Shown here: positions 1-64,000 of the stretch, one piece after another
How the letters are laid out: every line of letters begins with the position of its first letter
Position numbering within the stretch: position 1 is the first letter of the stretch
DNA from: Yuukianura sp. NJ FZ-2021
Lineage: Eukaryota
Direction of reading: 5' to 3'
Assembly: GCA_046563655.1 (NCBI GenBank)
Contig: CM102284.1
Coordinates: 1,054,001 to 1,118,000, forward strand
DNA: 64,000 nucleotides
Position numbers and translations under genes: made by a program
The notes under the pieces: model-generated
Seen by the model: only the letters and a program-made list of their open reading frames with translations
What the model was told of the DNA's origin: nothing
The model's database searches: none

Positions 1-816
1 ATTTCTCCAGGAAACGGGGAAATGAAACTGACATTTTAGTGACATGCTTCATTAATCCCATATCTCCCCTCTAGAACGAAAGACAGGAGCTAATGAGCCA
101 CAACCTAACCAAATAAGTTTTTAGCCCCACCACGACTTGTGGTGGCTCACTTGCCCCACCAAAGGGCGGTTCCATATCCGGTTATGAACATTTGCATTAG
201 GTTTTGAATTTAGTGCAAATTGAGCAAGAGATTGACGTGTTAGATTTTGCAACAATATGGATGACATTCCGTGTTACGTGACCTCGGACATGTGTCAATT
301 CCGCTTCGTTTATTCATGTGACGTCCATCAATTACAGCGGGTATTAGTTTTCCGTAAAATTTCGGAGTTTTCCGGAAAATGTTCGGAATTTCCAGGAAAA
401 CGGAATGACGGATTAGCATAATGTACGCAAATAACTCTTGCACAATGGCGTGCCTGCTGGTCATGACGTGTTAGGGTGACACTTTTTTTAAGAAAAGTGA
501 AAACGCAGCGGGCACTCCCTTTGTTTGAACAAACTGGTTTCAAACGCCCACTAACTTTATGAAATTTTTTTGAAAATTTTTTATGAAACACGCCTACCAA
601 CTTTTGGCACTTTTTTTAAAAAGTGAAAACCAGTAAATTGCCGATTCCGGTGAAATAATTTGCGTAATCAGCCTAATGATAGGTTATGAAAAATGGGCGT
701 TGCGGGTGCGGCAATTTCAACGAAAAATATTTCTACGAAAAGCATTTGTGCAGAAAACTAAAAAAAATAAGCAGGAGATCACCAGTGTCTAAACATAGAA
801 TTCCAGGAAATGAGAT

Positions 817-880
817 TGGCTGAGGGGCTAGAGCATCTTCTCAGAAAGAGAGCGGCATGGGTTCGATTCCTCGTGGGTTC
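817..880 (+). repeat. Degenerate tRNA-derived (SINE-head-like) sequence
   Basis: A-box-like TGGCTGAGGGG and B-box GGTTCGATTCC at tRNA-like spacing, followed by a T-rich tract. Similar to the copy at 36792, but the cloverleaf stems are poor. Confidence 0.45.
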
Positions 881-3209
881 TTTATGTTTTTTATCTTTCA
901 TTTCACTTTTTTGAGCAAAGTTAAGCCATATGAGTTTCATCAAGCCTCAGAAGGTAGACTGAGGTTTGTGATTGGCTGAAAGCCAACTCGGTGTGAGCTT
1001 AATTGCTCATCACCTTCTGCTTACAGCTTTCGGTTTCGCTCACTTTCACTGTGGTTTATGTCTAAAGAAACCTTCAAAACGAAAGATTTTACGACGTGCG
1101 AATCCTCCTTTTCGCTTCGTAATAAAGGAAAAGTTTTCCGTTTTCTCAAGAAATTTCTTTGTTATCTTCCCCCATAAACGCCAACTAAACATTCCTAAAC
1201 TTGAGACTTTTCAGCCTTAGTTCCAGATTCCAGCGATTAAAACGCTGCAGAAACCTTTCTAGAAGCCATTACCGTAAAACTTCTAATAAGCTCCCAGGCT
1301 TGTATTTCAAATTCAAAATTTTACTCCGGGAATCGCTGGATACCCGGCTGTTTTTAGCTCCTGTGGTTACAGACTTGGTATTTGTTGGAATACTGGCGCT
1401 TACTTGTATATGGGCTTTATTAGAGCTTTTACGGTACATGATCAGCGCTTTCTTCTCATCGCTTTGTCACTTTCTGGAATTACTGTAAGCTTTCACTTCG
1501 AAGTGACTTTTGCCGAGTAACTTACACCTTGAGAGCCATTCATTTTTCATGCTCCTGGTTCTGGACGAGTGCCAAAGTGTAGAAAGCCTTACCCAATATT
1601 TATCTTCACACGTTACTCTAAACCCACTGACTAATGTTTCAAATTCTAAGCTAAAATGGTATCAGAAACTTTGTAAATTTTTTAACTTTTCTGAAAGTTT
1701 TTCGTTTAAAGTGAAAAATTTGGAGGAACATCGAAAAGCTACAAAGTTTTATCAACTTTTTCCAAAAATGATAAAACCGGCCATCTTAAACGAATTTCTT
1801 ACCCAAATTTTTGATGAATTGAGACAATGATATGAAGTCACGTATGAAATTTAATTTGATACTTTTCTTCAGTTTTGAAATTTCCGAAATTTGGAAAAGT
1901 CATTTTCAAAAAGCTTAAATAGAACTGGACTTGAATGTTACAGATACAACCTTACTTGAAACTTAAACCTCCAAATATTTCTCAAAATTCAAATTCTCAA
2001 AGTCCACTGAAATGGAGCACTAAAAAAGTTTGAAAATTTTATAAAACGGTTTTCTTTTATGATAATTCTGAACTCCTTTTGTTCCTGTCGATGACAAGAT
2101 AATTTAGGAGAGGAAATCTGAAAAAAGACAAAAAAGTAAAATGTAAATACGTAAAAGTAAAAATTTATCCGTTTACACAAAGTTGAAATTTGTACCTTGG
2201 ATATTATTCTGCACAGATTCTACAACTGCAACACTTGTGAAAAAGAAAAAACAGTTTTCTGAAAAACTTAAAAACGATTTTCAAATGCTACTTTTTTTTT
2301 AAAAAGTGGTTTTCAGCAATACTTGACGTTGCTTGGCTGAATGTTGTGGACCAACTGAGACTTGCCGAGTTTCTGCCCATGAGTTTTACGTTCCAAGAGA
2401 AAGTGGAGAAAGTTGCTCCCTTTCTTCTTCCCCCAGAATCAAATCGTCATGGACCTTTTTTCCAAGCGGTTCCACAACACTTTTGAACGGACTTGTCACG
2501 TACCCCGATCTTAAAAAATCGTCACTTATAGTCTAAAAGCTAAGACTAAATTGTTAGTCTTAGCTACACTTAACAAACTCAACCAAAGAAAATTCAAGAT
2601 TGACCGCCGATACCGGTTCACAAGTTACCGCCCATAATTACACAGGTTCATCACTTACCTCTGAGAAGCGTACCGGTTTATAAGTTACCGTCCAAAAGTA
2701 CCGGTTTACACGTTACGGTATATAAGAATACCGACTCCTCACTTCTCATCTCATCAGCACTGCGGTGCAAAAGTTGCCGTCCAGAACTATCCAGTTACTG
2801 CCGCACGGACAATTTACTTTGGATCGATTGAAGTTGACTTGTCAATGGAAACTCAAACAAAACTCACCACTGCTCAAACAAATTCAAATTATAACAGCAA
2901 CAGGTTACGACCAATGTACAATGCTAGATGCTAAAAGTTAACAACTTGCGGCAACTTGGACCAGAATTTGAAAAACAAACATCCACTTTCAAATTCTAGT
3001 CGTTTAGTTTCCGAAATTCGGAGAAAGTTCTGCGGAAAATTGAGAGAAATCTTCGTATCATCAAAATTTCCAGTTTGCTCAAAATGTTTACTCACAATTC
3101 TAGAAACCCCGGTTCTATTTCATATTAATTAATAGATTAGTAAAACATTAATAATTTTACATATAATAACAATATCAACAAAGTTTAATATTTAGTAATC
3201 AGGTTTAAA

Positions 3210-3519
3210 TTAGGACACGACACATTTGGATTTTGTGTGCCACGGATTTTCCTTGGCTTCCGGAGCATTAATAAACGGCTCCTGTGCCTCATGCTCCATC
3301 ACATACGCCTTCAGCCTAACCAAACATCAAAATCAACATGACCTTTGACCTCATATGCTAATTTTGTAATAACTCAAACTTCTTCAGCATTTAGCACTCA
3401 ACTTACTCTGGCAGTGTTTGTGAAGTTTTCTTTCTTTGCATCTCCGCCTGCCTCTGCAGTCCTTCCAAAATAATCTGCAACATTTCCTTCGTCAACTCAT
3501 TCTTCGATGCGTCCGCCAT
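3210..3519 (-). CDS. Heterotrimeric G-protein gamma subunit (Ggamma-e/Ggamma30A-like), 72 aa, 2 coding exons (3519-3407, 3315-3210)
   Basis: Manual splice GA|gtaagt...ttag|G gives MADASKNELTKEMLQIILEGLQRQAEMQRKKTSQTLPELKAYVMEHEAQEPFINAPEAKENPWHTKSKCVVS*. Typical GGL-domain size, ENPW motif and C-terminal CaaX. Confidence 0.85.
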
Positions 3520-4197
3520 TTCCGAAAATTTGAATTTTCCGCCTTTGAGAAAGTTCTACTGAAACTGCAGCTTTTTTTCAAAAATAAAAAATATGAGGTT
3601 TACTTCAACCTGTAAAAAGAAAAACACGGATGCATGCCTTCCGATGTGTAAAATTTGTTTTATAAATTACAATTTTCCAAACTCACCTCGCAGTTTTTTT
3701 TCAACCTGGCACGAAAATTTTAGAAACGAAACAAATGCACCACTTTCAAAATTTAGGTTGCAAAAAGTAAAAATGAGTGAAAATGAAGCTTTACAATTTG
3801 TACTGGAATGAAGATGTGTTGAGAGCCACACTGTCTGCATGTCTAACGGTCTAATTTTGGCTAGGTTTCTCCGTAAGTTGTGGTTTTCCTGTCGTGGTGT
3901 TCATTCGGTTCGCTAATTCTTCTAATTAATTTGAAGTCCTAAAAGTGACAAGGGTTCAGGATGTCACTCTTAGCATAAGGCAACTACGTTTGGCACGAAG
4001 CATCACAACCTCTTGTTTCTTTCTGAAAAAAAAATTGAAAACAGCTGTAAATTTTTTTCAGTTTCAGAGCTACTTTATGGTTTGACCTTGTAAGTCTGTC
4101 GGTCTGTCTGAAAACTGGAAATATTTTGGAGACGGCTCAACATATCCGTGATTTGTTCCTTTACGGTACTAACAACATGGTCCCTGTGTGTGTGGCT

Positions 4198-4439
4198 CAA
4201 GGTTGCTATAGCAACCACTAAATTGTATTTCCTACAACAGGTTGTTTAATAACTCAGGGTTTTCAAAATTTTAAGTGAAATAATTTTTTACACTTTTACC
4301 GCTGTTACATTAGATAAAAATCATTATCATAAAAAGGCACGGCGAAGAATATTTTGTAAATTATTTAACAAATTAAAAAACATCGAGTTATTGAATAACC
4401 TGTTGTAGGAATCGACAATTTGCTTGTTCACCAACTTTG
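4198..4439. mobile_element. MITE, CAAGGTTG-TIR family, copy 1
   Basis: Starts CAAGGTTGCTATAGC and ends CAACTTTG; internal inverted ACAGGTT/AACCTGT; flanks GTGTGGCT/CTTTGGCT match at 6/8. Confidence 0.6.
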
Positions 4440-4883
4440 CTTTGGCTCAACTTCTGGGTCAAACATGTTTTTTCTTTATGGAGTGATCAGTTGCATGTTT
4501 TGAAATTCGTTTGCTCTTAAAAACGTGTAAAAATGCTAGTCTTTTAAGCTTGGTTTAGGTAAGAAGGATACCTCATTTATTGATTTTAACGCGGAGTTCA
4601 TTAATGAAAAGAAGGTTTTAAAAATTAATTTGTTTAGGAAAAACATCCTGTAAGGCGTTCCGTTGAATAATTCAACCATGTTTAAAAACATTTTCTAAAA
4701 TTCATTTTCGTTTATGTAAACTCTACCCCTGCGAGGATACAGCGCATGCGAAAGAACACATAACGAGTGGAAATTTGACATTTCATATTAAAGGTCGAAT
4801 ACTATGTACACTATTAGTCACCAAGCCCGCAACCAAACCAGTTCTATACCTAAGCAAATTTTTCAAAACAGAATTTGAAAAAA

Positions 4884-7322
4884 ATGAAATCTCATATCAA
4901 ATTCTCAGTTTTTGTTCCACTCATACCCTTATTTGTTTTTGTAAATTTTTGTAAATGTAAGCTGCCATCTATTATTCAAATCACGAACCTACATTTACTT
5001 TTTGACCAGTTTCCGTATAGTGACAACATGCTAATAGCTCCAAGTCAAACACAACCTGAAATCACCAAGGGTTTCAATGTTCCAGTAAAACTGTTCTACA
5101 TCAAAACAAAGCAAAGTGAGTATTGCTATGACGACGTACTCCGTGAATTAACTGATTACCACCTTTCTGGAATGCGCACGAAAACGAGTAAATTGAAATA
5201 CTTTACAATTTTTTACTTATTCCCGACATTTATTATACAAAGTAAGAGACGTCAAATTCAAGTCAAATCTTGTGTCAGTTTCTATCACGACAAAAGTGTG
5301 ACTGAGCAAATTAGTTACGCTAACGGATTCAAATTGAACATTATACAGCATGTTATTGATTTCAGTTCACGCTACTTATTTCATGTTGGATTACATATTA
5401 GTTTACCAAAAAATGAACCAACCCTGACTATATTTTCCCAACTTGCACCAATACTCCAAAATGTGACAGATCATAAAGAAACAAATATTGTGCAAATAAC
5501 ATTTCATAACACCGACAATGATTTTAAAAGAAACCACACCGAACCGCTCTTTTCTGTTCCCGTGATGCAAATGCTTCCATTGAATGACATGCAACATAAC
5601 TACTACTTTGAACGTAAGTACAATGACGAACATGAAAGTTATATCAAAATTGAAAAAGAGCGCCATCTAAATCCATTCAAAGCCGTTCAACTTGATACGA
5701 ACCTTACGCTAGTTGAGTACATCCAATTGCTCATACATGAGGAACTGCAAATACATGGTCTATCTTCTCAATTGGTGGGAAAATTGAATTCCAAGGAATA
5801 TTTGACCGTTCTGAAAAACATTTCAAAATATACTATGATACCTGAGTGTTTACATTACTACGAGAATGCCAAATTTGTTGTCGTTACGGGAACGGAAACT
5901 ATAAATTTTCTTACGTGTGATGGAGTTCATGAATCCCTCAGTTTTGAATTTTATGCAGCCCCGTATGACACACGTTGTTGGATTGGCGCCATCTTCCTTT
6001 GCATTTTAGTGGCTTTTATTCGTACAGTGTTTTATGTCAAAAATTTAATCAGTTTGACGGTAAAAACATTTCTTGCTTCTTGGATTAATTTCTTCTTTGT
6101 AACTGCTCTCAACGTGATGGATGTTTTTCAAAATTTTCGCAAAGTAAAAACTGTAAAAAACAAACAACAAAAACAAACTATAGTAACCAGTTTATGGATT
6201 CTTATGCTCCTCGTCTTGACCAATGCTTACAAAGGTGTAGTAGTTTCGTTTTTAGCATCGCAGCTACCCATTAGTCAAACTTACTTTGTAGTCAACCAGT
6301 TAGAGAATTTTATTTTGTATGCCGACGCAAACACATACGCTAACTTCTTAACATACCAAGCGGAATTGTATGACTACTCCATTAGTCAGATAAATTCAAC
6401 TGAATCCCTCGGTAATGACATTGTGTGCGATTGTATTCCATTCCATCACCATACCCGTCAAACAATACGCATTGAAGATGTGTCTAACCCAGTAATACAT
6501 CGCATAGCCCAATCGAGTCAAACAAACAACGCAACATGTCGAAATACTTCCGAAGTATTAATATCAAATCCTTTTCGGCAACAACTATCCTGTGACGACT
6601 ATTTTTATTTCCTTCAAAATTCAACCGGTACAACAAAAATTGTACAAAATGGAATCGCACTACAATCTCTTTTACCCAACCAATTTATAGCTGGTCTACT
6701 GATATCCTTTGTTCCAAACGACGACAGACCCTACACTACTGATATAAACCACGTCCTTACAAAAGTGACTCAACGCCTTTTACCGTGCAAAAGCCTTGCA
6801 TTTTTGGGGCTAGATTCCAACTTGGACTTCCTTTTAGCTCATATTGAAAACGCTCGCAACAAAAAATCAAAATTTAACTCAGAATATAAAAATTTTCGTA
6901 AAGGAAATGAATCAATTACTGAAATGGTAAATGTGTACTCCATAAATTCAGAATTTGTGTACAAGGAGTTACAAAAGCACTTGGCTTCAGGCGTATTTCA
7001 ACTGTGGGAGAAATGGCAACCTGTCCGTAATCCAACAGCACGAGATGAAATTATGAAAGAAAATTTGAAAATAAGGCGGGAGTTGGTTGGGCCTAAAAAA
7101 CTAAATTTGAGAGGAAATATTGTAACTTGTTTTTATATACTAATGATTGGTATTGGTATTTGTAGTTTAACATTTGTTTATGAAATGAAATTTGTTTTGT
7201 ATGAGAAAATAACACAGTGCGTCCTCGCCTGTGCAGTGCATCTGCGCGGTAAATTTGCTGTGTTAAGACTGCAGTTGTACCATGCAAGCAATGCCATTAT
7301 TAAACGACTATCTCATTGTTAG
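4884..7322 (+). CDS. Divergent ionotropic receptor (IR/iGluR-like), intronless, 812 aa, copy 1
   Basis: Hydrophobic N-terminus; pre-M1 'APYDTRCWIG'; M3-like 'SLWILMLLVLTNAYKGVVVSFL'; S2-end 'LASGVFQLW'; M4-like 'KLNLRGNIVTCFYILMIG...FVYE'. Confidence 0.85.
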   Translation: MKSHIKFSVFVPLIPLFVFVNFCKCKLPSIIQITNLHLLFDQFPYSDNMLIAPSQTQPEITKGFNVPVKLFYIKTKQSEYCYDDVLRELTDYHLSGMRTKTSKLKYFTIFYLFPTFIIQSKRRQIQVKSCVSFYHDKSVTEQISYANGFKLNIIQHVIDFSSRYLFHVGLHISLPKNEPTLTIFSQLAPILQNVTDHKETNIVQITFHNTDNDFKRNHTEPLFSVPVMQMLPLNDMQHNYYFERKYNDEHESYIKIEKERHLNPFKAVQLDTNLTLVEYIQLLIHEELQIHGLSSQLVGKLNSKEYLTVLKNISKYTMIPECLHYYENAKFVVVTGTETINFLTCDGVHESLSFEFYAAPYDTRCWIGAIFLCILVAFIRTVFYVKNLISLTVKTFLASWINFFFVTALNVMDVFQNFRKVKTVKNKQQKQTIVTSLWILMLLVLTNAYKGVVVSFLASQLPISQTYFVVNQLENFILYADANTYANFLTYQAELYDYSISQINSTESLGNDIVCDCIPFHHHTRQTIRIEDVSNPVIHRIAQSSQTNNATCRNTSEVLISNPFRQQLSCDDYFYFLQNSTGTTKIVQNGIALQSLLPNQFIAGLLISFVPNDDRPYTTDINHVLTKVTQRLLPCKSLAFLGLDSNLDFLLAHIENARNKKSKFNSEYKNFRKGNESITEMVNVYSINSEFVYKELQKHLASGVFQLWEKWQPVRNPTARDEIMKENLKIRRELVGPKKLNLRGNIVTCFYILMIGIGICSLTFVYEMKFVLYEKITQCVLACAVHLRGKFAVLRLQLYHASNAIIKRLSHC

Positions 7323-7887
7323 TCATCAATCAAAATATTGTTAGTATCAATATAATAACTTTTAAGAACGTTTTGTGTGCGAAGTGAAAAGTCTGGTTAT
7401 GCTTGTCTAGCGTAAATTTGAATGCAACGGTGTAAATATAAATGAAAAAATTCAGCTAATCATAAGATATTATATTCATTAGTTTCCAAATTCCGTTGTT
7501 TATAGTTATGCATATAGGAATTTCAAACTGCGTTCATTCCAAAACCTTGTCAACCTTGGAAACCAAAATGTGAACTTCCATGGGTATTTCTTAACCACTT
7601 TTGTTAGATATTTTACAAATCAATTCTGTCTGCAGCACCTATCCTATTTTTTGTTGGGTTGGAAAACCTGCCCAAAAACTTCTTGAAAAAAAGCTATAAG
7701 GTTTCGTCCGTTTTGCTTTTTTGGTATATGTAGTTGAAGAAACTTGAAAGCGGAATTTACTTCTCAATCAGTCCTCTGGTAATGTTAACAACAGCACGAA
7801 GTTAACTTAAAACTATTTTTCGTTGTGTTTTCAACCCGTCATTTTTGATTTATTTTTTCAAAATTTATCAAAACGTTGGTGGTTAGA

Positions 7888-9547
7888 ATGTCCAGTAGTA
7901 ATTTCAATTCAACATTGGCCATCATGGAACCTACCATGACTTTTCCAGTTACTGTAACCACTGGAAAACCAAATCAGGGTCGACCACAGACATGCGCAGA
8001 GGCAGAAGCTTTAGACCAGGTAAATTCAAAAAATACAAAAATTTTCGTTCTTTTTGAAAGTATTTTATGTTTGGAAAGAATTTATGAATTATAAAACTGA
8101 ATTGAACCATCACGTTTTTCGTTTTTTGAAAAGTTTTCATTCAAGTAAAAAAAAATTTGCAGCTAAAATGCGAAGTTCGAGATTGGTTCCCAGGTGAAAC
8201 GGAGGATTATTTTTTGCTGAGGTTTCTAAGAGGTAACACAAAAAAAATTACCAAAGCATTGCTGAAATAGCTTCATTAGTTTGTGGTTCCGTAAATTCAA
8301 TTTTTTTGTTCTAAATTTCCCACATTTTTAGCCAGATCTTTACATCTCGGGAAAACCAAAGAGATGCTGAGAAAGGTATATGAAGCCAAAAATACTGTGC
8401 ATACTGTTACACGTGCTGTGAATTCTGTAACAAATGTCTTGATGACGTAACTAATATTTTGAGTTTAACTTTTTTTAAATTGTTTTCAAAATTTTGATTT
8501 TTGTGTAGTATATAGAATTCCGTAAAACTAATCAGTACTTGGCAGCTGTTTGCCAGAAATCGTACGTTCCTACTGAATTTCTTGTTAAACAAATTCCATT
8601 CGTTTGGACTGGAAATGATTTTGATGGGAGACCAGGTTAGTCCGACTGTTTTTGTTTAAATTCTTATTTTAAAATTTTGCCTTCCAAAAATATTTTTTAC
8701 TATTTTTTTAAGTAATGGTACTTCAGGCAGGGCACGCAGATCTGAAACGGATGTTTGAGCAAGGAGCAAAGGAAGAAATTTTGAAACTGATACACTTTCT
8801 TCTTGAGTTTTCACTTTACGCTTCAGAAAAACAAAGAAAAAAATTCGGATGTACAAAAGTAACAGGAATTGCGGATTTGGATGGATTCTCTTTTCTTAAC
8901 GCCTTCCATACCCAGAGTAAAGTTTAAACAAAATAAATTATTTAACTTAAAATAGGTTGAAATAATTTGCTAACTTAATTGAATAACATATTTTTATTCT
9001 AATTTTGTAGCAATCCAGACTGTAATTTATGCATCTCAAATATTTGAAGCTTTCTATCCAGGTAAAACTACTATAACATTAGTAAATATGTTTCAACTGC
9101 TCAAAATATTACGCTTTCAATTGGAAGGAAATTTCATAAAATTTGTTTTTTATAGAACTATTACATTTACAAATTGTGATAAACGGTAAGGTGGAGCAAT
9201 TAAATTTGATTCAGTTTCTTATTATATTTAGCAAAAGCCTTAACCTAACGTTTCGTTTTCATCAATTAAAAGAAAGAGAAACTTGGATAAACATTTGTGT
9301 ATTGATTTTTTACTTTTATCTCTTTTTAGCTAATTGGATTTTTCAATCTGTGTACAACATAATGAAGCCTTTCCTAAGTGCTGAAACCGTGGAAAAAGTG
9401 CAAGTTTATGGATACGATGCGAGCAAGTGGAAACCGATTTTGAGAAAATATTTTCCAGCCAATTCAATCCCAGAAGAGTATGGCGGAACTGCTCCCTCAT
9501 TATGTGGTAGTTTGGAAACATTTGAAGAATTCAGCCCAACATTGTAA
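7888..9547 (+). CDS. CRAL-TRIO / SEC14-like lipid-binding protein, multi-exon, copy 1
   Basis: Spliced motifs 'EDYFLLRFLRAR', 'GIADLDG', 'FEAFYPE', 'KPFLS..T.EKVQ' and 'IPEEYGGT'; GT-AG introns. Confidence 0.85.
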
Positions 9548-10106
9548 CTCTAAACCTAACCTGATACGAACAAAAGCTTTATGGAGAAATAATAATATTA
9601 TTTCAATACTGTAATAATATATATACTACATGTATTATACGTATACTATATATTAGCTTATATGGTGTAGTGTAGTATACATTCAGTATACTACAGTTAA
9701 ATTAGTCTTTGAGTTTCAGAGCTACCTTTTATAGTTTGACCTTGTTTTCGTTTTTTAAGTTTGCTTTAGGTAAGAGGATACTTAATTTATTTATTTTAGC
9801 TAGGAGTTAAGAAATTAAAAAAAGGCTTGTGAAATAAATAATTTGTAATGGTAAAACCTCCTTTAAGGCGTTCCGTTTAATCATGCAACTTATTATGTTT
9901 GAACATTTTCTAAAATTAATTTTTGTTTGTGCCAACTTTACTATTGTGCGGCCACAGCGCATGGAAAACGAGGTACCTAACAAGCTGGAGACATTTCATA
10001 CTGAAGGTCGAACACTACACTAAAAGATACACCATTAGTCATCAAGCCCGCAACCAAGCCTATCCTACCAACCAAAAATAATAATCCCAAAAAAATAATT
10101 TTTAAA

Positions 10107-12513
10107 ATGCAATCTTATTTCAAATTTCCATGTTTTGTTACATTCTTACTTTTTTTGTTTTTGTTAATATTTGTAAATGTAATATTCAAATCACCAACCT
10201 AAATTTACTTGTTGACCAGTTTCCAAATAGTGACAACATGCTAGTAGCTCCAAGTCAAACACAACCTGAAATCACCAAGGGTTTCAATGTTCCAGTAAAA
10301 CTGTTATACATCAGCACAAAGCATACAGAATATTGCTATGACGGCGTACTTAGAAAAGTAACGGATTACCACCTTTCTGGAATGCGCACAAGAACGAGTA
10401 AGCTGAAATACTTTACAATTTTTTACTTATTTCCGAACTATATTATGCAAAGTAACCCGCACAATACTCCCGACAAATCTTGCGTCAATTTTTTCGAAAG
10501 CAAAAGTAGAACTGAACAAATTAGTAACGACAGGCTGTTTCACTTGAATATTATACTGCATGGCATTGATTTTGATTCACCGTACTCTCTTATTAAGTTG
10601 CTTACCAGTTTTGGAACATTTCAGAAAATCCCGGTTATATTTTCCAAACTACACAAAAATGTTACAGATCATAACAAAATAAGTATCGAGCAAATAACAT
10701 TTCGTAGCACCGACAATTTCTTTCAAAAAAACTACACCGCACCACTTTTTTCCGTTCCCGTGATGCAACTGTTCCCATTGAACGAAATGCAACATACGCA
10801 CTACGACTTTGGCTTTTCGTACCCTGCTGAAGATGAGCAGTTTGTGAAAATTGAAAAAGAGCGCCATCTAAATCCGTTCAAAGCCGTTCAACTTGGTGAG
10901 AAGCTGCCCCTGTTCAAGTACATCCATTTTCTCGTATTTGATCAACACCAAATATTTGGACTCAATTCGGAATGGGCGGGGGGAAAATTGAATTCAACGG
11001 AATACTTCTTTATTCAGAAACGCATTTCTTTAGGGGCTGTGATGCAACCTGCGTGTATACATTACCTGGATTGGAAATTTCTTATCATTACGGGAAAGGA
11101 AACTATAAATTTTGTCACGTGTGATGGAGTACGGGAATCGCTCAGTTTTGAATTTTATTCAGCCCCGTACGACACAAATTGTTGGATTGGCGCCATTCTC
11201 ATTTGCTTTCTAGTTGCTTTGACTTGTACCACGTTATACGTGAAAAATTTTGCCAGTTTGACGTTAAAAATTTTTTTGTTGCCTGCACGAATTTCTGTTT
11301 TGTAATTTCTCTCAACATGATTGAAGTTTTTCAAAATCTTCCGCAAGTAAAAAACGTAAAAAGCAAAGCAACAATGGTAACTAGTTGCTGGATTCTTATG
11401 CTCCTTGTGTTGACAAATGCTTACAAAGGTGTAGTAGTTTCGTTTTTAGCATCTCAGCTACCGATTAGCCAAACGTACTTTACAGTCAAACAGTTACAAG
11501 ATTTTATTTTGTATGTAGATCCACATACATATCGTAACTTCTTAAAATACCAATGGGAATTGAATAACTACTCTATGAGTAGGATTGTTTCAAGTGAACT
11601 CAAAGGGAATGACATTGTTTGTGATTGCTATCAAAACCAAAACGATCCTACCATTCGAATTGAAGACGTACATAACCCAGCAATTTCTCGCATAGCCCAA
11701 ATGAGTCAAACAAGTAACGCAACATGTCGAAATACTTCCAAAGTATTAATATCAAATCCTTTCAATGCAAAAATATCCTGCGACGACTATTGGCTTTTTC
11801 TTCAAAATTCAACCGATACAATCAAAATTAAACAAAATGGATTCAAAATACAATCTCTTTTACCCAACCAATTTATAACTGGTTTAGTGACATCGTTTGT
11901 TCCTAGGATAGACCCATTCTCCTTTTTCGATACTGATATAACCCACGTCCTTACAAAAGTGATTGATCGTCTATTACCATGTCAAAAGCTTGCATATTTG
12001 GGTTTAGGTTTCGACTTGGACTTACTTTTAGCTCATATTGAAAATAGTCGCAACAAAGAATCGCAAATTGACTCAGAAATCAAAAATTTCCGTAAGGGAA
12101 ATGAGTCAATTACTCAAATGGTAACTGCGTACGCTACAAATTCTGAATTTGTGTACAAAGAGTTACAAAAGCACTTGGCTTCAGGCGTATTTCAACTGTG
12201 GGAGAGATGGCAACCAGTTCGTAATCCAACTGGACGCGATGAAATTAGGAAACAAAATTTGAAAACAAGGCGGGAATTGATTAGGCCAAAAAAACTAAAT
12301 TTAAGAGGAAATGTTGTAACTTGTTTTTATTTACTAATGATTGGTGTTGTTATTTGTAGTTTAACATTTCTGTATGAAATGAAATCGATGTTGTATGAGA
12401 AAATATTACAGTGCATTGGGATATGTGCAATTCATGTACATGGTAAAACTGCTACGCTAAGACTTCAGTTCTATCATGTGAGACATTCAATTATAAAGAT
12501 ACTTGGGTATTAA
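10107..12513 (+). CDS. Divergent ionotropic receptor, copy 2, with two 1-nt frameshifts in T7 runs (pseudogene or assembly error)
   Basis: Colinear with copies 1 and 3. The homologous ATG is at 10107. Adding one T at 10150-10156 and one at 11271-11277 restores a full frame of paralog-matching length. Confidence 0.75.
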
Positions 12514-12625
12514 GCAGCGTAAGCTACTTTATTTATCAACTTGACTCTTTGTCCGTTTGTCCGTCCCTCCAACCGGTGCCTTCCCGTATCAACATTTGAC
12601 TTGCATATTAACTTGACTCGGCCGG
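12512..12625 (+). mobile_element. Dispersed repeat with terminal hairpin and (GTCY)n tract (DINE-1/Helentron-like); relatives at ~4062, ~9712, ~35182 and ~43171
   Basis: Shared head AAGTAGC-NNNN-GCTACTTTAT...TTGAC(C)T, usually followed by a GTCY microsatellite. Confidence 0.5.
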
Positions 12626-12891
12626 ACGACTGATCGAATACATCTCCTTGTTTTCACTTTTTTCATAGGCTCAGCATGCCATGTCCGGTAGGCATTGGAC
12701 AAGGATGGTATCCTCAACCACTGAGCCACTCCCTCGCTAAGTAATTAAAAGAAGGTTTTAGGAATGAATATATTAGGGTAATCGCCTAACCTCCAGTAAG
12801 GCGTTCCTTTTAATCATGCAACAATGTCTAAACATTTTTTGAAATTAATTTTTGCCTCTAGTCAGTTTTGTTTTTAGTCAAATGCGCCCAT

Positions 12892-13748
12892 TAGGGGTCG
12901 AAATTCGGATTTTGACTTCGGATCCAAATCCGAATTTTTGACGAATCCGAATAATTCGGGATTCGGATCTGACAGCATGCGGATTCGGATCCAAACGAAT
13001 TTGAGACTTAAATAGATGTAGTCGCGAATTTAAATTTTAAGGATCCTCTTTTCGGAAATGTTTTTAGAAAACTCAACTTAATTAATTCTGTTCCTTTCTT
13101 TCCCATTCCGTTCAATCTTACTTTTGAGTTAAATAATCAACCTTAACTCAAATCAGTTGAAGTTTACTTGTAGCCAATCAAGGGTAAGCATTTTTTACGT
13201 GAAGAATCAGGGCAGTCAGCAAAGTGCATGAACATTTAACTTGTTTTCCACGGAGCGGCGAGTCTGGAACCTTGGACTGATCCCACTTCAAAACTCCATG
13301 ACAGCCGAAGCGGTACTTTCAACTGCGGATTCCAAACTTAGTCAATTTGGATTATCTCTGTCCGAAGACATTGTCAGTACCATTACTGATGTTCCACCAA
13401 CAACATTTGAAGCGGAGAGATCATTTTCGTCTGCCGGATATTTTGGTAACAAAATGCGATCACGCCTAAGCGATGACACTTTAGACAATGTCTGCTTTCT
13501 TCTTTCGTATTTTCAGGTTCTCTCATTTACCGAGAGTCGTAGTCTTTACTACTTAGTTTCAATACTTTTTACTTTAGAAAACAAACTCAACATAAACGGG
13601 TAGTTAGTGTTCAATCATAAGCAAAAGTGTTATTTTTTAATTTCTATTATGTAAGGGCGAATTTCTTAAAAAAAATGAGATCCGAATCCGGATTCGGATA
13701 GATTCGGGATTCGGATCTGGGCAAAACCACGACGAATTTCGACCCCTA
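12892..13748 (+). mobile_element. Non-autonomous hAT transposon (deletion derivative), 857 bp
   Basis: 16-bp perfect TIR TAGGGGTCGAAATTCG/CGAATTTCGACCCCTA; perfect 8-bp TSD GCGCCCAT (12884-12891, 13749-13756); subterminal TTCGGAT repeats; internal ORF 13241-13603 carries a hAT C-terminal dimerisation motif 'PPTTFEAERSFSSAG...RSRLSDDTLDNVCFL'. Confidence 0.93.
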
Positions 13749-13898
13749 GCGCCCATAGGGCATGAAAACTAACACTTTAGTTGGAAATTCGACATTTCAT
13801 AGTGAAAGTCAAATATATCACTGTAAGATTCACCATTAGTCAGCAACCAAGCCAGCTCTACTTACTACAAAAAATATTCAAAACAGAATATTAAAAAA

Positions 13899-16268
13899 AT
13901 GCAATCATCTGCTAAATTTCCAGTTTCTGTTACATTCTCACTACTTTGTGCCTTTTTTAATTTTTATAAATGTACGTCTGTTCAAATCACCAACTTAAAT
14001 TTACTGGTTGATCAGTTTCCAAATAGTGACAACATGCTAATTGCTCCAAGTCAAACACAACCAGAAATCACTGAAGGTTTCAACGTTCCAGTAAAATTGT
14101 TTTACATCAAAACAAGAAACATAGAATATTGTTATCGGGATATACTTGATCAACTAACTGCTTATCACCTCTCAATGCCTACAAAAACTAGTAAGCTGAA
14201 GTATTTTACAATTTTCTACTTATTTCCAAACTTTATTTATGGAAGTAGCTGGCATCAAGTCAAATCAAAATCATGCGTCAGTTTCTACAACGACAAAAGC
14301 ATAACCGAGCAAACTAGTTATGTGCACAGATTTAAATTAAATATTATACTACATGTTATTGATTTTCATTCACGGAACTTATTGCTTATTGCGTTCCTAT
14401 TTAGCTCCAAAACAAGGGAAAACATACAGATGATTATATTTTCCAAACTACATCAAAATGTTACAGTTCGTCACGAAACAAATATTGGGCAAATAACATT
14501 TCATAGTCTCGAAAATTATTTTCAAAAAAACTACACTGAACCACTCTTTTCCGTTCCCGTGATGCAAATGTACCCATTGAACGAAATGCAACATAAGTAC
14601 TACTACTTTGACAGTAACTACACTGCTGTGTCAGAGAGTTATGCCAAAATTGAAAAACAGCGCCATCTAAATCCATTCAAAGCAATTCCACTTGATGCAA
14701 AACTTACGCTACTCGAGTACATCCAATTGCTCGTACACGATGAACTTCAAGTATTTGTTCGATCTCCTCAATTAGCGGTAAAATTGAACACACAAAAATA
14801 CTTGAGTATTATGAAACGCATTTCTCAAAGTACTATACAACCTGAATTTTTATATTATCATGAGGATCCAAAATTTGTTGTTGTTACGGGAACAGAAACT
14901 ATAAATTTTCTCACATGTGATGGAGTACATGAATGGCTTAGTTTTAAATTTTACTCAGCCCCGTACGACACAAGTTGTTGGATTTGCGCCATCCTCCTTA
15001 GCTTTGTAGTTGCTTTGACTTGTACCGCGTTCTACGTCAAAAATTTAATCAGTTTGACGGTAAACAACCTTGTTGTTTCTTGGTTAAATTTCTACTTTAT
15101 AATTTCTGTCAATATGATTGAAGTTTTTCAAAAAGTGGGAAAAAGAACCATGGTAACCAGTTTGTGGATTTTTATGCTCCTTGTGTTGACGAATGCTTAC
15201 AAAGGTGTAGTGGTTTCGTTTTTAGCATCTCACCTACCGATTAGTCAAAAGTACTTTGTACTCAAACAGTTACAAGATTTTATATTGTATGTCGACGTTA
15301 ACACACAAGCTGACTTTTTAGAACACCAACAGGAATTGTATAAATACTCAATGAATATGATAAATTCAAGTGAATTGCTAGGAAATGACATTGTTTGCGA
15401 TTGCATTCAACATAATCACTCTGCCCATCAACCGATAACCATTGGGATTGAAAATGTGTCTATCCCAGCAATAAATCGCATAACCCAACAAAAAATCAGC
15501 GCAACATGCCGAAATACTTCCGAAGTTTTAATATCAAATCCTTTTAAGGCACAATTATCCTGCGATATCTATTGGCTCTTTGTTCAAAATTCGACCAGTA
15601 CAGCCAAAACTAAAAATGAGCTCAAAATGCAATCTGTTCTACCCAAACAATTTATAGCTGGTTTAGTGACATCGTATATTCCACATGACTACCCAGAATT
15701 AGTTACTGATATGAACTACGTCCTTACTAAAATACTTCAACGTCTCCTACCCTGTAAAAACCTTGCATTTTTGAGCCTAGGCTCCAACTTGGACTTACTC
15801 TTAGCTCATATTCAAAATAGTCGCTACAAAGAATCAAAAGCTAACTCAGAAAGCACAAATTTTCGTAAAGGGAATGAATCAGTTACTCAAATGGTAAATG
15901 TGTATTCCATAAGTTCAGAATTTGTGTATAAGGAGTTACAAAAGCACTTGGCTTCAGGCGTATTTCAACTGTGGGAGAAATGGCAACCTGTCCGCAATCC
16001 AACAGCACGAGATGAAATTATGAAACAAAATTTGAAAACAAAACGAGAATTAGTTGGGCCTAAAAAACTAAATTTGAGTGGAAATATTGTAACTTGTTTT
16101 TATATTCTAATGTTTGGTATTGGTATTTGTAGCTTAACTTTTCTGTATGAGATGAAATCTGTTTTGTATGAGACTGTATTACAGTGCATGCACGCCTGTT
16201 CTATGCATGGTAAGACTGCTGTTTTGAAACTAATGGTTAGATTTGTGGGCATAACGAAGGAAGTATGA
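13899..16268 (+). CDS. Divergent ionotropic receptor, intronless, 789 aa, copy 3
   Basis: Same motif set as copy 1 (APYDTSCW, LTNAYKGVVVSFL, LASGVFQLW, KLNLSGNIVTCFYILM). Confidence 0.85.
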   Translation: MQSSAKFPVSVTFSLLCAFFNFYKCTSVQITNLNLLVDQFPNSDNMLIAPSQTQPEITEGFNVPVKLFYIKTRNIEYCYRDILDQLTAYHLSMPTKTSKLKYFTIFYLFPNFIYGSSWHQVKSKSCVSFYNDKSITEQTSYVHRFKLNIILHVIDFHSRNLLLIAFLFSSKTRENIQMIIFSKLHQNVTVRHETNIGQITFHSLENYFQKNYTEPLFSVPVMQMYPLNEMQHKYYYFDSNYTAVSESYAKIEKQRHLNPFKAIPLDAKLTLLEYIQLLVHDELQVFVRSPQLAVKLNTQKYLSIMKRISQSTIQPEFLYYHEDPKFVVVTGTETINFLTCDGVHEWLSFKFYSAPYDTSCWICAILLSFVVALTCTAFYVKNLISLTVNNLVVSWLNFYFIISVNMIEVFQKVGKRTMVTSLWIFMLLVLTNAYKGVVVSFLASHLPISQKYFVLKQLQDFILYVDVNTQADFLEHQQELYKYSMNMINSSELLGNDIVCDCIQHNHSAHQPITIGIENVSIPAINRITQQKISATCRNTSEVLISNPFKAQLSCDIYWLFVQNSTSTAKTKNELKMQSVLPKQFIAGLVTSYIPHDYPELVTDMNYVLTKILQRLLPCKNLAFLSLGSNLDLLLAHIQNSRYKESKANSESTNFRKGNESVTQMVNVYSISSEFVYKELQKHLASGVFQLWEKWQPVRNPTARDEIMKQNLKTKRELVGPKKLNLSGNIVTCFYILMFGIGICSLTFLYEMKSVLYETVLQCMHACSMHGKTAVLKLMVRFVGITKEV

Positions 16269-16802
16269 GACCGACATTAGATAAACTACAGCTGACCTTT
16301 GACCTTTAGTGTAAAATGAATAATGATGGACGCTTGAATTGAGTGGTTCCATGCCATTGGGTCAAAAACGATTGGTTCAAATGAAAAGGTTCAACACCAA
16401 CGCATTGACCTGCACTTTCACTACTCCCGAAGACGCTGAAACATCAACTTTGCAAAAACTTAAAAAAAGCAAAAAAAAAATTTACATAATTTGATGTCCT
16501 ATGCAAAGTTGTTGTTGGAAGTCGGTTCAGTCACTTCAATTATTTTATATGCAAAATAAGTTAAAAACCAGTTTTTATAAATTTTTCATAGACTTTGCAA
16601 CTTCCAAAGTCTTGTCCTGTTCCTTTCCTGCTCTTGCAGGCGAAACATGTTGGATTAGTTGAAGTTGGCAGTTCATCGCATCACGACAAGTTTCTATTAG
16701 TTTTAAAGAGTAACCTTGGAGTTAAAATTTCGTTATTCAATTATTCTTAGTTTTAGTATATTGTGTAAAGTCTTGAAAAACACAATTTTTGAAAAGCTCA
16801 AT

Positions 16803-18671
16803 ATGTCCATCACTATTGTAAGTTCAACCATGACAATCATGGAGTCCACGATGACAATACCAATCATGGTTCATACTGAAAAACCAAGGCACGATCGTCC
16901 GCTAAGCTGCGCCGAAGCAGAAGCGTTAGAAGAGGTAAATTTAAAAAACTTTAAAACAAGCACAAATTTCTCATACTTGAAACCAATCCTGAAACTTTTA
17001 ACCCAAAACTTAGATTTATTTAATTTTTGTCTTGTGTGTGTAAATTTTCTATCTTTTTTTGAATTTCTATCGTGTCAAAAATTTTCATGCGAATGTAATT
17101 TTTTGTTGAAAATTTGCACTGGTATACCACAGCTTTGAATTTTTTTTTGTATTCTTAGTTAAAATGTGAAGTTCAAGGTTGGTTCCCACAAGGAACACAC
17201 GATTACTTCTTATTGAGATTTCTCAGAGGTAAGTTCAAGTTTCACACAATCAAAATTTATGATGGGATTTATTTTTTACTTTTTCCAAATTGTTGTTTTC
17301 CAAATTCATAATTTTTTTTTTCAAAATTTGTCAATTACATAGCCAGAGCCTTACACCTTGGGAAAGCCAAAGAAATGCTCGCTAAGGTAAATAATCTTGT
17401 TAAAAAAGCCCGCGTTGTGTTAAATTTTGAACCTTTTGTTTCAATTTCGCCAAAATTTCGAAAAAAAAAAAAAAAACTTCCAACTTAAACTGTTTTCTTA
17501 AAATTTTGAATTTTTAGTACATAGAATTTCGTAAAACAAATCATTACTTGGCCGAAATTTGTAAGAAGTCATACGTTCCTTCTGAATTTATCCTTCAACA
17601 AATTCCGTTTGTTCGTACTGGGAATGATTTCGATGGGAGACCAGGTTAGTATGCAACAAAGTCGAAATTTTTTTGAACATGTTTAGTTTTTGTAAAATTT
17701 TGAAAAATTCTGAGTACACTTTTTTCATGGTTTCAGTATTTGTTGTCCAAGTTGGACATGCAGATCTTAAACGACTGTTTGAACAAGGAGAGAAAGAAGA
17801 AATGTTAAAACTGGGGCATTACGGTCTCGAATTTTTGCTTTATGCTACAGAAAAACAAAGAAAAAAATATGGATGCACAAAGGCAGTCGGCATTGCGGAT
17901 TTGAGTGGAATAAGTTTTCGCAACGCGTTTCATAGCCAGAGTAAGAACTTTTACTGATGAAAATAAAATATCGAACTTTTACATGTACAGTTCTGTTGTG
18001 TTCAAAAATAAAATTTTATTATTAAAAAAAAAATAAAAAATATCAAAAATTAACGAACCAAATTAACATTTTGAACATTTTTTTAAAGAAATTTTCAACA
18101 TTGAATTTTTGCTTTTCTATTCTTAGCAATACAATGTGGAATTTACGCCGCTCGAATTTTCGAAGCCTTTTATCCAGGTATACCAAAGTTTCGAAATTTC
18201 AAAGTTACTCAACTTTTAATTAAGAGTTTGTTGGTACGTATTTGCCAAATTTTTACATTCTTGTCGTTTTTTAGAACTTTTACATTTAGCCATTGGAATA
18301 AATGGTAAGTTTAAATAGTTAAATAGACCTTTACCTTAACTTTTGTAACCCTAAATGTAAAAGTGGCCTTTAAACTTATATTTTGAGTAGCTACTGTAAA
18401 AATTTAACGTTTTCTTAAAAAGGAATTTTTTTTTGCAATTTTTTTCCCAGCAAACTGGATATTTCACTCTGTTTATAACATGATGAAGCCGTTTGTAAGT
18501 GCTGAAACACTGGAAAAAGTGCAAATTTATGGCTATGACCAGAACAAGTGGAAACCTGTTTTGAGAAAATACATTCCCATCGACGCCATTCCAGAAGAGT
18601 ACGGCGGAACTGCGCCCTCTATGGAGCATGCCAATGTGGATACTTTTGAAGGGTTCCGTGCAAAACTATAA
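16803..18671 (+). CDS. CRAL-TRIO / SEC14-like protein, copy 2
   Basis: Paralog of 7888-9547 with matching exon layout; 'DYFLLRFLRAR', 'GIADLSG', 'IPEEYGGT'. Confidence 0.85.
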
Positions 18672-21111
18672 GTTAGTTTTTAAAACTAACTTATCAATGC
18701 TAAACTCATAAATGTTAGGTTTCGATAACATAAGTGTTGTTAACTTAGCCTAAACTATATGTTTTACCTGTGATTTAATAATTATAAAATACGATGGTAA
18801 TTTCAAAACTAAAATGAAATTCATATATTCCCAGAATTTCTCACTAAAAGTCGAGTAATAAGTTGTTTCTTTAGTTTTTAGTTTTAATTCCTGTGTAGTT
18901 TGTGTAGCTTGTATCGAAAAAGAAAAAGTTCATCTTTGCTGTTTCATGAAAAAGTATTTACGATACTTAAAGGAACTTGTTTTCAAAGATTGTGTTGACG
19001 TAGGTCAATAATTGGAGATTTTTGGACCAATCAGATTGCAGAAATTGGTACTCGTAAATTGATTTACATTGATTTTTCTCCGCGTTCTCCTTCTCTGTTC
19101 TTGATCTCTTCACAAGTCTATAATCACTGCAAACATGCTAAATTTTTAAAGTAGTCCTAGTCACTCAAAGCAGTTTTGCTGGAAACAAGTTCCGATGTAG
19201 ATGTTTCTTAGTTCCTGTTTTAATGCGCATTGAAGAAATAAAAACTGACCAAATTTTCACGTTTCCACCATGCACGCGTGTTTTTTTAAAGTTAATAACA
19301 TGGCTGTAAGTGTTTTTATGTGTTTTTATCAGACAGGTAAATTTTTTGTTAGAAGAGAGTAGAGTAGTAGGTACTTTTATAGAGTAGTTCATTCTAGTAC
19401 CTTAACATTTTAGTTTTTGGTCTACTCGATATTCAACTTTTGCTAAATTCCGCTCACAGTAGTTTTGAATACAACAAAAAATTGGTGTTGAAAATTTATC
19501 GTATAAATTTTTCGCTATGAAAGAAATACCTCATCCTCGAGAAATAAAAAACACAAACACATAAGCAAAAAATTAATAAATTTTTTGCAGAGGTGGTAAA
19601 TTAAATTCTAGTCACGATGAGCCTTAACTTCTATCAAAAAAGCAAAAGTACATGAACATAAAAAAATTGAGCTGTTGTAATTAACTCTAACTTTTTAAAT
19701 TCTAAAAAATTCCATCCGAACGCATAAGGAGACACAGACGCCTCTTGCCCAGCGGCAGGAAAACGAATTTAATGAGCGGCATGTAAGGGTCACTTATGTC
19801 ATTTAAGAGTGCGCTCTTTGGAAATAAGGATTTTGAATTGATCTCTGCAGTATTATGAATAAGGTGCTAAATGTTTAATATTAATAAATAACAAGAGCTT
19901 TTGCATAACAAAATATATGAGAATTAATTGTTTTACGAGAGTAATTAGGTTGCTTTTAAGTTAAGTTACACAAAGAAATTAAGTGTAACACTCTTCTTCG
20001 AAATTTGGGTTAATGTAAACCCGAATTCTATTTATTTCAACCACTTTTCGAGGAATTCGTGCAGGTCAGTGTTTTTGGATATCCACTTTTTTAGCATTTC
20101 GTCCAGGTTATATCCACTGAATAAACGGATAAATCCGGATAAAATACAGTTTCCGTTGGACGAAAATGAATTTCGTCCAAAAGGAACCAGTAAAATCCGA
20201 ATATATCCACCACTTTCGAGGAGAGTAGAAGAAATATTATCTTTCCACCAACTCTGGTAGATACAAATATGGGCGTCGGTGATTACACTGCGTGGTTACA
20301 TCGATGTCAATTTAACTTTACGTCAACCTAAATTTGCGAAAGGAGAAAAAAGCCGCACCCCGAAAACAACACGGTGATTTGCCGTGGTTGGTCAAAGGGT
20401 TACGACAGCTGATTGGTTTTGGCCACAGCTGGGCAACGCTTTTTGTTGTTAATTTATGCGTTTTAAAATACATGTAGTAAGATAGTTAAAACTACAAGGT
20501 TAGGTTCTGTAAACACTACTAATTGAACTAAATTTTAATGTTGTGTAGTTAGTTTAAAACTGCCAGCATGTGTGAAAATTAATGCACTTTTTGCATTTTT
20601 TCGCGTAATTCATGGGCCGCAGTTAATGCTGACAACCGCTAGTCAGACCGTCAAAATTAAGCTCGTCCATGTGAAAGTGAAACTAATAGTTCTTGCCTGC
20701 CTATAATTTTCGGGACTGGACCGATTACCGAAGGACCCGGGTGGTCTCATCCGTATTTTTAGTTTTCTTGATTAATTTGTTAATTAATCTTTATGTGTAA
20801 CAACGGTTGCCTCCGTTTGGCAGTTACCTAACTAAGGACAGAGCTTGTTTGAGTACGGTAGAGCGAGGTCGTTCGTGGTAACAACAAAAGACTTGTGTGG
20901 TGGATGAAGCACTGTCGACTTGTGTCGTAAGTGTCAATCATTGACAGTCAATGTATCAACTTACTTTAGATTTAATTAAAGTATTTCGGCACATTGAAGT
21001 CAGTTTAGCTATATCAAAATGATTCACTTTCTTTTCAGATAACTCTCACTCTCACCATAGGATCGTCAAAAGGAGTTAACGTATTTGAACGTGGCGGTCC
21101 AGAGTCCAGAG

Positions 21112-24100
21112 ATGCCTAAGTTCGTGGCCGCCTTGTCGGAGGACGATGATGAGGTGGTCATCTTACCCTACGTCAAACCACCTCCACCAATGATAGATCT
21201 CTTGGGATCTGACGACGAGGAAGGTCACATAGCCGAATCACCCTCTCACAGTGCCCAGCAGACGAAGGAAAGCGAGTCACGCTCTGTATCTTCCGCGGGA
21301 GATCATCAAGCGAGACGAAATGATTCTAGTCTAACGGGCATTGTTGAGAGTCAGGAGAACCGACCATTTCTCAGAATTTCTCGGTCAATTCTCCCTTGGT
21401 TCGGAGCCTATTTGATCCGAGTGAGGCGGCAATGACTGATGTGCCAAGTAAACAGGCAACGCCTTCAGGATCCGTAGAATCTACGCCAGTGCCTTCTCCA
21501 GGATCTTCCATTGGTCAACCTACTCCCGGGAAGCGGGGTAAAGGTCGTGCGAACTCTCATTCCTCACTGGTCAAGAAGCAGTTTGAAGAGTTCCTCAAAG
21601 GAATCAATCTTCCGCCATCGAGAGTACCAGTACCGAGGGCGCCGCGGAAACCAAGAACCCGGTCAACGAGAGTCGCATCCGGCGGATCTGAACAACCGAT
21701 CGGTACAGGTATGGTAACATGCTCACATAAGGCAATACGAGTCTAAGTTAGCAACAATTTGTGTAGATCTTTATCTCAAATTGCCTTCTGCGAACATTTT
21801 TACTTCGAAGTAACTTGTCCAACATCATTGCAATGCTGCCTAAACTCTCACGCTGCCTACCATACTTCGGAAAGGCCAATTCCACTTGGGTATGGTTTTG
21901 ATGGTAAATTGACAAGTTGTGACCTGATTCTTTTTATTGTTGTTAAAGCGGAATCGGGAGCATCGCCGTTTACTGTTCTTCCAACTGGTGATGGATTCGT
22001 AAGTGTGACGATGGAAAGGAGTAAATCCACTCCTGTAGCAAAACGGACGAGAGCCAGAAAACCTCGATCAGTTCCAGTTGCAACAGTAGTTAGTCAATTT
22101 TTATCACCGGAGAAGATTACTAACGAGGCTCAAGAATCCAATGGAGCAATGGACACACACACAATGGATATTCAATTTAATCGAACAACGTCAGGGTATA
22201 GCGAAGTACCACGTCCTGACCCTAAAGCTAAAGGGAAGAAGCGGACCAAGACTACTGAAAAAGAACCGTCGACGAAGAAACGAAAACAAGATGAAACGAA
22301 AAAGAAGGATCCGACGACACCAAAACGAAAAACGAAGGAGAAATCGAAGAAGGATGACACAATGACATTGACTTCCCCTCGGAAATCTACTCCACGAAAG
22401 AAGACTGACACAATTACTTCTACGTCTACCGCTATTTCTGCTGTAATTGACGATGCTGGAATGCCAAGTCACTGGAACGATGAAATGAAAAAGTTCTACG
22501 GAACTATTTCGTCCAGTCCATTCAAAGTGGAAGCAATCTGGGCTAAACAGCCGAGTAAGTTCCAAATAATAGTTTGCTTTTTATTTTCGTTTTGTTGTCG
22601 TTTTTTAGAATGAGAAAAATATGTTTTTTTCTTTTTCAGAACATGCAAAACATTGGAGAACAGAAAAAGACGGTGTTCCTTATCGTGGTAGCAAAAGGCG
22701 GGAACCATGTGACTTTTGTAAACGTTTTGATCACAGACCAGTTCATTGTCCGCGGAGAGGCTGTCCGATGAAGTGTGTGTATTGCGCTGGTGACGATCAC
22801 ACAAAAGATGCTTGTTCAGCCGAAGGTGTATGCCTATTCGTAAGTTTTTATGTATCGCATTATTATCGAAATATCGAAATTGTTAAAATATTACCTAAGA
22901 AACATAAATTATGTTTTTTTCCTATGATTTGCAGTGTGGAAGCGAGCGAACTGTAATTGTGAGAAGTTGTAAAACATGTTTTGATCGCTCGAAGCCGGCC
23001 TTATGCAATCTGTGTTCATTGAGAGGCCATTCAGCCGATATGTGCCCAGATAATTGGAGAAGATACCATTCTATTACTATCGACATCGAACAGGTACTAC
23101 TAGACTTTAAGTTGAAAATGATCAATTTGGAGTTTTATATCTCACGATTTCTGCATTTTAGGTTCAGAAGCGACTTCAAGTTGTTAGATCTAGACTTGGA
23201 CAACTGAAGAAGAGAGAGTCCATGGGTGCCTGTACTTCTACAGATACTCCCGAGCTAATTCTAAAAAGGAAAATAGGCGAAACTGCAAGCAGCATTTCAG
23301 AACAACCAGCGGCACAGTCTCCGACGCCCATCGCTCGAGAAATAGAGAAACTACGAAGAGAAAGGGATGAGTTGACGCAGAAGTTGTCAAACCAAGGCAG
23401 GGTCACAGTGGGCAACTCCAACCCGTACGTTCCAAAGTACAAGCAGTACTGTTGTAACTGTGCAGCCAAGGGACATGCTTATATCAACTGTACGAAGAAA
23501 CTGCCTGACTGGGCAAATGGTTGCCAAGTCATTCCGAATAAGCCGTATGTCATCAAGGAGATGGTGACTCCGACTCCAGAGAGACCCAAAAAAACTAAAC
23601 GTATTAAAAACGTTCCTGCAACGACCACTGATACTGCCTTTGAGACTAACCGAGATAACACTGGCATCGGAGATTCAGTTTCGACTGAAACCCAGCCCTC
23701 CGCTACTACTGACAGGGCTGTGACTGGTTTTGATGATGACGACGACGATGTTACATTTATAACTATTGTCAATACGCGTGCTAATGTGGCTAGCACAAGT
23801 AATTCAGCAAATGAGAAGAACGGACCAAGTCATATCACTATTACAAACGGACGAGTCAGTAATGATGAGCTTCAGAAGCCTAGCAGCCAGGTTCGTGCCG
23901 GCGATGAATCACAGCCTAACAATTCAAGTTTCGGTTCGATTGTAGAACCGAATCAACGAAAAGTCGTCAAAGACCGTCCTACTAGCGACGGTTCTGTTGC
24001 CGATCATGTTACTACTTCGATGAAAGTTACGATTGCAAATGACACTAATCGTAACCAACCATCATCTTTTGTATCTTCTACACCAGTTTCAATTGAAGTG

Positions 24101-25982
24101 CTGCCAAAAGAAGCACCAAAAGAAGCTGAAGTTTCCGCCAGTATTGATGATGGAACTGCAGGATTACGCTCACAGATAACCAAAGAAAAGGAAAATGAAG
24201 TAAGATCAGCTGATCATGAGCGACAATCAACTTCAAAATCAGCTGATGATCGACAGACAACTTCAAAATCAGCTGATGATCGACAGACAACTTCAAAATC
24301 AGCTGATGATCGACGGACAACTTCAAAATCAGCTGATAAAGAGCGACCAACTTCACGATGGGATGATCCGAGGCCGCGACAACCAACTTCAAAATCAGCT
24401 GATCAATTAACTTCGCTCAATGTGAATGCAACTCCCTCCGCTCAGCCAATCCTGCCAAGATCAGCTGATTCTGAGGAGAACTTCCATGAAGATGTGTCCA
24501 CAGACGCACTTGAAGGAAATCCGGACGTCGGTGGCTTCACAGTACCACGGCACCCGTTGTTTCAACCGAGTAGAATCCCGTTTCCACCTCCGCAACCTCT
24601 CATGAGCCACCCACTGTTTGGTATACCACCACCGCGACCTGCAGCCTGGAGACAAGGATTTGGTCCACCTACATATCGATTCCCGCCTTCTAATTTCGGA
24701 CAACCGCCTCCTAGAGTCGAAGTTATTCAAATTCCGGTTCCGGTTCCTGTACGGGAGGAAGATTATGCAAGGTTTCAGCGAGAAGGCTTCCCACCTCAGT
24801 TTCAATTTCAAAAGTTTCTTCCTCCACCACCTCTGATGTCCTTGGGAAATCCTTTTGCGCCGTACCAACAGATTCCTCCACCACATTTTACTCCTTGGAC
24901 CTCACCAAGGAATACAACGGTACAGCCACCGTGTCAACCTACTAAACCTGCCGATACAGCTTCGGAGAATCCGCCTAGTCCAGACTCAACCGAAACTCCA
25001 ATCACTAATGCTCCAATGTCACCGGAAATCGTTTTCTTGGAAGAAGTTTCCAATCCAAAACCTGCAGCAACTTCACCAGAAGATCCCGATGAAATCAAAA
25101 TTTCACTTCTACCGTCAGAGTGGGACTATTTTGGGGAGGCAAAGGAAGAGCTGATCTGATCACTACTTTGAGTAACAGATTGGGAGTTTCCATCAAAGTA
25201 TGCCGAGAGACCATGGTTGTATCAATTACTGGACCGAACGAAAGCAGAAAGGCCCTTGCCAAAAGAAATATTGTGGAGTTTCTACAAAAAGAGGCTGCTG
25301 GAATCACTTTTGTGCCCGATTTGAACTTACCGGAGGATCCAATTCCAAAACCGAAAGAACCGGAGAAAAATGGACCGTCAAATGCTCCTAATAGTCCTCG
25401 ACTGACTCAGCAGCAACATTCACAAAACAATGGTGACAACAGTAACACTTCGCAAAGGAATCCTGGGGGACGAGATGAGTCGCGTCGTTATGCTCCCTAT
25501 CCGACTTATCCACGGTAAAATGATTATTGTTAATTACCTAACTAAACTGATTAATTAATATGTTATATTTGTATGTAATTTGAACTGTGTGTTTTATGTT
25601 ATAGACATGGTGACTCCAGAAATTGGAGTTACAGAGATCATGGAAGAGACTATGATCATCGACGGAACTATCATCCTTCGAATCCGTATCGGTGAGCGTA
25701 ATATCCATGTGACTGTGCCTGTCGATTTAAATTTTTCTTGGCGGGAAACTTAAAATTTAGTACAATTTTTAAAATTTTGCCTGTCTTTGCAGGTACAACA
25801 GAGAAGACAACAGTAGAGATGCTGGTCGACGGGAGTATGGTCGTAGAGGAGATCATCGCGATCACCGTGGTCACTCTGACAGGAACTACCGCGGTGGTCG
25901 TGATGCTGGAACGTCGTCAAAGGAACATGAGCCACCGCGTCCAAATCCACGGTTTGACAGGCCACGCAGATACTTTGAATAG
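21112..25982 (+). CDS. ZCCHC7: ZCCHC7/Air1-2-like multi zinc-knuckle protein with Pro-rich region, putative KH-like segment and RD/RG-rich tail; two apparent frameshifts (~21350-21430 and ~25130)
   Basis: CX2CX4HX4C knuckles CDFCKRFDHRPVHC, CVYCAGDDHTKDAC, CNLCSLRGHSADMC followed by PDNWRRYH (ZCCHC7/Air-type linker), and YCCNCAAKGHAYINC. GT-AG introns join the ORFs; last exon ends ...RPRRYFE*. Confidence 0.7.
24206..24410 (+). repeat. Coding 30-bp tandem repeat (SADDRQTTSK)n
   Basis: Unit TCAGCTGATGATCGACAGACAACTTCAAAA: about 3 near-perfect copies plus degenerate flanking copies. Confidence 0.9.
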
Positions 25983-26737
25983 TAGTTTTTTGGTTGGTTG
26001 AAAAACAAGAATTTCTAAATGCAATCATAATGTAATAGTAAGCCATACATTTTGTACTTACTATATAGTTCATGCTCCAATGAATTCTGGATAAAAAGAA
26101 CTATTTTGTATCGGATCTTTATAAAATATTTTATTTGTACTTTTTAGTTGTGTTTAATTTTTGGCACGCGCATGGAAACATCTTGGGAAAAAGATAATTT
26201 TGAACTGAAAAAGAATTCTGGAAAGAAAGAAATCGATATTTTTTTTTTTGGAGAGGAATTCAATATTCTATGTACAATGATATTTTTCCTTATTGAAGCG
26301 GCACTTAAAACATTTTTAAAAACTTTTTCTAGGTTAGCATAAATTTTTAAAATGTTTAAGAAATTGGAAATTTTGAAGGGGATTATTTCCAAATGCTTTT
26401 CGTGAAAAGGCGTTTTATGTCAATCAATAACTTTGGAATAGTCATAAAGCGAGGGGATAGAAAGCCATATTGAATTGCATAAAAATTTCAAACAAATTTT
26501 TTTTTTCAAAAAGTTTTCTTAATTTTTTGACTTACACGTGTCGTCTTTAAAAATATTTTTGCTGCATGAACGTCCTCCTGAACGGAGAGGGAAAATTTAA
26601 TGAAATTGTAAATATCTTATAAGATCCTCCCTACTTCACAGAACAGAAAGTCATAATTGAAAAAAAGTACAAAGCAAAAAAATTAGTTGACTTTCAAATT
26701 TTCAAAAAGTTTCAACTCCATTTGGTTAATTGGTGCA

Positions 26738-27497
26738 ATGATTTCGAAAAGAACATTTGAACTACTTGCAATTTGGTACAACACGATCAGCTTCTTTCTC
26801 ATTTGTCCCGTTTCAGTTGAAACTCACACAAATAAAATTGTCAATCCAGGAGACAAATTTCATCGAAAAATTTACAACTCAGGATGGAAATATATTGAGT
26901 ACTTGTTGATAATTTTGGAAGTTTTGCTCATTCTGTGGTTCCTGGCAATTATTGTATTTGGGTCTGCACAACTCGAAGAGCGATCAATTTTAGCTGTACT
27001 ATGCTGTGCCCTTGTACTCTGCCTCCTAATAGATCACTTTCGTGTAACAGAGTCACAAACAAGAACTTTGAACAAGTTGTTCAATTTTGCCAAAACATTT
27101 CGTAAGCTAAAGCATTTACATAAAAACATTTGTTTTGCAATTTTCGTTTGCTTTAAATTAAATTTTGTTGCACATAAGCAGCAATACCTACGCGGCTGGA
27201 AAATTTTATAATTTTGTAGTTGTAAACTTCGTAAACAGACCAAAGCTGACAATCTTAAATCCGACAACGACAAGGTTGCTATAGCGGCCAAGTATACAAA
27301 TAGGCTAACAGGTTATATCATAACCCCGATTTAAAAAAAAAACACAAAAGAAAAACAACATTGGTACCAATTTTGTTGATTTTCACAATAATTACGAGTT
27401 ATTCATATTATAATCTAACTTAAATCCTACTTCTTTTCTCAACCTGCCTTTGGCAGGTGACTGTGAAAAAATTCGATAAATAAATAATCTAGCTCAC

Positions 27498-27528
<31 letters not shown>

Positions 27529-28716
27529 ATTTTGGAACTTTTTAATTTTCAAGTTGCAGATTCATGGTAGCTTTGATTTCAAATTGGTAATGCAAAGGAG
27601 TCGCGTCAGATGTGCGGCTTAAAATTTTAAAATTTGAAAAGAGGAGTTATTTTATAACCTGTTAAGAAAAAAACCAACAAAATTTCAATTTAAGCAATCT
27701 TTCAACAGCCGACAACGGCTAAATTCGACCAAATTAAAAGCCGGTTATAATGTTCGGCTTTTGAAATTGTCGGGATTTGCATATCGGCTGTAAAATGGAA
27801 CAAGTTTCATTAATTTTTTTAGAATTGATGTTTAATGTGGAGCCAATTTTGAAAGACGGTAACGAGAAAATTTTGAAACTGATGTTCATCACTGTACTCA
27901 TGTGTCCCTTTGTGGAACTTCCTGGAGTATTGCTATTACTGTCACAGGACTGGCAACTTGTGAAAGCCATACATGCTCTTCTGGCATTTTTATCAATTAA
28001 CACGTACATGGCAATGGCGCTAATTATGCTCTTTCTTACTACGCTTTGGTGTAATGTCCTGGGATTCATGGTCTCAGTCATGATCTTCCAGTCATCCCTC
28101 AACAGATTCTTGAGCATGCGCAACATGGCGTACGTTTCTTTCGTTTTTACCAATGTTGGAAAAATTTATAAACAAATTCTGAACTCCTTGTTACACAAAT
28201 TTGAGCAGTTTCTATAAAATTTGTGATTTTTCAATGATCAAACTTTGTTTGAAATTGTGCAGAATCAAGTATGAAAAGCGTCTGCCCAATATTGTGCAAA
28301 AGTCAGAGTTACTTTACCGCTCTCTGCAACTTTTGCATGAAGAAGTAACAGAGATAGGGCGAATCGTGTGTCCTGGATTGCAGTACGTTGCAGTCGTATT
28401 CCTCATCAGCGTTGGTTACGTTTTAATCAACGCTGGACACTACCTCAATCCCTTCATCTTTGTATTTTTTGTATTCTTGGAAGTAGCTGCATTTGTCATC
28501 TACTGGACAGTGATGGAACTCTTTTCGCAAATTGGCATCAATTCCCGCAAATTTCCAAAAGCACATTACAGCATTCTAAGTTCGCAATTTCGACGGTCGT
28601 GTCGCCAAATGCGGTGGAAGATGGGCGGATCCTATTACATTCAAAAGTGCACTTTCCCATCACTCATCAAAAACGTAGTCCTAAAAGCACTCATAAAATT
28701 AATCATTACATTTTAG
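26738..28716 (+). CDS. GR/OR-like 7TM chemoreceptor, copy 1 (exons 26738-27101, 27823-28129, 28263-28716)
   Basis: About 375 aa with multiple hydrophobic segments; C-terminus 'SCRQMRWKMGGSYYIQKCTFPSLIKNVVLKALIKLIITF' resembles the TM7 region of insect GR/OR; splice sites conserved among 5 paralogs. Confidence 0.7.
27271..27702. mobile_element. MITE, CAAGGTTG-TIR family, copy 2 (intron 1 of GR-like copy 1; contains a long poly-A run)
   Basis: Homologous to 38700-38990 and 55300-55484 (CAAGGTTGCTATAGC...AACAGGTTAT...AACCTGTTAAGAAAA...). Confidence 0.65.
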
Positions 28717-29456
28717 TTAACCCAATTCGCGTTAGACGTCGTGTTAGAATATACATCAAACTAAATTAATACTCGTATTGCATGTACGGCCTATGCTATT
28801 TTCAAAAAGTTCGATAAAAATTCATCGTTTTTTGAAAAAAACTAGCAATGCACAGATAACTTGAATTGTTTATGAATTTCAATTGATTATCCTGTCCAAA
28901 TAAATACACAATTTTTTTTTTCGAAAAATTGACAATTTTGGGTGTTTAAAAAAGTGACGAAGAGAAATGAAACTAAAAAGATCAGTATTTTTTTTAGAAG
29001 AAGTACATTCAATATTTTATATTCATTTTTTTCCTCCTTATCAAGGCACTTAACATATTGGTAAAAACTTCATCCAGGTAGGATAAAATATTGACGAAAT
29101 TCGCCATTTTGAAGGCGAGTTGTTTAAAAAAAAAGTTTTCCATGAAAAGACACGTTTAATCCACAAATTTGAAATATTGATAAAGTGGGAGAAAGCAGAA
29201 GAGGATGTCTCTTGATTGAATCGCATAAAAATTTTCAAACAAAAACTCACAAAAGTTGCTATTTTTAATCAACTTCCTTCACAACCCAAGTGCAAAATTT
29301 ATGAAAGCACTATCTTGGTTTGTAAATATGTCACAAGACTTTCCCTAATTTACAAAACAGAAATTCAAAATTGAAAAAAGTACATAACCAAAAACTTTAG
29401 TTGACTTTCAAATTTTCAAAAAGTTACATCTCCATTTTACCACTTACATTAGTACA

Positions 29457-30834
29457 ATGATTTCTAAAAGAACATTTGAGCTACTTGCAATTTGGTACAA
29501 CACAGTCAGTTTCTTTTTCATTTGTCCAATTTCAATGGAGACTCACACAAATAAAATTGTAAATCCAGGAGACAAATTTCATCGAAAAATTTATAATTCA
29601 GGATGGAAATATGTGCAGTACTTTATTATAATTGTGGAAGTTGTGCTCTGTTTGTGTTTCTTGGAAATTATTCTATTTGGATCTGCACAACTTGAAGAAC
29701 GCTCAATTCTAGCTGTACTATGCTTTGCCCTTGCACTCTGCAGCTTAATAAATCACTTTTACGTAACAGAATCACTAACAAAAATTTTGAACAAGATATT
29801 CAATTTTACAACGACATTTGGTAAGCAAACATTTGTTTTCAACTTTTCTGATTTTACTTGCTTTAGAAAATTTTTACTGCAGGACCTACCTTGCTGAAAG
29901 TTTTTACAACTTACAACAGTGTTGTATAATGTTGTACAACCGTTTTTTTTTCAGAATTGATGTTTAATGTGGAGCCAATATTGAAGGATGGTAACGAAAA
30001 CATTTTGAAAATGATGTTCATCACTGTACTTGTGTGTCCCTTTGTGGAAATTCCTGGAATCCTGCTTGTGCTGTCGCAGGAATGGCAACTCGTGAAAGCC
30101 ATAAAGGTTTTTCTGGCATTTGTGTCAATTAACACGTACGTGGCAGTGGCAGTAGTCATGGTGTTCGTTACTACACTTTGGTGTAATGTCCTGGGATTCA
30201 TGGTCTCAGTCATCATCATCGAGTCATCACTCAACAAAATTTTGACCATGCGCAATACCGCGTACGTTTCTATTTCTGTCTCTTTTTACAGTTTTTTGTC
30301 TACTTCAAATACGTCTTGATACAAATTTGAGTTTTTTTGTAACACAAATTGATGATCAAATTTTGTTTCATTTTGTGCAGAATCAAGTACGAAGTGCAGA
30401 TGCCCAATATTGTTCAAAAGTCAGAGTTGCTTTACCGCTCTCTGCAACTTTTGCATGAAGAAGTAACAGAGATTGGGCGAATCGTGTGCCCTGGGCTGGA
30501 GTACGTTGGAGTCGTATTCCTCATTAGTGTTGGTTATGTTTTAATCAAGGCTGGACACTTCCTCAACCCATTCATATTTGCACTTTTTGGATTCCTGGAA
30601 GTGGCTATAGTCGTCATCTACTGGACAGTGATGGAACTCTTTTCGCAAATTGGCATAAATTCCCGAAAATTTCCAAAAGCACACTACAGCATTCTAAGTG
30701 CCCATTTTCGACGTTCGTGTCGCCAAATGCGGTTTAAGATGGGCGGATCCTACTACATTCAAAAATGCACGTTCCCATCACTCATCAAAAACGTAGTACT
30801 AAAAGCACTCATAAAATTAATCATTACATTTTGA
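29457..30834 (+). CDS. GR/OR-like 7TM chemoreceptor, copy 2 (exons 29457-29820, 29955-30261, 30381-30834)
   Basis: High similarity to copy 1 with the same intron phases. Confidence 0.7.
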
Positions 30835-31674
30835 TTAATTCAATTCGAATTAGATGTCATATTACTCCATACTTCAAACTAAATTAACGTGTTACATTAG
30901 CATATACCCAATGATATTTTCAATAAATTCAATAAAAATGCATCTTTTTTTTAAAAAATACAATACACAGACTAAGCTTAATTGTGACCGTAGCTGATTA
31001 TTCTCTCAAAAAAACGGAAGTTTATATTGAAAAATCGGCAACTTTGAAGGTTGAAAAAAGTGAATACTTTATGAATTGTTCAAATTTGAGTTTCTAACTT
31101 CTTTAGTTCTTATCCTTTGACAGGGGCATTAGAGTAACTTAAAAAAAAGTATGTTTGAAGTTTGAAAATAATTTTTAAAAAAGAAGAAATCAATATTTTT
31201 TTTGAAGAAAAATTTAATATTATACCTTGACTTTTTTTTTTATATCAAGGCACTTTTTGAAAACATGTTTTTAAAAACTTATTCCTGTGAATTGCTAAAA
31301 TATTTAGGAAATTGGCAACTTTAAAGGCAATTATTTTTTGAAAAGCCTTTCATGAAAACACATTTTCAATCAACAACTTTGAAATAATGATGAAGAAGGA
31401 GGAGAATGGCAAGTCTTCTAATCCAATCGTACAAAAAATTTTCCATTTTTTTTTTTGCAAAAAAAGCTATTTTTTGCTATTTTTGGTACGTCGTAATTCT
31501 CAACCTACGTGCAAAATTTATAGAAGCGCTATAGTGGTTTCTAAATATTTCATAAGACTTTAACTACTTTACAGATAAAAAAAAATTCAAAATCAAAACA
31601 AAGTACAAAACAAAAAAATTTAGTTGACTTTCAAATTCTCTAAGCGTTACAACTCAATTTTGTCAAATAGTACA

Positions 31675-33319
31675 ATGATCTCTAAACGAACATTTGAGCT
31701 ACTTGCAATTTGGTACAACACAATCAGTTTCTTGTTCATTTGCCCAATTTCAGTTGAGACTCATACAAATAAAATTGTCAATCCTGGAGACAAATTTCAT
31801 CGAAAAATTTACAACTCAGGATGGAAATGTGTGCAGTGCTGTATGATAATTGTGGAAGTTTTAGTCTTTTTGTGGTTCTTGGAAATTATTCTATTTGGAT
31901 CTGCACAACTTGAAGAACGCTCAATCTTAGCTGTCATATGTTGTGCCTGTGTACTCTGCCTCCTAATACATCATTTCTACTTAACTGAGTCAACTACAAG
32001 AATTTTGAACAAGTTGTTCAATTTCGCAAAAACATTTCGTAACCAAATTTTATTACCTAAATTTTCTAATTTTACTCTAATTTTACTTGCATTTTGTTTT
32101 TTTAATACATATAGGAAGTAGAACTTACATGGCTGCAAATTTTTAATTTTGTGGAACATTGGGAACATTGTACGTTTCATTTGAAAAAAAAAAAGTTGTG
32201 TTTTTTTTCAGAATTGATGTTTAATGTGGAGCCAATTTTGAAAGATGGCAACGAGAAAATTTTGAAACTGATGTTCATCACTGTACTTGCGTGTCCCTTT
32301 GTGGAAGTTCCTGGAATCCTGCTTGTGCTGTCACAAGACTGGCAACTCGTGAAAGGCCTGAAGGCTCTTATGGCATTTTTGTCAATTAACACTTACGTGG
32401 GAGTGGCGCTAATTGTGGTCTTTCTTACCACACTTTGGTGTGATGTTCTGGGATTCGTTGTCACAGTCATGATCATCCAGTCATCACTCAACAGAATTTT
32501 GAGCATGCGCAATACCACGTACGGTTCCATTTTTTTTTCTTTAAGAAGTGAAAAAATTATAGTTTTTGTTTAATCAGGCTTTGACACAAATTTGAGTTTT
32601 CTGTTATTCAAATTTGCTTAGTTTTCAGCCCAAATTTGAGTTTTTTGTTGACTAGTTTTGCTATACAAATTCTGTTTTTTTTTTTTTTGCTTGCCAAATT
32701 TGAGTTTTTTTGCTACACAAATTTGAGTTTGAGTTATTTTGTTTACTGTGAGTTCCTTATGAGCAAACCACGATACAGATTTGAGTTGTTAGTTACACTG
32801 GTTTTAATGTGACTCTTTTTGGTTACACAAATTTATGGTTCAATTTTTTGTTTAAATTTATGCAGAATCAAGTATGAAGTGCACATGCCGAATATTGTAC
32901 AAAAGTCAGAGTTACTTTACCGCTCTTTGCAACTTTTGCATGAAGAAGTAACAGACATTGCTCGAATCGTGTGCCCTGGACTGGAGTACGTTGCAGTCGT
33001 ACTTCTCATCAGTGTTGGTTATGTTTTAATCAAGTCTGGACACTTTCTCAATCCCTTCATCTTTGCACTTTTTGGATTCCTGGAAGTGGCTATAGTTGTC
33101 ATCTACTGGACAGTGATGGAACTCTTTTCGCAAATTGGCATCAATTCCCGCAAATTTCCAAAAGCACACTACAGCATTCTAAGTTCGCAATTTCGACGAT
33201 CGTGTCGCCAAATGCGGTGGAAGATGGGCGGATCTTATTATATTCAAAAAAGCACTTTCCCATCAATCATCAAGAACGTAGTACTAAAAGCACTTATAAA
33301 ATTAGTTATTACATTTTAA
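31675..33319 (+). CDS. GR/OR-like 7TM chemoreceptor, copy 3 (exons 31675-32038, 32212-32518, 32866-33319)
   Basis: Paralog with the same 3-exon structure. Confidence 0.7.
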
Positions 33320-33666
33320 ATTAACATAACCTAATTTATTTTAAAATAAAAGCCTAACCTTTGTACATACATGTGCTTTCAAAAGTATTAAACCAGTCCA
33401 TTTCGCTTATGAAGATTCAAAAATTTATGTAAAAATGACGAAAAATAATTTTTCTTAAATTTCGCAACATCTCAACCTAAAGAGTATTGGATCTGTTTAT
33501 TTTCAACTACCAAGGTTAGGCCAAATTCAGACAAAAATTTCGACTTGCACTAAAATTTAGGGATCGGCAGTTTTGCAATCTAAAATATAAAATTTCGAAA
33601 TAACAGAAAGAATTTAAACAGAAAATTTGGACAAAAACTAAAATTTGATTACTTGTGAACAAAATC

Positions 33667-35109
33667 ATGATTTCAACTGAGACGTTTCGCTTGTTGGCAA
33701 TTTTGTACAACATCGGCAGTTATTTTTTCATCTCCCCAATTTCCGTAGACGAACAAACGGATTTAGTTGTAGCACCATATGAAAAGTATCACAAAAAAAT
33801 TTACAAATTTGGATGGCTACTGTTGCAGTACAGTCTCATTGGGCTGGAATTCTTCGTTATCATTTTTGTATTGATCGTGTACAGCTTTGGATCTCCCCAA
33901 ATAGAAGAAAGATTCATAATCATTTTTATTTGTTGTGCAATGGTACTGCTCACTTTGATACACCACTTTTACATTACTCAATCCCACAACAATATCACAC
34001 TGCTCAACAAAATCTTCAACTTTGGCAAAAAATTTCGTAAGTCAAATTTGTATAAAAAATGCACAGTAGATGCAATTGATTTAAATTTCGACAAATACCT
34101 CTCTTTCTTAGATTGTTTTTTTTTGGAAAACAACACTTTTGAAAAAAAAATAGTTTTTTTTTTCAATTTTTTTCTTAGAAAAGAACTTCACTGTTGGTCC
34201 AGTTGAAAAGGATTGGAACGAAACCCTACTGAAGTTGACGTTTGCAACTATCGCATTGTCCCCACTTTTAGAAATTCCCGCTGGAATTTTTGTGGTCCAA
34301 AGGAAAGGATCGGAAAGTACGAAACTATTCATCGCCGTTGTAGAATACTTGCCTGTGAACATCTACGTTGCTGTCGTACTTGTCACTATTGCGGTGGTAA
34401 TACTTTGGGGCAACGTGATTGGATTCATAGTCACAGTCATTGTCATTGAGTCATTGCTCAATCGTTGTCTGAGCATGCGCAATACAACGTAAGTAGATTT
34501 CCATCCTACGCAACACCATGTTCCAATTTGTTCGCCCTTTGGTTAAGAAACTTGGAATACCCTTGCATTCCAAATTCCGTTTCCAAAATTCAAATTATTC
34601 AGTTTCAAAAATTCGAATTTTGAAAAAAAAATCAAATTTTTTACAAATTGCACAGAGTCAAAACTGAAGTACTGAGGTCCTCATTGGTCCGCAAGTCAGA
34701 ATTGCTCTACCGCAGCGTCCAACTTCTGCATGAAGAACTTGTTGATGTGACGAAGGTCGTTTGTCCAGGACTCGAGTACATTGGGATTGTGCTAATTATT
34801 ATGATGGGCTACGTTCTGCTCAAGACTGCACACTTTATTAGCTCATTCCTCTTTGTACTAGTTTTACTACTGGAAATACTTGCAGTCACAACCTACTGGG
34901 CAATCATGGAACTCTTTTCGCGAATTGGCATAAACTCTCGCAAATTCCCGAGAGCGCATTACAGAATTCTTGGTGCTAAATTTCGTCGGTCTTGTCGCCC
35001 AATGCGCTGGAAAATGGGTGGATCCTACTACATTCAGAAAAATTCTTTTCCGTCACTCGTCAAAAACGTAGTACTCAAAGTACTCATCAAATTAGTTCTT
35101 ACATTTTAG
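33667..35109 (+). CDS. GR/OR-like 7TM chemoreceptor, copy 4 (exons 33667-34036, 34179-34488, 34656-35109)
   Basis: More divergent paralog; retains 'KSELLYRS.QLLH', 'CPGLEY' and 'RRSCRPMRWKMGGSYY'. Confidence 0.7.
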
Positions 35110-35343
35110 TTTAAACAGAGTTATGTTGTGCTAGAAGTAAACAATACCTCAATTGCTAAATTTTAAATTTCAGTAATTTATGAAGTTGCAAATGCTACTT
35201 TATACATTTACTTTGTCTGTCCGACCGACCGGCCGAGAGTTGCCGTATTAGTTTTTACATAATTGTGTATAAAAGATTCAACAGGATTGGGACACAGGAC
35301 GGCAACAGATATGGAAATACAATTTTTAAGTTTTCGAAATTAG

Positions 35344-35464
35344 TCTTGTCGCGTAATGCGATGGAAACTATGTGGATCCTACTATATTCAAAAAAAATAG
35401 TTTTCCGTCACTAGTCAAAAACCTTATCCTTAAAGCCCTCATTAAATTAATCATCACATTTTAG
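35344..35464 (+). pseudogene. Orphan C-terminal remnant of a sixth GR-like paralog
   Basis: Translates SCRVMRWKLCGSYYIQ / (A8 frameshift) NSFPSLVKNLILKALIKLIITF*; no upstream exons found. Confidence 0.8.
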
Positions 35465-36334
35465 TTAGCCTAACCCGGCTCATATCCGTATATTTCAAAA
35501 CCAATTTATTCGAGTTCTCCAATGAAACATGCAGCAGATATTCGTATATTTTGAGGAAAAATAGCAGTTTAATTAAATTAGCATCATCCGCAAAAGAATT
35601 TGAAAAAAAATGGTTTAGTTGACAAAATGCTGCCTTCGACGTAGATTAATTAAAGATGAATTCGGGAAAAATAATTAAAAATTCCCGCGGGTTATATGAT
35701 CCGAGCCATATATCTTGTTTTTGGTGAATAATAGGTGCAGATTAGTTAAAAACAAACTTCTTTTTTTCTTTTAAACATTCTACGCTTTTTGTAGAAAGTA
35801 TCTAAGCCAATTACAGTCTGCATGTATTCACTCAAATTGGAAAAACAATAGTTTTTAGCCTTTGTTTTTGTTGTGTATTGTTTAGGTAATACAAAATTTT
35901 AAGTTTCTTGCATGTTTTTTAATTAAAAAAAATCAATTTCTTTTTCATTTGTCAAAATTGTCAATTTACAATTTGGAATATTCTGTTGTTTAAAGCAGCA
36001 GGCGGAAATTTAGCATTTTCATGGACAGCTAGATCCACCCCATAAGTTAAATAATTTAATTAATCAATTAAGAAGATCCAATAATTGTGTACTAAATTTC
36101 TCAACCATTAGAATTATGTGTTCGGTTTTACTAAATTTCCGGCTTTTAAAAAAATGGCTTACGCCCATGCACTTTTCAAATTAAAAAATGTTAAATTTTT
36201 CTACGACGTTCAAAGATTTCAACAAATGGACTCTATTCAAAAGCTCTACGCTGGCAGTAGTGCTTGGAACTAAGCTTTGCTATGTTTCGAAAAATATTTT
36301 TTTTGAAAATCTGAAATTTCACAATCGCCTGGAC

Positions 36335-37929
36335 ATGATATCTACAGAGACGTATCGTCTAATGGTTATTGTTTGCAACACGCTCAGCTATCTGTTCCAG
36401 TGTCCAGTTGCTTTTGATGAACAAACGAAACAATTCATTTCATCAGAACAAAAATTCCGCAGCAAAATATACCGTGTTGGCTGGAAATACTCCAATTACT
36501 TGCTCCTTGTAACGGAATTCTGCACTGCCTCGGGTATACTGGCAGTATACATCTTTGGATGTCCACAAATTGAAGAGCGATTTTTCATTATTTTCTTGTG
36601 TTGCGTAATTGCACTATGTTCTTTGGTACACCACTTCTACCTAACAGAAGCAGAGGCCGTCGTTGTCGTCATGAATAAATTGTTTGGATTCAACGAACAA
36701 TTTCGTAAGAAACGTTCTTTCTGCTGTAACTTAGTCCATTTACTACTAACTAACCTTCCAATTGCTCCATCTTTCGGAAGTTTGTAGAATAGGGCCTGAT
36801 AACTCAAGGGTTAGAGTGCTTTCCGAATAGAAAAGATGTGGGTTCGAATCCCACGCAGTCCCTTATTTTTTTCTAGACTCTCGTTCTTTGTATCTCAAAC
36901 CATGTGATCCCTAAACGTCACAACAGGCAGACAAACAGACAGGCACGTTATTACCATACATTTTTTTATAGTAAGGATGTTACAATATATTATATGTTTT
37001 TAAACTGAAATCCAAAATATTTTTTCATTTTAGAGACAACATTCAACGAGGCTCCGGTTGAACACGATGGAAATGAAATCATCATGAAGTCCTCGTTCGC
37101 CATTGTCCTACTGTCACCACTTTATGAAGCTCCTGGAGCTTTTGTACTTCTAACGCAAGAGTGGGAAAGTATGAAACTGCTGAACACAATTTTGGAATTT
37201 TTGTCAATCCACATTTACTTCGGCGTACCATATGTCACTCTTGTGTGCACAATGCTTTGGTGTAACATTTTGGTATGCTTGGTCACAGTCATCATCATCC
37301 AGTCATCCATGAACCGATGTCTGAGTATGCGCAACAAGCAGTGAGACAATTTCCGCTAAATTTGAACACAAAATTGAGAAAAAAAATTGACTTATTTTTG
37401 AAATTTTCTCAAAAATCAAATGTATTACTTACTTTACTTGGATTCTTACCTATTTTTTGTTGGAAAATGGTGCAGAGTGAAATTTGAACGCCGCGGCCCC
37501 ACGTTGGAACGAAAGTCTGAGTTGCTCTACCGGAGTTTGCAACTGCTGCATGCAGAAGTTACCGATCTCGGCCGAATTGTGTGTCCTGGACTGGAATATA
37601 CTGCGGCAGTACTCCTTATTAGCCTTGGCTACGTTCTGCTCAAGGATGGACAATACATGAATTCCTACATCTTCGTTTGGTTTGGCTTAGTAGCTGTTGT
37701 TACGTTCGTCTTGTACGGTGCAATAATGGACCTCTTTTCGCAAATTGGCACAAATTCCCGAAAATTCCCGAAAGCGCACTATGGAGCTCTGAATTCACAG
37801 TTCCGACGGTCATGTCGTCCAATGCGTTGGAAAATGGGCGGATCCTACTACATCCAAAAATGCACTTTCCCATCACTCATCAAAAACGTAGTCCTAAAAG
37901 CACTCATAAAATTAATTATTACATTTTAA
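36335..37929 (+). CDS. GR/OR-like 7TM chemoreceptor, copy 5 (exons 36335-36704, 37034-37340, 37476-37929)
   Basis: Paralog with the same intron positions and C-terminal motif. Confidence 0.7.
36792..36862 (+). repeat. tRNA-like cloverleaf (pseudo-tRNA or SINE head) in intron 1 of GR-like copy 5
   Basis: Acceptor GGGCCTG/CAGTCCC (6/7 pairs), D-stem ACTC/GAGT, T-arm GTGGG-TTCGAAT-CCCAC, oligo-T downstream; anticodon arm irregular. Confidence 0.6.
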
Positions 37930-38405
37930 TTTAACATCGTGTTATTCTAAAGCATAAATTAACAAATAGTTATTCATTATATTATATTAATTAATAGTCC
38001 ACATATGCCTCTACGTTTATTTTTATTAGAAATTAATGTCCCTTTTGAAAATAGACAAAGCGCAGATAAATTTGGCTGCTACAATAGCTGATCATTATCT
38101 GTAAGGTGAATGAGACTGCCGAGAAATTGTCAATTTTGGATGCGAGAAAAGTGACAACGAAAAATGAAACATTACACGTAAAAAATAATTTAAGAATTAG
38201 TTTTAACTTGTATTCACACATCACACATGTATAGCCACAAACAGATCTGTTAATATTGTTGTTAAAATGATTGAAGTGCATTTGTAGTTTTTAACAATAA
38301 AAATACCTGGAAATGTTCAATTCCACAGTTATAGTTGTGAACACTTCGCCAATTTTAAATATTCCATTCGAACAACTTTTGTCTGCAGTAACAAATTTAA
38401 TAACT

Positions 38406-39675
38406 ATGACTTCGCTCTGGATAACCGCCTTGATGTTCGTTGTTATTGGCAAGTCAATTGGATTGTTACAAATTTATCAAAGTTCTTGTACTGTAATGTA
38501 ACTTGTTTTTTCAAGTTTGTGTAAATTTGTTGCTCAGATGCCGCTCCAAGGCCAGACTCAACAGCATTAACTGACGAGGATTTTGCAAATGGAAATTTGT
38601 TGCTACAACACGATTTCGGAGGAGATCGGCAGTATAATTTTTCCATGGAAGAAGCCCTTCACAGTGTACTATAAACATACTAACGTTGTCACTATTCAAT
38701 AAGGTTGCTATAACACCCATTTATATAAATGCGCCAACAGGTTGTGCCATAACACCGACTTTCTTTAAAAACACAAAAAAAACAGCAAATTTTTTTTCAA
38801 TTTTGTTGATTTTCACAACAACCATTTGAATTTTTTCTTTAATCATAGTTTTGATTTCGAATTTCTAACGCAACGGAGGAGCCGCGTGAGATGTGCGGTT
38901 CAGGTTCAATAATTTGAAAATTTGAAAAAATGAGATTTGATATAACCTGTTAAGAAAAAACAAACAAAATTTGGATTTAAACAAACCTTGCTATACACTA
39001 CATATTCAAAATACTATAATCGAAAAGTGTATATTGCAAAATATACCAACACCTTCTATGTTGTAGGCAGATGTAAGCAACGCTAATAGAAGGAGACGCT
39101 GGGGTACTGGCACAATTCCGTACGAAATCAGTTCTCTTTACAATTCAAACCAGCGTGCCGTTGTTGCCGGGGCAATTCAAGAATATTCCCGCCGTACATG
39201 TATAAAATTCGTTCCGCGGAAAAACGAGCGTGATTACATTCATATTACACCGGATGATGGACAGGGAAACAGAGTCAGTCCATACTGTTATTCATGGGTG
39301 GGAAAAATGGGCGGGAAACAATTTGTCAAAATGTATGGAGAGTGCGTTCGCCTTGCCGCTATGATACATGAACTGGGTCATGTGATTGGATTTGAACATG
39401 AACATAACCGTCCAGACAGAGACAACTACATCACTATTCTTTGGGACAACATTGATAGAACGTATCACTATGCTTACCAAAAAGTTAGCGCAAGTGAATA
39501 CGACACTTTAGGACTTCCTTACGACACGACCAGTACGATGCACTATCCTGATTACTCTTTTGCCAAGTCAGGAAAAAAGGCATTCCTGCTCAAATCAGGA
39601 AAACAATTGGATAGAGAAAATCAACGACTGTCTACAACTGACATTGCTAAAATCAAAAAGTACTACAACTGTTAA
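38406..39675 (+). CDS. Astacin (M12A) metalloprotease, copy 1 (exons 38406-38448, 38538-38665, 39067-39675)
   Basis: Signal-peptide exon, short propeptide, zinc motif HELGHVIGFEHEHNRPDRD, Met-turn STMHY. Confidence 0.9.
38700..38990. mobile_element. MITE, CAAGGTTG-TIR family, copy 3 (intron 2 of astacin 1)
   Basis: TAAGGTTGCTATA...AAACCTTG; flanks CTATTCAA/CTATACAC match at 6/8; absent from the paralogous intron of astacin 2. Confidence 0.7.
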
Positions 39676-40335
39676 ATTGTTTTTTTCCGAAAAATTTAAA
39701 ATACAAAATTTAAACCAAATTAAAAGAAAATTGCGGCTGATATGAAGAATTTAAAGAATGTTATACAGCGTGTCACACTTAAAACTGAACACCTTCAGCG
39801 TAAACAACTTATTTATTTTTTAAACCATGAGGAGATTTGTTAGCTAATTTCTGAATTATTGAAAACAGATCGTTTTTGCCAAGCGACAGAAAATTTGCAA
39901 AACAGAACAAGTATATAGTTGACGTGCTTATAGATTTTTTGAACGTAGATGAAAAAAAATTGAATAGTTTGGCTAGGAAATTTATTTTTCTAACTTGAAT
40001 ACTATGATTTTTAAACAAATGGTTTTTAGCCTGCTCATCTAAACTATATTTTTTAAAATATTCTTGATTGTAAAACACTTCATCGACTCACCGAAGCTTT
40101 ACAAGTCAAAAACTATTTTTTACATGAGCACGTCACTTTTTTTTAGACACAAACAGATTATACGAACATAGAGTGTTCGTATTGTTATGAAAATGATTGA
40201 CGTCCGTGTGCAGTTTTTTAATTCAGAAATTCAATATAAAAATGTTCCAATACAGTTTAAATGTGACTTCGCTAGCTTTTTAGTACTCCATTTGACCGAA
40301 TGTTTGCACTTGAATGTTGAACAAACTTAAAAATA

Positions 40336-41324
40336 ATGAATGTGCTTTGGATCTTCGCCGTGGTGTTCGTCGTCGCTGGCAAGTCAATTTGATTTTTTTT
40401 TTTGCTTTTTCAAAATTATCAAATATCAAAGTATAAATTTATCAAAGTTATATTATTTTATACAATTTTTTTTAACATTGTGTGAATTCGTCGCTCAGAT
40501 GCCGCTCCAAAACAAGCCACAACCGCCGCATTAACTGATGAGGACTTTGCAAATGGAAATTTCTTACTGGAAAATGATTTTGGAGGAGATCGGCAGTATA
40601 ATCATTCTATGGAAGAAGTCCTTCGCTTTGTAAAAACATACTAAAATTTCTATTACTTATTATTATATTATTATAATATATAATTTCATAAAATGTTTCA
40701 AAATTGCAGAGCGGCATTGGTATAAACAACGCCAACAGGAATAGACGCTGGGGTTATGCTACAATTCCGTACGAAATCAGTTCTCTCTACAATTCAAATG
40801 AGCGTGCCGTTGTTGCCGGGGCAATTCAAGAATACAATAGCCGTACTTGTGTCAAATTTGTTCCGCGGACAACCGAGCGTGATTACATTCACATTACACC
40901 GGATGATGGACAGGGTAACAGAGTCAGTCCATACTGTTACTCCTCAGTTGGCAGAATGGGCGGGAAACAGTTTGTCAAAATGTATGGAGAGTGCGTTCGC
41001 CTTGCTGCTATGATTCATGAATTGGGTCATGTCGTTGGATTTGAACATGAACATAACCGTCCAGACAGAGATAGCTACATCACTATACTTTGGGACAACA
41101 TTGACCCAACGTATCACTATGCTTACACAAAAACTACAGAATATGAGTACGACACTCTGGGACTTCCTTACGACATCTACAGTACGATGCACTATCCTGA
41201 TACATCTTTTGCCAAACCAGGAATGAAGGCATTCACACTCAACAATGGACAACCATTGTACTGGGAAAATCAACGACTGTCTACATACGACATTTATAAA
41301 ATCAAAAAGTACTACAACTGCTGA
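40336..41324 (+). CDS. Astacin (M12A) metalloprotease, copy 2 (exons 40336-40378, 40499-40629, 40710-41324)
   Basis: HELGHVVGFEHEHNRPDRD and STMHY; same exon structure as copy 1. Confidence 0.9.
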
Positions 41325-42584
41325 AATGTTTTTTGAAGAATTTGAAATTTGGAATTTAAATTTGAATAAAAATCGCTCTAAACATGATGAAAAGGTATAA
41401 ATATGTAGTTGCTTTCGGTGGCCATGTAAAAGTTGTTTTTCTAAAAATATCTGCTACTGGTATCAATTTTCCAAAATAGTTGTTAAGATATGATCTAGCC
41501 GAAAGTTTCAAAAATGTGAGTTAATTAAATTTATTAAAAGATTATGAATTTATGGAAACATTTTTCTCTATAAGCGTAACTACAGCAGCAACAGTCAACA
41601 TATTTTCCGCAACTTTCGTCCAAATTGAGTTTAGAACACAATTTTCTCATCATTGGCAGAATCCCTATCTTGTTTTGCAAAAAAAATTAGCAAAAGTCAA
41701 AAATAGGTTTAGAATTTTTTTAACTTTATTCTGCAACGACACATCAATTTTTGATGTTATTAAGAAAAAGATATTTTTTCTGGTAGTTTGTTGGTCTGGC
41801 ATAACTTCAAATTGCTTATCTGCCAGTACCCGGCTTGTGGCTAATTTCTGTAGCAAGGTCGTTTCCGTATTTGATATGTTGTTTTTGGGTCGGTCAATAA
41901 CTGTTCCTTTATCCACTTAATTTTCGTCAACTAACGTCCACTTTGTGGTTTCCATGGAAATGGACATTTCCAGTTCAGACAATACAATTATCGCTGTCTC
42001 GTTTGCGGTGTGCTCTTTTTTTTTCTCCGTCGTTTGTCAAATTAAGTACACGCGTTTTTTGAGTTGAGATATTAAATTATAATAATTAATATAGATTATA
42101 ATTAATTTATAATCGTATCGTTTTTTGTGAGTTACGGCTAAAGAAAGAAAAAAAATCGGGTATTTCCGACCTATAACAAGTTTTCATCAGATTTCTAAAC
42201 ACAAAATTTAAAATTTCTAAACTTTCTAAATTCAGTGCTAACAGATTAAATATCAAAATGTGCTGTAAATTTCAATTTTCATCGCCAAATGTTAGGCCAA
42301 GACAGAGTTATGCCAAATTAACCGATTTTTCGGTGCACGAGGCTTTTTAGCCGTGATAACTGATAGGCTTTACCACAAGCTATACCTCACCTGCAATTTG
42401 CAAAATCTACATACAAAACACATGGTAAAATGAACCACTTCTTTGATTCTGGACGGCCAGTCACTTACATTCAGTATTTTGAAACACAGTAATTTCAATC
42501 TTTTTTTGGAGATTTTTTTTTTGTATTCCACAAACTTTTTTCAAAAAATAGAAACAATAAGATTGCTACTGTGCATCAGTTACG

Positions 42585-44865
42585 ATGCTCACACTACTGC
42601 TTTGTGCAATTGTCATTTTGGTTTGCCTGTTTTTCAATTGGTGGAACCCTAAAAACTTTCCGCCAGGTGAAGTTTTTCATTTTGAACCTTCTTACTCATT
42701 TTGATAGGAATTTTTGACTCTGACATCGCAATGTTGTAGGTTTACGTAAAATTTGTTGTTTGAATATTTTGAAAAAAAAACTATTTTCACAGGTCCAAAA
42801 AATTGGCTTGGGGTTGGAGTTGCGTTTGAAATTTGGAGAATAAATTTAACTTTTCCGTTTCTTGCGTTTATTGAACTCGGGAAAAAGTATGGTGACATCA
42901 TGTACGTTCCGTGGGGCGTCCATCACTCAAGTAATATTCTAAAACTTAATATCTCATTTATGAAAACCAGAAAAAAAGTTTTAAAATTTTGAAGCATCTT
43001 TTTTGAAGTTGTGATTAACAAGTACGAGGACATGAAGGAACTGCTAACAAAACACGAGTTCCATGCGCGCTACGAATTTGAGTACGTGGAGGAGCGAACG
43101 TTCGGAAAATGGATGGGTAAGCTCAGAAACTCTACAAAATTTGCAAAAAAAGGAAGAGTATTTATTCATTAAGTAGCGAAAGCTACTTTATGCATTGACC
43201 TTGTCTGTCTGTCTGTCTGTTTGTCTGTCCGTTTGCAAGTGCCACTTTCTCACAATTCGGGTTACAATCGTATTTAAATTTGTTTTACAGGAGTCCTGTT
43301 TAGTAGTAACAAGATATGGACCGACACTCGCCGTTTTTGTCAAAAGCAACTTTCAACCTTTGGATTTCGAAAATCCGAAACCCTTGGAAAAATACTTCGA
43401 CAGGAATTTCTGGATTTCGCAGCATCGCTGGAAAAATCTATAGAAAATGACTCCGGATTGGTTACAATTGACTTTACTTTTGACAAACCAGTCACAAATA
43501 TTTTGTGGAAACTTACATTTGGATTTGAGTCTAAAGAATGCTTGGAACGACTTCACATAGTCACAGATGCAAATGAACAACTATTGAAAATATTTACCTA
43601 CACAAATCTATTCCTTCCGTTCCCTTTTCTAATAAAGGCGCTTCCACGCCTATCCAACTATTACGCTTTAGCCAAAACGGCCAAAGACAATCAAGACATT
43701 TTTCAAGTAAGTCCTAAAATCACCTGCACAATTTGAAAAAAACAATCAGTTTTCTGAACATGTTTGCAAATACATGAATCCTATTTCGAAAGAAAAGTTT
43801 CCTACAAAAAGTATAATTAAATGAATTCATACAATATAATATAATAAAATATGTTATTAAAAATTAAATGAAATTTGTAGGAACTAGTTCAAGAATCTCG
43901 AAAAAGACAAAAAGCAGGAGAGGATCCATTTAACTTTGTTCAAGCTTTCACGAAAGAAATACAGCAAAATCAAAACACAGTTGGAACAAATTTCACAGGT
44001 ACGTTTAAAATATATATATACTATAATACAAGAATATTTATATATATACTTTTTGGCTAAAATCTAATTTTTAGAGGAGAACCTCATTGCCACCTTGTTG
44101 GATATTTTTTTGGCGGGAACAGAAACGTTGAGTAGATTTTTGGACTACTTAATTTTGTATTTGGTCATGCGAACGGACGTTCAAGACAAAATTTACGACG
44201 AAATTTGTTTGTTGTACCCTGATGGTGGAGTTCCTGCTTGGTCTGACACTGACAAGATGCCGTATACGCAGGCCGTAATTTTTGAAACTCTGCGCCTTGC
44301 AAATGTCGTTCCGATGCCAACTCCACGTCGAAACATTGTTGACTACGAGTACAAGGGATACACTTTTCCAAAAGTAAGATTACGATATTTCAAAAAAATC
44401 AAAAACTTTTCTGGAAAAGGCTATGAATTTTTTGAATTTAAGGGAGCATGTATTGCTTTCAACTTATTTGGTGTGCTAAGTGACCCTGTCTACTGGGGAA
44501 ACGATGTTGACAAATTTTGCCCCGAGCGATTCATTGACCCCCACACTGGAAAACTATTCAGAACAGAGCGTGTGGCGGCATTTGGATTCGGTAACTAAAA
44601 AACAAGAACCTAAATCAAAAATTTGAAAAAGTTAAGGTTTTGAAATTTTTTGCTTAATTTCGCCGCGTTTAACATTAAATTTTTAGGAAAAAGAATTTGT
44701 TTGGGAGAAGTTGTTGCAAAACAAGCCGCGTTTTTCTTCCTAACCGGATTGGTTCAAAAATTCAAAATTTCACAGCCGCCAAATTCCCGCCCTCTGGAAA
44801 ACAATTCTCTGCCGGGGTTTACATCCAGACCAAAACCGTTTCAGATTGTCGTTGCTAAGCGATAG
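42585..44865 (+). CDS. Cytochrome P450, probably CYP2 clan (CYP15/303/305-like), multi-exon
   Basis: N-terminal anchor plus 'NFPPGP'; I-helix 'DIFLAGTET'; K-helix 'ETLR'; 'PERF'; heme motif 'FGFG|KRICLG' split by an intron. Confidence 0.9.
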
Positions 44866-45080
44866 GGTTCAAAACAAAAAAAATATTTATAATAGTTGAT
44901 TTATTCATAATTTTTAGTTTAGTTTTTAGTAGATGAAAAAAATCAGGTTGTTTATTAAATTTGTTCTTCTAATGCGAATCGTGCTTGAATATTAACATGT
45001 TTAAACAAAAAGTTTTTAGCGTGTTTATCTAAATATTTTTGTTAAAGATTGTTTAAATTGTATAACACTTTCCCGCCTTT

Positions 45081-46976
<1,896 letters not shown>

Positions 46977-49667
46977 TCTGTAGTGTACTGAAAACAAAAT
47001 TTTTCAAAAACACACAAAAATTAGAAGACTATTTCAAGTTAATTTCCACCTTTTTGAAAAAAGTTAGAATGATTTGGTCTGAACGCTAGAAAGTTCTGAG
47101 TAAAAAAAATCGTGATTCTTACAGTTTTTGTAGAAAGTAATTTGAAAAATCTGCAAATTGCGTTATGTTGTTGTAGCGAGGAAAGACAAGCGCGTGCCTT
47201 AAATGTTCTAACCTTCCGTGTTAATTAGAATCACTTTACGTGTAAATACGTGACGTTTCAGCCACGAGGGACTTCTTATGTACCGTGTCTGTCCTGTGCC
47301 GCGGCGGTGACTGACGCCAGTCAAAGTATTTCTCGGTGGTGTGACTCTGCTTCAATCGATCAAGCAAAAAACCCGTCCAATTGCTCATAAAAGTTGAAAC
47401 GCGAACTTATGAAGTACAATTGAGTCTGTAAGGCTAAAATTTGTGTGCAAAAAAAAGTTGACAGTGACGTCACGAACCCCGCCTCCAAAATCCAAGGCTT
47501 TAAGGCTTTGCATGTACAGTGCTGTCGAAGAAAAAGCTAAATCAAAAACTTTGATAAGCAAAAAAAAAAGTTTTGAATTTTCCATACAATTCCATACAAT
47601 CCATAACCGCATTTTGTTCTGGCAGTTAAATTTCTTGGAAATGCTAGGTTAGGGTATACTATTTTGTGAATTTCAAATTTTGAACTTTGCTTGTCGAATT
47701 TCAGACCTAAGCGTTTTACAATTTTTTTGAAAACCATTGTATGTATGACATTAACATAAACCGGTTTTTTTTTTGTAACAAACCAGTTGCGCAAGAATGT
47801 GCAAAAATTTTTTTTTGAAGGAATGGACACACCCCCGTGACCAGCAGAATTGTTTAGCACGAAAGTCCTTACGTGCAGCAAAATTAATTTTTTTTGTTAA
47901 AAGTCACGTAACATATTTCAACATGAAATTCGTTTTTGTTTATAAAAAGGTTTGTAATGTGATCATAGCACAATGTTTACAACTTGTGATTTCTTGGAAC
48001 AGATTTAATCTTAAGTTCTAGTTAAAGTTAGTTTAAAAGCGAAACTTAAATTTAGTTGGAATTAACATTTCCTTGGAATCCTCTTCTAAAGTGTCAAAAA
48101 CTAGCCTAGTCAGCGTCTATTTCTGTATGGAGAATTGATAAAAAGAACAATTGTGCTGAGAGTTGAACTTTTTTTTGCCAATTGTCAGAAGTGGTGGTGT
48201 GACATTATGAAGTGCACCACTAAGCCCCAATTAAGCATGAACGCCACGCTTATCATTAAACTGCAACTTTGCAAATTTCAAGTTTTGCAAATTTCCAGGT
48301 TGCTAATTTCCTCCAGCTGAAGAACAAGAATAAAACTCTAAGGTCAATCAATGCCAAATAGCACTTAATTGCAAAAAAAATTGGGACACTTGAGACCAAA
48401 AACCTGTTGAAGAGGTTTTTTTTTTTAAATTTCAGAAATTTTGACACCAGCAGGATCTAAATCTAAGCAGAAATTAAACCGCTGTCGTTCGCGAAAATTA
48501 AAAGCTATTTTTATTCTGTGCCAATATCGATTTCATTGAATTAACTTTTCCTTTCGTTGTTGCAATCTGTGGACATAAATTTTGGCAAAATAGGTCACCC
48601 GTGCCTGGGGTGGAGGAATCGATTGTCAAATTTTGTGCAAGCAGTACGACGTAGAACGGAGCTTATGAAAGGATAATGACAGGGCTCCACTGTGACGTCA
48701 ATCAAGCCAAAAGCAACGGACCAATCACAGAGCAGCTCTGGGTGGTGTGTGTCAGTTCGTGCTCGGAATAAAATATTTGCACAAAAAAACTTGCAACTCC
48801 AAGCTTCAATTCATCGGAAAGGGAGTAACTACTTACAAAAAAAACTTCCAAGTGATGTTTCATCCACACTATTGCCAAAAGAATTTGTATTTTAATTCTT
48901 TGTTAACACTAAAAAAGAATAAGGTTTCCTCAGGGATTCGATGCCATCCCCGGGGAATTGAGGTAATCCCCAAATCCTAGGGGAATTGAGGTAATACCCA
49001 AATCCTCAAGAATAGTAATAGTAATCCCCACCACCAGGAATAACTGGATCCCCGTTATATAAGCGTTGTTATACTGAAAAACAAATAAAACTCATACACT
49101 TTTGAGAAAAATCGACATCCCCATCACCCGCAAAATCCCCTCCGTCGAGCCTGGGGAATCCCCAGTAAAACCCTAATCCCCGTCCATTTCAAATTTTAAA
49201 ATAAAAATATTAAAAAATCACATACTCACATATAAACATATTTTATCTGTTAATCCTAACGGTTAAAATAATTTTTATTTCATTCTGGAGATCTTTCTTA
49301 CCAAATTTTCCAAAAGTTCGGGTTTTCACCCTGAACTAAATAAAAAGCTATGGTTCTTGCTCTGCTTTTACAGATATACAATATGCAAGATTATTATTAT
49401 ATCAACATATAATATTAAAATATTAATGAATATTACTCATACTAAATAATAAAGGAATAAACGAACTGTTAAACACAACAAGTCGGAAAGGTAGAGTCAA
49501 AGTAAAGTTTAGACTTGGAAGAAAAGATAGTTGTCGTCCACTGATTCAGTAAAACTCAAGTAAAAAATTCACTATAAAATTCATAACTTACAAAATTCAA
49601 ATTTTCCAGCCCAAAAATGGCGCTGTCGAAGATTGATCATCTTCCTTGTTTTTATCTACGTTTCAAC

Positions 49668-51667
49668 TCAGGATGCTTCTGCTTTCTGTCTCTGTAACTC
49701 TTTTATTTTTTCACATTGCTGAGCATGTCTCCTAAGTCGTGCTGGTTCACCACTGACGACCATTCCACAGCCTTTGCATAACATAGGAAGTCGCTTCACA
49801 CCAGGCTTGGGGTCACCTTCATAATATTATATTATATTATTATATTATATTATTTATTATATTATATTATTATGTTATTACCTTCTTTGTAATACCCCCA
49901 GATCCTGTCTCTGCCATATCTTCCGTTAGTGGATCGACGTGAAGAGGATTTGCTCTCTTCACTTGCAGTACGAGGTGACCTCCTACGCTTTGGTGTGTCC
50001 TCGTCTCCCGGCTGATATGACCCGTCACTGTCGTAATCCACTTTTACTTTTTTGGAAGTCGGCTCTTCGGAATGACGAACTCCTTCATCTCCCCAAAATT
50101 CCTCATCGCCACCAGTTGTTATCGTTACGACAGTTTCAGCCTTCCCTCCAACATCTTCTAAACATTGGCAAATTAATAGAAAAAAAAATTACAGTTAAAC
50201 AAAAACCAATTTAGGTCGATTTATCGCGATCAGTCTAAGTAAGACTTTATGATTACTCTGATAGCGTTTTTCCCTATAATTTTGCCAATTTTTCACGAAA
50301 TTTTAACAATTTTTCACGTTTTGTTTAAAAAAGATTGACCCCTGCTTTAAATAAGCGTTTAAAACAGCATGTTTAAAACGTCCGTTTAAAACAGGGATAC
50401 CCTGGGTCTAACCCGAACCTGATTCGGATTCCATGTCATCCTCGTCATCGCCCATTGCAGTATCCCCTATAACAATGATGTCGTTAGAATCGTTTGGAGT
50501 TGTAGGAGATGGACTTCCTGAAATTTTGAAATTCACACTTTTTAGAAATCTGCTAAGTGAAAGAAATTGGATTTGAAATTTGAAAATTGTTGGTCTGTGC
50601 CTACGTTCCAGTGAAATTCCGGCGGCCTTGAACTTTTTGACCCATGCTCGTACACTGCTTTCCGGAACGTTGAATTCTCTACCAGCTGGAGTAGGTCCGA
50701 TTTCAACAGCTCGTTTGCAAACCTGGTGAAATTTTCAAAAAATTTTGTCAATTGAAGCAAAGTGATAAAAGTGTCAATCGTTGATAAATCACGTTCGTGT
50801 TTAGTTCAAAGTCAAATTACCGTCAATCTAAACTTATCCTGTAGCACAGTTGGTTTACTACTAGTCCTCCAAGTCCTTGTACTTCCTGGCTCCCGATCTA
50901 AGGTTTTTCGGAAAAAATAGATAGTTGAATCAATTTGTTTCTTTAGGAAGTTTATGCATCGTCTAAAGATCATGCAAACAACATACCACTTGAACCTTGA
51001 GAGGGTTCCTTCTTAATCGCAACGACACGTTTAGCCTCGGTGCTGTTGGAGTTCGACCCATTGAGTCTTGCCTTGACACTCGCAGGACATGCTCGTGGCC
51101 GTGATCGAGGCGTCTCCTGCTTGATTACTTTCGGCTTGACATCGGGTACGTCTTGACTATCCTCTTCGTCGCTCCAGCTCAAATACCCTAGAAAAAACAA
51201 TGCTGATTTAGTTAACTATCACATGACCAATTGAACATTATAAACCTGATCTTGTTAACGGTTACCCTATACCTGTCGCATATGAACCAAAGTTGCTGTG
51301 ATCTTCACTGATATCCATATTCTCACTTTTTCTACTTTTCGACTTCGAACGTCCTCTGGTAGGTGATTTCTCAGCGTCTGAACGATGAGTTGCATAATTA
51401 AAGTCGAATTGAAACTGAAAGTAAACCTATGTAAGACAGGATACAAGACGTACGTGGATCATATCGGACCATTTTCCAGTAGCACTGATTGTCCAGTGCC
51501 TCCGATATCATTGTTTCGATCCTATTCCGATACTTCTCATCCGGTGAACGTTGATCCCGCATTTTTATTTTGATTAATCGAATTTCGTTTCTCAAAGATT
51601 CAACCTCCTCTTTCAACTCCATTACTTCGGATCTCAACGTCTCTACTACCACATCCGAATCCGCCAT
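49668..51667 (-). CDS. Locus A: putative transcription factor; common coiled-coil/QCYWK N-terminus with two 3' cassettes (Brinker-type HTH 50897-50408; BED-like finger 50157-49668)
   Basis: Common exons end at phase-1 donor 50987 and both cassettes open with phase-1 acceptors. HTH: 'KFRLT|VCKRAVEIGPTPAGREFNVPESSVRAW'. BED-like: 'IWGYY...CKGC...RLRRHAQQC'. Confidence 0.65.
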
Positions 51668-52712
51668 TGCTAATTATTTAGCTGTAGTTTCTTCTGCTTC
51701 AAATTTCAGCTGATCCAATTCAATTTGAAACCTGTTAACAAAATTAAAATTGATGACGAGTAGGAGACGTAATCCTTGCTATTGCTTTTAATGTGCTCAT
51801 GCCGAATACAAATCAGTAATTAAACTTTACTAAATTAAACTTACCAGTTGTAAAATTAACCAACAGTTTACAAAAATTAATACATACAAGAGGGAAAACA
51901 GGGAAGTAAAAAGCTGGCACCCAAACAACACCAATTTCAGACCAAACATGGTTAACATACAGAATAGTTTCAGCACTTGTAACCACATATGATGGCCACT
52001 TTAGCAAAAGTAATGCAGTGCTAGCAAGCATCAAGTGGTTATACATGCACATACAGCTACTGTTTTACACAAAAAATGTTAACGGAAACCGAAACTAACC
52101 AGGCAAATCGTTAAGCTAGGCAATGTAATCGTTGCAGTAATGTTTATTAACAATTCTGTGGTTACAAGCAGTTGATTTGATCCTAATTGCAACCTACATA
52201 ATGAAGGAGCGGAGGAATCACCAGAATCAGAGTATTAGTGACGCGTTCAACTGCGAATTAGGTTGACGTAAGGCTTTCAATCAGTCATGTACCCAACACA
52301 CTACCACTAATAGTTACTGCCTAGTTATGTGACACTGACAAATTTATCAATACTTGAACGAATTAATTATCTTTATAGCCAACTAATTATCTTTCCTTCG
52401 ATGATATGGAAATGTAACATCATCTTCCACCATCACGATGGTCGTCACTTGAAAAATCGCACGCTTGCGACTTGCGATTGCATCAGAAACTTGGAGGACC
52501 AGTTTGGCGCGAAAACTGTTTTGAATTCACGGGAAACACATTGAATTTGAAATTGAATGCATATTGTTGTTTGAACAGTCAGTTTATTCGGCAGATTGAT
52601 AATCGTGTTAAAATTCGAGATTTGACAAGTGATTAGTTGATTTTGAATTGGTTAGGAACTAATCAGTGAACTCCGTAAGATCATTCTTATTTGATTCATA
52701 AAGAAATCCAAC

Positions 52713-54083
52713 ATGCCGCTTTCGTGTCGGTACTACAAAGACCGGTATCCAGAAGTGGATGAAGTCGTCATGGTCAACGTTAAACGCATTGCAGAAATGG
52801 GGGCCTACGTCCATCTCCTGGAGTACAACAATATCGAAGGCATGATCCTCTTGTCCGAACTCTCCCGAAGACGTATTCGGAGTGTAAACAAATTGATTCG
52901 GATTGGGAAAACGGAGCCGGTAGTAGTCATCAGAGTGGACAAAGAGAAAGGTAGACGATGACACATTGATTGTTCCAAAAATCAAAAAACGTTTATAATT
53001 CAATTGCTTACGTTATCCAGGTTACATTGATCTTTCAAAACGTCGAGTTGCAGCGGAAGACATTGAGAAATGTAACGAGCAGTTTTCCAAGGCCAAGGCC
53101 GTCAATTCCATTCTTCGTCATGTGGCTGATCTCCTTGGTTATGACAGTGACGTCCAGTTGGAAGATTTGTACACCAAGACAGCATGGCACTTTGAAGAAA
53201 AGTATAAACGAAAGGCCTCTGCATATGATGCCTTCAAGCAGGCAGTTCAGTAGGTGCTATACCACTAACTATCGTTCTGGACAGAGATAGGTCCAGAGTT
53301 TTGAAAGTACCGCCAAGGAAACTTTTGAACTATAGGAGTTTCATTGGCGGTCTTTTCAAAACTCAGGAACTACTTGTGTGCTGATGGATACTTGTTCGTA
53401 TCCATTACCGTCAAAAATGAAAGCTATGTCAATTGAATTTCGATTTGTTTCATACAGAGATCCCACAGTTCTGGACGAGTGTAACTTGGATGAAGAGACA
53501 AAGACAACTTTGCTCAACAACATTCATCAAAAGCTGATGTTACAGTCAGTGAAGATTCGTGCGGATGTCGAAGTGAGTTGTTTTGCATACGAAGGGGTAG
53601 AAGCTGTCAAGAAAGCTCTGCGTGCTGGACTCGAGTGTTCCACTGAACAGATTCCAGTAAAAATCAATCTTATTGCTCCACCTTTATATGGTAAGAGGGA
53701 GGCAGAAGTTCCAAAATCATCAAAATTTTTGTCTTTCTACAATTCAGCATGATTATTCGTTTATCCTAACTTTTGAATTTCTAGTGGTTACTGCTTCCAC
53801 TCCAGAGAGACAAGAAGGGATTGAATTGGTTCAGCAAGCAATTGATCGAATTGAAAAGACGATCAAGAGCCTCGGTGGCAGTTTTAATGTCCAAATGGGT
53901 CCTAAAGTCGTCACTCAGATTGATGAGGACGAGCTAGTTCGGGCCATGGAGAGAGCACAACTTGAGAATCAGGAAGCTGATGGTGACGATGATGGAGATG
54001 ATGAAGATGCTGGCGGAGAAGAAGCAGAGAACAAGGAAAATAGCAAGGGTGGATCTGATGGAGAGGAAGACGGTGAAGATTGA
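52713..54083 (+). CDS. EIF2S1: Eukaryotic translation initiation factor 2 subunit alpha (exons 52713-52950, 53021-53249, 53458-53690, 53785-54083)
   Basis: '[20 protein letters not shown]' (Ser51 site), '[17 protein letters not shown]', 'INLIAPPLY', acidic tail. Confidence 0.98.
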
Positions 54084-54365
54084 AAAAAAAATCAAGAAAA
54101 AAATCAAGATTTCTTATGTCAACTCGTTTCTAAACATTTATTAATTCTGCTGGACTCTTAATTCTAATTCATTAGAATTAAAACCGTGGATTTGGTTCAA
54201 AACAGTTTGATTTTGCTCACTTTCCACATCTACATGAAACTAATCGACACGACGATAATCAATTAACTTCATTGTGACTTACCAGATAACATTTATGAGT
54301 ATAAAAATGAAAACAAAAATGAGTTCTTTTCTACAATATAACACTGTCTACGCCATGACGTGCAT

Positions 54366-57300
54366 TTAAAGATGAGGTGAGGAGGAGGATACGCTTGCGC
54401 CAAATATGGGTACAAACGATGCTTTTCCGGAGCGGAATGACCTTGAACTCTCTGTAAGCGAAAGTGAAAAAAAATCATTAATCGATTAATCTGCGGCCAC
54501 CTACCATGTCACGACCACCTACCATTTCACGACCACCGACCATTTCACGAATAATTCTAAGAAACTGGCACTTACATATAAATCTAACCTTCTTGGGCAT
54601 CCTCTTCTCTTGATGATTGAGACAAAGAGTTCATCCAAGATCGAACGGAAGCATTCGGATCCCGTAAATCAAACTGCGACTCTGAACAAAATTCTCTCGT
54701 TCCTTGATTAATCTAGGAAACAAAGTTTAAAATTCAAAAATAGTGCTAAAAGTTGTTAGCTCCCTTTCCCTCCCGGTTGTGAGAACAAACAAAATCGGAA
54801 TCAGAAATAGGCGGTATGCATTGAACTTTTGTGTGTACTCGTACCGTGTCCAACTCCACGGTGCCTTGACGTAGAGCATTGCCACTCGTCAGAACAGGAT
54901 CCAGAAACAGGAGTTCTTTGTAAAAGAGCCACTTTGAAGGTCGTCCGTTCCGGCCGGAGTTCGGGCGTTCCGTTTTCCGTTTCTCTGAACCGAAACAGAT
55001 TCGAATGACTCTCCAGCGGCTCCTTACGTCTTCACCTAGTTTCAAAAACTTCAAATTCAAAATTTCAGTTTTCAAAAAAGTATTTTTTGGTACCTTACGG
55101 TTAGTTCCTCCTAGGTTTTGCGCAATGACGTCCCATTCCATGTCCCTTAAGCCTTTCTTCGAGTAACTTTCATCTGCTGGATTCCACAGCATTGGTCGCT
55201 CTCGAACCATTCGAATCAGCTGCAGCTTTTTACGACGGTCCCAGTCCCCCTAGATTTCATCAAAAAGTTTTCCAAAAGTTTGAATACATAACCTAGCGCC
55301 AAGGTTGCAATAGCGCCCACTTATACAAATGCGGTAACAGGTTATGCCATAACTCCGATTAAAAAAAAACACGAAAAAACAACTTCTGGACCAATTTTAT
55401 TTTTACAAGGCAATTTGAAAAAAAAGAGTTATGGTACAACCTGTTAAGAAAAAAAACAATCAAATTTCGATTTAAACAACCTTGTCCTAGCGCCACCTTC
55501 AACTGAATATACAACGCAATTTTTCCGAACCAAGTTCAAAAAGTAATTGAAAGTGATTTTTTTTAATTCATCAAGTAAAATTTCATGAACATACATTAAA
55601 ATTTTGATTAATTTTTGATAAAACTACGATTATCCAGGAATGATTTCCGTTTGAGGCTACTTTAGCACAAATATTAAATCATTAAATCATAATTAAAATT
55701 ACTAAATTTTAACTATTTACTGTTGAAATTCATTGTCTGAATCGTGCAATGAGCGTGGAGAGTGGCTGGACACTGCAACATCGCCATCGTACGGCTCCTC
55801 AACAGTGTTGATATTCTCAGCATTTTCTCTTTTCATAAATCGTTCGCACCAACCTTTAGTTGGATTGAATCCTTGGATGTTTCTGGACTGCGCAATCAGT
55901 TCTGCCTGTAACCTTCAAAAATTTTTGGACACTTTCAAACTTCTCTTCATTTAAATTTTTAAATTTAAAATTTTTTTAATCATGTCTCATACCGAACTGC
56001 TTTTGTAGTAACGTCGACAAGCTTTGACCGATTGTCATCCAACCAGTGACGAAGTTCACATTCCAGTTCTGGAAACTTGGCAGCTTTTCCGCCGCGAAGA
56101 GAGCGTCTGTCAGCATTCAGTTTCAAAAGTATTGGCAGCATTTTTCTCCAACTACGAATGGACGCCTCACACACTCCAAATTCAGTTCCTGCTTTTCTGT
56201 TTCCAATTTGCTCAGCCCTTTCACAAACCTAAATCAAGTTTCTCAAAAAATTAGTCACCTTATCAAAAAATATTAAGGTCTAGATAAAATTTTGAATTTG
56301 AAAGTTCATAAATCGTACCTGGATTTTGAAACTAGCTGGATACGACTTCCGACATTTCTGTCCAGCATCCTTATCCATTTCACTCAAATCCTGAATTGAA
56401 CAAGGCAATCAGAGAAGTGTGTCGGACTAATAACGTGCGCGTGCGTTAATCTTTTTAAACGTTTTTAAATTCAAGTTTTCTCTTATGAACATTGAAAAAA
56501 CTGCGCTGTATATTCAGCAAGCTGCGGTGTGACATCGATTTCCGACCAGCAGTATGTGTATGCACAGCAAAATGCTGTCCGGGCTCAGCTTTAAAAATTA
56601 AAAACAAAGTTGCTCTTTACCTTGGATTCCGACCCACGAACTCGAGTTCCATCTAAAAATTTGAAAAAAAAATTGAAGACCCATTTTTTTTTTGAAAATT
56701 TTTAAGCAAAGAAAATCTGCTAACACATACCTTCTTCGTCGGTTCCGTATTCATCTCTTTCGTTCTTTTGAACTGACTCGCAGCTACCGTGCGGAGTTCC
56801 AGAAGCTTTGCCCTGCACGTTGTCTTTCCCTTGGGAACTTCCAGTATTTCCAAAATCTTTACGCATGACCTAAAAATTTATACTAGAATTTAGCATATCA
56901 TATTTATTACATATTATTATATTAACTTAACTATACTTCGGATAAGCGTTTTTAATTGCTATTGTTAAAAAGACCGGTTTGTATCAACTTACAACGACTT
57001 TTGGTTCGGTATTTTTCAGAGGTGGTTTGGACCCCGTAGCTTTGAATTTTCTAGAAACGTTGAGTTGATTAGCGGGGAACTTCTGGGGACCTTCAAAAGA
57101 AAAAAATGAAATTAAAAAAAAAAATTGAAACATTGAAATTATTTCCATAACTTATGGGAGACCAGGGGTAGTAATTTTTTCGTCACCATTTGTATTTTTG
57201 TTAGTGGACTGAGCTCCATGAAGGATTCGGTACGATTGAGTATCTTTTCGAGCCGGTCCATTAGCATTAGAATGTTGGTTTCTAGGGATTTCATCATCGT

Positions 57301-57938
57301 CGTCGGTATCGATACGACGATCTACAAAACATAAGAAACAAAAACTCAGCATGCGCGACAAACGTATTATTACTGACTAAGAGAATTACTGAAAGTATTA
57401 CAATCTACTGAAGCTTCGCTATCGCTGGAATTCTTCTTGTAGTTTTTTCGTTTCAGCGCTTGCGAGCTGTCCGAACTTCTCTTTCTCTTTGCAGTTTCAC
57501 CAGAAGCACCTGAATTGAAAGCAAAACGTTTAGGTAATGGACAGACAACTCAGAAAAAACGGAAAACGTACGATGGTCAAATCGGATTGTCTTCCAGTAA
57601 CATTGGCTGTCCAGTGTCTCCGTCACAATTTTCTCAATCACGTCTCTGTACTTGTCCGGATTTGGTTCAATGTCTCGTACTTTTCTCTTGACCAACCGTA
57701 ACTCGGATCGGAGTGACACAACTTCAGATTCCAAGTCCCTCAGTCGTCTCTTCATTCTTTTCATCTCCATCTCAAATATCTTAGGGATACTGCTGGAGTC
57801 TTGTTCAAACAGTTCTTCCTCCTGTTGCGATGAGTCTGACATAAAACCTTCTTGGACATAGACACTTCCAGTATCATTTAACCCTTCCATCACGCACTCG
57901 AGCGATTCCAACTTGATTTCGTCGCTATTCTCTTCCAT
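54366..57938 (-). CDS. Locus B: paralog of locus A; common N-terminus with two 3' cassettes (Brinker HTH + CENP-B-type HTH 56390-55717; MADF 55249-~54366)
   Basis: N-terminal 'LESEVVSLRSELRLVK...LDSQCYWKTIRFDH'. Common exon ends at phase-0 donor 56621 and both cassettes open in phase 0. Cassette 1: 'RKSYPASFKIQ|VCERAEQIGNRKAGTEFGVCEASIRSW...FPELECELRHW...GWCERF'. Cassette 2 (MADF): 'LIRMVRERPMLWNP...W..IA...RW...KWLFYKELLFL'. Confidence 0.65.
54500..54551. repeat. Short tandem repeat (~19-bp unit, ACCATTTCACGACC...) x3, intronic
   Basis: CCTACCATGTCACGACC / CCTACCATTTCACGACC / CCGACCATTTCACGA. Confidence 0.7.
55300..55484. mobile_element. MITE, CAAGGTTG-TIR family, copy 4
   Basis: Perfect 8-bp TIR CAAGGTTG/CAACCTTG; flanks ACCTAGCGC/TCCTAGCGC duplicated. 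Confidence 0.75.
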
Positions 57939-58536
57939 CCGATGTTAAATTAAGCAGATCTATATTAGAAAAGAAATAAAAATCAGAACCATAAATGGGA
58001 AGCAGATGCTGTGTAGTACCACAAAATAGCAAACAATTCCTTCCAGAATAAGAGACCAGACAGAACCAAATATCTTCATTATTACCTGAATTTCCATTGA
58101 CTAACATGTATTTTTACTAAATTTAAAACTGCACCTACCGTTCCATCCAATTTCAATACAACAGGCATTGGCGAGGTTTAGGAGCCTAGGAGGTACTACC
58201 TTAGTTATGAATATGATATTAGCGCAACGTAATTTATTACCTTTGAATTTTATCAAACCGAGGTCAATGTGCTGTGAAAGGACGCATACAGAAAGGAGGG
58301 TCACGCGGTTAGTTCACTGTAACGTCAATCGTGAGGACGGTCTTCCACGTCCACCAACCAGTACATTTTCGTTCAGAAAACGTTTTGTCCCCTACGATCA
58401 TAACGGGCAACCTACGTTTGCAACTCGTTCACGATAAATTAACAACCAGGCAGGTTATTGATACACTGGTAATTTCTTCAAATGCCCGTACATAAAAAAA
58501 CTATGAGGGGAGATCGACTGCTTTTCAATACGATTT

Positions 58537-59822
58537 TATGGGGCTTTAATAACGACACCATTGGAAATATTTTTATTTTTAAAAACTTCGTAAATTACGA
58601 GGTCGAAAAGTTCCAACCTCGCAAATTACGAAGTTGAAAATTTCCAACCTTGTAAATTACGGAGTTGGAAATTTCCAACCTTGTAAATTACGGAGTTGGA
58701 AATTTCCAACCTTGTAAGTTGCGGAGTTGAAAAAGTTCGGAGTCGGAAAGTGGTGGCCCTTTTACGGAGTCGAGAAAATTCACGAGGTTGGAAAATGCAC
58801 TTTACTTGCCTCCTAATTCCGTGGGAAGAAATAGCTCAGAAGAAGACTAGCCCCCGTCCATTGTTGCCACTACGTGTTATAGCATAGGAATACTAAACAA
58901 AGGGATGAGTTTTGCCAAATTTGCATACATCGATACTATACTGTGGAAACGTTTGGTTGAGGTGAACCGGAATTCCATCCGATGTAACCACAGAAACAAT
59001 TCCTCCGTTATGTTACTACAGTTTGTGCTGAGTTGTGCACAATAACCAACAAGAAACTCCGTTGAAGTAAGCTTGGGCTACCAGACTGTACCCACCAGTT
59101 CAAAATTATGCGCACTGTCATTGTACCCACTCATAGGATAAGAACAATTGTACCCACCAACATCGTAAGCATTACATACACCTAGCGGCAATAGATTAAC
59201 CTCTGAACTAAAGTTGGCCACCTTTTGGTGATTAAATTGTCAGCGCGCATAATTTTGAACTGGTGGGTACAGTTTGGCAGCCCAAGCTTACTTCAACGGA
59301 GTTTCTTGTTGGTTATTGTGCACAACTCAGCACAAACTGTAGTAACATAACGGAGGAATTGTTTCTGTGGTTACATCGGATGGAATTCCGGTTCACCTCA
59401 ACCAAACGTTTCCACAGTATAGTATCGATGTATGCAAATTTGGCAAAACTCATCCCTTTGTTTAGTATTCCTATGCTATAACACGTAGTGGCAACAATGG
59501 ACGGGGGCTAGTCTTCTTCTGAGCTATTTCTCCCCACGGAATTAGGAGGCAAGTAAAGTGCATTTTCCAACCTCGTGAATTTTCTCGACTCCGTAAAAGG
59601 GCCACCACTTTCCGACTCCGGAACTTTTTCAACTCCGCAACTTACAAGGTTGGAAATTTCCAACTCCGTAATTTACAAGGTTGGAAATTTTCAACTTCGT
59701 AATTTGCGAGGTTGGAACTTTTCGACCTCGTAATTTACGGGGTTGGAAATTTTCAACCCCGTAATTTACGAAGTTTTTAAAAATAAAAATATTTTCAATA
59801 CTGTCGTTGTTAAAGCCCCATA
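58537..59822. mobile_element. Inner foldback element: ~575-bp near-perfect inverted arms (58537-59113 / 59245-59822) inserted into the left TIR of the outer element
   Basis: Arms are reverse complements along their length; TATGGGGC...GCCCCATA termini; flanks CGATTT/CGCTTT; 31-bp subterminal units containing the palindrome GTTGGAAATTTCCAAC. Confidence 0.9.
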
Positions 59823-60306
59823 CGCTTTGCTGCAAGATTTTTTTAAAAAACACAAGAAAAAATTCCTTGCAGAAAATAGGGACGAACATTTTCTGCAAGC
59901 TTTTTTCTTGCAGAGAACGGAAGCGTTGTTATAAGAAGTTTGCGCAAAATCGAGCCGTTGTTATAAGAAACATGCGGAAAATCCAGATGTTGTTATAAAA
60001 AGCTTGCGGAAAATCGATGCGTTGTTATAAAAATATTGCGGAAAATCGAGACGTTGTTATAAGAAACATGCGAAAAATTTGAGGAATTGGAATTTTGAAA
60101 AATTCAGCTGAAATTCAAGTTTTGGATGTATTTGCCTTGCCGAGGATTCACGCGTACTCTACCGTCTTGAAATGTTGGTCTCGTGAAAAATTGACCTGTT
60201 CTCTAACTTTTTGACGTGGCCAAATTTTTAAAAATTCACTTGTACACTTACTTTTTGAGGATTTGGAATTTTGAAAAATTCAGCTGAAATTCAACTTTTG
60301 GATATA

Positions 60307-60540
60307 CAGTCGAGTTTCCCTTTTATTCCATTTGCCAAATACAAAACAAAATACAATTGAGAAGTACAAAACTCGCACCCGTACATTGGCGGTGAACTGG
60401 CAAAATGAAACGCCAAATGGCAAATTGGGGAATTGCCAATGACAATTTGACTTCAGACTCATGTAATTTTCTAACCCCAGTGTAGTCCAATTGCAATTTG
60501 TTTTGTATTTGGCAAATGGAATAAAAGGGAAACTCGACTG
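60307..60540. mobile_element. Tc1/mariner/pogo-type MITE, 234 bp, TA TSD
   Basis: ~44-bp perfect TIR CAGTCGAGTTTCCCTTTTATTCCATTTGCCAAATACAAAACAAA; TA on both sides; an empty-site copy with a single TA lies at ~60129. Confidence 0.92.
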
Positions 60541-61764
60541 TATTTGCCTTGCCGAGGATTCACGCGTACTTTACCGTATTGAAATGTTGGTCTCGTGAAA
60601 AATTGACCTGTTCTCTAACTTTTTGACGTGACAAAATTTTTTGACAAAATATAACTTTTACGTTTACTTTTCGAGGAATTCTAACTTGGGAAAATTCAGC
60701 TGTCGTAAAATCTTAAAAGTGACTTATAATTTATAACAACGTCTCGATTCTCCGCAAGTTTCCTATAACAGCGGCTCGATTCTTCGCAAGCTTTTTATAA
60801 CCTCGGCTCGATTCTCCGCAAGCTTCTTATAACAGCGCTTCGATTCTTCGCAAGCTTTTTATAACAGCTCCTCGATTTTCCGCAAGCTTCTTATAACAAC
60901 GTCTCGATTTCTGCAAGAAAAAAACTTGCAGAAAATGTTCGTTTTGATTTTCTGCAAGGAAATTTAATTGTGTTTTTTAAAAAAAGCTTGCAGCAAATCG
61001 CGTTGAAAAGCAGCCGATCTCCCCTCATAAAAAACCGATTAAATTTTAACTTGAAAAAACACAAGCAACGTAGACTTTCCCTTCCTCTCTCTCAAATGCT
61101 CAAAGTGGGATCTGACTAATCCTCTGAATTGTCGTTTCCCGCTTCCATAAAATTCCTAATGGACCTAGCACAGCATCGCAAAGTTTTGAGATTATTATTA
61201 TTATATTAACATAATTAACATAATAATGATAATGGAATATTATATGAATTATTAATCAGAAATGTCTCTAACCTGGGCCTTTACCGAAGTTTGGGCTGCG
61301 TATTATACAAGCTGTAAGCAAGGAAATACGGTAATTCCAAATTCAAAAAACCTTCGACCTACAGACCTTACAAGAGACAAGATAAACTATTTATTAAGGC
61401 TATTTATTAAGATTATTTATTAAATTCTGTCTAACAACGTCAAAAAGCATATAAGAGATACGCTTTTGCTACTTTTAGTTACTTACTTAACCGTAACTGG
61501 TAGAGTTTAGTAAAGCCTTCGCCAAGTATAAAAATTTTGGTTCCACGCAGCTCCGTGTGAAACGTTCTTCTGAAAGGCTCGCAGCCAATTTAAGTCATGT
61601 TCTCCAGACTCCGCAAGCAGAAGCATTACAGAGATCCGGAGCTGAGGGTGACCAAAAAGAAATGTACAGATCATTCCAGGCAGCAGTTGATTGGAACACA
61701 CAAGTTCAAAAACGGTGGGTCATGTTCAGATTCCTTTCATTTTCATCAAATGCTGTCCAATAAG

Positions 61765-63923
61765 CTAACTTCCTGGAGATGAAGGTGACGGAGACAAAGT
61801 GTTGTCACCAAACATCGGTTCGAAAGTTTCTTGCTCTACGCTACCGGAATCTATGCATTTTAAAAGTGATTAAAATGACTCCAATTACTTGAATTAAGTA
61901 AATGTTTACAGAAATTGATCAAGTTAACTCCCTACCTGGTTCCAATTTTGGTAAAAACCTCAACCAATGGCGAATGCTCCCTTCCGGTATGTTTAACTCT
62001 CGACCAGCCGCTGTCGGACCCACTTCCCTTGCACGTTGACATGCCTAAGCACACAGAATTACTTTTACTTGGTCAAATCGTAACCCTGATGTGTTTGGAC
62101 ATCGGGCTTTACAGAAGACGGGATAATCCTAAGAATATGTTAACATCATACCTGCATTTTCACTTCTGGAGTGGATTCATATTGTTTGTATTTTCGTTTT
62201 GTCGATTTGGGACTTGGAGTACCAGCAAAAGATTTATCTGGAACAGCACAAATCAACTCGTTAGGTTCAATTCGCAAGAGTAACAACATTCCATATGCAA
62301 AATAACGCTCACTTGGGCTAACACGAGTGACTCCAACTTGGACATGTTCGGATTTCTGATAGCTCTCAACCACACTCTCAAAATCAGGATCTGTTGATTA
62401 ATTTCAAAGAAAGTGTGAATTAGTTCTAATTTTTTTTAGTAAATGGAACTGAAACAGTTTGGACATAGACTTTCACGGCGTTTCGCCTCTGCCGAAACCA
62501 ACTCCGCTAAATTTTCTGAGTTTGAGTCGGAGCCGGATCGCCATTTTTGTGTAAGAAAAATCTGTTTGTCCTGTCGCTTAAATTTATTTAATGCAATGAA
62601 AGTAATTTGAAAACAAGTTTTAATAACTAAAAGTGTAACATTACTGAGAAAATGTTAGTAGAAAATATCCACTGTATAATTTAGAACTCGCTTAACCCCG
62701 AAGCTTTTTTTTCAACTAACGTTATTTGTTTGAACTGTCCGACGTTGCACTACTTGGTTTTATAATAGTTTATCAGCAACCAAGAATGTCTTGCTTTCAA
62801 GTGCCGTCCCAAATTAGAAGTAGATCCATCCTTCTTTCTTTTAATTCTGGAACTGCATAGAATAATGAAATGAACCAAATTAGAAGGATGTTGACATTTC
62901 AGCGAAAAAAAATTAAATACTTACCGGCAGTACTTGCATTGGTACAGCTCCTTTTCATTTATGTAAACGAAATGTGAAATGAAGATTGATTTTGCCGTTA
63001 CCCTCAATGTACTAGTATGTTCTTTCGTAGAAACTGGCACTTCCGAATCCGATGAACTAGCCTCATCCTCACTAGTGGCAATTACTTGAACGTTGTTTTC
63101 TGATGCCATTACATTAAATTATGTCACAAGCAAACACAATTCGAGTTAAAATGAAAAAGTGATAATTAGGGTCTTTAAGCTCTTTTACACTTTAAAGAGT
63201 CAATTTTAAAGAGTCAGAGCCGGAAACGGAATCAAAGGAGCTGGTGAGGCGAGAGCCGTGAAAGTCTAGTTTGGAGATAAAAGTGAGCAGTTTACAAACT
63301 GCTGACTTTGACTTGTCAGTCTTGGCGTGTTAGCACGGCGAGAATGACTACTAAACTTACCATCAATTTCTGGCGATTCAAACTCGATTCCGTTCTCCAC
63401 TAATCTTCTTGTCCAACCTCGGACGGTACTTTCTGGAAGATTGAATTCTCGTCCAGCAGCAGTCGGCCCAATTTTCTTGGCTCGGCGACAAACCTTATAG
63501 AAAACAAAAGTCAAAGATCAACGTAGTGACCACTGCTCGACTTCAAAGTTAGCAGGAAGTTCGGTGCTGCTTATTTTACCTGCTTTTTATATTCCAAATC
63601 TGTAGGCCTTCCTTTCCGGCCGAAAGAGTTTACAGCTAAACAAGTTAAAAACTTTAGAATTCAATCAAACCAGTTTGGGTTTTAAAACAGTCATGGCAAA
63701 ACTGTTTTTCCACAAGCGCAAGTGGGAACCTTACCTCTTTGTACTTTAACGTCCTGTTTATCCGCTACGTCAGCGCTACGTTTTGACTGTCCAGGCTTCG
63801 ATGGTTTGCGTGTCAAGTCATCTTTCTCCCGTTTAACAAGAAAGGAAATTCGGGAAGATGGAGAGCGAGATTTTTTAAGAGAAGTTAATCCATCACCGTT
63901 GTTCCTGACCACCGTCGCGAGAT
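61765..63923 (-). CDS. Locus C (5' end outside window): upstream exon 63923-63735 followed by three 3' cassettes (HTH 63635-63266; BED 63099-62750; HTH 62390-61765)
   Basis: Phase-1 donor at 63735; all three cassettes have phase-1 acceptors and their own stops. 'EYKKQ|VCRRAKKIGPTAAGREFNLPESTVRGW'; 'YQCKYCR|SRIKRKKDGSTSNLGRHLKARH'; 'EVKMQ|ACQRAREVGPTAAGRELNIPEGSIRHW'. Confidence 0.65.
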
Positions 63924-64000
63924 CTGCGGCCATAACCAATATTTTAAGTAACGATAAGTATACTTACTTAAAATATGTAATTTCACCACATGTTTGAAAT

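Follow-up and report, generated by a model that had tools for sequence, protein, structure and literature searches.

Three predicted lola-like loci without a detected BTB domain in Yuukianura sp.: shared 5′ exons followed by putative alternative DNA-binding ends

Three minus-strand loci, named A, B and C, lie within positions 49668-63933 of the window (the whole stretch of DNA analyzed, i.e. 64,000 nt of Yuukianura sp. NJ FZ-2021, GCA_046563655.1, CM102284.1:1,054,001-1,118,000, to which all coordinates refer). Their sequence leads us to lean towards lola-type loci devoid of BTB, in which shared 5′ exons would be joined to alternative stop-terminated and putatively DNA-binding ends. Loci A and B appear to be paralogous arthropod transcription-factor genes, and C is probably a further paralogue. 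In the proposed mechanism, a few constitutive 5′ exons would encode a two-helix coiled-coil domain at the N-terminus and, after it, a linker rich in Ser, Lys and Asp. From the last donor of these exons, splicing would lead either to the nearest cassette (intron of 89-230 nt) or past it to a more distal one (635-1371 nt). Each cassette is modelled as a self-contained 3′ module of two or three exons, rather than one, terminated by a stop of its own, so that a locus would produce two or three proteins with an identical front half and a differing nucleic-acid-binding end: (i) psq/Brinker-type HTH, (ii) HTH plus Tc5-type HTH, (iii) MADF, (iv) BED or (v) CCHC finger. The modelled features are as follows:

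51667-51454 (ATG, coiled-coil domain), 51377-51273 and 51187-50987, minus strand: common exons of locus A (open spliced model, last donor in phase 1)
50897-50821, 50722-50605 and 50517-50408 (stop TAG), minus strand: cassette A1, psq/Brinker-like HTH (spliced model)
50157-49882 and 49816-49668 (stop TGA), minus strand: cassette A2, Cx2Cx13Hx3C ββα zinc finger (spliced model)
57938-57572 (ATG, coiled-coil domain), 57509-57390 and 57321-57187, minus strand: common exons 1-3 of locus B (spliced model)
57090-56993, 56869-56731 and 56652-56621, minus strand: common exons 4-6 of locus B (spliced model, last donor in phase 0)
56390-56319, 56228-55993 and 55912-55717 (stop TAA), minus strand: cassette B1, psq/Brinker-like HTH and Tc5/CENP-B-type second HTH
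55249-55099 and 55035-54746 (stop), minus strand: cassette B2, MADF (Pfam and spliced model)
63933-63735, minus strand: upstream exon of locus C, the sole one in the window (spliced model, donor in phase 1)
63635-63580, 63493-63361 and tail 63265-63191 (stop), minus strand: cassette C1, HTH (spliced model)
63099-62925 and 62852-62750 (stop TAG), minus strand: cassette C2, probable BED finger (spliced model)
62390-62152, 62044-61936 and tail 61850-61764 (stop TAG at 61768-61766, slightly short of the end given), minus strand: cassette C3, HTH

All loci were modelled by coordinate-based splicing in scripts. The spliced models confirm the three common donors of the original prediction, which end at 50987 (A, phase 1), 56621 (B, phase 0) and 63735 (C, phase 1). 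The predicted phase agreement also stands: starting at acceptors 50897 and 50157 (A), 56390 and 55249 (B), and 63635, 63099 and 62390 (C), seven of the seven cassettes have an open frame once joined to the donor of their own locus and end in their own stop. The naive probability of such an agreement by chance is (1/3)^7, but the paralogy of A1, C1 and C3 makes the true figure weaker. Loci A and B show several upstream exons before their cassettes; locus C shows a single one within the window, which starts either by an ATG at 63933 or after an AG acceptor located before 63923.

By contrast with the prediction that each cassette encodes a different module, four of the seven (A1, B1, C1 and C3) carry the same type of HTH. 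These four cassettes are homologous and keep a phase-0 intron before an invariant C-x-R-A stretch. Their 5′ acceptors are in phase 1 in A1, C1 and C3 and in phase 0 in B1, i.e. always in the phase of the donor of their own locus, and this covariation is the strongest internal evidence for the proposed organization. Pairwise comparisons of HTH exon 2 give pS values of 0.72-0.89 (saturated) compared to pN values of 0.22-0.45, all copies being intact. Judging from these alignments, the four HTH exons, which share a conserved intron position, are old constrained paralogues rather than recent insertions. A transposon origin of part of the domains, as proposed initially, is conjectural. A similarity comparison found no further copies in the window. 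Against solved structures, the HTH profile matched 2elh_A best (E = 0.19), and single-exon HTH queries gave zero and two weak hits.

Domain assignments were made by scoring single exons with Pfam, so that domains split by an intron were counted as halves. The MADF identity of B2 agrees with the original prediction, the match to MADF_DNA_bdg (PF10545) covering the whole profile (positions 1-84 of 84; 4.4e-17, 62.7 bits compared to a cut-off of 22); B2 may include another exon near 54722. For B1, which had been proposed to combine Brinker and CENP-B HTHs, the second domain was retrieved as HTH_Tnp_Tc5 (22.9 bits, above the cut-off of 22.2), the only transposase-type Pfam match among the cassettes, whereas the BrkDBD match of a half-domain exon (14.9 bits) is below its cut-off of 23.4. 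Locus A had been described as encoding an HTH or a BED-like domain. The HTH holds for A1, with two sub-threshold matches (HTH_28, 23.8 bits for a cut-off of 25; CENP-B_N, 14 bits), but A2 belongs to no Pfam family and neither of its exons gives a zf-BED hit at E values up to 10. Its AF2 model instead adopts a ββα fold (pLDDT 82.9) corresponding to a Cx2C…Hx3C finger, for which Foldseek retrieved only weak hits to UBZ/C2H2-type fingers (E above 1). In locus C, both HTHs of the predicted series HTH, BED, HTH are paralogues of that of B1, with sub-threshold matches for C1 (HTH_28, 20.9 bits) and C3 (BrkDBD, 11.7 bits). C2 is only probably a BED: its second exon alone nearly reaches the zf-BED (PF02892) cut-off (20.2 bits compared to 20.6, profile positions 21-44 of 44) and the Pfam scan found no zf-BED match in its first exon. 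We infer that these putative ends bind DNA.

The first exons of loci A and B share a coiled-coil domain of ~60 aa (46% identity, E = 2e-17) that belongs to no Pfam family, both exons giving only weak coiled-coil hits. The AF2 model of the N-terminal part of B includes helices at residues 53-90 and 95-120. Comparisons with solved structures retrieved generic coiled coils (GCN4, Max; E of 0.0087 or more), Foldseek gave three hits, all with E above 4, and all scores of an atlas search were 0.80 or less. This domain may self-associate; predicting a complex of B residues 48-122 with a second copy yielded a score of 0.11 and a mark of 0.32, values that decide in neither direction. Pfam detected no BTB in A exon 1, A exon 3, B exon 1 or the C exon, A exon 3 and the C exon giving no hit at all, and the remaining common exons encode 10-46 aa each and are therefore too short to hold a BTB (~100 aa). 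The non-BTB N-terminus proposed initially is thus corroborated across the scanned common exons. The upstream exon of locus C has no Pfam match and resembles none of the A or B common exons, and the N-terminal domain was not found for this locus within the window; any coiled-coil exon of locus C would be located past base 64000.

A search for the N-terminal domain yielded five matches among 1.84 billion representatives. One of them, P0005 (370 aa in one continuous frame), carries this domain and a C-terminal C2H2 pair (PF13465), and therefore the N-terminal domain travels with varied nucleic-acid-binding ends. A scan of metagenomes returned two loci. One, L001, belongs to another organism and includes common-type exons only; it has the same N-terminal domain, which stops at an identical donor position in phase 1. 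The other, L002, was rejected, its match being an unrelated coiled coil within a long ORF that looks prokaryotic. On the basis of sequence, we regard the N-terminal exon as a genuine and conserved part of these genes. Among longer proteins, no match was found with the N-terminal exon of B, nor with a five-sequence profile among 8000 scored candidates. Residues 60-320 of P0005 matched only P0005 itself, no sister isoform being seen; the scan of viral contigs gave no relative among 376 pattern matches and the protein cluster look-up gave no names.

Splice signals were scored with a weight matrix trained on 18 introns of these very models and are therefore partly circular. Within the short interval without stops that precedes the domain, the claimed AG of six of the seven cassettes either outscores every other AG or is alone in having a positive score. 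Acceptor scores range from 0.4 to 6.3 for cassettes compared to 5.7-14.4 for the compared internal introns, the weakest being those of C2 (0.6) and C3 (0.4). Although the anatomy, phases and stops fit the predicted alternative last exons on shared 5′ exons, splicing from an HTH to the next cassette would also stay in frame in loci A and C, since the HTH exon-2 donors 50605 (A1), 63361 (C1) and 61936 (C3) are in phase 1 too. Serial or mixed splicing, in which these HTH exons would be internal and joined to the next cassette from their exon-2 donor or from a GT preceding the A1 stop, is in our opinion unlikely. Its main products would be two-module proteins (an HTH with a zinc finger, or two HTHs in tandem), the tail exons providing minor ends. 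The frame is open when the common exons are joined to C1 exons 1-2 and C2. It is also open for the common exons, A1 and A2 joined through donor 50413, i.e. the serial join near 50412 already considered in the original prediction. Two GTs of compatible phase shortly precede the stop of the A1 tail exon (50419, score 5.6; 50413, score 2.2), and the 250 nt between this stop and the A2 acceptor contain no canonical poly(A) hexamer. However, both GTs have a T at intron position +3, which is found in none of the 18 modelled donors, and the acidic/Ser-rich tail exon, with its stop, is intact in all of A1, C1 and C3 (for C1, intron retention also gives a stop, at 63266). Furthermore, the phase-compatible GTs of the B1 terminal exon all have negative scores (-2.5, -4.7 and -3.2) and the C2 terminal exon has none, so that B2 and C3 cannot follow B1 and C2 serially; C2 and C3 would thus be mutually exclusive even with serial splicing. 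Taken together, we lean towards the predicted junctions being used and the cassettes being chosen alternatively rather than serially.

The start codons bear on a second alternative, in which B1 and C2 would be separate genes, possibly domesticated transposase or BED fragments, nested inside the last intron of a host gene with a single 3′ end (B2 or C3). Both have their own in-frame ATG, at 56378 (B1) and 63109 (C2), in a fair context (G at +4) and at or just before the proposed acceptor. Furthermore, the 230 nt between the common donor and B1 exceed all 18 modelled introns (62-123 nt), and the C2 acceptor is weak. Nevertheless, we consider nested genes quite improbable: the B1 acceptor shares phase 0 with the B donor, unlike its HTH paralogues, the C2 ATG is in the frame of the phase-1 acceptor, and the pairs A1/A2 and C1/C3 would be left unexplained, as they are devoid of usable ATGs. 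A2 and C1 have no in-frame ATG within the open stretch or first exon, and B2 is directly preceded by a stop, its first ATG (codon 14) falling inside the MADF match, which begins at residue 11; therefore, these three cassettes must join upstream coding exons. Own ATGs, which the original prediction had regarded as a sign of separate genes, are thus present in B1 and C2 but absent from A2 and C1, and lie inside the MADF domain in B2. Lastly, it is very unlikely that some cassettes are unused relics of duplications or transposon insertions, with one protein per locus: the weak acceptors of C2 and C3 would fit this idea, but the 17 cassette exons are all open and in phase, the HTH exons combine saturated synonymous change with conserved residues and the MADF match reaches 62.7 bits.

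The favored organization, alternative ends on shared 5′ exons, recalls the Drosophila Tramtrack-group BTB genes, which include lola, mod(mdg4), broad, fruitless and tramtrack. As in lola and mod(mdg4), constant 5′ exons encoding a putative interaction domain are followed by an array of predicted alternative 3′ modules, all seven of which fit the phase of the last constant donor of their locus and have their own stops. Unlike these loci, which carry about 20-30 cassettes with one domain type per locus, those described here have two or three cassettes each, mix HTH, MADF, BED and CCHC across one small gene family and show, in the scanned common exons, no BTB match but a ~60-aa two-helix coiled coil outside Pfam families. 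According to PMC11426971, the isoforms of many TTK-type BTB factors vary in the DNA-binding domain that they carry, and those of lola and mod(mdg4) are formed by trans-splicing. Alternative DNA-binding 3′ modules are an arthropod feature, and the genes adjacent to the three loci also point to an arthropod. Host-transposase fusions, in which host regulatory-domain exons are alternatively spliced to a transposase-type DNA-binding domain, are described in tetrapods, mostly with KRAB, by Cosby et al. (bioRxiv 10.1101/2020.05.07.082677). B1 resembles them by its pair of psq-like HTH and HTH_Tnp_Tc5 and by its own ATG adjoining the acceptor, whereas the HTH exons found here are old paralogues with a common intron position. 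Our search of the open-access literature found no paper on a non-BTB analogue of lola-type loci, which is a weak negative.

Tentatively, these loci may represent a second BTB-independent lola-like system of arthropods, combining a new coiled-coil domain with at least five classes of ends through 3′ cassettes: psq-type HTH, HTH plus Tc5, MADF, BED or CCHC, and C2H2 (in relatives). Since donors and acceptors of loci A and C share phase 1, trans-splicing could also swap cassettes between these two loci, in the manner of mod(mdg4). Should the junctions be used, the diversification of DNA-binding isoforms by 3′ modules would not be tied to TTK-type BTB, and this strategy would have emerged a second time, on a different N-terminal scaffold, offering a natural comparison for what a scaffold must provide (oligomerization or the recruitment of cofactors, for instance). 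These loci would then also establish an arthropod family of transcription-factor domains that is new and missing from Pfam, and possibly an invertebrate example of DNA-binding-domain capture via splicing.

Downstream of the cassettes, no canonical poly(A) hexamer was found within 400 nt after A1 or B2, and the remaining cassettes are followed by such hexamers no more densely than the background (1.7 per kb); C3 is followed by three AATAAA hexamers 343-369 nt downstream. Overall, this signal was not discriminating. The Rfam scan gave a tRNA as its sole match.

The layout of three minus-strand loci (A, B and C) gives a slightly better than even chance that each joins an invariant front half to one of several alternative ends. 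Their exons were rebuilt by coordinates on the minus strand and the joins were translated by script, starting from the following upstream exons.

51667-51454, 51377-51273 and 51187-50987, minus strand: three common exons of locus A, last donor in phase 1
57938-57572 through 56652-56621, minus strand: six common exons of locus B, last donor in phase 0
63933-63735, minus strand: single upstream exon of locus C within the window, donor in phase 1

Seven exon groups of two to three exons each (cassettes A1 and A2, B1 and B2, C1, C2 and C3) lie 3′ of these exons. As the original prediction had claimed, the cassettes are phase-matched to the donor and have their own stops: all seven gave an open frame ending in a stop when spliced to the donor of their own locus in the scripted translation. 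The modelled introns are 62-123 nt long; the first cassette lies 89 nt (A), 230 nt (B) or 99 nt (C) from the common donor, and the distal cassettes 635-1371 nt from it. Neither the cassettes nor the N-terminal domain have additional copies elsewhere in the window. A possible further B2 exon was observed at 54600-54850 on the minus strand (GT donor near 54850, AG acceptor near 54722), whose in-frame stretch of ~42 aa would substitute for the read-through tail of B2; an 18-nt unit is repeated three times in tandem at 54494-54547 (83-89% identity).

Cassettes A2 and C1 both lack an in-frame ATG, and B2 has a stop directly upstream and its first ATG inside the MADF match. These three cassettes cannot stand alone and therefore must receive upstream coding exons, for which the phase-matched common donor would be the obvious source. 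Furthermore, no GT of compatible phase in the terminal exon of B1 or C2 scores above zero; therefore, if all cassettes are expressed, B1 and B2 would exclude each other as ends, as would C2 and C3. Each locus would thus join a constant front half to alternative stop-terminated 3′ modules, as described for arthropod TTK-BTB genes in PMC11426971.

All AGs within the short stop-free stretch preceding each cassette were scored with a weight matrix that is partly circular, being built from the 18 internal introns of these same models; in 6/7 cassettes, the proposed acceptor was the top or sole positive-scoring candidate. In A1, the open stretch extends back into the common exon, hence other candidate AGs. 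The naive probability of seven phase matches is (1/3)^7, a count that includes fewer than seven independent matches because A1, C1 and C3 are paralogues. The covariation of acceptor and donor phases among homologous HTH cassettes is, in our reading, a better argument than this raw chance count: A1, B1, C1 and C3 are homologous (exon 2 is 39-44% identical to that of B1, with ten invariant positions) and have in common a phase-0 intron directly before exon 2, and their 5′ acceptor phase (1 in A1, C1 and C3; 0 in B1) equals that of the local common donor in every case.

Some features would also suit other routes. The exon-2 donors of the HTH cassettes A1, C1 and C3 are also in phase 1, so that joins from an HTH cassette to the next one likewise read through. 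The original prediction had named serial splicing through a GT near the A1 stop as a refutation; two phase-compatible GTs do occur in the A1 tail exon shortly before the stop, which weakens the reading as alternative ends. B1 and C2 could be nested genes, since their own ATGs lie at or beside the proposed acceptors; these ATGs could instead be the trace of a once-independent ORF that was captured, by analogy with transposase capture as treated in 10.1101/2020.05.07.082677. Poly(A) hexamers at the cassette ends are not above background. Recent insertion or decay of the HTH cassettes is ruled out by saturated synonymous versus lower non-synonymous differences among the four copies of exon 2 (pS 0.72-0.89; non-synonymous 0.22-0.45). 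Together with the N-terminal domains (A versus B: pS 0.77, pN 0.32), these cassettes are, judging from such differences, old duplicates under amino-acid constraint.

Among the modules proposed for the cassettes, MADF was recovered by Pfam for B2 (4.4e-17), and the last exon of B1 passes HTH_Tnp_Tc5 (22.9 for a cut-off of 22.2). Sub-threshold rows were obtained for the B1 middle exon (BrkDBD) and for A1 and C1 (HTH_28 and CENP-B_N), a weak BrkDBD row for C3, and C2 exon 2 alone aligns to the second half of zf-BED with a score of 20.2 (cut-off 20.6). The "BED-like" label of A2 was not confirmed: its sole basis is the Cx2C…Hx3C spacing, and A2 has no Pfam family match. Its last exon was modelled as a ββα finger (pLDDT 82.9) with only weak UBZ/C2H2-type rows in Foldseek.

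The first exons of loci A and B carry a common domain that aligns over 63 aa (46% identity, E 2e-17) and is modelled by AlphaFold as two helices (B residues 53-90 and 95-120), with a block-mean pLDDT of 83-95 in the first helix and of 71-82 in most of the second. It gave only sub-threshold coiled-coil rows in Pfam and only GCN4- or Max-like coiled-coil rows (E ≥0.0087) in a profile search of solved structures. Among 1.84 billion representative proteins, only five matched at E ≤0.001. P0001, encoded on a contig from another organism (L001), has the domain, which ends at a phase-1 donor positioned as in loci A and B, and P0005 (370 aa, one continuous frame, another organism) has it N-terminal, followed by a basic linker and a C-terminal C2H2 pair (PF13465); P0002, one of the five, is an unrelated repeat protein. 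Membership of locus C in this family cannot be demonstrated since its sole upstream exon has no similarity to the common exons of A or B.

Loci A-C would work in the same way as lola and mod(mdg4). However, they fail the defining BTB test and are therefore not members of that family; they also differ in having an N-terminal scaffold in no Pfam family and few cassettes per locus, and in mixing unrelated domain classes in one small paralogous family. No published non-BTB analogue was found in the open-access literature searched.

The region is eukaryotic and AT-rich (~36-40% GC), with these neighbouring features.

52695-54083, plus strand: eIF2-alpha gene (S1 9.2e-18, EIF_2_alpha 1.7e-26), between loci A and B on the opposite strand
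58537-59822 and 59839-61000: two foldback-like elements that fill the space separating locus B from locus C
4854-16268, 26687-37929, 39067-41324 and 43278-44598, plus strand: tandem gene arrays
36779-36862, plus strand: tRNA-Ser (anticodon AGA), between two tandem membrane-protein paralogues

The eIF2-alpha gene and locus A may share a divergent promoter region because the 5′ end of the former and the start codon of the latter lie ~1 kb apart. A ~25-nt motif recurs in two to three near-copies directly 3′ of the A1 stop, at 50343-50394, where no canonical poly(A) hexamer is present; it may serve in termination or regulation, or have arisen by chance. The foldback-like elements have long inverted arms (408 nt at 96% and 202 nt at 92%; ~155 nt at 80%) composed of tandem 31-32-nt subrepeats. 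A neighbouring intronless ORF groups with ionotropic receptors of arthropods (atlas score 0.97). The tandem arrays include three long intronless ORFs of ionotropic-receptor type (arthropod clusters, likewise 0.97), five paralogues that resemble membrane proteins, have several exons and match nothing in Pfam, two astacins (1.5e-51) and one P450 (3.5e-29).
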